A stretch of DNA of 64,000 nt. Source: Takakia lepidozioides (lineage: Eukaryota; Plantae; Bryophyta). The position numbers and the translations under genes are program-made. Positions 1 to 64,000 of the stretch are shown in pieces (the stretch's first letter is position 1; each line of letters begins with the position of its first letter). Where the stretch lies: the NCBI GenBank assembly GCA_030704615.1, contig CM060734.1, forward strand, positions 58,900,001-58,964,000, in the 5' to 3' direction. The notes below the pieces were generated by a model, which searched no databases, had not been told where the DNA came from, and saw only the letters and a list, made by a program, of their open reading frames with translations.

Positions 1-720
1 GTGTTGACATTAGCAACCAGCAAGCTAAAAGGTGCATGGGTTTTTGAGGGGAAACCCCCCAGAGGCAGATCGGTGTTGTTTTGTACTTACCACGATCTGT
101 TAACTGAGGGGAGGAAAGCGTGGTTCAATGTCTGTGCAGCTCTTCCCAAAACTTCGGAGCAACGAGGGAGGAAATTGCTTCAAGATTTCCACGACTCCCG
201 GGGCAAAGGCAGCTTGCTCGGCTCCAATATTTCCAACACACATTTTGCGTGGCACCAATCAATCCCCTCCCATTGGGAGGTCCCCTGGTGAAGGGGATGA
301 TGTTGATTACAATTGGCGGCACAGGCGGGCTAGGGACCCAAATTCCAAGCTCAGCTCAAGTTCTGAATGCAGCACATTTGTGTTCTGCTCCCCCAACTCG
401 CCTTCTCTCCCTCCCTGCTACTGAGAACACTCATGGACAGTATATCCCCAGCCACTCAGCACTCACTAGATAATCATCTAGTCTAGTAGGTCCTTCCTCT
501 TATCACCGCACTCACTTCATTCCCTCATCGCAATTCAAGCTCTCTGCTCTTCGTCTCTCTCTACCCCTCTGTAGCAAGCTGGCTAGGGTCTCGGGGGAGT
601 GCCCCCTTAGTAAGCCTTCACGGCCTTCCTTGGTGGTTATTTTTCCACTTTTGTGATACTTTATTTAAATAATTTGATTAAAAGGGTCTCCGTCCCCGTT
701 CTATCAAATAAATAAATAAA
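1..720 (+). mobile_element. Probable 3' remnant of a LINE (degenerate ORF2 C-terminus plus (AAAT)n tail)
   Basis: ORF 1-291 loosely resembles the LINE C-terminal region at 17220-17430; (taaa)n run at about 706-720. No RT motif visible. Confidence 0.3.
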
Positions 721-750
721 GAAGTGAATATTCCAATATTATGGAACCGG

Positions 751-784
751 CTGGTATTGAAAAATAATTGTTTTTCAATACCAG
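751..784. repeat. 14-bp perfect hairpin (ctggtattgaaaaa / tttttcaataccag), probably TE subterminal sequence
   Basis: Arms 751-764 and 771-784 are exact reverse complements; ccggctggtatt recurs at 788-799. Confidence 0.6.
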
Positions 785-1302
785 GACCCGGCTGGTATTA
801 TAAAAAGTAATACCCGCCCAACAGTGGTTTGGTATTATACCATACCCAAATACATACCACATAGGTTGCTGTTAACGCGCGTACGTAGATTTGAACCTTG
901 GCACGCTCACCTAGCCTAACGAAAGCGGCTCGATGGATGAGACATAGATGAAGTTAAGAGCATCCATCGTTGATCCATTCTTCTCTCTCCTCTCTCCTCT
1001 CGTCTCTCTCATGATCTCAACGGGGTATTGGAAAGGGTGATGTTTTGTTGAAGAGTGTGGACGTGCATTCTGCGAATGAGGGATGCTCTTTATTACACTT
1101 GGATTTGTGGAGTTGGACCCCTTCGCCTTGCTTTCCTTGGACTCTTCAGGCCTGCAGGCCTGTCTTATCTCAAAAGTGGAACTCTTAAATTGCTTTCTCA
1201 TGAGCCATGATTTAAACGGGAATTATGACTGATCTAGACTAGTGTGCATGCTGCATATAATTTCTACCTCTATAGACTGAAGTAGAGAGTCGTCGCTGGC
1301 GG

Positions 1303-4300
1303 CTACAGCTCACCAAAGACATCGGCAAAGTGATCCCACACGTAGTTCCCTACCTGTACCGGCCAGCCAAGAATATGAATGTATGTACAACTGTCAACAA
1401 TTTTACTCAAAAACATTCGTGCAAAGAATTAGAACGGTAGAATGAAAGCTTTTTATGCACACAGCCCAGAGATAGCCCACCGGAGCTTAATGCACTCGGT
1501 TGTACACATGCTAGATTGGAAACCAGGTGTAGAGAGTCTTGTTGTGTACCTTGAGTCCGATTTTGATGCCATCAAAAGCAGATTTTGGGAAGTGAACACC
1601 TCCATAGATCCTGCCAGGTTCACGCTCCAGATTAATGAGCACTCTTACAAACACACAATCAACTGGATTATTGTAGTAAGTGTGATTGGATTTTCAGTGG
1701 GATTGATCAGTTGACACAAGCTGGCAGTTTACCTTGCAAGAGAAGAGAGAGCGAGATAGAGCTCACATGAATAAATTGATTACAAGTTACCTGCTGAGAG
1801 CAACTTCGGTTTTAACGTCGTCGATGGTGTTGTATGTGCGGGGCGGCAGATAATATCCCTCAGATTGGACAACATATGGTCCATTGGGTGTTCTTTGGGA
1901 AGTTAATATGCTTAAGAATTTGGCCAGAACCATTGCCCAAGTGCCGGTGGGGGTACAATGAGTGCTTGGATACTCGGGGTGCGGTGGAGTACGTAGCACC
2001 GGTGTAAAGCTTGGGTCAGGCTTGTGTGTTGGATCGCCTTGCCTGAGTGTTCAAATAACGCAGCACTCGCAAAAATCGTCAGTCTTTGATACAATACTCT
2101 TCCTGAAGCAATTGCAAAGGAGAAATCATAGGGTCCAACCTGGAGAGAGAGAGGTTACTGCTGTGACCATGTCAAGACAAGATAATCTGACTGATTCAAA
2201 CACTTGATCTTTCTAGAATTTCATTAATTGCATCATCAGGCCCAGGCAGTTACTTTACAATCGAGATCTTTTTTATTTTCAGTTTACCGAGAGTTTACCT
2301 CTAGTCCTGGAGGTGGGTGGGAAGTTAGAGAGACTTAAACTATCCCAAGCTTCAGTTCCCACAACCCTATAAGCTTAACACTTAACACCACATTGACGGT
2401 CTAGCACTAAACAAACAAGACCACCAGCTCAGATGGAAGTCAAAGCTGCTGCCGAATACATGATGTATTTCCATTACCTAGATTATATATATCTTAAATT
2501 TACGTATCAACATCACTCGAGTTAATGAGGCTTGGTTGCTTGGCATAGAGTCTGGAAACCTCACGAAGGGCATTCTTGGTTGATAACAAGGTTAGGAGAA
2601 GAGACCCATCAAACAGCACAGCCACTGCTTGCTTATATCAAGATAACTTAGAGTAGGCAAAGACTCACATGCTCCCATACCAACCACAGCGCATCACACA
2701 GTGTGCAACAATAGGCGCTGGTGATTAGTGAGGAATAGCATGCAGGATAATTTTTTGGCGCCGCCTAGTTGTTATGATCCATGATGTACACCAAGGAAGA
2801 TAGTGGAATGGAGCAACTTAGTCTATCAGCCAAGGTTGCAAAGTTCTAGCAGATCAATGCATGCATAGGAAATTAGTTATAAGGAAACCTTAAATTAGCC
2901 CATGCTCTCTACGGAATAGTGCCCTTCTTGGGGATATCAATTGCTCCTCCTTCACACGCCTTGATTGAGGATAATTGGGACGTGGCTAGTGAGAGGCGGG
3001 AGAGATCCAACCTTCTTTGGAATCTAAGTTGGTGTGTAAAAAAGTCAGTGGTGACGGTAGTTACTCTCTGCGTCAAGTTTCGCATAAAGCCTATTAGTGC
3101 TGGCCACGCACAGTGGCTCATTTGGTGAGCCATGCTGCCAGCAGGAGTTTCGAGGCTCATGACTCTGGAATAAAAGTTCATAGTCTGTTGGGCCTCTCAC
3201 AATCTCTTTTGCGATTGGGAATTGGGGCTTGGTAGGTTAAAGTGGCATGTCATGCCACCTACTTGTTTTCTTCCTCCAGGAGGGTTTTCGGTTCTATTGA
3301 ATAAATCTCTTTCCTTTGCACTGCGGGGCCAAAAAAGAATAGTGCCCTCTAGGTGTAACCCGGGTGATGATTGGAGAAGAGGCCACGGATGTTGTCAATT
3401 TCTAGTTTCACCCACGTCCAGTATTCGATAGATTTTCCTTCCAGCTTAGATATATATATGCAGACTGAACTGCTCCTCTTCATACCCACACCACACCTTT
3501 GAGGCATAGAAAAGAGAGGTCCTACCCCAACTCGAGCCTTATATTAAGTGCTTCTAGAAACCTTCGGAATTGAGAGAGATCGGGTTGGCATGAGGATAGT
3601 TTGCAATCACTGAAGCCACCAACTAGTCGGTGGCTTGAGCAGGTTGGATAAAGAACGGAGTGCCACCCGGGTAACCTCGGGTAATACTGCCAGGCTCAAA
3701 TCCTACTACCTAGTTGTGTGCACGGTATTATCTTTCTTCCCTTCCCTTGGGCGGTGGCGCATCATGAGCCTTGTGCATGGTGAGGTCACTTTGATTTCTG
3801 AGGTCAGAGGTTATAAATCACTAGATGATTTCAAAAGCCAAATCCTTAATTTCCAGGGGTTACATGTGTCCTTCAGTAATGCCGTCTGGTCATCCTATTG
3901 CTCAGGGAAAAAGCATGAGGGCGGGCAAGTGGATAGAGGAGAGAGCACCTGAAGGCGGTGATGGGACGCCAGAATCGGTATTTGTCGTACATGTACCACC
4001 CCACAATGGAAGAATCGTATGCAGCCACACTGAGTGTCGCAAAGAGCTTGGATGTTTCCGGGAGGGTCAGATTTGGGCCGGTGATGCTCAAAGTGACGTT
4101 GAACAAATGACCCACAATAGTCGACGTGTCTGCAGCAGTACAGCATTGTAAGTTCAAATACGACCCATCTTGACAACTGGTGATCCCTGGAGCAATTAAA
4201 TAATCTTATGCATGCCCAGGGAACTTGCTAAGCAATTGAGTTTAGGCGAACGATAGAGTAGCAAGGTTTTGAGCTTAAACATACTTGCTGGATCTTCCCA

Positions 4301-5754
4301 GAACCTGGCTGTCTCCTTCTCAAACTCCGTCTGGACTGGCGAGTTTGCGTTTCCAACAGTAGCAACTATATGGTAGTTCTTATCATACTGTGCGCTCGGA
4401 ATCTTCAATGGACCTCCGAAAACGTCAAACTCTTTTGAAGATTTGATGACAAAAGGGAGAGTATGGCCCAATTGTGGGTAAAGAGCAAACGTCTGGTTAG
4501 GAGTGAATTGATACTCTCCTACAGGACCTCCCGGTGGAGCGGGACGAAACTTCGCCCAAGTCTGGCTTCCATCGAGTATTCTGCACAACAATGTCGATCA
4601 TAGTATAAGATCTAGTAATGCCTTGCAGAAACACTGTAAACACGATCTGATTATATTTCTTGGGTAGAGTCCTAAATGAATACTACATTAAATGTGGTTA
4701 ACAGGAAAAATTGAGGTCCCTCGGGACGGATTCGAAGATTTATATATGTACCTTTCGCGCAGAAGATCTTTGGCAAATTCAAAAGCCAGTCTCTGCGATT
4801 GGGCATCCTCTTCCTTTGAGAGGTTCAGTTTCGTTACTTGTGAGTCAATGACGCCGTCAAATATCGGCGACTGCTCTGCAGGAAAAAGTCTGCACAAGAG
4901 AGATTGACAAAATCAGCTTGTCCTGATCCTATCTCCTTTTCAAGATAAGGGCCTGATCACGGCCACTAATGGACTTTCTAAGCTCACTTCTCAAGAGCAG
5001 ATAGGGGTCCACATTTCGACTACTCCCACTAAGATTCAATGTCAAGAAATGTTCAAAGATATTCGTCCTTACTCCGAGAGGACATAGTGAGCAGCATATG
5101 CAGCAGCTGCTTCGGGATGCGAGAAGTCCTCGCGGTAGGCTGACTGAAGAGCCTTGTATTGTGAGAGGTGTACAAAGGAAAAAGTCCGAGAAGAGATCTG
5201 ACTTGGCAAACCTAGTGTGCGGATCACCTATGTACACAAGGCAGCCCAGATTTTAATGTGAGCTGAGAGATCCTCCTAGGTAGGTAGTGAATTACATATT
5301 CCTCGCGCTAGACAAAAACCCACATTGGATACAGGTCTCAATCTTGAACTAGCTTCAAAAGGCTGACACATGAGGACCTGTTATTCAAAATGAGCTAGCT
5401 AGTTGAACATTCTGACATCAAACGTTCACAACTTGTGTACTGAACATTTAGTACTAGATACAGGATTTTCTCAAGCTAGATGTGCGCTCAACTTTTATAA
5501 TGAACTGAACACTACTAATCTTCAATGACAGTTCATTACAACTAACCGGCGCAAGAGCTTGAGAAGTTGCGTTCAGTTCTAATGTGGTCATGGATCACGA
5601 GACGATCAACTCGTGCACTCACCCGCTGCGTCACTGCATTCCACTGCGTGACAACATTATCGACGCCTTCAATCACCAATCCAGAATCTGCACGAATGGA
5701 GCTCAAACTGAAAACCCACCCCGCCATCACTAACAGACACCAAGCTCGCCCCAT
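1303..5754 (-). CDS. Vanadium-dependent haloperoxidase-like / PAP2-superfamily protein with signal peptide; 8 exons, 421 aa
   Basis: Exons (-): 5754-5623, 5227-5073, 4889-4752, 4580-4285, 4129-3949, 2042-1791, 1610-1550, 1353-1303. Total 1266 nt, all introns GT..AG with matching phases, no internal stop. Protein: MGRAWCLLVMAGWVFSLSSIRA (signal-like), DNVVTQWN, EAAAAYAAHYVLSELFP, ETARFW, AAYDSSIVGWYMYDKYRFWRPITAFR, TPPHPEYPSTH, SRIYGGVHFPKSAFDG, VGNYVWDHF. These match the three PAP2/VHPO motifs (KX6RP, PSGH, SRX5H). Confidence 0.88.
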
Positions 5755-5853
5755 TTGCACCCGCATTCTCACAGTCCAAGACTAGATGGTAACAACGGTG
5801 TACAGCTCAGTGCAGTGTTGACGTTGCTCTCGCTACAAGTTCACCACTCACTC

Positions 5854-5860
5854 TTTTATA
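5854..5860 (-). promoter_or_regulatory. Candidate TATA box of the haloperoxidase-like gene
   Basis: TATAAAA on the minus strand about 100 bp upstream of the ATG at 5754. Confidence 0.5.
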
Positions 5861-5924
5861 AACTCTACTCATCACTATAGTAAGTCGTAGCGCACGTCCG
5901 GCTGCGTACTGGGAAACATCATGT

Positions 5925-6035
5925 AAACGACGACTTTTTTTAGGGTTAAAGGAAAGTCGTCGTTAAAGGGAAGTCGCTAAAGGAAAGTCCTTCCTATGAA
6001 CTTTCCTTAAACGACTTTCCTTTCCTTTCCCACAG
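5925..6035. repeat. Clustered short direct/inverted repeats (aaggaaagtc / gactttcc), TE-subterminal-like
   Basis: Several copies in both orientations within about 110 bp. Confidence 0.45.
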
Positions 6036-6464
6036 ACTTTTGTTTTGTTTTTTTCTTTTTCCCATACACTTAGGACTTAGTATGGAAGGACTATGGAAGT
6101 CACGTTCCACCTCTAAAAACAAAGTCAGGTTATTTTCTTTTTCATTTTTCAAGGGAAACACCTGGGAGCTGAAATTAGTGTGAAGTACTTATTGAATTGC
6201 ACATTCATGGCAGCTTGTTTATAAGTACTTTTAGCATTTAGGGTTTGTTGTTAACATTTATCCAAGGCCAGATTCCTGAAGGGAGTTTGACACACACTTT
6301 TATTTTAAATTTTTTGTGGGTGGAAGACCGTGAAGGGTGGAAGATAAGAGGAATAATGTAAGAACTTAATGCACACATGCAACCTCAGGACAGGATGGTA
6401 CGCGGTTTCCGGCATGTCAAATCTGCCCCACCCTCTCTTTAGAGTGAGATGGAACTGAAGGAGT

Positions 6465-6705
6465 GTCAACTCCAGTCGGGGTTACACTATGAGGTGTGTA
6501 ACTCCACTTGGGGTTACATCGGGTTACACGACGAGGTGTGTATCTCCACTCGGGGTTACACAGAATCGAGTGTAACTCCAATCGGTGTAACCCACACTTG
6601 GTCTCGAAATTTGACTAAGTCCAAATGTGGCTAAGTATAAAATGGACCAACCAGAGTTTCATGAAAAATTGGGGTTACAGAGGGTTACATCGACCGGGGT
6701 TACAC
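6465..6705. repeat. Array of ggggttacac / gtgtaactcc motifs in both orientations (TE subterminal repeats)
   Basis: About 10 copies visible, e.g. 6478, 6510, 6552, 6671, 6696 and inverted at 6496, 6570, 6586. Confidence 0.55.
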
Positions 6706-7460
6706 TGCCACAACCACCCATTAGGAACTCGTGACGGGTCCATCCCGCCCAGGTGGAGGTACTCGAAGACGACATCCCCATCATAAGCATCCGGCAAGAA
6801 CTCCACACGCTCAATAGGGACAGTCTCCTAGTCAATCCCCCGCAATTCACTCTGAAAACCGGGCATTCCTCCCATTGACTTCAGTTTTGGAATGACACTG
6901 ATGAGGTGTGTCACTTGCGGCTTGACGACCGGCGTTGTTTGCATAGAAATTGGGATGCTGGGAACGTCCTCGGAGGAGGAGTCTGAGAGCTCAACTATTG
7001 GGGTGGAAGTAGTGGTCTCCGTCTTCACGACAATATTCCTTTTCTCTTGAGCAACAGAACCAGCAGTTCCCGGGGAGACATACGAACCAATGGACTGCCG
7101 CCGAGGAGCTCCGACGACCCTGTATCTTCCTGGAGGCACTCTCCACTGACTCACAAGAGAATTTTCATCCGAATGAGTACTTGATGAACTTCCCATTGAC
7201 ATCGTAGACCTCTCTTTCGAGGAAAACAGTGTCAATCTGGTACTCGAAATGCGTTGCCAGGTGATGTTCCTGCAATTGTGTAACCATTGGAATCGGCATC
7301 CTTCGAGAAAGGGACAGGTTTCTCCACAGAGTAAAACTCCGCTTCAGAGGAACCCATGGTGAAGGACGAATAATTCCGAGCTAGACGAAGCTCGAAAGTG
7401 GAGAGGCCCACGATTTCCGTGCGACATCTGTTACAAACGGAGTGGATTTCGTTCATCAAT
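6700..7460 (-). pseudogene. Degenerate TE-associated ORF of unknown family
   Basis: ORFs 7232-7459 and 6828-7235 continue past a stop as ETVPIERVEFLPDAYDGDVVFE; adjacent to subterminal-like repeats. Confidence 0.3.
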
Positions 7461-8057
7461 AGTTGAGAGACAGTTAAAGAGTCCTTGAGGAACAGTTGTG
7501 TAAACAGATGTCAAGCAGTTATGTGCCTGCCCACACCCAGTGCAAAAGACGGCGGAACCGGAAAATCTGGGATACAATGCCTTTGTAATGTTTTCAGGCA
7601 CGTGGGCCCAGACATTGCATTCATAACACGGCTGCCAAAATGGGTGCAGAACCAATGAGAAGTTTTGAACCGCCGCAATGCACAAAATCCACTTGCACAT
7701 GTATGGACATCGGATCCAAGGTACGGCCACGAGGGGTGACGGCGGCCAGTGCCAAATGCACAAATGTTCATGTGCTACGTGGACACGTCTGAGGTGAACC
7801 CATGCATAACCATCGCAAGCAAGGCCCCGCCTGCATCCCCTCGTACAACGTCTCTGAGCCCAGCAGATCCTCATTTTCAAGCTGGAGACTAGCAAGAGAC
7901 TAAATTCCCACCGAGAGAGTGGTAGGCGTAGAAGGCAGTCTTTCTTCTTCACCTCAGCGCGATTTAGGAAGAGGGCGAGAGAGAGAATGAGAGGTCGCAA
8001 GCTGGATTTGACGCTTCAAGATATAGCAGAGGAGAGATCGCCCTGGAAACAGAACAC

Positions 8058-9380
8058 ATGACTGTGCAGGACCAGGCGATCGGGGCTTCCCAAGGAGGGG
8101 ATGAAACACCATCAGAGAGCGACACAGATGATGTGGACACAGAGGAGCCTGACGTTGTTGCTAAGGAACCCACGCCAAAGGGGAAGAGTGTTGTTGAGAA
8201 CGAGGCGACGCCGAAGAGGAAGAAGGTTGCGCAGACGGGTAGTGCCGCTGTATCCAAGGCATCAGGGAGTGCTCCCCCGAAAGGACCACATGTGATGATC
8301 TTCCTTCCTCTCTTTTGGTGCAGATTGAAGGGCATGGAAATTGCCTGCACTGACGCACGAAATTTCATGCCCTGCATTCATGTCTTTTCCACTTCAGAGT
8401 TGAGTGAAGTAGATCAAGGTGTCACAGATGGGTGTTCTGCTAGTTTTTCATTTACTCAATTTTTTTGTTCACTAAACAAGAAAGGGAGGCTGGGTTGGGA
8501 GCAGCACCTTGAGAGCACCTCAAGAAAATTGCGTGCGTCAACGCATGCAATTTTTGGAGGTGCTCTGAAAGCCATGTTATGCACTCAGCATCTCTAAACG
8601 CAGCCATCAACAGAGGAAAATGGGCTGCATGATATCAGCTACAGCATTCTCTGCATGTCCCTAAGAGAACCCCAAGAATTTGCGTGCGTCAACGCGCTCA
8701 ATTTCGGAGGGTGCTGTGATGGATATCTAGAGCTGTAAACAAATCTGAATGCCTGAATGTGTGAGCACAAAAAGATTGTCTTAAATCCACGAAAAACACT
8801 TCAGAGCACCCACCAAAATTGCGTGGGTTGACGCACGCAATTTATGGTGTAGTTCTGAAGGAGTGTGGGTCTCTCATTTCCGAGATCAATGCACATTACT
8901 TGAAGAGAAAATGTACAGTCTGCAGAGGCTTCAGAATTGCGTGCGTCAACGCAATCAATTTATGACATTGCTTTTACATGGAGAATTTTTCTTTTTGAAT
9001 ACAGGCGAAGAAAATGAGAGGTGTTCCCTTGGAACAGGATGAAGACGAAGAGCACGATGAGGAAGACGATGGCAGGCCATACCATGACAAGGCAAAAGAT
9101 CTGTTGTCCTTCTCGAAAGTGAACTCAACCCAAGTCATCAAGGCCATGGGCGTTCCTAGGGGGAAATTAATGATCCCATTGTGCAGGTTGATCTCCATGT
9201 CGTTCGTCCGACCAGCCCTCACGAATGACATTGCAAAGCTGGAACAAGATTTTTCCATGGGTACATGAGGGTCAATCTGTGTTTTACGTTTCGTTGGGCG
9301 ACACCAACGGCAGGGAAGTTTTGGTGGACGAGACCATTGTTGGAGGCTGGGATCCAATTTGGCGACATATCAACGACGAG
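8058..9380 (+). pseudogene. Probable two-exon repetitive/TE-associated gene fragment (acidic/basic N-terminus; IPLCRL..VRP..KLEQDF..VFYVS block), truncated by the LTR element
   Basis: ORF 8058-~8240 has an NLS-like TPKRKK. Acceptor-like aatacag at about 8998-9004. ORF 9014-9268 continues after a frameshift as HEGQSVFYVS...WDPIWRHINDE up to the integrase junction at about 9380. Confidence 0.35.
8339..8962. repeat. Five spaced ~28-bp imperfect palindromes (aaattgcgtgcgtcaacgcacgcaattt consensus)
   Basis: Copies at about 8339, 8527, 8677, 8816 (inverted) and 8935, with unique spacers. Confidence 0.75.
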
Positions 9381-10329
9381 TAGATGACTTACTTTATTTC
9401 AAGGGACTTCTCTATGTACCTCCAGGACCTACACGACTTCAAATTCTTCAAACATGTCATGATCTTCCGGCTGCAAGACATTTCGGCTTCAACAAAACAA
9501 TGGAATTGATATCCAGGGACTATTGGTGACCGCAGATGTGGAAACTCGTGAAAGAATTTATAAAATCTTGCGACACGTGTACTAGAGCGAAGGGACCACG
9601 ACATCGACCTTATGGCCTTCTTCAACCATTACCCATTCCCAAGGATCCATGGTCGTCAGTGTTTATGGACTTTATTACGGACCTTCCAATTTCCAAGACC
9701 ACCGATTCAATCCTTGTTATTGTAGATCGTTTTACGAAGATGACACATTTCATTCCATGTAATAAGACGGTAACCGGCAAAGAAACTGCAAGACACTTCC
9801 TCAATAATATCTACCGCATTTATGGACTCCCGAAGAACATCGTATATGATCGAGGACCACAGTTCATATCAAATTTCTGGAGGGGATTATTTCACATATT
9901 GGATACTAAGATCAACCTCTCTACAGCTAATAATCCACAGACTGATGGTCAAACCGAACGCGTAAACCAGATTTTAGAGCAGTATCTTCGTTGTACGATA
10001 TATTATCACCAAGATAATTGGACGGACCTTCTGTCATTGGCTGAGTTTGCCTACAACAACACTATACATTCTTCGACCAAGCAAACTCCATTTTTCTCCA
10101 ATTATGGTCATCATCCTCGAGCAAACCCTTTCCACGTGAACTGTTGGAAGCCATGCTGCAGAAAACCTTGCTACTTATCTTGTTACGATTCACAATGAGC
10201 TTACATTTCACCTCGCAGAAGCTAAAAAACAATACAATGAGTATGCAGATCAACATCGCCAACTCAAATCCCAGTTCAAGGTCAGAGATCGTGTGTGGCT
10301 TCTTCGACGGGACGTACAAACCTCGCGAC

Positions 10330-10847
10330 TGTCAAGGACGAGAATATAACTGAACACAAACAAGAGATTAGACTAGAAGTACAAGACTAGACAAGAAGTC
10401 AAGGTCGGCGTGGCCGAATGCTTGGTGGATAAACATGAATCAAGTCTTTATAACAATGGACAAAAGTACAAGTAACTGGAACTCGACTCGAATACTAGAA
10501 TACTGGAAGCTGGACTGGAATACTAGGACTAGGAACAAGAGTAGCTTGAATTTGTGTTGGCGAGACTGAAGAGTGTCCAGTCTCGCCTCCTATATATACT
10601 GGCTACTAGGAGGTTCCCTAAGATGTTTCCCCAAATGAGGTTTCTTGATGGAGAAGTTTCCTCCAAAGGAAGCTTCCTGAGCAGTTTCCCAAGTTACTCT
10701 CGGTAATTTGGTAAACTCCCGGTAACTTGGTAATTTATGGTAACATATGCTAAATCATGATAAATCATGGTAACTTTTGGTAACATGGTAACTTAGTAAC
10801 TTCTGGTATTTACTCCTGGTAAATTCCTCTGGGCTACGTCCGTGACA
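10330..10847 (-). repeat. 3' LTR of inner chromovirus
   Basis: TG..CA ends; similar along its length to 13674-14186 and, inverted, to 15176-15815. Confidence 0.9.
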
Positions 10848-13673
10848 TCACCCCCTCTTCTAGTGCCGAGTTCCTCGAGGAGCGGTAAAATCTTGGACTT
10901 GCTTAGAGTTGGATAACCTCCCTCCTTAGTCTATATCAGATACACTGAATGCGGAGTCTTCACCTTGAAGCTAACTTGGCTGACATCATCGTTGTGACGT
11001 CTTATTGACGTGTAGCTCGGAGCTTAGCTGGATATCGTTGATGAAACTCTTGGACTTTGTCAGATGCATTGACAAGGTTGGATGAAGGTTCCCACGTTCG
11101 TTCGCTGATGTCGTAGCATTTCCAATGTACGAAATATTCAAGACGTTTATACTTGATGCGAGAGTCTAGGACTTCGTCGACTTCATATTCGATTTCCTTA
11201 TTGACTTCGATTGGTGGAGGTAGTACAGAAACTCTCCCTGGAATATTCGATGGATGATACAACTCCAATAATGAAACATGAAATACTGGATGGATGCACA
11301 TACTTCGTGGGAGTTCAAGCCGAAAACTGACCGGATTTATTTGTCGCATAATAGACATTTTTCCAACTTGGCATATAGTCCTCTTTCTCTTAATTTATCA
11401 AGGACAAGGCGTACATGGCGGCCATGTTCTACTTCATTCAGTGAAAATATCAAAATGTCGTCCAAATAGATAACTACAAAGTCATCTAAAAATTCTCGAA
11501 AGATGTCATTCATCATATGTTGGAAAATTGTTGGAGCATTTGTAAGACCGAAAGACATAACACTATATTCAAAATATCCATACCTTGTTCAAAAAGTTGT
11601 TTTCCATTTGTCTCATTCTTTTATCCGTACAAGGTTATAAGCTCATCTCAAGTCAATTTTGGTGAAAATCTTCACTCGTCCCAGTTGGTCGAGAAGCCCA
11701 GAAATCAGCGGCAACGGATAACGATTCTTAATTGTGACTTTGTTGAGATCACGATAGTCCACACACATGCATAATGATCCGTCCTTCTTTTTCACAAACA
11801 AGATAGGCGCCCCCGCAGGTGATTTTGAATGTCGGATGAAGTTCTTCGACAAATTTTCATCAATATACTCACGTAATGCAGCCAACTCCGTCTGGGATAA
11901 GTTATAGATTGGGCCGAATGGTGGTTGGGCTCATTTTTGTAACTCAATTGCACAGTCATAAGGTCGATGTTCTGGCAATATGTCTGCATTTTTCTTCTCG
12001 AAGACATCATTGAAATCATGATATTGAGTAGGTAATGTCGAAGTACATTTGTTTGTTGTGGTCTTGATCAGAGTCGCATAAAGTACAAATATCGCATCTT
12101 TTTTGGTAGCTCTCATGAAAGCTCTAGCTCTAAGGAACAGGGGTTGAATACCTTTGATATTTCTACATTTTTGTCTTACATAAATTTTTCGCGATTGTCA
12201 GTCGATGTCAGGATTGTAAAGTATGAACCAGGGAAGTCCAAATATCACAAGATTAGTTGGAGACTGGATGATGTTGAAAAAAATATGTGATGTTTGATCT
12301 TCAAGCTTCACTTCAAGTGGTCGAGTTTCATGGTCAACATTTCCTGATGTTAACGGTCGTCCATCGATGACTTCAACGGGGGCCGAAAGTTTCTTCTTTA
12401 CGAGCGTTAAATTGTGTTGTTTCACAAAGTTTTTGTCAATAAAACATGTTGAAGCCCCTGAGTCCAAAAGTGCTTCTACAGAGATATCTCGATTCTGCAC
12501 TCTGATTTTTACCGGAACCGTGAAGCAAGGTGCAGGGTCTGGAGGTAGAAAGAGACCTTTTTTTTTTGAGGAATTTGTGGTGTCCAGCCGCATGGTCCCT
12601 ACAATGACTAGACATCTTTGTTTTCCGACCTCCTCGTATCGAACACTTGAGTTGCGCCCCGAGTTTTGATCTTCTCTTGTTGGGACAGTTTAATGCTATT
12701 TGATCTTTTTCTCCACAATAGAGGCATAATCCATTCGAGCGTCGTCTTTGTTTTTCTTGTGACGTCAATGGCTTGAATCGGACAACATCAATCTGCATAG
12801 GATCACTACCGGATGTCTGATGGATCGTTGTATTTGGTGCCGTAGTAGCAGCGGCATGATGCGTTGTCGACCATCCAGATCGCTTCTCTTGACGTCTTAC
12901 GATTATCGCATGCAATGACTTGGGTGATGAATTCGCTCAGTGTGCTCACGTTTGGCATTGTCAGCAACAAATCTTTTACATTCTCTTTTAGCCCACATCG
13001 AAACTGACTAATAACGCTCTTCTCATTTCAGTCGAGGTCGCACGCAAGTTGTCGAAATTCGGTAGTATAAACGGAAGCAAGACGTGCTCCTTATCGAAGA
13101 TTTCGCATATTTGTCTCTGCAACTCTCTCTCTATCATTTTCTCCAAACGTTGCAGTGAACTCAGACATGAATGCTTCAAAATTGTATAGTAAATGCAAAA
13201 AAAATTCTAATATCAGTGCAAACCAAGATAGGGCAGTGCCTGATAGAATGGTGCCCACAAATCCTACTTGAATACCTTCATCGGGGTAGTGTTGTGGATG
13301 TAGTCGTAGGAACAGTCGTATTTGTTGAACAAAACCGCGAAATCTTGATCTCGTCCCATCAAATTTCTCGGGCATGCTGATCTTTGGTTTTCTCGTAATC
13401 TGTTGAAGATGAATCGTTGCAGTACGAGCTGTTGCAGTACAAACTCGTATGGTTGAAGATCCATTGTTCGACTCTTTTAAATTTGTTGTTGCAAATTGTG
13501 GAGAGCGTTGCTAAGATCTTGAGACTGATCAGCTTGTAATTGGGCGGTAGAGGTACGAAGTTCTTGCATCTAGAGCTGAAGACTCTGCAATGTGGCGACC
13601 ATTTCCGCAAATGTGCATTCCATCTTAACTAACTAAAGAACAAACTAAAGAACAAACTTTAGTCTCGTCAAAC

Positions 13674-14186
13674 TGTTAAGGACGAGAACATGACTGAACA
13701 CAAACATGAGATCAGACTAGAAGTACAAGACTAGACAAGAAGTCAAGGTCGGCGTGGCTGAATGCTTGGTGGGTAAACATGAATCAAGATGATCTTTATA
13801 ACAATGGACAAGATACAAGATACTAGAACTCGACTAGAATACTAGAATACTGGAAGCTGGACTGGAGTATTGGGACTGGGAACAAGAGTAGCTTGAACTT
13901 GTGTTGGCGAGACTGAAGAGTGTCCAGTCTCGCCTCATATATATACTGGCTACTAGGAGGTTCCCTAAGAGGCTTCCCAAAATGAGGTTTCTTGATGGAG
14001 AAATTTCCTCCAAATGAAGCTTCCTGAGCAGTTTCTCAAGTTACTCTCGGTAATTTGGTAAACTCCCGGTAACTTGGTAACTAATGATAACTTATAATAA
14101 ATTATGATAAATTATGGTAGATCATGGTAACTTGGTAACTTCTGGTATTTACTCCTGGTAAGTTCTTCTGGGCTATGTCCGTGACC
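13674..14186 (-). repeat. 5' LTR of inner chromovirus
   Basis: Direct repeat of 10330-10847; TATATATA at 13938-13945; terminal base mutated. Confidence 0.9.
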
Positions 14187-15175
14187 GCGACCATCAAGGA
14201 AGTTGGATTATCAACGTCTGGGACCATTCAAAATTATTCGACAAATAAATCCGGTCAATTTTCGACTTGAAGTCTCACGAAGTATGCGCATCCATCCAGT
14301 CTTTCATGTTTCATTATTGGAGTTGTATCATCCATCGAATATTCCAAGGAGAGTCTCCGTACCACCTCCACCAATCGAAGTCAATCGATAAATCGAGTAT
14401 AAAGTCGACGAAGTCCTAGACTCTCGCATCAAGTATAAACGTTTTGAGTATTTCGTACATTGGAAAGGCTACGATATCCGCGAACGAATGTGAGAACCTT
14501 CATCTAACCTCGCCAATGCATCTGACAAAGTCCAAGAGTTTCATCAACGATATCCAACTAACCCCCAACTACACATCAATAAAACATCACAACGATGATA
14601 TCAGCCAAATTAGCTTCAAGATGAAGACTCCACATTCAGTGTACCTGATACACGCTAAGGACGGAAGAGCACCACACATCAGTATATATAGCTACACTTC
14701 CAGCACTCTTGCATCTTGTATTGGCAGCATGGAGTCACAGGAACCAGATACATTGAAGCTGTCGCGTAGCCAACTACCAGATCAACCGTTCTGACTCTCA
14801 CGACCTTCAACATCACGTCAACGCTCTCGAGACGATGGGCCACCAATGCAACGCATACTTCCTCGTCTGGACCCAATACAACGGCAAGTGGAGGGTACTC
14901 GAAGTTTAATAATCATGTTGGAGGTTGAGGCTTCGGACCCAGAAGGCAACGAAATCATCAGTTTCGAAAATCAGAATGCTCAAATCAGTGCGTGATCCCA
15001 ATTTCAAGGTGTTGGACACTATCGATGATTGCAGGGACCTATAAATCATTTGAGTCAAGAACGAAGAGCCGAATACTTGGCAAATATCATTCGCCGGATT
15101 TTGGATTTTCTTCAACTTTAAGCAAGTCCAAGATTTTACCACTCCTCAAGGAACTCAGCGCTAGAGGAGGGGTGA

Positions 15176-15815
15176 TGTCACGGACATAGCCTAGAGGAAC
15201 TTACCAGGAGTAAATATCAGAAGTTACCAAATTATCATGTTATCATGATTTATCGTGATTTACTATGATCAACCATGAGTTACCATTAGTTACCAAGTTA
15301 CCGAGAGTTTACCAATTTACCAAGAGTAACTTGGGAAACTGCTCAGGAAACTTCATTTGAAAGAAACTTCTTCATCAAGATACCTTCTTTGTTTAAGGAA
15401 ATTTCTTCATCAAGAAACCTTTGTTTAACCTTGGAAACTCGATCAAGAAACCTCCATTGGGGAAGCTTCTTAAGGAACTTCCTAGTAGCCAGTATATATA
15501 GGAGACGAGACTGGATACTCTTCAGTTTCGCCAACACAAGTTCAAGCTACTCTTGTTTCCAGTTCCAGTACTCCAGTTCAGCTTCGAGTACTCTAGCCCA
15601 GTTTCCAGTATCTGGCACTCTAGTACAGTTTCCAGCATTCCAGTATTCAAGTCGAGTTCCAGTATCTTGTACTCTTGTCAATTGTTATAAAGATCATCTT
15701 GATTCATGTTTATCCATCATGTATTCGGCCACGCCGACCTTGACTTCTTGTCTAGTCTTGTACCTTTAGTATGATATCTTGTTTACAGTGTGCAGTCATG
15801 TTCTCGTCCTTGACA
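15176..15815 (+). repeat. 3' LTR of outer chromovirus (longer, with internal short-repeat expansions)
   Basis: tgtcacggac...ccttgaca, preceded by PPT; reverse complement of the inner LTRs. Confidence 0.9.
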
Positions 15816-15839
15816 AATATGACCAATAATATCTTCGTT

Positions 15840-17530
15840 ACAGGGGCAATGTCTCCCTCAATGTCTCAAGGGGTCATTACACTCCTCTACAAAAAAAAAA
15901 ATCGGACCAATATCTCTAACTACAGGCCAATCACTCTGTTGAATGTCGCCTACAAAATTATCGCAAAGGCCTTGGCGCTCAGGTGCAACCTCTTCTCCCT
16001 ACTCTACCATTGCTCTCTCGTCCCCATTGAAAGCGGCACACTGGAGGCCTTCGATCAGGTGGATCGCTCAGGGTTTTAAACTCAAATCTGTGGGCTCAAA
16101 GCTTTGGACAAACATATGGTTAGCTTGGGGGAAATTTCGACAATTCTTGATTAAGACAGCCCTAGCCTCCTACTATGAGACACTGCGGCAACATTTGTTC
16201 ATCAATACCAACAAATCATCTCCCTCGGGAAAAAACCATGCAAAGCGCTGGTCCGCTTGGGATCATCTGGGAGTCAGTCAAATCCATAATATCTGGAGCC
16301 AAACTGAATTCAAACCCTCTGGGCTCCTACCCCCGGCCATTGGATCTGCTAGGATGGCTAAGGGATACCAGGACATCATTCAATCCATTCCTCCTCTCTG
16401 GCTACAGACCCTCCGAGCGGGCCCTACAGATCCACCTTTCCCTTACTGGGCTTTAGTGATTCTCCATAACCGCCTCTCTATCCTTTTTGTCATTGACTCC
16501 AATCCTTCTCATCATTCAGTCTTTGCCTTCAATATTGATCCCATTACACTGATCATTTCTCTCGCTTCCTTATCTGCCCTTGACATCCCAAACTCACCCT
16601 CAACCCCAGTAAGGATCTGTGGTTGGTCAATCCCTGGAAGGCCTATGGACCCCAAACCCGACCTTTTGTCCCCCTTACTGAGCTGGCTTTCAAGGAATAC
16701 CTTCGTTTGGATCTTGGGGCGTCCGCTAGCAGAGATGGATCTTGACCCAATGGAATGGTCTTGGAAGTTTAAGAGCCATTCTTCAGCTATACCACTAAGA
16801 AAGGTTACAGGGCTCTCTCCAACTTCCAATGCTTGAAAGTGAAGTGGGAAGCCAGATGGGAACTATATGGCTTTCGTAATGAGAATTGGACTGTCATCTG
16901 GAACTCAGTGTGGATCAAAACACGCCCTGCAAAAATAGCTGCATTCCTTTGGCAGATTGTTAACTGGGTGCTAAAAGTGGGGGAGTGGCTTCAGTTCCAG
17001 GCAGCCCTTCTTTGCAGTTGTTGCTCAGCAAACATTATGGAGTCCCTTGAGCACTGCCTGCTCTTCTGTCATGCACCTGCCAGGGTCTGGCCTCTAGTGA
17101 AACATTTCTATTCCACTGGAACACCAAAACGCTTCTATCTCTTGATCTCTTTCTCAACTATGATCAGCAATCAAAGAAAAGAGCCATAGACTGCCCTGTC
17201 TTTGAGACCCTTCGCAGCTCAGTCCTCTGGCACCTTTGGAAAGCTCGCTGTAAGAAATCCTTCTCGGGGGAGACAACCACTATCTCTTCTCTGCTTTCAA
17301 AAGTTTTCTATGATCTAGGAGTGGAGTCAAGGAAAGCTTGGTCTAAAACCTGTGCAGATATCGAACGGAATTCAGGAAGCGCGACAGCCATCCATGCTAA
17401 CTTTTAGGCCACCTGGGGCAAACACGGCCTTATCTGTTTCTCCCATGAGCATGACACTTGCACCTGGGCCAAACTCCCCCCTTCGTGCTGGCGAGATCAC
17501 CGGGCTACACTCCATAGTGTCCCCTGAGTT
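15840..17530 (+). mobile_element. Degenerate L1-type LINE ORF2 fragment with most of the RT deleted
   Basis: GVITLLYKK..NYRPITLLNVAYKIIAKALA (RT start); IWNSVW..KIAAFLWQ..CSCC..ESLEHCLLFC (RT-associated zinc-binding region); VLWHLWKARC. Confidence 0.8.
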
Positions 17531-18029
17531 TGAACGGGATATCAATTGGAAACATCTTAAGCCATCCTCAATGAGCAGGCTCCATTATCGCTAGGATGGT
17601 AGTATACGTTGTCTAAAGCTTCTCTAGGAAGGATCGTCATCAGGTTCTCGTGATATGCGCTCAGTACTCTATGTCCCCACATGCTTCTTCCTCTTACGCT
17701 TCTTGTTATATGAGCCCAGCTGATTAATAGGCCTAGGTCTCTTCAATTAACTTAAGTCCTTTCGAGTTGTTTTTGCTTTTACAACCTTGATGATTGTCTA
17801 CTAGTTTGCTACGGATTCTTGATCAGTCTCTCGGCATGAGAGGATAGGTTCTCGTTTCACCAAAATCGGTGTGTGTGCCTTATGGCGTAATCGGGGTTTT
17901 AATTTTTTTCCCCACAATAAACTCTGAATAAAGCTCCCAGGGTATCCCCATGTTTTTTTTTTTTTTTTTTTTTTCCTTAAAATCCAGCCAGTGTCCAAAA
18001 ACAGCTTCAGTACAAGTACGACAACATAA

Positions 18030-18815
18030 CCTCATATCTATGACCAAATTATGGGGGAAAGGCTGATGCCAGACCAGGTCAAGTTCAACTGTGTTCTCAA
18101 TCCCGTGTACAAGCCTGGGTCCCCTGGAAACAGGTAAAGAGGTCCATGCTGCCATCAGCGAAACTGGAGTTGCAACAGATTATATCATTCTGCTTATTGA
18201 CATGTATGCCAAATGTGGTAGCATGAAGAATGCGTCTCAAGTGTTTTGTAGTATGGCTGAACGGGATGTGATCTCATGGAGTGCAAAGATCGCAGGTTGT
18301 GACCAGCATGGCTATGCTAGGGAGGCTGTGCGAGATGCAACAGGAAGGCTTGAAGCCGAACGGTATCACCTTCATATGCCTATTCTCGGCATGTAGCCAT
18401 ATGGGCCTAGTGGATGAAGGCCTCACTACTTTGAGTCAATGAGTTACAATCATGGCCTTACTCCTACAGTTGAGCATTTTGGCTGCATGTGCGGACCTTC
18501 TCGGCCGGCAGACCGGGTGGTGAGGCAGAGGAGTTCATTAACAAAATGCCAATCAAACCAGGTTCTGCAGTGTGGATGGCCTTGCTTGGTGCCTGCAAAA
18601 TTCATGGTGATGTGGAGGTTGCAGAACGTGCGGTAAAAAGAATTCTGAAGAGTGATCCATAGGATGCTGCAGCTTTTGTGCTGCTCTCGCACATCTATGC
18701 TGCAGCAGGCAGGTGGGACAATAAATCAGAGGTGAGAAAAATGATGGAGCGAAGAGGTAGTGGGAAGGAGCTAGGGTGCAGCTGCATTGAGGTTCATGAC
18801 TGGGTGCGAACATCA
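18030..18815 (+). pseudogene. Degraded PLS-E class PPR gene fragment (more distant paralog)
   Basis: LIDMYAKCGS..VFCSMAERDVISWS, HGLTPTVEHFGCM, LGACKIHGDVEVAERA, VLLSHIYAAAGRWD and a PG-box-like GCSCIEV; multiple frameshifts and stops. Confidence 0.85.
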
Positions 18816-19478
18816 ACTGGCGTCATAAAATAAACGCATCTCCAAATCCCAAGTCCAGCTCGACTTCGGGCTCTGATCTCCGTTCTGCTATCTGCTCGTC
18901 CTAAGCCTGATGTTGCTTAGTGCCTCTTCTTTCTACTCCCGGCCTTCTGTAGCTTTGTGCCTTAGTGCTTCGTGCATTAGTGCCATTGTTTCCTAGACCG
19001 ACCTTGTGTTGATTAGTCTCTTTTATCTCCATATTGGCCTTTGATTGGTTTGTTCCCGCTTTTCCCCCCATTTTCTCTTGGTTCTGGGTGTTCCAGTGCG
19101 TCACACTACGGGGCCTTCAGAGACCCCAAACACGACATCATTTGCAGCAGCTCTTCGCAGGACCACTGTGAATGGAACAACACCCCTCCAGACTGTTGGA
19201 GGAACCTCCACTCGACCATCCACTCTATCACCAGAGTTTGAGCGTGAAGCAACTGAAAACAGGTTAAGACATCCTCCAAGCTCCCGAGGATTAATTTTAG
19301 ATGACTCTTTCTTCGCTTCTTCCCTCTTCGTCCTCGCAGGGCGAGGTCTGAGGCACTCTGAATCTTCCCCCAGATTCAGCTAGGATCTAGATAATTCTCA
19401 TGCAGGCTAATGTTCTCTTGGTTCTGTCTTCTTAGACACTCCCTTTAGGGGGTTGGAATCATTCCTTCAGTGGTTCGT

Positions 19479-19612
19479 TTGTCACGCAGTGGAATGCAGT
19501 GACGCAGCGGGTGAGTTCACGAGTTCATCTCGAAATCCATGACCACCTTAGAATTGAACGCAATTTCGCAAGCTCTTGCACCGGTTACTGTAATGAACTG
19601 TCATTGAAGATT
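19479..19612 (+). repeat. Inverted, diverged copy of the exon1/intron1 junction of the haloperoxidase-like gene
   Basis: Aligns by eye with the reverse complement of 5517-5654 (VTQWNAVTQR|gtgagt...gaactgtcattgaagatt). Confidence 0.85.
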
Positions 19613-19752
19613 GCCGGGTTGGTTCTGGCATACCCTTACCTATACCTTTGCACATACCCCGCCCGACTGGGCACCTACCAGTACCAGGAGATGGTGGATG
19701 ATCTGAGTAGCTACTGAAGCAAGACACTTCCATCTTTACAAGAAAACATCCT

Positions 19753-22700
19753 TTAGTAATCCCCACAAGAACAAATCCCATCTTCAAAGTGGTGAAAGCG
19801 GTTAGCGTCCCGTACAACAATTGCTCGGCCAACAATCTTTGAGATGAATTTGGTGGAGGTGTGGCAGTCACCACACACTCTAAGATTCTTGATGAGACGG
19901 AGAGGCGTCCTAGGGGTCGTGCTGATCAGCCCAAAACCAATGGCCAGCTTCTCACTGTGGTGGCAAAGAGAAAATTCCTTTTCCTCCTCCCCCACATCAT
20001 GCACAAAGCGCGTGTCAGGCACATACCCCGTCTCCTTCATCTGCCCAGACAATCTTCTCAGCTCAGCATGGATTTCCTTAATTCTGGGATGCAACTTGTC
20101 ATCTACAACAAAGGTGTGCACCCTGTTGCCAACCTCAATGCAGCAGCGACCTGGCTCCTTTCTAACCCCTCTGACCTTCATCATTCTTCTCACCTTTGCA
20201 GTATCATCCCACCTGCCAGCTGCAGCATAGATGTTTGAGAGCAACACATAAGTCGCGGCATCCTATTCATCCCACGTGAGGACAGATGTTGCCGCACGTT
20301 CAGCCATCTCCACATTGCCATGGATTCTGCAGGCACCAAGCAAGGCCTTCCACACCACAGCATCTGGATTGATTGGCATTTTATTAATCAGGTCCACCGC
20401 CTCATCCAGTTGTCCCGCACGTCCAAGAAGGTCCACCATGCAGCCAAAGTGCTTTACTGTTGGAGTGACACCATGATCTTGACTCAGGGAAGCAAAGTGG
20501 CGTCTTCCTTCATTCAGTAGGCCAGCGTGGCTGCATGCTGAGAGAACAGAAACAAAGGTGATACTGTCCGGCTTCATGCCGTTCTTTTGCATTCCTTCAA
20601 ACAGTTGCACGACCTCCCTATGACAACCATGCTGTGCATATCCTGAGATCATCGCGTTCCACGACACCACATTTCGTTCAGCCATATTGTCGAACACTGC
20701 CTTTGCATCCTCGATGCACCCACATTTCGCATACATGTCCACGAGGGTATTGTTCAGAATCACATCTGGTACAATTCCAGCTTTGGCGATGCAACCATGC
20801 ATCTCTTTGCCCTTTTCCAGGGCTGCCAGGCTTGCACACGCACTGCAAACGCACACAAACGTGATGTGGTCGGGCTTCACCCCTTCCCCCATCATTTCCT
20901 CATAGGTCTCCAAAGCCTCCATTCCGCGCCCCTGCTGTGCATATCCTGTGATCATCGCGTTCCACGACACCACATTTCGTTCAGCCATATTGTCGAACAC
21001 TCCTTTTGCATCCTCGATGCACCCACATTTGGCATACATGTCCACGAGGGTATTGTTCAGAATCACATCTGGTACAATTCCAGCTTTGGCGATGCAACCA
21101 TGCACCTCTCTGCCCTCTTCCAGGGCTGCCAGGCTTGCACATGCACTGCAAACGCACACAAACGTGATGTGGTCAGGCTTCACCCCTTCCCCATCATTTC
21201 CTCATAGGTCTCCAAAGCCTCCTTCCCGCGCCCCTGCTGTGCATATCCTGCAATCATCGCGTTCCACGACACCACATTTCGTTCAGCCATATTGTCGAAC
21301 ACTCCCTTTGCATCCTCGATGCACCCACATTTGGCATACATGTCCACCAGGGTATTGTTCAGAATCACATCTGGTACAATTCCAGCTTTGGCGATGCAAC
21401 CATGCACCTCTTTGCCCTTTTCCAGGGCTGCCAGGCTTGCACACGCACTGCAAACGCACACAAACGTGATGTGGTCCGGCTTCACCCCTTCCCCCATCAT
21501 TTGCTCATAAGTCTCCAAAGCCTCCATCCCGCGCCCCTGCTGTGCATACCCTGCGATCATCGCGTTCCACGACACCACATTTCGTTCAGCCATATTGTCG
21601 AACACTTCTTTTGCATCCTGGATGCACCCACATTTGGCATACATGTCCATGAGGGTGTTGTTCAGGATGACATTTGGTACAATTCCAGCTTTGGCGATGC
21701 AACCATGCATCTCTTTGCCCTTTTCCAGGACTCCCAGGCTTGCACACGCACTGCAAACGCACACAAACGTGACGTGGTCGGGCTTCACCCCTTCCACCAT
21801 CATTTGCTCATATGTCTCCAAAGCCTCCATCCCGCGCCCCTGCTGTGCATACCCTGTGATCATCGCGTTCCACGACACCACATTTCGTTCAGCCATATTG
21901 TCAAACACTCCTTTTGCATCCTGGATGCACCCACATTTGGCATACATGTCCACGAGGGTATTGTTCAGCATCACATCTGGTACAATTCCAGCTTTGGCAA
22001 TGCAACCATGCAACTCTTTGCCCTTTTCCAGGACTCCCAGGCTTGCACACGCACTGCAAACGCACACAAACGTGATGTGGTCCGGCTTCACCCCCTCCCC
22101 CATCATTTCCTCATAGGTCTCCAAAGCCTCCTTCCCGCGCCCCTGCTGTGCATATCCTGTGATCATCGCGTTCCACGACACCACAGTTCGTTCAGCCATA
22201 TTGTCGAACACTCCCTTTGCATCCTCGATGCACCCACATTTTGCATACATGTCCACCAGGGTATTGTTCAGAATCACATCTGGTACAATTCCAGCTTTGG
22301 CGATGCAACCATGCACCTCTTTGCCCTTTTCCAGGGCTGCTAGGCTTGCACACGCACTGCAAACGCACACAAACGTGATGTGGTCCGGCTTCACCCCTTC
22401 CCCCATCATTTCCTCATAGGTCTCCAAAGCCTCCTTCCCGCGCCCCTGCTGTGCATACCCTGCGATCATCGCGTTCCACGACACCACATTTCGTTCAGCC
22501 ATATTCACGAACACTCCTTTTGCATCCTCGATGCACCCACATTTCGCATACATGTCCACGAGGGTGTTGTTCAGGATCACATCTGGTACAATTCCAGCTT
22601 TGGCGATGCAACCATGCACCTCTTTGCCCTTTTCCAGGGCTGCCAGGCTTGCACACGCACTGCAAACGCACACAAACGTGATGTGGTCGGGCTTCACCCC

Positions 22701-23894
22701 TTCCCCCATCATTTGCTCATAGGTCTCCAAAGCCTCCATCCCGCGTCCCTGCTGTGCATACCCTGCGATCATCGCGTTCCACGACACCACATTTCGTTCA
22801 GCCATATTCACGAACACTCCCTTTGCATCCTCGATGCACCCACATTTCGCATACATGTCCACCAGGGCTGTGTTCAGGATGACATCTGGTACGATTCCAG
22901 TTTTGGCAATGCAACCATGCACCTCTTTGCCCTTTTCCAGGGCTGCCAGGCTTGCACACACATTGCAAACGCACACAAACGTGATGTGGTCGGGCTTCAC
23001 CCCTTCCCTCATCATTTGCTCATAGGTCTCCAAAGCCTCCATCCCGCACCCCTGCTGTGCATACCCTGCGATCATCGCGTTCCACGACACCACATTTCGT
23101 TCAGCCATATTGTCAAACACTCCCTTTGCATCCTTGATGCACCCACATTTCGCATACATGTCCACCAGGGCAGTGTTCAGGATGACATTTGGTACAATTC
23201 CAGCTTTGGCGATGTCGCCATGGACCTCTTTGCCCTTTTCCAGGGCTCCCAGGCTTGCACACGCATTGCAAACGCACACAAACGTGATCTGGTTGGGCTT
23301 CACCCATTCACGCACCATTTGCTCATAGGTCTCCAAAGCATTCCTACCACACCCATGCTTGGTAAATCCTGCCAACATTATATTCCACGTGATCAAAGAT
23401 CGTTGAGGCATTCTGTTGAACACTTGGTGAGCATCCATGATGCTCCCGCACTTAACATACATGTTGACAAGGGTGTTGAGTAGAAAAACATTTGGCGTGA
23501 ATCCACTTTGGATAATGTGAGTGTGCACCTGCTTTCCAGCTTCCAGGCCTTTCAACTTGATGCACTTATGCAAGAGACAGACATACGTATCTGAATCTGC
23601 TGAAATGCCTCCTTGGTTTAAAGCCTGTAGAGCCTCTTTCAGTCTGCCTGCCTCACAAAGCATCTTCACATGCCCAGGAGTGCCAGAAGAGGCATTGGGG
23701 AGTCGCTCTCTTGATCCTCTTCCAGAAGCCGTGGTCATGGTTGAGGTGCCTGATTTTATCAACTGTGCCGCTGCAGCTGCTGCCTTTAGTTGACCATCTA
23801 CCCATGCAGGTTTCTTGTAGCTATTGATGCACAGGGAATCATAGGTAATCTTGTGCTTGAAATCTGGCCCTCTTGGACGAATCTGGACACACAC
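19753..23894 (-). pseudogene. PLS-E1-E2-DYW PPR RNA-editing factor pseudogene with expanded PLS array
   Basis: ORFs 21180-23894, 20263-21183 and 19753-20247 are collinear with the 27682-30315 protein. Lesions: 1-nt deletion at about 21190, CAG>TAG at 20263-20265, one-codon deletion (RFVHDV), and a 4-nt deletion removing the terminal Trp (GDY*). Confidence 0.93.
20680..23110 (-). repeat. Tandem 303-bp PLS-triplet repeats (8 QQG-type units)
   Basis: 101-aa period (P 35 + L 35 + S 31), near-identical at the DNA level. Confidence 0.95.
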
Positions 23895-25240
23895 TCTACT
23901 CCTGCTCCTTCAGCTATCCATGCCTCTGCACAAATCATGCATACATCCTTGCCTTGCTGCTAGCAGCTGACAATGACAGCCTAGATTAGTTCTAGGAAAC
24001 ACCCAAACTCAGCTTGTCACACTAGTTCCTATGCTGAATTGCGTCTGCTACGATCTGTAATCTAACAGGTATTCACCTTTTTGTTTCGGTTGTCCCACCA
24101 TTGACTGGCTGTTTTTCGATACTTTCCTGTTTTCACATTGGCAGTATCATGTCAAAGTCACTCCAAACTAGATCCACTCAACCAGCTGACTTGCAGAGAT
24201 CAACACGGAAATTTAGGGCCGGTTCTGATAAGAGGGAAAAACAGGGTGAAATGTGTTGAAGAAGGTGCCTTCATTACCAGTGCCTGATTTTATTGATTGT
24301 GCCGCTGCTGCTGCTGCGGCTTCCAGTTGACCATCTACCCATGCAGGTTTCTTGTAGCTATGCTTCCACAGGGAATCATAGGTAATCTGGAGATTGTAAT
24401 CTGGCCCTCTTGGATGAATCTGGACCCACACTCCATCCCTGCTCCTTCAGCTATCCATGCCTCTGCACAATTCATGCATACATCGTTGCCTTGCTGCTAG
24501 CAGCTGACAATGACAGCCTAGATTTGTTCTAGGGAACACCCAACTCAGCCCATCACAATAGTTCCTATGCTGAATTGCGTCTGCTCTCTGTAATATAACA
24601 GGCATTCACCTTGTTGCCTCGGTTGTCCCACCATTGACTGGGGTCAGTAAAGTATTCATTCCACAGCTTCTCCTCACCTCTGTTACCTGTTTTTCGATAC
24701 TTTCCTGCTGCCACATCAGCAGTAACTTGTCAAAGTCTCTCCAAACTCTCCAAACCACCACAGATCCACCCAACGAGCTAACTTACAGAATTCAAAATGC
24801 AAATTCAGGGCCGAGTCTGATGAGAGGGCAAAACAGGCTGAAATAGGTCGAAGAAGAAGGTGCCCTCACCACATTGTCCTTGACCCTGTGTCATGACCCA
24901 TGGAGGATTGGACCGACCATCAACCCAAAAGGACCTCTTGTGTGTGCTGCTTGTGTCTGTAGTCAGGTAATGTCCGATTGGTCTGTGAGAACCACCACGG
25001 TGCAGCTGAGCAGGCGGAGATTGAAACACGGCCTGCTAAGACCAAGCTGACTCTCCCAAGAACCTTGTAATCATCAGGAAGAATACCAAATCATGGTACT
25101 AACAGGAGCCAAGAGCCCACATTTGCAGGATGGACAAACTTCTTCACATCGTACATTAAGAAAAAGCCACACCTTGCGATTGCGGTTGTCCCACCATCGT
25201 GAAGGATCTTTAAAAAACTCGTGCCAGCTCTGCTCCGTGC
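23800..25240 (-). pseudogene. Upstream exons encoding three intron-split OSB-type PDF motifs of the minus-strand PPR gene
   Basis: WHEFFKDPSRWWDNRNRK|gt (~25235-25174), LWNEYFTDPSQWWDNRGNK|gt (~24705-24610), ag|IHPRGPDYNLQ (24419-24279), SQWWDNRNKK|gt (~24125-24078, partly deleted), ag|IRPRGPDFKHK (23882 onward). Confidence 0.7.
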
Positions 25241-25939
25241 TCCAAGGTAGAGGTTTGTGCTCGAATTTCCGACAGCATCAACATTTTGACAAGGTCCTTT
25301 ACTGAGGGGTGCTAGTGAGCTTTCAACCACATTCATGCAAGTTGTTTTGGGCTCCATTGGGCTCTGCACGATGAGGAACAACGAACATGTCCAGACTTAT
25401 ACAGATGCTAACCCAGCTTATGTTTGCAGTCTGGAGATTGTTGTAGAGTGGTCTCTGAAATCGTCCAGGGAGGGAAGGTCTTGGCATTTAAGTTTTTCTA
25501 ACGTTCCAATTTATGTACCCCAAGTCGTTCAAAAAATAAAATCAGCCAAAGCCGGTGGGGCTGTCCGAAAGGGTGGGTACATATTGCATGCGGGCCCCAC
25601 ATGGCTATTGCATGTGAAAGTGGCAATTGCATGTGAGACCCATCTGGCGGCTACATGGAAGCGCTAACCACTAGTAGGAGCCATCAGAAGGGCACGACGA
25701 CGAACCGGTGGTCATGTAGGCCCGTGACCACTGCCACATTGGAAGAGCACAGTAATATCTTTGATGTAAGTTCGGTAAAAAGCTCAGAGTCTGGAGTTCG
25801 TTGTTCCTCATCGTGCAGAGCCCAATGGAGCCCAAAACAACTTGCATGAATGTGGTTGAAAGCTCACTAGCACCCCTCAGTAAAGGACCTTGTCAAAATG
25901 TTGATGCTGTCGGAAATTCGAGCACAAACCTCTACCTTG

Positions 25940-27500
25940 GAGCACGGAGCAGAGCTGGCACGAGTTTTTTAAAGATCCTTCACGACGGTGGGACAACCGC
26001 AATCGCAAGGTGTGGCTTTTTCTTAATGTACGATATTGTGAAGAAGTTTGTCCATCCTGCAAATGTGGGCTCTTGGCTCCTGTTAGTACCATGATTTGGT
26101 ATTCTTCCTGATGATTACAATGTTCTTGGGAGAGTCAGCTGGGTCTTAGCAGGCTGTGTTTCAATCTCTGCCTGCTCAGCTGCACCGTGGTGGTTCTCAC
26201 AGACCAATCCGAAATTACCTGCCTACAGACACAATCAGCACACACAAGAGGTCCTTTTGGGTTGATGGTTGGTCAAATCCTCCATGGGTCATGACACAGG
26301 GTCAAGGACAATGTGGTGAGTGCATCTTCTACTTCGACCTATTTCAGCCTGTTTTTGCCCTTAATTTGGATATTGAATTCTGTAAGTTAGCTCGTTGGGT
26401 GGATCTGTGGTGGTTTGGAGTGACTTTGACAAGTTACTGCCGATGTGGCAGCAGGAAAGTATCCAAAAACAGATAACAGAGATGAGGAGAAGCTTTGGAA
26501 TGAACACTTTTCCGACCCCAGTCAATGGTGGGACAATCGCAAAAAGGTGAATGCCTGTGGGAAGCAGACGCAAGTCAGCATTGCAATCCGAAATTACCTG
26601 ACTACAGACACAAGCAGCACACACAAGAGGTCCTTTTGGGTTGATGGTCGGTCAAATCCTCCATGGGTCATGACACAGGGTCAAGGACAATCTGGTGAGG
26701 GCACCTTCTTCTTCGACCTATTTCAGCCTGTTTTGCCCTGAATTTGGATATTGAATTCTGTAAGTTAGCTCGTTGGGTGGATCTGTGGTGGTTTGGAGTG
26801 ACTTTGACAAGTTACTGCCGATGTGGCAGCAGGAAAGTATGCAAAAACAGATAACAGAGATGAGGAGAAGCTGTGGAATGAACACTTTTCCGACCCCCGT
26901 CAGTGGTGGGACAATGGAGGCAGAAAGGTGAATGCCTGTTGGAAGCAGACGCAAGTCAGCATAGGACCTAGTGTGATAAGTATGGTTGGGGTGTTTGCTG
27001 GAAGAATTCTAGGCTGTCATTATCAGTTGCCAGCAGCAAGGCAAGGATGTGTACATGATTTGTGCAGAGGCATGGATAGCTGAAGGAGCAGGGATAGAGT
27101 GTTGGTCCAGATTCATCCAAGAGGGCCAGATTTCAAGCTCCAAGATACCTACGATTCCCTGTGGAAGGATAGCTACAAGAAACCTGCATGGGTAGATGGT
27201 CAACTGGAAGCCGCAGCAGCAGCGGCACAATTGATAAAATCAGGCACTGCTAATGAAGGCACCTTCTTCAACACATTTCACCCTGTTTTTCCCTCTTATC
27301 AGAATCGGCCCTAAATTTTCATGGTGAATTCTGCAAGTTAGCTGGTTGAGTGAACCTTTGATAGTTTGGAGTGACTTTGACATTATACTGCCAATGTGAC
27401 AACAGGAAAGTATCCAGAAGCAGGTAACCGAGACGAGGAGAAGCTGTGGAATGAATACTTTTCTGACCCCAGTCAATGGTGGGACAATCGAGGCAAAAAG
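25940..27500 (+). CDS. Putative upstream exons encoding OSB-type PDF motifs of the plus-strand PPR-DYW gene (partly degenerate)
   Basis: Half-motif exons end at GT donors (~26009, ~26547, ~26928, 27500). Second halves are TNPKLP(A/D)YRH (~26203, ~26585) and IHPRGPDFK (27111, 27694). Some junctions look damaged: a 1-nt frameshift in motif 1b and a GT>CT donor change at about 27250. Confidence 0.55.
26205..26960 (+). repeat. ~380-bp tandem duplication of a PDF exon/intron block
   Basis: 26205-26580 is repeated at 26585-26960; only one copy is present in the opposite arm. Confidence 0.85.
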
Positions 27501-27693
27501 GTGAATGCCTGTTGGATTACAGAGAGTAGCAGATGCAATTGAGCATAGGAACTAGTGTGATAAGTTGAGTTGGGTGTTTCCTAGAACAAATCTAGGCTGT
27601 CATTGTCGGCTGCTAGCAGCAAGGCAAGGATGTCTGCATGATTTGTGCAGAGTCATGGATAGCTGAAGGAGCAGGGATAGAGTGTGGGTCCAG

Positions 27694-30315
27694 ATTCATC
27701 CAAGAGGGCCAGATTTCAAGCACAAGATTACCCATGATTCCCTGTGGATCAATAGCTACAAGAAACCTGCATGGGTAGATGGTCAACTAAAGGCAGCAGC
27801 TGCAGCAGTACAGTTGATAAAATCAGGCACCTCAACCATGACCACGGCTTCTGGAAGAAGATCACGAGAGGGAGTCCACAATGCCTCTTCTGGCACTTCT
27901 GGGCATGTGAAGATGCTTTGTGAGGCAGGCAGACTGAAAGAGGCTCTACAGACTTTAAACCAAGGAGGCATTTCAGCAGATTCAGATACGTATGTCTGTC
28001 TCTTGCATAAGTGCATCAAGATGAAAGGCCTGGAAGCTGGAAAGCAGGTGCACACTCACATTATCCAAAGTGGATTCACGCCAGATGTTTTCCTACTCAA
28101 CACCCTTGTCAATATGTATGTTAAGTGCGGGAGCATCATGGATGCTCACCACGTGTTCAACAAAATGCCTCAACGATCTTTGATCACGTGGAATATAATG
28201 TTGGCAGGATTTACCAAGCATGGGTGTGGTAGGAATGCTTTGGAGACCTATGAGCAAATGATGCGTGAATGGGTGAAGCCCAATCAGATCACGTTTGTGT
28301 GCGTTTGCAGTGCGTGTGCAAGCCTGGGAGCCCTGGAAAAGGGCAAAGAGGTGCATGGTTGCATCACCAAAGCTGGAATTGTACCAGATGTGATTCTGAA
28401 CAATACCCTCGTGGACATGTATGCCAAATGTGGGAGCATCGAGGATGCAGAGGGAGTGTTCAACAATATGGCTGAACGAGATGTGGTATCGTGGAACACG
28501 ATGATCGCAGGGTATGCACAGCAGGGGCACGGGATGGAGGCTTTGGAGACCTATGAGCAAATGATGGGGGAAGGGGTGAAGCCCGACCACGTCACGTTTG
28601 CGTCCGTTTGCAATGCTTGTGCAAGCCTGGCAGCCCTGGAAAAGGGCAAAGAGGTGCATGGTTGCATCGCCAAAGCTGGAATTGTACCAGATGTCATCCT
28701 GAACACAGCCCTGGTGGACATGTATGCCAAATGTGGGTGCATCAAGGATGCAAAGGGAGTGTTCGACAATATGGCTGAACGAAATGTGGTGTCGTGGAAC
28801 ACGATGATCGCAGGGTATGCACAGCAGGGGCGCGGGATGGAGGCTTTGGAGACCTATGAGCAAATGATGGGGGAAGGGGTGAAGCCCGACCACATCACGT
28901 TTGTGTGCGTTTGCAGTGCGTGTGCAAGCCTGGCAGCCCTGGAAAAGGGCATAGAGGTGCATGGTTGCATCGCCAAAGCTGGAGTTGTACCAGATGTGAT
29001 TCTGAACAATACCCTCGTGGACATGTATGCGAAATGTGGGTGCATCGAGGATGCTCAAGGAGTGTTCGACAATATGGCTGAACGAACTGTGGTGTCGTGG
29101 AACGCGATGATTGCAGGATATGCACAGCAGGGGCGCGGGATGGAGGCTTTGGGGACCTATGAGCAAATGATGGGGGAAGGGGTGAAGCCCGACCACATCA
29201 CGTTTGTGTGCATTTGCAGTGCGTGTGCAAGCCTGGCAGCCCTGGAAAAGGGCAAAGAGGTGCATGGTTGCATCGCGAAAGCTGGAATTGTACCAAATGT
29301 GATTCTGAACAATACCCTCGTGGACATGTATGCGAAATGTGGGTGCATTGAGGATGCAAAGAGAGTGTTCGACAATATGGCTGAACGAAATGTGGTGTCG
29401 TGGAATGCGATGATCGCAGGATATGCACAACATGGTTGTCATAGGGAGGTCGTGCAACTATTTGAAGGAATGCAAAAGAACGGCTTGAAGCCGGACAGTA
29501 TCACCTTTATATCTGTTCTCTCTGCATGCAGCCACGCTGGCCTACTTAATGAAGGAAGACGCTACTTTGATTCCCTGAGTCAAGATCATGGTGTCATTCC
29601 GACAGTAAAGCACTTTGGCTGCATGGTGGACCTTCTTGGACGTGCGGGACAACTGGATGAGGCGGTGGACCTGATTAATAAAATGCCAATCAATGCAGAT
29701 GCTGTGGTGTGGAAGGCCTTGCTTGGTGCCTGCAGAATCCATGGCAATGTGGAGATGGCTGAACGTGCAGCGACATCTATCCTCACGTGGGATGAACAGG
29801 ATGCCGCAACTTATGTGTTGCTCTCAAACATCTATGCTGCAGCTGGCAGGTGGGATGATACTGCAAAGGTGAGAAGAATGATGAAGGTCAGAGGGGTTAG
29901 AAAGGAGCCAGGTCGCTGCTGCATTGAGGTTGGCAACAGGGTGCACACCTTTGTTGTAGATGACAAGTTGCATCCCAGAATTAAGGAAATCCATGCTGAG
30001 CTGGGAAGATTGTCTGGGCAGATGAAGGAGGCGGGGTATGTGCCTGACACGCGCTTTGTATTGCATGATGTGGGGGAGGAGGAAAAGGAATTTTCTCTTT
30101 GCCACCACAGTGAGAAGCTGGCCATTGGTTTTGGGTTGATCAGCACGACCCCTAGGACGCCTCTCCGTCTCATCAAGAATCTTAGAGTGTGTGGTGACTG
30201 CCACACCTCCACCAAATTCATCTCAAAGATTGTTGGCCGAGCAATTGTTGTACGGGACGCTAACCGCTTTCACCACTTTGAAGATGGGATTTGTTCTTGT
30301 GGGGATTACTGGTGA
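27694..30315 (+). CDS. PLS-class PPR protein with E1-E2-DYW cytidine deaminase domain (C-to-U organellar RNA editing factor); main exon
   Basis: Open frame with 17 L/S/P motifs, PG box KEPGRCCIEV, HSEKLA, CGDC and terminal DYW. The track's GTG start at 27682 probably lies in an intron (27501-27693, GT..AG); splicing it out joins WWDNRGKK to IHPRGPDFKHK. Confidence 0.95.
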   Translation: MHPRGPDFKHKITHDSLWINSYKKPAWVDGQLKAAAAAVQLIKSGTSTMTTASGRRSREGVHNASSGTSGHVKMLCEAGRLKEALQTLNQGGISADSDTYVCLLHKCIKMKGLEAGKQVHTHIIQSGFTPDVFLLNTLVNMYVKCGSIMDAHHVFNKMPQRSLITWNIMLAGFTKHGCGRNALETYEQMMREWVKPNQITFVCVCSACASLGALEKGKEVHGCITKAGIVPDVILNNTLVDMYAKCGSIEDAEGVFNNMAERDVVSWNTMIAGYAQQGHGMEALETYEQMMGEGVKPDHVTFASVCNACASLAALEKGKEVHGCIAKAGIVPDVILNTALVDMYAKCGCIKDAKGVFDNMAERNVVSWNTMIAGYAQQGRGMEALETYEQMMGEGVKPDHITFVCVCSACASLAALEKGIEVHGCIAKAGVVPDVILNNTLVDMYAKCGCIEDAQGVFDNMAERTVVSWNAMIAGYAQQGRGMEALGTYEQMMGEGVKPDHITFVCICSACASLAALEKGKEVHGCIAKAGIVPNVILNNTLVDMYAKCGCIEDAKRVFDNMAERNVVSWNAMIAGYAQHGCHREVVQLFEGMQKNGLKPDSITFISVLSACSHAGLLNEGRRYFDSLSQDHGVIPTVKHFGCMVDLLGRAGQLDEAVDLINKMPINADAVVWKALLGACRIHGNVEMAERAATSILTWDEQDAATYVLLSNIYAAAGRWDDTAKVRRMMKVRGVRKEPGRCCIEVGNRVHTFVVDDKLHPRIKEIHAELGRLSGQMKEAGYVPDTRFVLHDVGEEEKEFSLCHHSEKLAIGFGLISTTPRTPLRLIKNLRVCGDCHTSTKFISKIVGRAIVVRDANRFHHFEDGICSCGDYW

Positions 30316-30874
30316 AAGGATGTTTTCTTGAAAAGATGCGAGTGTCTTGCTTCATCATTGATCTGTGTAGCTACTCAGACCATTTCCTGAGAGTATTGAC
30401 CATGATGTACTGTTGAGTGCATTTCTGTACTGTTGAGTCATAGAGGATTGGTCATAGACGCCTGTTCAGTCCTCACGACTCTGTATTCTACCAATCTCTG
30501 CCCCCAGTGATGATTCACAGTTCGCCGTTGTTGTCTAGATGCTCGCTTGTAAGCCCGCTACCCTGGGGCAAGTGTAGGACACCTTAGTGGTTGATTTCAA
30601 TCATGTTCTAAACTACTAGTCTGTCATGCACTCTCAAGGCCGTCATTTCTGAGCTATTTCTACATATTCAGTACTCTGAGATCTGTCTGAACCTTGCTCA
30701 CAACTTACAGCGTTCACGCTATGCAATGACTACGCAAAGACAGGTGACACATCGTGTACAAATCTATTGTTTCCACTTCTCTCATTGCTTCATAATACAT
30801 GACGTTCATACAACCCATGATCAGATTCACTCGGTGGCTAAGTGACCAATCCGGTTACTAATTCTCTCACACCA

Positions 30875-31501
30875 TGTTGCGAAGTAGAACTAGTGGCTTC
30901 ACTATCTCCACTCATCTTGTCTGACTGGTCCCTAGACCTTTGAGAAGAGGACTGTCTACTGTAGGGTTTGAAAACCGCTAGCTTGGAAACAAAGCCTAAT
31001 TGACCCTGCAAACAAACAGAACTTGTTCTAGGCTCCCTTCAAACCCTGATCCCCTTTGTTCTTACTTTATGCTATGGACTACAAGCCACTCGCAATAGTA
31101 AGCAACACTTAATGGACCCTGTATGAAGCTGAACCTTCAAGGTTCCTCTCCTCTCTGAGCTGAGACTCTCTTTGCTAAGACCTCTCTCAGTCCAGGACAA
31201 AGAATGAAGACAACAAGTGAATACTTCATTACATTCAGACCTAATTGTCACACACGCATATATCACCGAGAAGGCATCTCTCGGTGGTATGTCGGTTCAG
31301 CCTGTCGGTTCTGACCGACAGGCTGAACTGGGTGCCTTGTCACTGAACTCTTGGTTCAATGATATATTGTTAGCCTATCAAAAAACTAAGGACTAAGTCA
31401 AAAACCTTCCTTGTTTTACTGCCAACAAAACTCCTAACCAGCCTTGTTAATTGCTAACTAAAGGAACTAACCACTTCTGAGCTGAATTACTCTATTCAAC
31501 A
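30875..31501. mobile_element. Solo LTR (627 bp) with 5-bp TSD CACCA
   Basis: tgttg...caaca termini, flanked by cacca at 30870-30874 and 31502-31506. The paralogous inverted arm (~63025-63050) lacks it. Confidence 0.88.
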
Positions 31502-31849
31502 CACCATACACGGTATTTACTGCTCTGCATCTCCACATTGCGTTCTCTTGGTCTACAATCTGTTTTGGTCTAAAACAGTCTCAACGGCGCCGCCTCGGTC
31601 CCCTTTTTTCTCATCATCTACAGTGCTTCAGCCACCACTCACTCCTTTAGCGCATAAGAACCATCAACTATTCTGAACACGAACTTGCAGTTTTATCCCT
31701 AGGGGGCTTGATCTCTGTGAGCTATTCTATTGATTAATATATCTATGGTTCTTGTTTGCAGGTTTTTTGGGGCCTTGTGTGCAGAGCCAACTAAAATAGG
31801 GTCTAATCAGTGTTGTACAGGTATGTGCCAGTCGGGCGTATAGGTAAGG

Positions 31850-33415
31850 GTATGCCAGAACCAACCTAGCTGGTGTATCATGTAGGCTATACCTTGGGTG
31901 TGTGTAAAACTTAGGGTTTAGGGTTGCCAACATACCCAAACTGATACCGTACCAGTCACAGTAGCTTGCGGAGCAATACTGCGATTGCGAATAGTACTTA
32001 GGGGGGAGTGTTTCGAGATGGGAGGGGTAGCAGTTATGGCATTAGGGTGCGCCATGTTGTGTTTGCTATGGGAGGGGTTTCATTTTTCCGGCTGGATCTT
32101 TGATGTGGGGAGGCGCAATCGATTGAGCATATCGGCTTTGTGATTGCAATTTTTCTTTTTTTACCTTTTGTATGTTGCCCTCAATCTGGTTTTTGTTTTC
32201 AGCTTTGAATGGAGTATGATGAATGTTGGGGTAATGTTGGGGTATACCATACCATTGTACATGCTGCCCTAGTATATCATTTGAGTTTTTGCCATACCCA
32301 TGCCTAGGACCAGGTATCTCAAAATTGGAAATACCAATACCCATCCTATAACCTACCTTGGCCAGTCCTAATCTACACTGGGCCTATCAGTTGGACCCAA
32401 CAACCAAGTTGGACCGGACCTACTAGGACCAGTCTGGTATGCCAAAATGGACATACCAGTACAACACTGGTACCAACTTAATAAGTAATACTGACTTAGT
32501 AGTAAGTAACTAGTACTAACTTAGTAAGTATTAAGAGGCAATGGAAGAGAGCGAGAGCGCGCTTCTTCTCCTTTATATACCCTCTCAGTGCGGTGGGCCC
32601 AACCCCCGTCTAGAAGGTTGCCCCCAGATGCCAGAACCAACTGGTGTGTCATGCAGCCTATACCCTAGGTGTGTGTAGAACTTAGGGTTTAGGGTTCCAA
32701 ACATACCCAAACTGCTACCGTACAATCACAGTAGCTTGCGGAGCAATACTGTGATTGCGAATAGTACTTGGGGGGGGAGTGTTTCGAGATGGGAGGGTAG
32801 CAGTTATGGTGTTAGGGTGCGCCATGTTGTGTTTGTTATGGGAGGTGTTTTCATTTTTGCAGCTGGATCTTTGATGTGAGGAGGCGCAAAAAGATTGAGC
32901 ATATCGGCATTGTGATTGCAACCATTTGTATGTTGCCCTCAATCTGGTTTTTGTTTTCAGCTTTGAATGGAGTATGATGAATGTTGGGGTATACCATACC
33001 ATTGTACATGTCGCCCTAATATATCATTTGAGTTTTTGCCATACCCATGCCTAAGACCAAGCTTGGTCGGTCCTAATCTATATGAGGGCCCTATCAGTTG
33101 GACCCAAAATAAAAATATAGACGCCTCCGAAGGGTGCGTAAATTATGGTGTCTCTTCACCACAAGGGCTACTGCCTTGCAGCTGAAAGGTGTCCACCTTC
33201 ACGACACACCAGACCGTGGTTTGAACCCACAAGCACATCCAACGTGGTATGTGCCCATTACAAAAGGACCCAACAGCCAAGTTGGATCTACCAGGACCAA
33301 TCTAGTATGCCAAAATGTACATACCAGTACAACATTGGTAATATTAACGTAGTAGTAAGTAACTAGTACTAACTTAGTAAGTAGTAAGAGGCAGTGGAAG
33401 AGAGCACGCTTCTTC
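31850..33415 (+). repeat. ~750-bp tandem duplication, each copy with a short TTTAGGG-type motif
   Basis: 31850-32570 resembles 32630-33415; ttagggtttagggtt at 31911 and 32682. Confidence 0.85.
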
Positions 33416-33890
33416 TAATGTATATACCCGATTACTATTCCATGAGCCATGAGCCTATGAGCCCATGACCGGGCATGCATGAGCCATAAGCCGCCATGCA
33501 ACTCACTACCAATAACGGCACAATTTTTTAAGGCAATATATTATATTATATTATATTATATTACTTTCTGGCAATAAAGATTTGATTTTCGAACATTTCT
33601 GCGCTCATGGTCCAAATACTCGGGGTAACAGTATCCGGCAACGAGCTCTTACCTCCGCTCATGGGCCGCCAGCCAAGCTCATGGGAAAACAACAATTACA
33701 GCAATAACGGCACTGCAATAGCCCCATGGGAATGTCCTTCCGCGGAATAAGAAACGTGGTTTCCAGACTTCCAATACGTAATGTGGACCTGTAACCGTGA
33801 AGATCACTTTTCCCACAATGGGTGATGTTCCATGATAACAACGTCGAAATTGGGCACCCATGTCCACAAGGTGTCAGTTGATTCGGCCTT

Positions 33891-34127
33891 TGTCATTGGA
33901 GGACTTGCAGGAGGTCCACGAATTATGTGGGCGTCAACACCCATATAAGTTCTTAATTTAAATTTTTGTTTGGTGTCATTGGAAGACGTGCGGGAGATCC
34001 ATGAATTATGTAGGCGTCAACACCCACATTAGTCCTCAAATTATTTCAAAAAATAATTAAAACCGCTTTATTGTGTCATTGGAGGACTTGCGGGAGGCCC
34101 ATAAATTATGTGGGCGTCAACACCCAC
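33891..34127 (+). repeat. Three ~54-bp direct repeats with AT-rich spacers, each ending in an imperfect palindrome (gtgggcgtcaacacccac)
   Basis: Copies at 33891-33944, 33974-34027 and 34074-34127. Confidence 0.85.
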
Positions 34128-35649
34128 AGAAGAGACAATGAAGGCAAAGTAATAGGACATCCAAAATAAACACCAGGTGCAGTATTTCGTTGTTCGACAT
34201 TGTAAACTCATCATAGCTAAGAGTGTCCGAAATTGAAACGTGAGCACAAACTTGGGTTTGGTCAGCAAATTTATTTTTATTTTTTTTACTTTATTTTTAT
34301 TTTTTCCTTCCCTCCTTTTCAAGCTGTCAAGTTATTTTATCACTACTGTGAAACTAGCTAGGAAATAGTTAGTTTTGATGTATTGACATTTGGGACTGAC
34401 CCAAATATCAATCCAGGGGCCAATGTATGTTTGGGCACCTGGCGTGGTTATCTTCACGGCAGATCGCGGTGAGCTCATCTTTCTCGAGTTGAGCCTCACC
34501 GCGTCTAGCTATGGCGCCGTAGTGTGGATCCCCCATGGCATGCAGTGCATTTGGCTCGACTGTATTTGAGTGATGATTTTATATATGCATGAGTTTATGC
34601 TTCAGCTTTGTGAGCTCGCATGAACTTGTGTGCTTGTATCATTCTTGTTTATCACTCGAGAAATATCAGCTCGAGTCTGTGAGTGTCAGGTTCGAGTTAG
34701 TTGTAGCACTTGTATTTCCAGTTTTCAGATGAGAAGCGGTTCAGCCTAGAATGCAAGGATCCGTGCATGAGTCTATCCAAAGCGGATAGCGTGCAAAGGC
34801 GAACAAGTTGCAGGTTTGCAATGGATAGAGAGGCGGTCAGTCTGTATTGAATGGTGGCGTTGCATAGCTCAACGCTATGGCAACCAAGTTTGGGCTTATA
34901 GTGTGAAGTGGAGGAGATGCAGTGAGCGAACTGGTGGTCGTCAGAATTAAGGAGATGCAGGAATGTGGGCTGCGCGTGGGGAAGCTACTGCAGCACAACC
35001 CATCATTGTATCGCAGGTTGGCAACGGTATGAGGGCCATTGGTTGCCGACCCGAAAGCACCTGCTTTGGGGCCCATGAACTACAGGTATGATCATGGTGT
35101 CGAATAGTAGAAGACCAAGCTAGAGGGCTGGTTCTTCTCTTGTGCAAATCAGTGCACTTGTGAAGCATGTGCTGAGTTGGAGTTTCAATCTGAAACTCAG
35201 CAATGTAAGGGCTCTTGGAGTGGCAAGAGCGGGGCTTGAAGGGCAGCAACGAGGTGCCCTAGAGCCAGGGAATATGCATGAGAAGTGCAAGTACACCAAG
35301 CTTTAAAAAGTATGTGTTTTCAGCTTCATTTTTGTGAGTTTCATGGAGCAAGAGAGTTTATTGGAGAGCAAAGAGCTTGTTTGGTGAGTTGGGGGTGCCT
35401 ATGGTGGACCGCCATCTGTGGCCCTACACCCTGCCCACTGACAGGTGCTGGTCCTCCTGTTTGTGCTGGTTCTTGAGGACCTGTTGTTGTAGTGGTGGAT
35501 CTTCCACCAGATGTTGGCCCCTGAGCACTCCCTGCTACTGGCCCCACTGTATTCTCAGTATCCCCAGCTCCAGTTGCACTACTTCCCACACTCCCTGTCC
35601 CCCCAGAGCCAGATCCAAGCTGCCTGCCTGATCCCCCTAAGCCGACACC

Positions 35650-36140
35650 TTCGTTGCCCTGTGATCCAAGTGCTCCACTCAGATGGGTGCAGGGTCCGCA
35701 CTTTGGTGAAGGCCTCAGCCCCTGCCTGTAATGTTAGACCCACAGCACACCCAGCCCCTAATGCCATAGCAGCCTCAACACTCGTAGCCCTATTCGGTAC
35801 ATTCTCATTCCCTGTAGTGGCTGGTAGAGGCAGCCGCTGACCTCGGCCTACTCCCTGGTCAACAGCAAGCGAATCCTTCAAGTCCTGTATATTTGAACTC
35901 GACAGCTCTCCAAAAAAATCCGAGCAATAGTTCATTTCCAATGAATCATCGAGGGGATATTGTAACCAGGACACCATTTCATCATCTTGGATATTGTTGT
36001 TAGAGGGTGCTGGGGCTCCAGCAGCTGTCTCATTCACTACTGCTTCCAGCATGGAATCCTTGACAGGGTGGGTGGCTTTGGCGGAACCACCACTTCTTCA
36101 GTTTCTTGCCCATTGGTCCAATGAGGGGAGTAGGTCAGCT
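35650..36140 (-). pseudogene. PIF: Captured fragment of a phytochrome-interacting factor (PIF)-like gene, antisense within the gag 5' region
   Basis: IQDDEMVSWLQYPLDDSLEMNYCSDFFGEL (35992-35903) matches the DEMxxWLxYP..D.CSD block known from PIF N-terminal regions; no APB or bHLH part is present. Confidence 0.72.
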
Positions 36141-39100
36141 GCAACACGGGCAAAACCACATTTTTCAATATACGCAGGGAAAGGGGATCCTGATGTACAC
36201 ATTAGCCAATTTCAGCACATGTGTATTGTGAACAATGAGAATGGCGATGATGCCAAGATGAGACTGTTTCCTTGTTCACTTATCAAGAAAGCAAGTGAAT
36301 GGTATGCAAGATTTCCAGCTAATCATTTCCTAACCTAGAATGGCCTTAGTACGGCATTCCGGAACAGGTTCAGGACAAGCAAAACTGAGGATGAAGTGTA
36401 TGGAAGTTTACAACAATTCAGGCAAAAGAAGCATGAAACTGTTGAGGAGTACATGGAAAAGATGGAGTTAATGATGAAAAATCTGACTGCTGTACCAGCG
36501 CCAGGGTTACAGAAGACCTGAATTGTGAGTGGACTAAGACCAGAGTTGCAAAAGAAAGTGGATATGTTACCCTATAATACAGTGGAGGAGGCATTTGAAA
36601 CAGCCAACAGGATTGAGCAATTGGGAATGCTCATAAGAGATAAAAGGGATGATGATGACTCTGAGGATGAGTCAGATGAGGAAGAAGAGCAAGAGCTCAA
36701 AAGGAAGAGTAAGAAGAAGAAAAGTTGAAGAGGGAAAACTATGAAAAAAAGGCTGGAGGAGATCTTGAAGAAGTATGCCACGGAGGCTGCAACACATTGG
36801 AGGAATGGTGTTTGGTGTGCAAAATACCAGAATGAAGGCCATACCGCAGCTGAATGCTACATGAAGGAGAAACACTGTACTATCTGTAAAATGGATAACC
36901 ATTCTACTGAGAATTGTTACTACAACATAAGAACAGCTGCAAGAGAACCTAGGCAAGTAAGGGTGCATCAAGTGCAGCCCCAGCCAAGAAGAAACAATGA
37001 TCAGGACCACTATGGAAGGCTTGGTGGTTATAACAATGGTATGGAAAGGAGAGGTAATCCAAGAGGGAATTACCAAGGCAATCCCAGGGGCAACTATCAG
37101 GGTAATCCAAGGGGGAATTACCAGCCAGGGAATCAGGATTACAGAAATAATCCCAGAGCAGATCAAGGGCGAGGACCCAATGGTGAAGAACTGTGTTACT
37201 ATTGTAATCACGCAGGACATTGCAAGGCAGCCTGTTCATTCTGGATTAGACACCAGAATGAGATGAGAGCTCCTGTGAATGAGGGGCCAGTGGTGGCAGC
37301 TCACATGGTTAGGCCATGTGTTGTATCAGAAGTAAGTACAATGATAGTAACCAGAAGCAAAGCTAAATTAATACCTCTAGTAGATGAGGAAGATGATGAT
37401 AATGAAGATGGCAGTGATGTGCCTGAAGATGATGAGGCTTGGAGAGATGAGAAGGAACTGCACAAGGAAGTGGCTGATACCAAAAGGGAAATGCAGAAGA
37501 GTACTGATATCCCTATGGCAGATTCCTCTGTTTCTGGAAGAGAAGATGAAGAGAGTGAAGATGAAGTGAAGAAAGAAGTTGCACAAGTGCAGGGTAATGA
37601 AGGGACTTTGGCTGAAGTAATATGTGAGTCCAAGGCGGAGATTACCATTGGACAACTATTGGTTGTGGCACCTCATTGTAGGCACAGGCTGTATCAAGCA
37701 ATCAATCAGATTGCCCATGTGACAGAGAACACAGGCGTGAACAGCTGGGTGACCAGTTATAATGTGAAGCCGGAAGGGCGAGAAACAGTCATGGACTTTG
37801 ATGATTCTATGCCAGTAATCCAATTGAGAATTGGAAGCACAGACCTGACTGATGTACTGATAGATGGAGGCTCTGGAGTGAATATCATGACAGACCAATT
37901 AAGGTTGAAGCTTGGTCTAAGTAACATGAAACCAGCCCCATTCACAGTAACAATGGCAGATCAAAGAAGTGTTCAGCCATTAGGCTTGATAAGAGGAGTC
38001 AAGATACAGATTCAAAAGATGATCTTTAAGATCACAGTGACTGTATTGAAAATGGATGATGTCATGGAAGCTTACTCCTTATTGTTGGGTCGACCATGGC
38101 TGAGACAGGCCAGGGTATTCCATGACTGGAATTTCCAGTTGCTAACTGTGCATGATGGGAAGCGCAAGATACAAATCACCACTAAGAAATCTAGTAGACT
38201 ACCTGCTACGAGAAGACCTCGAGGAGTCAGAGAGTATGACTGGAGAAAAGGACTTGATGAGGAGCAGGAAGCTACCCTGTTCGCTGCACACCTAGAGTGG
38301 GAGCAGGTTGCAGAAATGCAACTGGAAGGCCTAAGTTGTTTAAAAGGTATCTGTTGTGGTGTAGTAACAGCAACACCAATTGAGGGTGAAACAAGTAGTT
38401 ACCCACCACATTTCTATGAGGAAAGAGAGGGAGAAATGGAAATCCTAGAAGAACTAGCCACTGTAAGTTTACATGATGAAGTAGTGATTGGTTGGACAAT
38501 CACAGCTGATGAGCAAGTGAGAGAAGTGAATGTAGGAACTGAGAAGGAACCGAGAATGGTGAAAGTAGGGGCTGACTTGGAGCCAGAATTCTTTGAGGAA
38601 GCTAAGAGTATGTTCATCAATACAGAGATGTATTTGCTTAGAGCTATGAGGATTTGAAAGGGATACCACCTGAGATCTGTCAGCATAAGATTGAACTGGA
38701 ACCAAGGTCAGTACCAATCAAACAGGCAAGGTACAGAATGAATCCCAACTATGCACAGAAGGTTGGGGAAGAGATCAAGAAGTTGGCTGAGGCTAAGTTC
38801 ATATACCCGATAGAGAATACAACTTGGTTGTCACCCATTGTGATAGTTCCCAAGAAGAATGGTAAACTGAGAGTTTGTGTAAACTATAAGAAGTTGAATG
38901 CTTGTACAAAGAAAGATCCCTTCCCTTTGTTATTCACAGAAGCGGTGCTGGACACTATGGCAGGCCATGAGATGTACTCATTCATGGATGGCTTCAGTGG
39001 GTATAGCCAAGTGCAAGTGGTAGAAGAAGACCAGGAAAAGACAGCTTTCATCACAGATTGGGGTGCTTATGCATACAAAGTCATGTCTTTTGGACTTTGT

Positions 39101-41439
39101 AATGCACCAGCAACTTTTCAGAGAGTGATAAGTGAATCTTTCCATGAGTATCTGGATGATTTCATGCAGGTGTTCTTAGATGACTTCAGTGTGTACAGTT
39201 CTAAGAATGAGCACTTACATAAATTGGAGTTATGTTTGGCCAGATGCAGGATGAGAGGTCTGGGCCTGAATCCAGAGAAGTGTACTTTCTGTGTGAACTC
39301 AGGGGTACTTTTGGGACACATTGTGTATAAGAGGGGACTGCTTGTGGATCCCAGAAAGACAGAGGCTATTAAAGCCTCTCCACCACCAGGAAATTTTAAG
39401 AGTCTAAGGAGATTCCTTGGACAAACCAATTATTACAGAAGATTTGTCAGACGGTATGCACAGATAGCAGCACCATTGAGCAAGCTTCTGAAGAAACATG
39501 CAGTGTTTGCATGGACAGCTGAATGTCAACAGGCTTTTGAGGAACTTACATTGTCAATAACAACTACAACCCTCACTGGTATGTAGTATTTCATGTTCAC
39601 TGTGATGCCTCAGGAGAAGCGTTGGGAGCAGTGTTAGCCCAAAATGTTACAGGAAACATAGATTCACCTGTGTACTATGCTAGCAGGTTGATGAACAGTG
39701 CTGAAATGAACTATAGCACAACTGAAAGAGAAGCATTGGCAATGATATATGCAGTCAAGAAATTCAGGCATTACCTATTGGGAAGGAAGTTTCTGTTTTA
39801 TGTGGATCATCAGGCTCTGATTTATCTGGTGAACAAGCCTTTGATAAGTGGCAAGATAGCAAGATGGTTAATAATCTTGCACGAGTTTGAGTTTGAAGTT
39901 GTTTACAAGCCTGGCCGTTTGCATCTTGTGGCAGATCACTTGTCACGCCTAGCAACAGGAGAGCCCGCCACGGGAGTCGACGACCAACTACCTGATGCGA
40001 GTTTATTTGCAGTGGAGGTGCAGGGAAGTGCAGATGATTAGTTAGATTGGCAGTGGCCAATCAGATACTACCTTACTCATGGTCAGTGCCCACCTAGTTA
40101 TGGGAAGGAGCAGATGAAGAGAATAGCTATCAAGGCTTTACCTTACACTATGATAGGGGGCAGAATGTATAAGCTAGGACCTGATGGAGTTCTTAAACGA
40201 TGCTTGTACCAACATGAAGTAAATAAAGTTTTGGAGGAAGTTCATAAGTAAAGGAGTGGCTGGAGGTCATTTTGGAGAAGAGACTACCAGTAGAAAGATA
40301 CTACTTGTAGGTTATTGGTAGCCTACCTTGTTCAAGGATGTACACAAATATTGCAAAAGTTGTAATGAGTGTCAGAGGCTAGGACCATTGCAGAGATATG
40401 GGAAGATGGCTTTGCATCCTACAATGCCTACTGAACCATTTCAGAAATGGGGACTAGACTTTGTTGGACCAATTAACCCACCAACCCGAAATACACAGAA
40501 CAAGTATATAATCACAGCCACTGATTATACTACAAAGTGGGTGGAAGCTAAAAGCTCTGAGGGACAACACAGCTAAGTCTACAGCAAGGTTCTTGTATGA
40601 GAACATACTTACAAGATTTGGTTGTCCCCTGGAATTTATCAGTGACCAGGGAAGTCACTTCATTAATGAGACCATAGAACTATTGACTAAAGAGTTCATG
40701 ATTGTGCATATGAAGAGTACAACCTATTACCCACAGGGTAATGGGCAGGCAAAGGCCACCAACAAAATACTATGTACTATCTTGGCTAAGATAGTCAATG
40801 CAAACAGAACAGATTGGGATACAAAGTTGCTGACAGCTTTGTGGTCATACATGACTTCATATAAAGTCACCACTAAGTATACACCATTCCAATTAGTTTA
40901 TGGTATGGAAGCTTTACTTCCAGTGGAGTTCTTGTTATCTACCATGAGAACTGAATGGGGAAGGAGAATGGAATTGGAAGATTCAATTAAGGTCAGGAAA
41001 CATGAATTATACCATGTGGAAGAAGTACGTGCTGATGCAGCGGATAACATGACCAGAATTCAGATGATGAGGAAGGATCAGTTTGATGAAGGTAAATTAA
41101 AGACTTTTAAGACAAGAGATTTGGTACTGTGGTTGTAGAAGAAGGGAAAGATTAAAGCTTCTAAGCTTAAATCACCATGGAAAGGTTCTTATGTCATACA
41201 GAAGATGTATGATAACAACACAGCCATGTTACAAACCATAAACAAAGATATGCTGGGAAGAGTCAATGCCAATAAGTTGAAGGGATACAGTGGTATCCAT
41301 GACAAACCATTGCGGCACGATTTGCATGTTGAAACACAGAAACAGTCACGGGCTGCACCGGTGATACCAACGGAGTATGGAGCACTTGTCATTAAGCCGA
41401 GTGTGTATGGCCAGGGCCGTAGGTACAGGTGTTCGCATA

Positions 41440-41570
41440 GCTATCACAGCCTACCACAGTGTGACACAGTCTATCACAGCCCACCACAGTGTCACACAGT
41501 CTATCACAGCCCATCACAGCATCACACAGCCTATCACAGCTCATCACAGTCTGACATAGCCTAACACAGC
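41440..41570 (+). repeat. ~21-bp tandem repeats built from cacag units
   Basis: cacagtctatcacagcccac-like units; a related array lies at 46105-46250. Confidence 0.8.
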
Positions 41571-41599
41571 CCACGCGGGTTGTACAGTCCATAGGGTTA

Positions 41600-44500
41600 G
41601 TGACAGGTGGATGCGGGTTAACGTCAGAAAAGTGGTTGGCGGGTGAAAGGACAGCTTGGAAGTCAAACTCGAAGAATGTGCCACGCGGACAGGGGAAGAC
41701 GGAGGCATGTCTAAAAACGAACACGTGGCCACTAGGGCGAAGCACACCGCGGTGCATATATTGCAAAAGTGGGTGTCATCATGCCAGAGGACAAACAGGG
41801 CCGTCAAAGTACCTAACCGGTACAGCAGCCAAAACTATTTGTGGGCCCATTAATGCATTCAGGGCAAAGGTAACGAAACCCTTTACGAATACAAAAAAAG
41901 GGGACTTTTGCCACATGTGTTGTCCTAGTGGACATTCCAGGTGGGAATGTCCACTGAGGAGGGTAAAGTTAAGAAGTTACCCAAGGAGGCAACAGCCAAT
42001 CAGGAGCGAGAATTTCATGCAGGTGGTTCCCTCTAAGGAACAAGAACAAGAAATTAGAAGAGTTATGAGCGGAAGAGTCGGGGTGACTCCGAATAACCAG
42101 TGTCTCGACGGGAGGGGCAATCAAAGCTATAGCTTTGTAGTTGTGGCGGATATTACAGATTATACGCTCGCTTTACTTCTTACGCAGTGGCGCAAGGACA
42201 GACGGGTTGAGAGTACATTCTCTCTCACTCGATACTCGCAAGCCCCACATGCTTACACGCACTTACCCATTCCATTATGTGCCAACCATACTTTTATGCT
42301 CTACGCCTTGCAAGCTTTCTTAGAGCTATTTCAAACAAGGCCATCTTGTTTGTCTGGAATGAAGAGAATTCGGGGAATGGAGGATGTCAGGGTGAAGAGC
42401 ACCACGATTATGCAGAAGCAGACAATTGCTACACCTCAGGCAGTGCAGTTGTGGAAGGAGTTGCGATTGGAGGGACTGCTACGCAAGGAATGGTCCTTGC
42501 ATCATAGGGCGTTCATGATACAATTCATTCAGAACTTTGAACCTCAGACGGGAGTTACACAAGTGAGGGGAGTAGATATAGAGATTATTCCCCAATACTT
42601 ACAGCAATTGTTTGAATTGCCATCAGGCCGTGTAAATGTCGATGAGCACAGGGCAAGATTGCAGATAGGCAATTTGTTCCAAGAAGGGAGTTTCATTAAG
42701 ACTCAGGGATACACTTGCACCAAGGCCGAGTACACAGGGTTAAAAGAAGTTGGTCAGGTTCTGAACGTTGTGTTTGCCATGAAACAAAACCAACAATACC
42801 TTAGCAGATCCTACACGGAGGAGTTACTGAAAGCCTTGAGGGGGGAAGATGTGGCTTGGGCGGACTTAATGTACAATGGTTTGGTGGAAGAGATGAAGCG
42901 CTTACAAGGCACTGCTGCTAAATCTCCAATCATTGTGTTTGGCCCAGTGATTGCGCAAATTATTCTTGATTCTTGCATACTTGATGCGCGAGAACGTAAG
43001 GAGATGGGAGTGTTTGAGACAACAACCACTGCAATTGAGGAGCATGGCTCTTCACATGGTGAAGGTGGATTGGAAGGGCGGCACCAGTCCAAGAGACAAA
43101 AGAGGGACACGACTATAGTGGCAGATCCACTAGCTTCAAGGAAACCGCAAAATGATGATATTTCCATAGCTCTTGTGCAAGATGGGGAACAACAACACCG
43201 AGGGCTGTTATTACTGGAAGCACAACCTTTGGAGAGGGAAGAAGAAGTCACTTCAATACCACAGCCATCACAGCCAGTTGACTCGGTTGTCTCAGAGGTC
43301 CCTTAGTTAGTACATGTTGTTGCACCAGAGCCTATTGCCCTGGAAGGAGAAGTGTTGGACATCCCACTACAGAGCAGGTCGTGGCAGACATTGAGAAGGG
43401 TGACCTTCTCTATGAAAACTCTGGCTTGGTCAGGGAACCAGTGGTACCAGAGGTGCAGAGTTTGTCCAAGGAAATCCCTGCTGTGCATGTAATACCCAAA
43501 CCTTTGGCGGAGGTTCCGGAGGTAGAATGTAAGGGCACTGCAGCGCCTGTGGAGAATGGGGTCGTTCAGGAAGAGGATCTTGTGGGAACATGGCCTGAAT
43601 GGTTGGTGAAACATCACACTGTGGAGGATCAGGGAGAATAGCAGCAAGTTCACCAGGAAGATCCACATCAGGCCATGCTTATGAGTTCTATAAGCAGGAC
43701 ACTCAATTTGTTGGGCACTTATGTGAAATCCCATGTTCCATCTACACAATTGGCACCTTTGAGGGAGGAACTCAAGCAGGAGTGTGAGGCTAGAATTGCC
43801 ACTGAGTGTGCAAACAAGGTGGATGTGGAGGCCAACCTCAAGTTGCAGAAAGAATTGGAGGACACCGAGGCTGTCCTGCAGCTAGCAAAGGGGAATCTGA
43901 TTGAAGCAGGTCTGGAGCAGGGGAAATTGCATGAAGCACATAAGCAGCAGCTATACCAATTACAGGTGCAGCATGAGGGCAAATTGCAGGAAGTGAAGCT
44001 GCTTCATACAGAGTTGGAGACAGTTCATCAGAGAATGACCATACAATGTGCCACACTAACAACTGTTCTGGAGCAAACTGCGTTAGAAGTTAACAGACAA
44101 GCAGAGAGATGTATGATGGCCGAGGCTGAGATAGTAGAGCAAGGGAAACTTATTGCTGATCTGAAGGCTACTCTCCGTCGCAATGAGGATACTTTTCAAC
44201 AATACAGTCAGGTTGAGGCTGAGAAGGAAAGTTCATCCTGCAGTTGCAGCAATCACTCACGGGCCACAAGAATGAACTCTTTGTGGCTAACAAGGCTTGG
44301 AAGGAAGCCAATAATCTGGCTGCTGCCTATGCGGCCCTGGTTGAACCTCATGCAAAGCGCATGGAGGCTTTACAGTAGCAATTAGATGTGTACAGACTCA
44401 AGGAGGAGCAGGCTCTCAAGGGTGCTACACAGGACTTGGTGGATAATCATCTTATGCAAGTATGGTTAATACAAGGCCCGGTAGAAGGGAAGGCACCACG

Positions 44501-45990
44501 GAAGCTCACTCAGGGGGAGATGAATGATCTTAGATTGCAGGTGCAGAACATTGCCACAACTACTATAGACAATGTTTATAGTAGGATAGCGGAGTTACAT
44601 GATGATTTGGAAGGCCTGCAAACTCAAGTGGATGACCTGAGTTTCAATATTGAAAAAAAAAATCTTTATTCCTAAGGAGCAGCTGGTGGCTATTTATTTG
44701 CATGCCATGACTCTGATTTTCCAGTCTTCATCACAGGAGGTGCAAGAGTTGTCAGCAGTAGGAGGGACAGCGGCGGCAATATCACAACCTCTACAACAGG
44801 TGGCTGTGCAGGTGGCTGACGCTGTTGATACCATGGCGCCACCACAGTCTGAGGTTTGGGGGGATGTTGCTTTCAACCCACCTAGGAGTCCTGCTACGTG
44901 GGAGTACAATCAGGCTATGATTATGCCATTCAACCAAATTCCCATTGTGATGGATTTGGCTTGGAAGGAATTCAGTCCTCCACAATCTTTGGCACATTAT
45001 TACCAGATCATGCGCATTTGGTTGCTAGTGGCAACTCGGACTAAGGTTCTTCCAAACAATCGACCCATTGAGGATCATCATTTTGCAAGGTACTGGTCTG
45101 AGGCAAGCACTATGCTGAAGGAATTAATTGCCTTCCAGGTTGTTCATGGGTACATCTACACCAAGACCAAGGAGATATCTAGTATTGTCATGGGCTGTGG
45201 ATTGTACTATGCTGCTTGTTTCATGGCACGTTATCACATTGAGCAGCAGAAGATGCAATCACAATTTTTGAGTTATTCCAGTGGGGATCATTGGGTCTTA
45301 CCTTCAGTTCCGCCCCATATGTATCTATATGATGCGAAAGTCATGATGCAGAAGGATTCCCAGCTTCGTTCATGGTTTAATTTGGCTTGGAACAACTTGG
45401 TCAAAGAAAAATTGGGCCCTGATGATATTTTCTATAAAGGACATGAAGCTTGGAAATACTTACACTATTCCAAAGTCATTGGCACACCTCTCACCTATAC
45501 GGCCAAGGAGTTCAGGAAGTTCACTCATTTTGCTTGCAAGCGTTTACAACAAGTAGTACAGTTTAAGCTTCCATACTTGGTGGGCCAACATTGTATGCCA
45601 CGCAGGATTCCGGAGGAGCCACTTAAAGTTCGGCCGCCAAAACACCTCAGGGAGGAAGATGATTCTGATACTACTGGTTCTTCAGAGGAACCTTTAGACA
45701 TGGCGGAGGACTATGCACTCCAGATGGCAGAGAAGAAACAACGGGGATCTCCTATGCCTGAGAGGTTACCTCGTTATCAACCACAGGTGGGTCAGACATT
45801 TCCATTTGGTGCTCAATCACCTCCATCCGCCAGTGACAGGGCTCGAGCTCGCACACAGAGCCCTTCAGGAGACTCGCACCATCAGAAGGGTGCTCGCTCA
45901 CAAAGGTTTGCTGATCCTAAGCAGTACACCGTGAGGACACGACTTTTTGAGAGGGGGAGGGGTAATTTTAGAGGGCTGTTTGGGACATAG
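41600..45990 (+). pseudogene. Long extra sense ORF(s) between integrase and PPT (unknown function; CCHC knuckle and coiled-coil-like segment)
   Basis: Consecutive ORFs 41600-43306, 43381-43641, 43675-44385, 44388-44675 and 44650-45990. Confidence 0.6.
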
Positions 45991-46104
45991 ACGCTTTTAC
46001 GGGTTCTGTGGGGGTACCCTTAATTTTGCGCAGACTTACAGATGGTAGACTTAGGCCACACAGGTTTAGGGGTGGTAGACAGGCTCACATAGTCAAGTCA
46101 TGGG

Positions 46105-46250
46105 TTATCACAGCCCGACACAGCCCGTCACAGTCTATCACAGCTTTGCACAGCCAGTCACAGTCCGACACAGCCCGACACAGCTTTACACAGTCAGTCA
46201 CAGCTCGGCACAGTCACAGCCCAACACAGTTTGGCACAGCCCGTCACAGC
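46105..46250 (+). repeat. cacag-based short repeats in the presumed 3' LTR
   Basis: More than 10 cacag units at about 10-bp spacing just after the PPT. Confidence 0.7.
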
Positions 46251-47339
46251 GCACGGAGGGAACGGTTATCATTAGTAGGGAACTACTGTGTGGGAACGAC
46301 ATCTGCAGAGGGAACGTGTTACTTAAGGGTGACAGTTAGTTAGTTAGGCGGTTGGAACAGCTTGCAGGTAGATTAGGCAGGGAGGGGATCACTTCACGGG
46401 GAGCGCTTCCTGGTCATGCATGAGAGGAGATCGGGCGGAGAGCAAGAACGGGAGCAAGGATGGAGAGCACGGTGAAGGAGGAAAGATGAACAGTAGATGC
46501 TTGTTACATGCAAAGCTGTAGTGATACTGTAGGGCAGATTAGAGTCACCATGGCATTGGCCTGATACCTGATAAATCATAATCTGATACTAATTCGATAC
46601 AATCACACTGTGTAGAGAGACATGAGTGAAGCTGTGGAATGAATGGATGAGTGAATGGAACTTGGTAGATACTGAAGCAATCTGATGCTTCAGTATACAC
46701 AGTAAGGTAAATTGCTAACATGAAGGCAAGAAGAAATACAAATAGGAAGCACAACCATGATTCACTAGCTGTAGGTCATGACTGATTGTTCTGAGCGGGT
46801 TGAGTGCTTAGAGATATCCAACTCTTCTATCTTGGAGTTTCCACCTCAGATAGCGAAGGGATGGGTGAGTAAAAGCCGCTCGACAGAGGGGTATGTGGCC
46901 ATCATGATCACACAGGTGACACTTACCAATGCCCCTCTAACGTATCACAACAAGTCCATGAAGCCTGCGCACACAGGGTTGGGAGACACTCTAGATCATG
47001 TTACAGTTTGGAGTGACAAGTTTGTGAAAATCCAGAAAGTGAAGTGATGAGCGTTTGACTGCCCCGAATTTTGAGTGCATCATCTGCCATGTGTTAGGAT
47101 TGCACCAGTCCAAGAGATGCCAGTGTACACATCTTCTGCTCAGGCATTTGGAAGTCTACTTAGACTTTGCAGCTTTGTGCATTTTTGTAGCGGCACCAGA
47201 TTAGATTATGGAAATAATCTCAGATCATTAACTCACGTTGTATTTAAACTAATGTTCCAATTTGAAGTGTGCTTTCATGTTTCAATGGTGTTTTCGTGTG
47301 CTTTGAATGGTGCTTTATGTTTCAATGCTGCTAGAGTCA

Positions 47340-48139
47340 GGCCCAGGACTACGCTCATATATAGGACTACCTCCCATCCACACAGCCTCCGGCACGTGCC
47401 ACTTTAACCCCCCCGTGTTCGCCCATACGCGTGTCACGTGCTATATCCAGACTCCACAGAGCACCATGGAAGTCATATGATCCAGTCATAACGAGCACCC
47501 CCACCCTGCGTAATTTGACTCCACGTGTGGACGTGGCATTAAACGTCCGAAGTCATACATGCCTCATACATGCCAGTCATGAAAGCCCCTCCCGAAGCCC
47601 ATTGTCCTGGCACATGTCATGTCCCATTTGCGCCACGTGTGGCACTCGGGTTAGTCGGCGGGAGTCATACATGCCAGTCTTGGAAGACCCCCTCTCCCTC
47701 ACCCTATCACGCCACACGTCATGTCCAGTCTAATCCACGTGGTGTCCTGGGGGTTAATATGCGGATGTCACCCTGTCGTGCCACGTGTCCTTCCCGGTAT
47801 TCTCCACGTGCTATCCTGGGATTAATCCTCCAAAGTCGTATATGCCAGTCGTGAAGACCTTGTCACATTCCCTTTGTCGTGACACGTGGCATATCCCTTC
47901 CGTTCCACGTGAAGCTGACATGGATTCGCAGTCAATTATTACGGTCTTATCAATGACTATGATTAGGTGTCCCCGTTGCCACGTCAACATTGAGCTTCAC
48001 GACTGGCAGATACGACTCTATGGCGCTTACGACTCATTGTCACAACTTACTGGGTTTATCTGACTAGGCAGTCATGCAGTCATAAAAGGCTGATACGACT
48101 GGAAAATAGCAGACGTAAAAGCCGGATTTTCTACTAGTG
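47340..48139. mobile_element. CACTA (En/Spm)-type transposon end with subterminal repeats
   Basis: ttttctactagtg at 48127-48139 (= CACTAGTAGAAAA) preceded by many ccacgtg / gccagtc motifs. The partner end was not found. Confidence 0.65.
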
Positions 48140-49080
48140 ATACCAAACAATTCACTGCCCCTGCAGTATGTACCTTGAAAGAAACAAGCAGTAATCTTCC
48201 GAGTCAAAACAATATGCAAGGGTTTTCTTTAAAAACACTGGGATGTCCAAGAGTACACCATGGTACTTTTCAAGTTAAAACAGCATAACCAGATCTGTTT
48301 TGTTTCAATGAACAGCTCCAAAGACCCTGTTTGGTAAAATTACAGCGCCAGTATACCATTTGAGAAACCCATCACTACGAAATGGTTGATCGTAGTGTAA
48401 AACGGGGCTGTTTCAAGGCCTAGAGCATTAAACTCAAAGAACTCTGTAGGGTATCATAAACCAATCAACAGAGTAGTTCCATACAGCCAAGGGTTCACAT
48501 AGATGTTAGGGGTTTGTGAGGAAACCAACAAATACCCCATGTGGCTCTGAAAATACAGTTGTAGGTCCGAGCAATCTAAGTTAAAACAACATACATTGGT
48601 CTGTTTTACACTTGAATGGAAGTTTAAAGCACATCCCTGTGGAAGCAGCATTCGAGTAGTAAAGTGCCGCAGGGAAGTATGCAGCATTATTCCCTCTTCT
48701 CTGCATTGTCCATATCCTCTGCAAGCTTTACAAATCAAATCAAGTGATGTCCCTCACCTGCGCCTGTCCCAAAAACCATCACAAATGACAATTTGTGTGT
48801 TAGTGAGGATGCGCGAGGTGAGTTACAGGACATCACACTTGCTATCGATGTTAGAGATGATTCCTAAAGCAAGCATTAGATGAAAAGACAAGTAGAACCA
48901 ACATTTTCCAGAAACCTTTAAAGTTTGTGGAATGAAAGTACTCTGTGACATAGCATCCAAGATCTGGCATTCAATCAAAGCAAACACAAAGGGTTTGCTG
49001 AAGGGTAGAGAGGAGCTTATCAACACCATTAAGCTTTCGGAGAGAGAGGGACAGAGAGAGGGAGTGAGAGGGAGACATCA

Positions 49081-49186
49081 GGGGGCAACAAAGAAAAGAA
49101 AAGAAGGTGGGGGGGGGAGTGACTGAGCAGCAGCAACTGCTCAGTCACTCCCCCCCCCACATTCTTTTTTTTTCTTTGTTGCCCCC
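49081..49186. repeat. ~50-bp near-perfect hairpin with 6-nt loop
   Basis: 49081-49130 pairs with 49137-49186; a third related copy lies at about 49935-50000. Confidence 0.9.
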
Positions 49187-49189
49187 TCT

Positions 49190-49930
49190 CTTGGGGAAAC
49201 AAAAAGGACAGATCCTACCTCTGTCAGGGGCTGACGTTGGTAGTAAGATTTACCTTCACATATAGAATTAATCCGGGTTTTCCAGATATCCTCTACAAAT
49301 CCCTTCACACAAGCGTCAATCTGTTGTGTGTGAGATGCCCAAAAACTAGGTCTCAGAAGGGGCTGGGCTTTTGGCTCAGCCTCGTCTTTTTCAAAGTTAG
49401 TAAACAGAGGTACATACACAATTCCCTTGATAGATTTGAAGAGAGCGTCTCTTTGGTGAGAGAACCCCGGACAGTGTATCAGAAAATGAGTACTGTCTTC
49501 AGATTGCCCACACAACGGGCAATTGCACTCTCCCTTTCCTCTCTGTTTTTGTTTGCTGTTCAAAGGTAGGCTTCCTGCCCTGAGTTTAAATTTCAGTCTA
49601 GTGCCGAGAGTGAGTAGACCCTTGAGGTCATCCAAGATGTCCTCCCCCATGTCACTGACTGGAAACAAGTTCAGGGAAGTTTTTTGCCTAACTTCATTTT
49701 CATCAGACAATCTCATGGCAACAAACATGGTTGGACACTACAGCCTCTAAGTCAGATTTATCCAGCAGGGTGAAGAGTTGCGGTTCCAGGTCCAGGTCCT
49801 TGAGAATCTCTTCTACTCTCTTCTGCCAAGACTTAGCCTGTTTGACAGGTTGGTGGGCGATCCTGTTTCCAAGTTATAGAGTCGATTAACTTAGGATATC
49901 TGGTGTTGGACATATGCTGCAGCTGACCGC
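49190..49930 (-). mobile_element. 3' fragment of a non-LTR retrotransposon ORF
   Basis: LKFKLRAGSLPL...CPLCGQSEDSTHFLIHCP, a typical LINE C-terminal CCHC finger. Confidence 0.7.
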
Positions 49931-50029
49931 ACCATCTGACCCCCCCCCAACCCATTTTCTTTCATTGTTGCCCCCTCTCTCCCTCTGTCTCCCTCCTCGG
50001 AACTGGCTGGTTGCATCAGTGTTCTTTTC

Positions 50030-50669
50030 ATGATCTTCCATCTATACCAGATGGACTCTAAAAGGTGTTTTCACCCGACTTGTAAAGGTTTTCTATCCAT
50101 ACCGGAAGAATCACCTGGGTGGACACTAAAGTACCTTTAAAAAGGACCTATAATTTTTCATTCCTCTTTTATTGACTTTCATCTATATCAGATGAGTCAC
50201 CAGAGAATGAGGAATTACCTCCATAGGGGTTATGACACTGGCATCCTATCTATAATTTTTCCATCCATGCCGGATGAAAAATACCAGGATTTGAATTCGT
50301 TTTATTCCCCCTTTATGCTTTTTTCCGTACTGGATGAGGCTTTCTCTTAAGGGATGACAAATTACCTGTTAGGATGAAAAACTGTTGCCCTGGATGATGT
50401 ATACTACTTTTTCATCTTGCTGATGGACCTCATCCAAATAAATGAACCTATTTATTTTTTCATCTAGACCGGATGAAAAAAACAGCTTATGATGGCCATG
50501 GAGATTTTTTTAATTACCCTTAATTATTGCTAATTAAGGAGTGAAACCCTAACTCCTACCCTATGATCTACTGTTTAAACCTAGCTAACGGATGACATTT
50601 GTCGGGTTTTTAAGAGAAAGGGTATTGATTATTCATCCCCCGGATGAAAAATCGGGCTTTTCCCTAGGG
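50030..50669. repeat. Cluster of ggatgaaaa / ttttcatc motifs ending in a degenerate CACTA-like terminus (cgggcttttccctaggg)
   Basis: Motif copies at about 50272, 50372, 50409, 50470, 50591 and 50642. Confidence 0.45.
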
Positions 50670-52479
50670 TGTCTCTCCCGCTGTCAGCTGCATTCCTCGT
50701 GCTGCTGAGCTTGCGAGTTATGGCGTCTGAGCTCTGCTGCTACCCTGTTTGCTGCTTCATGCCGGACGAGCTCCTGGGGATGCGCAATGGCGGCGTATTG
50801 TCTCTTCTCACAGGCGGGAGAACCCGTTGTGATGGCATCGTCCCTTTCCCTCCTCTGGTTTTCGCAGCTGCGCTTTGGTGGGGAAGTATATCGCTCCCTA
50901 TCCCTTCTTAGACCTAGCATTTGCATGCTTCGCTTCTCCTTAGCTGTGCTGGAGGTGGCGTGTTGGTGGCGATGGCGCAGTGTTACCTTCCCCAATCGCT
51001 CAAGGTGATTTTGGCGATTAGGGTTCATTTTACTTCATATCTTTCTCTCTTGTTTTTGGGGTTCTTAGTTGACATCGATAACAAGTGTAGGGGTCTGTGA
51101 TTCACCTGGGGTTCCACAATCCTCACTAACCCATTGGTTTTTGTGTGGGCTTGTGATGGGACCAGGTGAGGATCCCTACCTACTTTGAATTCTCTTGACC
51201 TTGCAGATAAGGATGTGTGCAAAAGGAACATACTGGTGCTGCCTGCAGCCCCGATTTCAGCCCGCTTGCTCCCGGTTTGACATGATGATGCTTGCTTTTG
51301 ACTTATCTTTTGCTGCTACTGATGGAGCACTTTGGCCTGGCAGCCTTGTCTCATGCAGCACTGCATGTGAATCCTACCTTGTCTTGAATCTTTGACAGCT
51401 TTGCATGTGGATGTTTAAACTAGGTTTCCCTTTTTTTTGGCCTTAAAAGAGGATTGATGGTGTAAGGGACAAGTCATAAGTGGCTATTTGGCTCTAAGGA
51501 TGAGGAGACCTGAGTTTTGTTAAAAAAGACAGCCTGATAAGGCAGTGACAGGCCGTTTTCAGACCTGGATTTGTTGTGGAATGGAACATAGTGAGGTTCT
51601 ATTTGCAAAACATGGCATTAGCCTCCTTTTAAAGAGTGACGGTAAGCTCTAAAGGACTCTGGCCAATGATTATTTATTTTATTTTGCCATATGAACAACC
51701 ACCTGCATTGTATGATTTATCTTGGCCAAGTGGGCTTGGTCTTGGGCACTCAAAGTGTATGTGTGTCCAGATCTGGATGCTGTGACAGGGCAGGCCTTTC
51801 TTCCATGCCAAAACGCCGTACATGATGTATATCTTGGGGCAAGTGTACATGATGTAGAATGAAGTCGCAGTCAGTCTTGTCATGCCCAAAGTGATCACTT
51901 GGTTGCATGTTTGAAGTCTGATTTACTGTAGGCTGGGCCAGCAAGAGTCCTATGTGCACAGGTCCTGAATATATACAATGACAGACTGTTCTTCCATACC
52001 CAGAAGGCCTTGCACAATGCATGATTTGGGGTGCTTACATTTGGCCAAATGTGAAGCGGCAATATGGCTTACCATGCCCAAGAAGTGTACTTGGTGGTAG
52101 GCCAGAAGTGTAATTAATTGCAGGCTGGTCCTTCCTGCTGCCGGTGTGAACACTCACTGAATGTGTTGTAGGGCAGACTGTTCTTACCTACCTTGCATAA
52201 TGCTTGTCTTGGATCACCTCAAGGTACTTGTGTATACATATCTTGGATCTATAATGTGGCAAGAAGTTCTTATATGCCTATGATATCTTGCATGGTGCAT
52301 ATCTTATGGATAACTATGGATGATATAATCTGAGGCTGCAATCTGACTTATATTTTGCAAGAGGGTCACTTGGGTACATGACAAGAATCTGATTATGAAC
52401 ATACCCCGCCCTCCCACCCTGTTTTATCATGACTGAATGGGTGGCGTCACTTGGTGTGTTATGACAAGACTGGAAATGT

Positions 52480-52639
52480 TAGATGGTGCCCTGTCATGGG
52501 CTGTTTATGTCTTTAATTGACAAATGACCCTAGTTGGTCTTGTCCATGTCTTGACATGACATGAATATCTTCCCTCTCTCTTATTAACTTTTTCTACCCC
52601 CTCTTTCCCTCTCTGGTTTTTTTTTTTTGTGAGCAACAC

Positions 52640-52713
<74 letters not shown>

Positions 52714-52810
52714 ATTTTTTGTCATGTCAAGACAAAGACAGGACCCGTAGGGTCGTTGTCATGAAAGAATAAATAGACATATCAGCCACTTAACAGTGGC
52801 ACCATCCATC
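52480..52810. repeat. Imperfect foldback (MITE-like) enclosing a (GA)n microsatellite (~52644-52708)
   Basis: gtcttgacatgaca..atatctt (52548-52571) pairs with aagatat..tgtcatgtcaagac (52709-52733); gatggtgcc pairs with ggcaccatc at the outer ends. Confidence 0.7.
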
Positions 52811-53559
52811 AATCATCAAGCTTAGAAAATCCAGAATTACATCCATGCACAGTAATGTGTTCATGTCAGTATTATTCATAATCCAGAGAGTATGCCACTA
52901 ATGCTGATTGACCACCAGTCAAGATCATGATACACTTACAGAGGTCTGGGTGGGATGGCGGGTACTTGGCCATATTTTGGCCTTGATGTGGTGCAGGTCA
53001 CATAGTCATACAGATTTACTGTCTACAAGCTGTAACGCTAGGAACCATTCATGGAGGATTACCTCACTTGCTCTTGGGCAATGGTGCCGGCGGTAACGAC
53101 GAATCCAATCAGTTCATGGAAAGACATCCTCCGGACGACTTCCCCTACGACGAGGCACCTCTGGAGGTCTCAGCCTCAATGGAACAAGAATTCGCGGACA
53201 TACTTCGCATTGTAGGTGATGACAAATACCTGGAGGCACATGCCCAATCTGCTCTTCGTATGTGTAGAGGGCAGCTCGTTGATATCCTGGCAAAAAGTGC
53301 GGCTGGAATGTTGCACCTTGCGGCAGCGAAGGCTTTCCGTTCTCTGAACAACAACAACAACATGTCTCTGAAAAGGAGACGAGATTTCGTGGAGGCCTGG
53401 AAAACCCGGCCTAGGGTTTTGCGGAGAACCAGCAAGAGGTGTCTGCACCTGCACCTGCACCTGCACCACATATATACTCGAAAATCCACAAGGTTTCAGG
53501 TCGTGTAGGTGTCACGAAGAAGACAATATAAATCTGCAATTCCTCTGGTAGCATTGTCC

Positions 53560-56500
53560 CTTTCTGAAATACAAGTCCGCAATGGATTCATGCACAGTCT
53601 CCCAATGGACTCTTCCAGTCTCCACAATCCCAGCACACTCCAGCACAAACTCCCATCAGACGGCTGCAGAGTCCCACAATGGATTCCTGCACAGTCTCCC
53701 AACTGACTCCCACACAGTCTCCCAAGCATAGTCTCCCAACGGACTCACGCACAGTCTCCCAACAGAGTCACAATCAACAGACTACAAACGCCAGTCTGCT
53801 GCCCACTCCAAAAGTCTGCTCACCACACTTCCACCTCATCCCTGCAACTCTTCCAGCAGAATGCTGGACAGACTCATCCACAACAGCAGACTCAAAATGG
53901 ACAGGCTCCAATGCACTACCTCCCTAACGACTCATGCCAATCCAGCATCCCAGCGGACTCATGGACATGGTGCCTACCAGACTAGGTACCAGACCCACCA
54001 GTCCTAGCCTCGGCAGCGTACTGCTCGCACATTCAAGCTCAGCAGACTCGGGTGCACAGTGCATGGAAAAATTGACACCATTGTGTCCATTGAGTTTAGT
54101 GACAACATTACAAAACATGCCAGCACCCACATTACACAAAAGTGTTCATCACCACTGGAATAGTAAGCGAAAAGACTCGCATTTTTTATTTCGGTACATA
54201 GACTTCACATGACAAGTACATCATACTCATGAGAGCAGTTTCTCTACATTGTCCAACCCCCGCACGATATACTGGGCACACTGCATTCGCTGCCCAAGTG
54301 CAAACTTGAAAGTAAACCAGTCCTTCGTGAAAGGTGTTCCTCTCTCTGGCTTTGCAGTCTTGGAGACATTTCCTCTGACTTTTACCCACTCATAAAACAC
54401 TTGAATGAATGACATGACATAAAAGCCACACTCCCAGCTGAATGGTTGCTGGGGCACATCAGGCGCGTGGAACTGAAATGCTTGGACAATCTCATGCCAC
54501 TCCGGTGAGTCCATTGAGTACCCTAAGCACTCAGCATGAAGCTTCCGAATCCACCCTAGAACAAAGGGACAACTATGCGAGTCCCTGATAGAGTTCAGGT
54601 GAGTGTAACAGCCCTTGCGGAGGTCGATGATACAAACACTCCAGTGCCCCCTACAATGGTATCAAACAACATGGCGTCATTGCACAATCATGATCGGCAG
54701 ACTCAGCAGACTGACACTCAGCAGACCGACCACTCAGCAGACTCAGCACTCAGCAGACTCAATCTTCAAACCTAGTCCACTGCACAAATACAAAGGTCAA
54801 CTTAATCGCTCAGAGTCAAGACGACACTGCGAAACCAGACTATGACTCAGGAGACAGTCTCAACAGACTCGGAAGAGTTCTTACTTGTCCCCAATTGGCA
54901 CCAAAATGAAATCGCACTTTTTCAAGTCTTTGCCCAATCATTCAGTGCTGAGGCAACCTTTCAAGACCTCCAAAAGGCTTTCACGTTGCCCCACCCCCAA
55001 TGACTTCAACACCGTCCACGTTGACGTTGGAAGAACAGCAATAGTGTTGGTGAACGCAGCCTCAACCGACTTCTCATAGAATCGATACCATAGCTCCAGG
55101 AGTCTATCTGTGCACTCCGACTCAACCTTCTGGAGCGCCTTTATGTCATCCGACGACAGTCCGCATTCAAACCGTGGGTCCCTTTCAAAAAACATCAGCA
55201 TGGAATTACCCGCCTTGACGTGCAGAGCATGTGCTTTGCCAAACCAAGCACCCATCCTGCACAGAGCAGACCATCCTTCGGGAAGCCTCATGTACTGAAG
55301 AGACTGACGTCAACATGGTACCAAACACTCTACAGGCTGAACAGTTCATCAGACTGACAAGACTAACCACAACAGACAATGATGAAACCAGCAGCAGACT
55401 GACCAGCGAGCAGACTGACCACAACAGAGCGCAAAGCACTTAACGACAAAGACAGATGAGGAGACTGAGCACAGTACTCACCTGTGCTGCTCCAGGAAAC
55501 GACCCACATCTTTGTCCATGTCCAAGGCCAGCTTGCGGTTCTTGTTCATAAAGACGCCAGACTTTTTCTTTGCCGGTCTCTTGGTACTCGAACCCTCCTC
55601 GACCTCCTCAGCATGGTCCATGACAGTCCACTTCTTGGCTTTGCCTCTCCCCTGGGAAGCAGAGACAGTTGTAGGCGGGCTGGATAGAGCAGACAAACGC
55701 AGCGCTGCCGCCCTACTTCGCAACAGAGGCTGGTAAGCAGGTTTGTTTACACTTGCTGGACCTGTCTTTGCAGCTTCGTGGGTCGCATACGTAGAACTGA
55801 CCCGCGCATCGGGAGGCGTGCTCACCCCCACACCTTTCTTGGTTGTCGATCCCACGTTTGCAGCATGGGCGGAAGATGTCATGTCCTCAGAAGTAGATAG
55901 TCTGCCGACGGAGGGACGAACATCCTGTGAGGATACCGAGCAAAATGGCGAATTAGCCCAATTTCACAATGTGCTAAAACATAAACAACAGTGCTGAAAG
56001 AGGAAAAGGCACAACCTGCCCAAGGGGGGAGGGAGCTCCATGTAATCCAGCGCTATACCAGACGGTGTCTGCGCCGCATGTGGTTCCTTGTCAGTGTGCC
56101 TGCCAGCATGTTCAGTCTGTTGCTCAATGTGGGCAGTTTGTTCGGCCGCCGGTTCTTCGTCAGTCCTTTCGTCTGTGAACTGTGCAGTCTGCTGGCAACT
56201 CTGCGGTTCAGTCTCTTCCTCAATGTGGGCAGTGTGCTCGGTGGCAGGTTGGTCGTCAATCTTTCCCTCTGTGAAGTGTGCAGTGTGCTGGTCAGGCCGT
56301 GCAGTCTGAACTGTGCAGTCAGAGCTGAGCTGTGCAGTCTGCCGCTCCGAGCCATCTTGGTCAGTCCTTCCATCTGTGACCTGTGCAGTCTGCTGGTTAG
56401 TCTGCAGTTCAGTCTGCTCATCAATGAAGACAGTATGTTGCCCCGCCACAGGTTGCTCGGCAGTCCTTCCATGTGTCGACTGTTCAGTGTGCTGGTCAGT

Positions 56501-59500
56501 CTGGTGGACAACTGGTTGGGTGTTCGGATCTCCATGGACTTGGGAAACATCAAGAACATGTATGGAAGACCCACCGGCAATTGCTTCCTCAGACTCTTCT
56601 GTAAGATCTATGATACGGTTTTGCGTTCCCAGATTGAGTTCGGTCATCACGTAAGACTCATCTATGGCTTTCGTCACTGAGCGCACGAAAACGGGACTAA
56701 GCTGGAAGGTCATAGAAGGCAGGCCACGGGGAGCTGGATAAGAATGCTTTACCGGTGACCTGATGACGTCGTCAGTGAATGTGCCTGGGGAAAAAGTGGA
56801 CTCGGTTAAAACACTCATACTGGCAGATCCAAAAACATGGTGTTGGGAACTCAGCAGAAATTCGTCCACAGGGTCCCAGTGAGGCCAGTGCATCCGAGTC
56901 TGTTGCACAATCCAGGGAACAGACTGGCTGTTAGTCTCCTGGATAGTCTGCTCGGCCATCTGCGGAGTGGGTTCGCCAGTGTGTTGCACAGTCTGCTGAG
57001 GGGCAATCTGCTGGTTGGATTCGTCGGTCTGCTGCGCGGTCTGCTGCACAGTCTGCTGAGGGGCAGTCTGGTGGCCATGTTCGCTGGTCTGCTGCACAGT
57101 CGGCTGAGGGGCAGTCTGTTGGCCGGTCTGTTCTCCGGTCTGCTGCAAAGTCTGCAAAGTTCGTCGCCCGCTCAGTACTGTTTGCACATACTGAGTATGT
57201 GTGTGCGGGGCAGTCTGCTGGGAGTGATCCGGCCTATTACCCGAGATGGTCTGGTGTACATGCTCGGTCTCCAGCACTTGGGCAGTCTGCCCACATGTGT
57301 CGTGGGGAATATGTTGTTGGACATTCTTGTGGCCAATCTGCTGGACAGTCTCCCGAACTCCTTGTAAAGCCAGGACAAGGTCCCTTGCATCTCTGGCAAA
57401 AAAATCGAAAGCAGCCTGCACTTGCTTGTCTCCCAGATCAACTCGCCCTGCAACACATGTTTATGCAAATGTGAACTTCTAAAAAAGTTGGCAAAAGAAA
57501 TTGAGCTGAAACACGAAAGTTGCCCATAATATTTTACCTTCCAAGAGATTTCCGACGAGGCCAATGCCCTTGATTTGCCGGCACAGGCATGCTCCATCGA
57601 GATGAGCAATGGCGCCGATGCGGTCTTCAGTTGGGATCCCACACCACAGGACTTTGAAGACATTGGGATTTTGCAAAACAATGTAGAATACTGCTCGCTC
57701 CATCACCAATGCAAACCAGTGCAATGCGTCATCCACCAAAAACTTCTGTGAATGGTCTGTTCCATGGAGTAAGTCCATCCTCAAACTATGCAGATCCTTC
57801 ATCAACTTGTTGTATGAGCGGAAATTGCCAAATTGCATCCATCTGTGTTGTAGGAAGGAAGCTGCCATGCGCTCGAAGTCCTCCTCAGTCAATCCGAACA
57901 AGTGTTTTTTTCGCACCCCAAAGGTTGGATGTGCCATAGGCATATGTCTGAGGTCTTCAGGCCATGGGTCATCCATGAGAATCAGTTGCACAAGTAGAGG
58001 CGGCGCATTTTGGACGCTTGTGGCTTCAATGGCAACAGCAGAGGCGGCTTCCAGAACATGGTTGGCTTCCTCAATAGAAAACTCCATGGAATAATGAAAG
58101 GGTACAAATGACCACCGGCGGTCCGCAACAATCCGGTGGAGCTCATTATGCCAATCCAAATGGGGATTAATTTCTCCCATCCTAAGCCGGGGAAGTGTGA
58201 GGTCTTCAGCTCCGGGTCGAATTACCGGTGATAGGATCGCCAAACTGAAAAAAACGCCGTGCTATCTGAGAGAAAGGCAGTCTGCTGGTCAGTCTACTGG
58301 TCCACAGTCTGTTGGATGAGGACTTCCCATTGGCATGGGCTGCATGATGGACTCCTGGAGGGGAGTCTGCAGGATGACAGGCTGCTCGTTGGGAGTCTGC
58401 TCCGTTGGAGTCTGCTGAATGACAGGCTGCTGAATGGGAGTCTGCTGGATGGCAAACTCCGCTGTCCTAGACGCATCCCCCCCCCCCCCCCCGACGCGTC
58501 TTGAATATGTAATGCCGCTATAGCAGCAGATGACCTAGGATACTTCAATAATATGCACTCTCGCACGCGGTCCACTTCCGCACGCACTGCAATCGCTTGT
58601 AAAGGAGCATCATTGCTAGGTATCCGCCAAGCCTGAATGGCCCTACGAATAGAAACACGTTCATCCTGGTACACGGCAGAGAACTTGGACGTCAGGAACA
58701 TGGACGTGGACTCTATATTCACCTCATGCAGCGGACTGGACTCACAGACCAGCAGACTGACAGACGTAACGTGCGTACATAGGGTGGAGGCATCTAGTAG
58801 ACTGTACCAGCGGACTGACAAACGGACTCAGTAAGTAATGCAGCGATATAAAACAGACTAACTGACGAGCGGAGTGAGCCAGCGGACTGAGGAGAGAACG
58901 CAGCGGATTGACCAGACTGAATAGGCAACGTGACCCCGATGATGGACTCAAACAGCACAAAGAGCAGACTGGGCGGTCAGACTGACCATTACCTCCTCTA
59001 CTTCATCATCGTCATCTTCATCTTCAAAGTTGTTCAACCAGTTTTGTTCCGCCTGTCAGATGAATGTGCGTAGCAGACCTGACTGGGCAACTCTGTAGAA
59101 ATAACGGAAGAAGTCTGGATCCCCAATTGGTGGGCACTCTGGTGGAAAAAGCCCAAAGTCAACGAGGCGCAATGTGCCAGGGCAGACTGGCCCTTCAGTG
59201 CTCTGTTGAGTTTTTGGTTTTGACCCTAAACCTCTGGCATGGGTCGCGATATTTGTGTAAGTCTGCTGCCGAGTCTGGTCAGGCAAGTCAATGTCCATTG
59301 GACTTGTCACCCCTACCAGGCCTTCGAAGTCATCATTCCGGATAATGGTTTGCCCGCCCTGAGCAGATTCACTTTCAGTATCAGTACTGATGGTGTGGGT
59401 GTGCCGCCCAGGACGGGGTTCAGTCTGTTGCGTGGATTTTGCCCTTGCCTCGCGAGCAGACCTTGCAACCTTCTTCTTTTTTTGCCTTTTTTTTTTTTGG

Positions 59501-62220
59501 GCCCCATCACTCAGTTTACGTTTTCTGGCAGCGTCCGGCGTTCCCTGCACTTGCAAATATTCCATTGACGGGCCACCAGAATGGACGCCATACCGTGCGC
59601 GCACTTCGTTTAATTCCAAAGTGCGGGGGTCAAGCACTGATCCGTGCAAGCGCATTGTGGCCTCTTTGACAATCGACATTTCTTTCAGTATCGGCCAAGG
59701 CTTGAAATCCCGTGGAATCATTGCAACAGTCTCCTTGCAACCTGTGTCAACACAATGCCGATTTAGTTGGATTTTGTCCTTGATAACCTCTTCATAGAAG
59801 GGACAGAAGAGCTTGTCCTTCTGCCAATTCGAGATTTTGGGCTTCCGGGTGTGGAGGTCTACAAATGCTTCCACTATTTTATGATCAAACTCATCTGGTG
59901 AGTACCAGTACCTTCGCTCCTTCTTCAGTCTGGTTTGGTGCACAAAATCCACCCAGTCCGCTCCACCCTTTTCACAAGCATCCTCCATCGCTGCAGAATG
60001 AAACGAGGGTGCAAGGACAATGAGCGACAGATAGAAGTCCTATGAAAAGACTCACCCTAAGCAAGAAGACGACACAGAATGGAATGGAAATACCGTAGCA
60101 AGTGAGAACCTCACCGAGCCGATGAACTTCGAGTTGTTACGAAGGCGAGCGTGTTTGCGACGCTTCGCGGCTCACAGCGACTCTCCACACCTGGGGAAGA
60201 ACGGCCGTCTTTCGTTACGGTGATGGAAACGTAAAGAGGAAAACAAAACAGTGCGAAGAAACAGGCGCGAAGAGAATGGAGTCGATCGCACAGGGAACAT
60301 GAGAAGAAAGTAGAAGTAGAAGGGGGAAAGCGGGGGAAAGCGGGCATGGCACTGCCAACGTGGCTCGATTTCACAGGCGCCAACTATCCGCCGTCATCGC
60401 ATTAAATACGTCCACCGCACGAACGCATCGTACTAAATTCATCCACGGTCCTCGCACGTGCAGAAGACTCATTTCCCATCGGGCCGAGAGTCCACCGGAC
60501 CGCCAGTCCAGCGGACTATTCGCTTTGCTGAGGCGAAGCGGCTTCATATTGGAGGCACTTCCCTGCCAGCGGACACACTGAAAAGAGACTGGCAGTAGAA
60601 CAGACTGACAAAGTACCAGACGAACAGACTGATATCCATCGGGGAACGATTGTCGAGCACACCTCCAGTTCAGCAGACTGGTTTGCAAAGAAGCGGGTGG
60701 AATGAAGACAAAAGAGAGTAAGGGGAGAATAGGAAAGTCGAACACACCCATTGCGAACAGACTCGCGGCACAACAGACTGATATATACACAGTCCAACAG
60801 ACTGATATCCATAGAGGAGAACTGTCCAGCAGACGGACGTTCCGCCAGACTAGCGGGAGAACAAGCCAAAAGACTGACCGGAGGGAAAATAAGAAGTCAA
60901 ACAGACTTAGTGCAACAGACTTCCGACACAACAGACTGACAAATTCACAAGTGCGACAGACTGATATCCCAATAGATGGACTTCCAGCAAACCGCCTCCA
61001 AACTAACTGTTATGCACGCGATAAGAGGAATATCCAGAGCATTGACGGGCCAGCGGACCCACTGTGAACAGACTCGCGACACAACGGACCTCAAACATCC
61101 ACGCGCATTTGCAGATGCAATTGTCTCAGCCTGGTCCGTCTCCTAGCAAATGCGACAATGTACCGATTCTGCACCTACTCCCATCGTGGTTCAGACATCT
61201 GCATTCAGCAGGTGCGTGTGGATGTTTGAGGACCTTAGGACTGGATGGTGTTCCGTGACGACTCGAATTGCTTTTTTGTGCTGCCATCCCTTATATAATA
61301 CCATGTGGATCCATCACAAAGCTGGGTTTCTTCAGATTCTCCACCATTTTCCACAACTTATGCACGACGGATGCAAGCCGCTATACTTGGTCACATAAAC
61401 AGTCCCATCGTCTGATACGAAATCTGCAATACACGCCCCCATGTGCATACGCTTCCACCATTTTCGCGCCCATGTTACCCATGGGTTTCTTTAACGAACT
61501 AAACTTGTGAAGGCTCTCATGAGGGATGCAATACGAAGGGGCTAAACGTATCATGACGGATCACAAGCAGAGGACGTTATCGACGACAAATGTCCACATT
61601 TTCCATATTTATGACATAGAACCAAACCATAAAACGAAGGTTCCCGAAAGCACAACAAGAAGGCAAAAATAGTGGAAGTATATGCACGATGGTGGCTGTA
61701 GTGCCGAGACAGTCATCTCATGTTCAAGCACACGTTTCATCATCATCATGAATATCGCGCACAAAAGAGGAACAGTCGCGTGCATGGAAACGCCTACCGC
61801 AACATCGGACAACAAACAGCCGTCAAAAGAGAGCGGCCGGGATTTGGTGGCAAGATCATTGTCATTTTTGCAGCCCTAAAAATGGAGGGCTTGGATGGGT
61901 TATGGGAATGGACGGTGGCGATCCTGCGCCTTCAGCGGACTGGATGGCAGGGGACTGGCCAGCGGACTGGCGGATAGACTGGCGGACAGGCAGACTGCTG
62001 GGCAGCGGACTGGCCAACACCGGACTGGCGGACTGGCACACTGCTGGGCAGCAGACTGGCCAACAGCGAACTGGCAGACTGGAGGGCAGCGGACTCATGG
62101 GCGGGGGACTGGCCGCGCGGCAGACGGGGGCGCGGGCGGGGCGGGGCGGGCGGGGTGCTGGGGAGCCGGGCGTCCGTGTGCGGGGCCCACCGGCCACATC
62201 GCACGTGCCCATTGAAGACC
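53560..62220 (-). mobile_element. Large probable DNA-transposon-derived segment: multi-exon ORF ending in Ulp1 domain, saturated with CAGACT motifs
   Basis: Collinear minus-strand ORFs 59056-59988, 57479-58243, 55964-57421 (Q/T-rich) and 55478-55882 precede the Ulp1 exons. Ulp1 genes are known cargo of plant MULE and CACTA elements. No transposase or TIR recognised. Confidence 0.55.
54227..55291 (-). pseudogene. Ulp1-like (C48) SUMO/ubiquitin-like protease domain, two exons, TE-associated
   Basis: CDFILVPIGDK spliced (intron 54884-54651, GT..AG) to GHWSVCIID..THLNS..PDVPQQPFSWECGFYVMSFI, giving the His, Gln and Cys catalytic pattern; in-frame TGA at 54938-54940. Confidence 0.8.
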
Positions 62221-62239
62221 CTATTATCTTAAAATGAGA

Positions 62240-64000
62240 GGCCTCTTCCATTGACTCTTATTGGCTGTTGGGTCCAACTGATAGGCCCAGTGTAGATTAG
62301 GACTGGCCAAGGTAGGTTATAGGATGGGTATTGGTATTTCCAATGTTGAGATACCTGGTCCTAGGCATGGGTATGGCAAAAACTCAAATGATATACTAGG
62401 GCAGCATGTACAATGGTATGGTATACCCCAACATTCATCATACTCCATTCAAAGTTGAAAACAAAAGCCAGTTGAGGGCAACATACAAAAGGTAAAAAAA
62501 GAAAAATTGCAATCACAAAGCCGATATGCTCAATCTTTTGCGGCTCCCCACATCAAAGATCCAGCCGAAAAAATGAAACCCCTCCCATAGCAAACACAAC
62601 ATGGCGCACCCTAACGCCATAACTGCTACCCCTCCCATCTCGAAACACTCCCCCCCAAGTACTGTTCGCAATCGCAGTATTGCTCTGCAAGCTACTATGA
62701 CTGGTATGGTATCAGTTTGGGTATACATGCCCGACTGGCACATACATGTACAACACTGGTTAGAACCTATTTTAGTGGGCTCTGCATTCGCAAGGCCCCA
62801 AAAAACCATACATGTATTAATCAATAGAACAGCTCGCAGAGATGAAACAATCAAGCCCCCCAGGGATAAAACTGCAAGTTCGTGTTCAGAATAGTTGATG
62901 GTTCTTATGCGCTAAAGGAGTGAGCGGTGACTGAAGCATTGTAGATGATGAGAAAGAAGGGTAGTTAGAGACCAACCGAGGTGTAGACCAAGAGAACACA
63001 ACGTGGAGATGTAGAGCAGTAAGTATCGTGGATTGTGTGAGAGAATTAGCAGCGGAATTGGTCACTTAGCCACTGAGTGAATCTGATCATAGGTTGCGTC
63101 ATGTATTATAAAGCAATGAGAGAAGTGGAAACAGTAGATTTGTACAGGATGTGTCACCTGTCTTTGCATAGTCATTGCATAGCGTGAACGCTGTAAGTTG
63201 TGAGCAAGGTTCAGACAGATCTCAGAGTACTGACTATGTAGAAATAGCTCAGAAATGACGGCCTTGAGAGTGCATGACAGATTAGTTTCGAACATGATTG
63301 AAATCAACCACTAAGGTATAATGAGCTCGAGCATCTAGACAGCATTGGCGAACTATGAATCATCACTGTGGGCAGAGATTGGTAGCATATAGAGTCGGGA
63401 GGACTGCCTGCAGTGAAATCTAGGGAAGCGTTGATCAGATTAACACCGTTGAACATGGTGTAGCGATGGCAGAGTGCAGGTGCTTCGACGCATGGCCTAC
63501 ACGGGATGGTATCTCGCGCAATCATGCACAAATGAACAGGGAGTCACTTAGGGGATGAAGCATGTGTTAACTGAGAGTCGGGTGTGGTCGCCCATGTCGT
63601 TTTCTCTTTCGCTGCAGCGGCATGATGCGGTCGCACTGGACTGACAGGGTGAGTGGCCCTGTTTAGTTCTCGTGGTGGGAAGAGTAGAGCCCCCCAATTT
63701 TACCTTATAAGATCAACGTCGAGAACTCTGGGGATTTTCACTAGCCTTCCATCCAAAACACTATAGGGTGAGTTGGCCTATAACCGAACAGGCGTCTATG
63801 ACCAATCCTCTATGACTCAACAGTACAGAAATGCACTCAACAGTGCATCATGGTCAATACTCTCAGGAAATGGTCTGAATAGCTACACAGATCAATGAAT
63901 GAAGCAAGACACTCGCATCTTTTCAAGAAAACATCCTTTCACCAGTAATCCCCACAAGAACAAATCCCATCTTCAAAGTGGTGAAAGCGGTTAGCGTCCC
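62240..64000 (-). repeat. Inverted copy of the 3' end and downstream flank of the plus-strand PPR-DYW gene (~30254-32550)
   Basis: Reverse-complement match by eye (e.g. 62260-62400 to 32270-32410; 63786-64000 to 30254-30468), with indels. Confidence 0.92.
63939..64000 (-). CDS. 3' end of a third PPR-DYW gene copy (continues beyond the window)
   Basis: Encodes DANRFHHFEDGICSCGDYW*, matching 30254-30315 with the terminal Trp intact. Confidence 0.9.
   Translation of the reverse strand, partial: DANRFHHFEDGICSCGDYW

Follow-up and report, generated by a model that had tools for sequence, protein, structure and literature searches.

An eight-exon vanadium-haloperoxidase-like gene of an old green-plant family in Takakia lepidozioides, with tyrosine in place of a near-invariant active-site lysine

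The window analysed here, a stretch of 64,000 nt from Takakia lepidozioides (GCA_030704615.1 CM060734.1:58900001-58964000), carries an eight-exon gene whose product resembles vanadium haloperoxidases (VHPOs). We consider it, with a probability of about 0.8, to be a functional-looking nuclear gene that is the local orthologue of an old green-plant VHPO-like family (VCPO_2nd plus PAP2) and whose catalysis would be weakened or changed. Judged from the alignments, the tyrosine (Tyr288) that stands in place of a near-invariant lysine is a new observation and the sole unusual feature of the protein. To our knowledge, characterised VHPOs come from algae, fungi and bacteria. The comparisons reported here document an orthogroup of VHPO-like proteins, conserved, probably secreted and encoded by genes with introns, which extends from chlorophytes to lycophytes and is seemingly absent from seed plants.

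Gene model, transcription and splicing

The rebuilt gene comprises eight minus-strand exons between positions 5754 and 1303 (Table 1), which amount to 1266 nt in total and encode 421 amino acids followed by a TAG stop. The joined coding frame contains no internal stops, its phases are consistent, and all seven introns have GT..AG ends. The strings VTQWN, AAAAYAAHY, FWEDP, FWRP, TPPHPEYPSTH and SRIYGGVHF were all found in the joined protein. Other splice choices were discarded: an acceptor at 4875 results in 12–15 stops, and acceptors at 1643 or 1624 for exon 7, or at 1390 for exon 8, disrupt motif III or the conserved C-terminus. The eight-exon gene model is real, far beyond what chance would produce.

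Table 1 Features of the VHPO-like gene, with positions counted from the first letter of the window
Feature	Position	Strand	Basis or remarks
5' untranslated region	5755..5823, at least this far	minus	X1 contig record 3, colinear from 5823 to 5619
Exon 1, 132 nt, ATG at 5754	5623..5754	minus	residues 1-44; donor GTGAGT; junction 5623/5227 in spliced contig
Signal-peptide-like stretch in exon 1	about residues 1-22	minus	sequence
Exon 2, 155 nt	5073..5227	minus	both borders in spliced contig record 3; 155 nt also in orthologues
Exon 3, 138 nt	4752..4889	minus	acceptor 4889 in contig; donor 4752 by the orthologues' identical 138-nt exon
Exon 4, 296 nt	4285..4580	minus	donor 4285 in contig; orthologues' exon likewise 296 nt
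Exon 5, 181 nt, motif I (WYMYDKYRFWRP)	3949..4129	minus	both borders in contig
Exon 5 codons	Tyr288 3989-3987; Arg295 3968-3966	minus	motif I
Intron 5, 1906 nt	2043..3948	minus	skipped exactly by spliced contig
Exon 6, 252 nt, motif II (TPPHPEYPSTH)	1791..2042	minus	both borders in contig
Exon 6 codons	His322 1981-1979; Ser327-Thr328-His329 1966-1958	minus	motif II
Exon 7, 61 nt, motif III (SRIYGGVHF)	1550..1610	minus	both borders in contig
Motif III codons	Arg385 1792, 1791 / 1610 (divided by intron 6); His391 1594-1592	minus	motif III
Exon 8, coding part, 51 nt including TAG stop 1305-1303	1303..1353	minus	acceptor in contig; 51 nt in land-plant orthologues
3' untranslated region	1200..1302, runs at least to 1200	minus	X1 contig record 1 covers 1200-1350

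Of the seven junctions that the sequence-only reading had proposed to confirm with RNA, six (introns 1, 2, 4, 5, 6 and 7) are joined at exactly the modelled borders in spliced contigs from a public run, X1, the remaining one being that of intron 3, which is not crossed by any listed contig. The borders of intron 3 follow from its GT..AG ends, the gap-free protein alignment, and the adjoining 138- and 296-nt exons, which are identical in length in four annotated orthologues. Both untranslated regions are covered by X1 contigs. The label of the run as RNA is a guess, although spliced contigs are hard to account for otherwise. The contig piece over exon 5 contains two 'other letters' of unlisted position, and the Tyr288 codon is thus incompletely confirmed in RNA. 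Within intron 5, separate contigs from X1 and from a further run, X2, match positions 3117–3159 and 3239–3275. These data show that the gene is transcribed and spliced and, with the stop-free frame and canonical introns, bear out the earlier description of an intact, intron-rich gene of eight exons. A second copy of the gene was not found within the window, nor were Rfam families found in positions 1–8000. The window also contains PPR-DYW genes, which would speak against a marchantiid liverwort.

The protein begins with a basic start (MGR); residues 4–17 form a hydrophobic core (Kyte-Doolittle about 2.0), after which comes the polar stretch SLSSIRA. The hydrophobic, signal-peptide-like N-terminus noted previously was seen here in the window protein and, in equivalent form, in its orthologues; an orthologue model also places a helix, of low confidence, N-terminal to the folded domain. 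Judging from hydrophobicity and this helix, the protein is probably secreted. A cleavable signal peptide would direct it into the secretory pathway, to the apoplast or the vacuole, and would make glycosylation of its five N-x-S/T sequons possible.

Family membership, fold and descent

When a family profile was compared with the PDB, the best match was the iodoperoxidase (VIPO) of Zobellia galactanivorans (4CIT, E = 1.3e-54, residues 57–449), followed by XhnO11, NapH3, NapH1 and the vanadium chloroperoxidase of Curvularia inaequalis (CiVCPO). The predicted model of a Sphagnum orthologue, 60% identical to the window protein and used here as a proxy for its fold, has a pLDDT of 91.7 and matches both 4USZ/4CIT and CiVCPO with a TM-score of 0.75. 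The overlap of the same model with class A acid phosphatases is limited to one bundle (TMq about 0.35). Single exons gave a varied picture: exon 4 alone found the family in an exhaustive phmmer search (best E-value 1.6e-37) and gave only noise against the PDB, exon 5 matched CiVCPO around K353–R360, and exon 6 matched 4CIT at 1.4e-3 as well as algal bromoperoxidases (VBPOs). Against Pfam and NCBIfam, single exons yielded nothing significant, the best match being PAP2 on exon 6 (E = 0.12); a SemiSWEET match on exon 5 was rejected as chance, scoring 19.7 bits where the cut-off is 100. The precomputed Pfam domains of the orthologues are VCPO_2nd (PF22778) and PAP2 (PF01569). At the level of sequence profiles and the predicted fold, these comparisons show membership of the two-bundle VHPO/PAP2 structural superfamily, with the Zobellia iodoperoxidase as nearest solved relative, and the view of the product as a VHPO/PAP2-like protein of compact, bacterial-type layout holds.

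Like the plant proteins, the Zobellia VIPO (4CIT/4USZ) is a compact two-bundle monomer of about 410–460 aa with the motif layout K-x6-RP, PSGH and SRxxGGxH. It differs in its low identity in the structural alignment, about 18–20%, and in having Phe for the plant-clade His322 (FPEY versus HPEY), with the lysine retained; it is a marine bacterial enzyme encoded without introns. The Streptomyces proteins NapH1 and NapH3, and XhnO11 (PDB 3W36, 8CXL, 9L8X), all bacterial VHPO homologues, belong to the same superfamily and share the C-terminal catalytic bundle (profile E-values 1e-21 to 1e-28, TMq 0.67–0.69). At about 480–530 aa they are longer, however, the alignment is confined to the C-terminal two thirds, and they lie in natural-product biosynthetic clusters, a context that the window gene lacks. 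NapH3 illustrates that the VHPO fold is able to catalyse non-halogenating chemistry. The class A non-specific acid phosphatases of the PAP2 type (E. blattae, PhoN, PhoC) have the three-motif oxyanion site as well. With only about 220–250 aa they possess just one helical bundle, which can be superposed on the C-terminal one (TMt about 0.6), and the plant protein adds the N-terminal bundle typical of VHPOs.

Full-length orthologues with 57–61% identity occur in Marchantia (MPTK1_2g09150 in M. polymorpha, Mapa_003822 in M. paleacea), Riccia (R1sor_010103 and R1flu_010158), Sphagnum spp., Ceratodon (M758_11G145400), Physcomitrium (A0A7I4CC44) and the lycophyte Diphasiastrum (O6H91_13G102500). They are of the same type as the window protein, with 411–434 aa, a hydrophobic N-terminus in all, and eight exons; a 420-aa Sphagnum protein aligns end to end (window residues 8–421) at 60% identity, with a reported E-value of 0.0. 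Public annotation calls them hypothetical, PAP2/haloperoxidase-domain or 'membrane-associated phospholipid phosphatase' proteins. Algal homologues with 32–42% identity are found in Klebsormidium, Coccomyxa, Myrmecia, Chlorella, Parachlorella and Volvox. Among the named hits within the best 120 of 470 there was no seed-plant protein, and likewise none from ferns or hornworts.

The gene structures agree closely. All seven introns are common in position and phase to Marchantia, Sphagnum, Ceratodon and Diphasiastrum, and five of the seven also to Klebsormidium and Coccomyxa. After exon 1, orthologue exons measure 155, 138, 296, 181, 246–252, 61 and 51 nt; the 181-nt exon 5 is found in Klebsormidium and Coccomyxa as well, and the 61-nt exon 7 in all six compared genes. 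Intron 5 stands apart at 1906 nt versus 129–258 nt in four orthologues, about 8–15 times longer. Copies of it were not found elsewhere in the window, and its ends showed no clear terminal repeats, only one pair of 23-nt arms with 78% complementarity.

The sequence-only reading had envisaged a horizontally acquired or patchily retained gene. A recent transfer from bacteria into the land-plant lineage, with introns added later, would be in keeping with the overwhelmingly bacterial make-up of the family hits (470 at E ≤ 1e-20, the majority from metagenomes or bacteria), with the apparent lack of the family in seed plants, and with the compact bacterial type of layout. In the trees, however, the green clade stands apart from bacteria with a support of 100 in a quick tree (66 rows) and 100/100 in a careful tree (35 rows) and contains no bacterial sequence; nested inside it, the window protein falls within a 14-row land-plant clade (100/100), with a root-to-tip length typical of that clade in the careful tree. 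Bacterial homologues reach at most about 34% identity to the window protein, far below its bryophyte and lycophyte orthologues. The common introns and the tree refute a recent bacterial transfer, which we regard as exceedingly improbable, and the attractive story of horizontal acquisition by a land plant is removed as wrong: what was found is largely a green-plant-wide set of orthologues (liverworts, mosses, a lycophyte, a streptophyte alga and chlorophytes) in a vertical tree. Based on these alignments and trees, the gene is vertically inherited from a green-plant ancestor, in a family that predates the chlorophyte/streptophyte split. The family appears to have been kept in algae, bryophytes and lycophytes and lost in seed plants, with which the alternative of patchy retention fits.

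The oxyanion site and Tyr288

In CiVCPO, Lys353 hydrogen-bonds the oxyanion or peroxide, and the residue is considered essential. We used CiVCPO (1VNC/1IDQ; TMq 0.75) as the active-site reference, a larger protein of 609 aa with extra elements, in which the roles of Lys353, Arg360, Ser402, Gly403, His404, Arg490 and His496 have been given (PMC10278073, PMC9144378). Its Arg360, Ser402, His404, Arg490, His496 and Trp350 correspond to R295, S327, H329, R385, H391 and W285, so that the five oxyanion ligands R295, S327, H329, R385 and H391 are retained in the window protein, whereas Lys353, Gly403 and Phe397 correspond to Tyr288, Thr328 and His322. In motif III, the arginine and histidine columns (R385 and H391) are conserved in 162 and 160 aligned family members, respectively. 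Motif II reads PSTH, with the glycine replaced by Thr328; 23 relatives, among them most of those from green plants, have threonine here, and on this alignment it is a trait of the green clade. The land-plant orthologues have motifs II and III as in the window protein, many of them also with this threonine.

Motif I is different. Position −7, the lysine of K-x6-RP, is K in 164 of the 165 relatives aligned and in every one of the 33 sequences of the green clade. In the window protein it is Tyr288, in an alignment that is gap-free around this residue and with Arg295-Pro296 retained. Further odd residues lie close by, with M for Q at −8, D for Y/F at −6 and R for L at −3: the land-plant orthologues, all of which keep Lys at −7, have Tyr/Phe and Leu where the window protein has Asp289 and Arg292. 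The earlier claim that all three motif regions are present thus stands for motifs II and III and for the quoted strings, but motif I is incomplete. Elsewhere the protein is conservative, retaining 102 of the 109 land-plant-invariant columns; its seven private changes compare with 1–10 in other lineages. A word-index search with exon 5 for short fragments of close relatives that carry Tyr288 returned no candidate. Because the lysine at −7 is replaced by Tyr288, we do not count the protein among the bona fide VHPO enzymes; with the catalytic Lys missing, canonical VHPO or PAP2 catalysis may fail. The roles that the sequence-only reading had suggested, in halogenation or apoplastic phosphatase chemistry, become less likely for the window copy with this loss.

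Possible chemistry of the window protein and its clade

In canonical VHPOs, the histidine equivalent to His391 holds vanadate, hydrogen peroxide converts this to peroxo-vanadate, and oxidation of halide then yields hypohalous acid; the equivalent histidine of PAP2 phosphatases becomes phosphorylated. By analogy with bacterial and fungal relatives, distant ones at roughly 20–30% identity, the pocket formed by Arg295, Ser327, Thr328, His329, Arg385 and His391 would bind a tetrahedral oxyanion that may be vanadate or phosphate. With Tyr288 in place of the lysine that bonds oxyanion or peroxide, and the unusual Asp289 and Arg292 beside it, catalysis may be weaker than in the orthologues or altered. 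That the protein is poorly active or non-catalytic seems a realistic prospect at somewhat under even odds. That it is still a halide-oxidising vanadium enzyme is slightly less likely, and equally so that it works mainly as a phosphatase or other hydrolase.

Alternatively, the window gene might be a copy in decay or without catalytic function, transcribed but no longer encoding an enzyme, and either en route to loss or retained only as a binding protein. The replacement of a residue so nearly invariant, its position within a cluster of radical changes (−8, −6 and −3), the swelling of intron 5 to 1.9 kb, and the apparent loss of the family from other plant lineages would all suit such a copy. 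We think it improbable, since the frame is open across eight exons with canonical splice sites throughout and gives rise to spliced transcripts, and since the land-plant-invariant columns are largely kept together with all other oxyanion ligands, on a branch of ordinary length. An alternative that extends to the whole green-plant clade is that its members, the window protein included, are secreted acid phosphatases, acting on phosphate esters by PAP2 chemistry, rather than vanadium haloperoxidases. The active-site residues of VHPOs are identical to those of PAP2 acid phosphatases, apo-VCPO dephosphorylates (title of PDB 3BB0), the public annotations already include PAP2 and phosphatase names, and land and fresh water are poor in halides. 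The two-bundle architecture points the other way, with a VIPO match of nearly full length against the one bundle of class A phosphatases, as do His322 and Trp285 at the halide-pocket positions of algal bromoperoxidases and CiVCPO, neither being proof of activity; we hold a clade of phosphatases to be unlikely, though a serious contender. We favour the orthologue with weakened or changed catalysis.

It is also conceivable, at long odds, that the proteins of the green clade are true vanadium haloperoxidases destined for secretion and that the window copy has a rewired site, in which the charge of Lys(−7) has moved to Arg292(−3), one helical turn off, and the tyrosine hydroxyl faces the oxyanion, with altered halide preference or new chemistry. 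Genuine green-plant VHPOs would mean that algae, bryophytes and lycophytes have a way of making halogenated or oxidised metabolites, and of using hydrogen peroxide in the apoplast, that has gone unrecognised.

In the searchable literature on haloperoxidase in land plants, bryophytes, Marchantia, Physcomitrium, liverworts and green algae, no papers on the green-plant clade were found, and no member with tested activity. A GreenCut entry was dismissed as it concerns DUF212, a different family. One survey of horizontal gene transfer names 'haloperoxidase' without detail. The Marchantia and Physcomitrium orthologues offer targets for the question of vanadium-peroxide chemistry or phosphatase activity in early-diverging land plants, beside which the window copy, as a natural Lys-to-Tyr variant, would be a useful comparison and probably no new kind of system.

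Gene model and expression

The gene model was rebuilt from a six-frame translation of 1200–5900 by chaining open segments, with borders set by motif and alternative acceptors enumerated. A single clean combination of exons on the minus strand gave a coding sequence of 1266 nt (421 aa plus a TAG stop), with GT..AG borders and consistent phases at 7/7 introns. The model reproduced exactly the eight-exon, 421-aa protein proposed by the sequence-only reading, and all of the motif strings quoted there were found in it.

Features of the window (positions in window coordinates)
Feature	Position	Strand	Basis
3' UTR	down to at least 1200	-	X1 contigs
Exon 8, coding part	1353-1303	-	gene model
Exon 7	1610-1550	-	gene model
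Exon 6	2042-1791	-	gene model
Exon 5	4129-3949	-	gene model
Exon 4	4580-4285	-	gene model
Exon 3	4889-4752	-	gene model
Exon 2	5227-5073	-	gene model
Exon 1	5754-5623	-	gene model
5' UTR	up to 5823	-	X1 contigs
Long PPR gene	21180-23894	-	
Long PPR gene with E, E+ and DYW deaminase domains	27682-30315	+	
ORF without Pfam family	36741-38657	+	
ORF without Pfam family	41600-43306	+	
ORF without Pfam family	44650-45990	+	
ORF without Pfam family	55964-57421	-	

The window gene is expressed and spliced. X1, a public sequencing run whose RNA label is a guess, contains 21% of sampled words from 1200–5900, near the exon share of that stretch, and its contigs skip 196, 180, 1906, 155, 183 and 395 nt at introns 7, 6, 5, 4, 2 and 1, respectively. 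Six of the seven proposed junctions were thus reproduced in spliced contigs; intron 3 falls between two X1 contigs and is unspanned, and its match in column and phase to other green-plant genes provides independent support for it.

Family membership and vertical inheritance

With single exons as queries, Pfam and NCBIfam returned no family, the exons being too short. Across TPPHPEYPS.H, exon 6 alone matched algal bromoperoxidases and 4CIT, the vanadium iodoperoxidase of Zobellia (E=1.4e-3); exon 5 alone matched the Curvularia chloroperoxidase (CiVCPO) over its K353–R360 helix, and exon 4 gave 103 relatives in an exhaustive phmmer search, the top one a 428-aa protein. Full-length relatives then served as queries to obtain named orthologues from land plants (Sphagnum, Riccia, Marchantia (MPTK1_2g09150), Ceratodon, Physcomitrium and the lycophyte Diphasiastrum), homologues from green algae (Klebsormidium, Coccomyxa, Myrmecia, Chlorella ohadii, Parachlorella and Volvox) and many bacterial or metagenomic homologues annotated as vanadium-dependent haloperoxidase or PAP2. 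The window protein is 57–61% identical to the land-plant proteins end to end, 32–42% to the algal homologues and at most ~34% to the bacterial ones.

A profile built from 20 family members found 4CIT at 1.3e-54, nearly full length, followed by XhnO11, NapH3, NapH1 and CiVCPO. The fold was assessed by proxy, on the Sphagnum orthologue as modelled by AlphaFold (pLDDT 91.7). This model superposes on 4USZ/4CIT and CiVCPO with TM 0.75; for class A acid phosphatases the match is confined to one of its two bundles. These data demonstrate that the window protein is a member of a vanadium haloperoxidase (VHPO)-like family, the assignment originally made from its motifs, and they uphold the similarity to the PAP2/VHPO fold that the sequence-only reading required.

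The sequence-only reading had regarded the gene as horizontally acquired or patchily retained. A maximum-likelihood tree of 66 rows placed all sequences from green plants in one clade (100) opposite the bacterial and metagenomic rows, with the window protein inside a land-plant subclade (100). A careful 35-row tree gave 100/100 for each of the green and land-plant clades and set the window protein weakly beside Sphagnum (81/38), a poorly supported placement within land plants. The tree is unrooted, and an entry of the family into the green lineage from bacteria may have preceded the green-plant ancestor.

The genomic loci of six homologues were fetched and each protein mapped exactly to its DNA. 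Marchantia, Sphagnum and Ceratodon have eight exons each, the first variable and the others of 155, 138, 296, 181, 246–252, 61 and 51 nt, as in the window gene; Diphasiastrum has the matching set, to which its annotated model adds a first exon of 9 nt. In the alignment, introns 1–7 of the window gene match those of these four genes in column and phase, and introns 3–7 also match those of Klebsormidium and the chlorophyte Coccomyxa. Since introns are common to a land plant and a chlorophyte, the intron-bearing gene was already present in the green-plant common ancestor, which, with the separation of the green clade from bacteria in the trees, refutes horizontal acquisition by a land plant. The window gene is vertically inherited. 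Patchy retention fits the named matches (best 120 of 470), among which there was no seed plant, fern or hornwort. By homology, tree and introns, the gene belongs to a green-plant orthogroup that is of interest as conserved from chlorophytes to lycophytes and functionally unexplored, and whose members are already public as hypothetical or PAP2/haloperoxidase-domain proteins.

At the Diphasiastrum complanatum locus (L002:3001-3425), the extra 9-nt exon is followed by a 254-nt intron absent from the other orthologues, which could reflect faulty annotation or a 5' intron specific to that lineage.

A substituted lysine in the active site

Residues were counted column by column over 170 aligned family members and compared with the site of CiVCPO (PMC10278073, PMC9144378).

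Active-site residues of CiVCPO and their equivalents
CiVCPO	Window protein	Family column
Lys353	Tyr288	K in 164/165 aligned
Arg360	Arg295	R in 165
Ser402	Ser327	S in 151
Gly403	Thr328	G in 127, T in 23 (T common in green plants)
His404	His329	H in 160
Arg490	Arg385	R in 162
His496	His391	H in 160

His322 and Trp285 stand where the halide pocket has Phe397/His411 and Trp350. The Arg385 codon is split by intron 6 (1791–1792 + 1610), a phase 2 intron conserved in 6/6 compared green-plant genes.

The Lys353-equivalent is lysine in 33/33 green-clade sequences, and the replacement of this residue, considered essential, by Tyr288 is of interest; no aligned relative shares the substitution. The local alignment is free of gaps (Marchantia GWYQKYKYLFWRP versus window protein GWYMYDKYRFWRP). 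Two bases would have to differ to turn an AAR lysine codon into TAC, which makes a single-base sequencing error improbable. The X1 contig carries two 'other letters' relative to the window in its exon-5 piece (3948–4129) and one in its exon-6 piece, counted without positions, and those in exon 5 leave a small doubt about codon 288. The protein otherwise keeps 102 of the 109 columns that do not vary among 12 other sequences from land plants; it has seven private changes, within the 1–10 of other lineages, and its root-to-tip length in the 35-row tree is ordinary.

Tyr288 lies in a cluster of odd residues (287–292; 3975–3992, minus strand), with Met287 at a position that is usually Gln in the green clade, Asp289 at one that is Tyr, Phe, Asn, His or Gln in all relatives, and Arg292 at one that is Leu in 27/33 green-clade sequences. 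Arg292 is at i+4 from Tyr288 and would share its face if the helix extends, so it is conceivable that the positive charge has moved there. Lys290, common in the green clade, is two residues from Tyr288, so its side chain probably points away from the site.

The protein begins with MGR, then a hydrophobic core (residues 4–17), then SLSSIRA/DSG, and contains five N-x-S/T sequons. Orthologues have equivalent N-termini, and the Sphagnum model has a low-confidence N-terminal helix, with the folded domain beginning near residue 30. Entry into the secretory pathway is likely from these features.

Judged by its residues, the oxyanion site is nearly complete, and the protein, probably secreted, would bind vanadate or phosphate via His391, Arg385, Arg295 and Ser327–His329. 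Because the window protein lacks the lysine that polarises a bound oxyanion or peroxide, catalysis would be expected to be weakened or altered relative to orthologues. Lys353 mutants of CiVCPO reportedly lose most chlorinating activity (Hemrika et al. 1999). The motif-I lysine is the canonical VHPO feature that the window protein fails, and it is therefore not classed as a bona fide haloperoxidase. The literature searched contained no characterised member of the green-plant clade, and the odds among the roles are therefore rough: a non-catalytic protein (probability roughly 0.4) is only slightly ahead of a haloperoxidase and a phosphatase, which are about equally probable.

Intron 5 and the rest of the window

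Intron 5 (2043–3948) is 1906 nt long here versus 129–258 nt in Marchantia, Sphagnum, Ceratodon and Diphasiastrum. Separate contigs from X1 and a second public run, X2, match just 3117–3159 and 3239–3275 inside it, suggesting a fragment of a dispersed, transcribed repeat. Within the 64-kb window there was no second copy of the intron, and the sole inverted pair found in it was weak (23 nt; 2742–2764 / 3323–3345). The stretch at 6479–6591, which lies ~0.7 kb beyond the 5' end of the gene on its upstream side, has a GGGTTACAC-rich unit of 42 nt repeated twice with a 90% match, and a degenerate 15-nt periodicity comes after it.

Of the two long PPR genes in the table, the one on the plus strand carries the DYW deaminase domain; editing factors of the DYW type argue against a marchantiid liverwort as the origin of this DNA. 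The four tabulated ORFs (446–638 aa) had no Pfam family at E<=0.001. The three on the plus strand, in a part of the window (36–44 kb) where GC and AT skew are both strongly positive, may be transposon-related.

Follow-up and report, generated by a model that had tools for sequence, protein, structure and literature searches.

Two neighbouring PPR-DYW genes that differ by five near-identical 303-nt PLS cassettes are present in the 64-kb window examined here (the whole stretch of DNA that was analysed). We consider it probable that gain and loss of such cassettes is a real mutational mode of this gene family, and that at the present locus it has amounted to neutral turnover, with the long copy being a young pseudogene and no new specificity being born. 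Site specificity in plant organelle RNA editing is conferred by PPR-DYW proteins, which also form the basis of programmable C-to-U editors. How matching factors are gained by lineages whose editing sites number in the hundreds to thousands is an open question.

The genes lie in a palindrome of 10.6 kb at 19715-30354, which carries two divergent PLS-E-DYW PPR genes, one in each arm, that are transcribed outward (Table 1). The identity between the arms is 85-95%. Including a copy that is cut at the window edge, the window contains three family copies and one eroded fragment (at least three family members). No N occurs anywhere in the window. In every sequence feature tested, both genes are ordinary members of the PLS-E-DYW class, and the locus is best read as a divergent pair from a PDF-PPR-DYW family that is very large, has been amplified recently and comprises factors for organelle C-to-U RNA editing in a seed-free land plant.

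Table 1. Positions of features within the window (position 1 is the first nucleotide of the window).
Feature	Position	Strand	Remarks
Palindrome arms	19715-25397 and 25788-30354		
Palindrome unique centre	25398..25787		390 nt
Eroded fragment	18039-18812		
Third family copy, final 20 codons (…GDYW*)	63941..64000	minus	60 nt, cut at window edge
Plus ORF	27682-30315	plus	2634 nt, open over 877 codons
Upstream exon, plus copy	27396..27501	plus	First half of OSB-type PDF motif (...EEKLWNEYFSDPSQWWDNRGKK); continuous motif in Diphasiastrum P0006, P0014
Intron, plus copy	27502-27693	plus	GT..AG
Main exon, plus copy	27694..30315	plus	PDF second half, linker, first P-L-S, p0, 3 QQG triplets, P2-L2-S2, E1, E2, DYW deaminase ending GDYW*; Pfam; acceptor ...tccag/ATTCAT
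p0, LITWN.../TKHG type	28180..28482	plus	Code NN-VD-ND; groups with m0 at 100/100
p1-p3, three QQG-type P1-L1-S1 triplets	28483..29391	plus	Starts 28483, 28786, 29089
PDF exon, minus copy	24078..24140	minus	15 codons (45 nt; ...GNRDEEKLWNEYFSD) missing at the 24109/24108 junction
Main exon, minus copy	19753..23894	minus	4142 nt; same build with 8 QQG triplets
Three ORFs of interrupted minus copy	23894-21180, 21183-20263, 20247-19753	minus	
m0, mosaic, TKHG-type unit ahead of array	23094..23396	minus	Code NN-VN-TN
m1-m8, eight QQG-type triplets	20671..23093	minus	Starts 23093, 22790, 22487, 22184, 21881, 21578, 21275, 20973
1-nt deletion in m7	21189..21192	minus	G4 versus G5 in other units; frameshift to …MMGKG*
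In-frame TAG in E1	20263..20265	minus	CAG in plus copy (TWDEQD > TWDE*D)
Site of 3-nt deletion, DYW domain	20002..20004	minus	RFVLHDV > RFVHDV
Site of 4-nt deletion (GGTG), at 19754/5	19753..19756	minus	Terminal W lost, TAA made (GDYW* > GDY*)

The Pfam profiles PPR, PPR_1, PPR_2 and PPR_3 are matched at E-values of 1e-46 to 1e-137. In the plus copy, Pfam recognizes the E_motif (3.8e-21), Eplus (5e-05) and DYW_deaminase (2.2e-43 over 1-93/93) profiles. The PG box, HSE(KLA), CGDCH and the terminal GDYW are all visible, with the HxE and CxxC zinc ligands present. Its exon junction reads ...WWDNRGKK/IHPRGPDFKHK..., the exons being read separately by reference. The two exons of this copy that were examined are intact, and the short plus copy is likely to be the working editor.

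Both genes are built around an array with a period of 303 nt, for which TRF reports 8.9 copies with a 94% match at 20630-23339 and 3.9 copies with a 93% match at 28237-29429. One period corresponds to P1 (35), L1 (35) and S1 (31), or 101 amino acids starting with VVSWN, in a register that was set by hand parsing. A single TKHG unit stands ahead of each array (at 28180 in the plus copy and 23396 in the minus copy), and P2-L2-S2-E1-E2-DYW come after it. The QQG units differ from each other at 6-27 of 303 nucleotides, and their mean amino acid identity is 0.91. All eight QQG units of the minus copy are distinct, with at least six differences per pair, and none is the same as any unit of the plus copy. 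A sequence-only reading of this DNA had put the minus copy at 1508 nt longer than the plus copy, equal to 5 × 303 − 7 with eight versus three QQG triplets, and the ORF ends, the ORF lengths and TRF all agree with this count. Thus, the number of whole triplets differs between two close paralogues, as it had claimed. The differences it had listed at S5 (N or T), S31 (N, D or T) and L35 (D or N) are likewise all present.

Compared with the plus copy, its minus counterpart carries a total of five lesions, of which at least three lie outside homopolymers. The 7 nt of small deletions that had been counted earlier are not harmless; they comprise a 1-nt frameshift, a 3-nt loss from the DYW domain and the 4-nt loss that removes the last W. 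The PPR motifs, E, E+ and the full DYW deaminase domain are still recognizable by Pfam, although the deaminase domain is now preceded by a frameshift and by a stop codon, and its last W is missing. The frameshift site is a homopolymer, at which a consensus error is possible. Between the copies, the segment from P2 to DYW shows 11 synonymous and 10 non-synonymous differences (dS 0.056, dN/dS 0.26), which suggests that most of the divergence between the copies arose under constraint and that the decay is recent. Since only the frameshift among the lesions resembles a consensus error, we infer that the long minus copy has recently become a pseudogene. The description of this copy as a sister editing factor is at odds with its five lesions, among which both the frameshift and the stop precede the deaminase. 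Some PLS proteins are known to act with a deaminase supplied in trans, and a minus-copy protein ending before E/DYW could by analogy still act in this manner.

The arrangement of variants among the units is that expected from exchange of sequence between cassettes. The m0 unit is a mosaic whose P and L segments resemble those of p0 (2 and 7 differences), whereas its S segment resembles that of p1 (3 differences). The residues T-A at S5/S6 reside on a common 6-nt haplotype in p1, m0, m1 and partly m5, where the N-to-T change at S5 and five further nucleotide changes form a single block. A block carrying the D-to-N change at L35 is common to m0 and m5. The four-gamete test is failed by 79 of 190 informative-site pairs, and the PHI test for all 13 units (p0 and m0 included) yields p=0.002. 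When only the 11 QQG units are used, the PHI result is not significant (p=0.93), despite the 79/190 incompatible pairs. The mosaic m0, the haplotype block and the four-gamete failures fit the earlier proposal of unequal crossover or conversion among 303-nt modules. A clear higher-order repeat was not found in the minus array, where mean differences are 14-21 at shifts of one to seven units and m3/m6 is the standout pair with six differences.

A maximum-likelihood tree of the units resolves only p0 with m0 (100/100) and p1 with m1 (83/90), and leaves the remaining nine as a star in which those of the plus and minus copies are intermixed, with no clustering by gene. From the resolved pairs and the star, the five-unit difference can be assigned to two homogeneous core units in the plus copy versus seven in the minus copy. 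A unit phylogeny had been suggested as a means of detecting mosaicism; it resolves the two pairs and does not distinguish expansion from contraction. Among the core units, the median synonymous difference is 0.108, and that between nearest neighbours is 0.046-0.092. The corresponding values are 0.067-0.083 for the positional orthologues p0/m0 and p1/m1, 0.036-0.056 for the flanks of the two copies, and 0.04-0.08 for dS between the gene copies. By this measure, the cassette duplications would be about as old as the gene duplication. The change had earlier been called rapid, which is not borne out given that nearest-neighbour core units are separated by about the same synonymous distance as the copies themselves. 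Core-unit divergence is similar to copy divergence, which is compatible with growth of one array as well as with loss in the other.

We also examined the residues at positions 5 and last of each motif, which constitute the code. The three QQG units of the plus copy carry three codes (p1 ND-AD-TN, p2 ND-VD-NT and p3 ND-VN-NN). In the minus copy, ND-VD-NN is present in five of eight QQG units (m2, m4, m6, m7 and m8), and the remaining units carry ND-VD-TN (m1), ND-VD-NT (m3) and ND-VN-NN (m5). The code positions that vary at the locus are S5, S31, L35 and L5. For all 11 QQG units, four of six code positions are variable versus 26 of 95 others (p=0.06 by a one-sided Fisher test, and also 0.06 by permutation of diversity). 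The corresponding counts are 4/6 versus 13/95 for the three units of the plus copy (p=0.007) and 3/6 versus 20/95 for the eight units of the minus copy (p=0.13). The enrichment at code positions that the sequence-only reading had offered as a check is therefore seen in the plus copy, but not in the minus copy, and it is marginal when all units are combined.

According to the PPR code, as reportedly established by Barkan in 2012 and in later work, ND corresponds to U, and NN corresponds to C or U. Read in this way, the minus array would specify a periodic (U-x-Y) target of more than 20 nt, which is improbable as an organelle sequence. Most of the additional cassettes share a single code (U-?-C/U), so that they lengthen the array and contribute almost no information. 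By the same code, the successive motifs of the plus copy would read roughly S NS, P NN, S ND, P ND, S TN, P ND, S NT, P ND, S NN, P2 ND and S2 GD; the code of the minus copy extends over 33 motifs. A new target or editing specificity of the kind that had been envisaged is not demonstrated at this locus, where five of the eight units in the long array share one code.

The nearest relatives in the protein database are only ~60% identical and come from the lycophyte Diphasiastrum, then from Ginkgo, Cryptomeria, ferns, liverworts and Sphagnum; a close relative from the same plant was not found in this database, for which ~60% is the top identity. Many of the Diphasiastrum matches are self-similar at 0.9 or above when offset by 101 amino acids, across three to five triplets. 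In a set of 20 such Diphasiastrum proteins, diversity across the 101 unit positions is highest at P5, followed by S5, S31 and P35. Mean diversity in this set is 0.35 at code positions versus 0.10 elsewhere, a contrast that was equalled by 0 of 20,000 permutations (p<5e-5). In the Diphasiastrum codes, position 5 is freely T, N or S and the last residue D or N. Unit consensuses are 94% identical across the Diphasiastrum proteins, whereas their identity to the cassette in the window is only 62-70%, which suggests that each lineage has its own standard cassette.

Cassette number is also variable in Diphasiastrum, where 23 of 45 paralogue pairs (each at least 88% identical over the last 330 amino acids) differ in the number of units. 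For example, the near-identical proteins P0006 and P0014, which are annotated as full-length and have an uninterrupted PDF motif, can be aligned collinearly from either end and are then displaced by one triplet. The general idea of the sequence-only reading therefore holds for the family on the evidence of Diphasiastrum, where a near-uniform scaffold, code-residue variation, and triplet gain or loss in apparently intact genes are all observed.

Four public sequence runs were compared with positions 19600-24300 at a likeness of at least 98%, using Logan contigs that are 60-135 nt over the family and thus all shorter than one unit. The best DNA run contains 18,618 contigs that match this region at that threshold, and the summed depth is roughly 1e4-7e5 inside the gene versus 302 in the flank. 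The contig count and depth indicate a very large family of near-copies. No alternative letter at 20265 and no indel at 21189-21192 were seen among the contigs; coverage of these single bases is not assured, so the result neither supports nor contradicts the lesions. Contig joints that skip 637, 799, 1820 or 2141 nt, with sides of 21-30 nt, are not exact multiples of 303 nt and were taken to derive from other family members. Two probable RNA runs contain pieces of the family that cannot be assigned to one copy.

These data can be accommodated by the following mechanism. Each gene would read RNA with PLS triplets, several of which repeat a single 303-nt cassette almost exactly. With 93-98% identity between cassettes, homologous recombination in a misaligned register would add, remove and patch them as whole units. 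Candidate routes would be unequal crossover, slippage or conversion that occurs within a gene, between the palindrome arms, or with other family members. Such recombination would account for the presence of two core units in the plus copy versus seven in the minus copy. As a functional array, the long version would require an implausibly periodic target, given that its extra cassettes mostly carry one code.

One alternative is that both copies are working editors, and that the five-cassette difference and the code changes have reprogrammed the target, making the locus an adaptive generator of specificity. Variation at S5, S31, L35 and L5, which in the plus copy is significantly enriched relative to other positions, is in keeping with this alternative, as are the past constraint on both copies implied by the C-terminal dN/dS of 0.26, the location of the frameshift in a homopolymer, and the findings in Diphasiastrum, where variation concentrates at code positions and intact sister genes are one triplet apart. 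However, the four other lesions are not of the homopolymer type, including a nonsense codon upstream of the deaminase, and the extra units do not raise code diversity (5/8 identical). Moreover, unit ages approximate the age of the copies, such that the change was not rapid. We therefore regard reprogramming as unlikely. Less likely still, and by a wide measure improbable, is that the long array or the entire palindrome is an assembly artefact caused by a mis-joined or over-expanded repeat. Tandem 303-nt repeats in a family of hundreds of near-copies are indeed hard to assemble, not one unit is spanned by any public contig, and the best DNA run contains only 65% of the sampled words of the stretch. 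Against this, the eight units are all distinct (six or more differences for each pair) with none matching a plus-copy unit, the arms differ by ~5% plus many indels, which is unlike a hairpin or chimeric-read artefact, and the window is without N.

A more substantial competitor concerns the direction of change. If the ancestor carried about seven core cassettes, then the plus copy would have lost five by one or a few unequal exchanges, and its short array would be derived and may have been favoured by selection. The median synonymous difference of 0.108 for core units exceeds the 0.04-0.08 for the gene copies, and the core units of both genes are mixed in the star tree. In addition, the order of codes is NT and then VN/NN in both arrays (p2-p3 and m3...m5). 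However, the nearest-neighbour pS of 0.046-0.092 in the minus array is not above the 0.067-0.083 of the positional orthologues, distances can be inflated by conversion from other family members, and an outgroup copy is absent from the window, in which the third copy is represented by its final 60 nt only. We view contraction as a realistic possibility that falls somewhat short of an even chance. Our preferred reading of the locus remains neutral turnover of cassettes that has left the long copy as a young pseudogene.

Beyond this locus, we tentatively propose, with rather more doubt than confidence, that in seed-free plants the PDF-PPR-DYW family is made from a lineage-wide standard PLS cassette of 101 amino acids, that specificity resides almost only at residues 5 and last, and that intact paralogues reshuffle the number and order of cassettes by unequal recombination. 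The present locus would then be a failed long array generated as a by-product. If this proposal is true, the family would represent the natural equivalent of designer PPR editors, and hyper-editing lineages could make editing factors quickly. Such a quick supply of factors would depend on three features, namely the reuse of one cassette, variation mainly at code residues, and shifts in cassette number between near-identical paralogues, and in this respect it would be similar to RFL genes and TAL effectors. The locus also urges caution, in that growth of an array is not in itself adaptive. Because the longest array is monotonous in code and resides in a decaying gene, turnover of cassettes should not be termed a generator until intact and broken copies have been counted across the genome. 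A literature search that did not include the main survey of seed-free-plant PPR editing factors found no account of near-identical PLS cassettes or of changes in cassette number between paralogues, and the priority of the near-identical cassette finding is uncertain.

The genes share with PLS-class PPR-E-DYW editing factors the same P1-L1-S1, P2-L2-S2, E1, E2, DYW build and the same motifs. Unlike typical factors of this class, they have triplets that are ~91% identical, an OSB-type PDF motif that is split across an intron, and a massively multicopy distribution. In characterised editing factors, the PPR motifs are generally described as much more diverged from one another.

TAL effectors provide an analogy only, in that they also consist of near-identical tandem modules with few specificity residues per module, and their module number is changed by recombination. 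They differ in having an unrelated fold, a DNA ligand and an origin as bacterial effectors. Furthermore, variation is focused only weakly on code residues at the present locus (p=0.06), and a clear focus is seen only in the Diphasiastrum relatives.

Closer parallels are found among PPR genes. In the RFL clusters of angiosperms, which encode P-class PPR proteins, residues 5 and 35 are under diversifying selection, unequal crossing-over occurs within clusters, and many copies are truncated or pseudogenes (PMC7380019, where earlier RFL cluster work by Fujii 2011 and Melonek 2016 is among the sources cited). These clusters share with the present locus clustered PPR paralogues with fast turnover, gene fragments and signs of unequal exchange. 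However, RFL proteins are of the P class with no deaminase, are involved in male-sterility conflict and have single 35-amino-acid motifs as their repeats, whereas the genes described here are of the PLS class with E and DYW and are composed of 101-amino-acid cassettes, and the scaffold is far more uniform in this family than in RFL. In the Poaceae, the PPR array of the editing factor DOT4 gained six PPRs after target loss while its DYW domain is degenerating, and a new function has been proposed (PMC6424221). As in the minus copy, the PLS array of DOT4 is longer by a multiple of three motifs and the DYW domain is degenerate. However, DOT4 is a single-copy gene known from comparison of orthologues over long times, and the minus copy additionally carries stops in the array and in E1. 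Lastly, designer PLS-DYW editors are assembled from consensus triplets, and their target is set by altering residues 5 and last alone (PMC8110955). Although those proteins are man-made, the natural family described here and in Diphasiastrum appears to obtain a similar design by duplication.

The gene family to which both PPR-DYW genes of the palindrome belong is massively multicopy. Over 19600-24300, which includes the longer minus copy, public runs yield tens of thousands of contigs with a likeness of at least 98%, although at 60-135 nt these short-read contigs are too short to resolve copies of the family. Their summed depth is roughly 30x to over 2,000x higher inside the gene than in its flank. 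Further family members and other features in the window are listed in the table below. An eroded fragment lies a short way beyond the outer end of the left palindrome arm, and the tail of a third copy lies at the right window edge. Because the 3' flank of this third copy (62261-63940) resembles the plus-copy flank (30254-32407) at 85-98% over more than 2 kb, the intact plus copy may be closer to the third copy than to the minus copy.

Features in and around the PPR-DYW palindrome (window positions)
Feature	Position	Strand	Remarks
Eroded PPR-E-DYW fragment	18039-18812	+	41-60% aa identity to plus copy
Tandem PDF-like modules	26205-27314	+	378 nt x 2 and more; upstream of plus-copy main exon
Mirror set of PDF-like modules	about 24118-25397	-	
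Long antisense ORFs inside triplet arrays	21402-22343, 22380-23483	+	313-454 aa (all three)
Long antisense ORF inside triplet array	28093-29457	-	
Run of long ORFs	36741-45990	+	GC skew strongly positive
ORF with reverse-transcriptase domain	38654-39586	+	RVT_1 3e-26; within ORF run
Tail of third PPR-DYW family copy	63941-64000	-	last 20 codons

The modules upstream of the plus-copy main exon read …EEKLWNEHFSDPSQWWDNR… and …HPRGPDFK…SLW…PAWV, and the PDF residues are gone from some of the tandem modules in this set and its mirror. The antisense ORFs repeat along with the 303-nt unit and are most likely by-products of the repeat. The long ORF run is probably a retroelement, given its RVT_1 domain.

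Among the related proteins of the lycophyte Diphasiastrum (P0005-P0100), almost every one carries the code TD-VD in its first unit. Unit consensuses are 94% identical between these proteins, which suggests that Diphasiastrum uses one standard PLS cassette across its genome.
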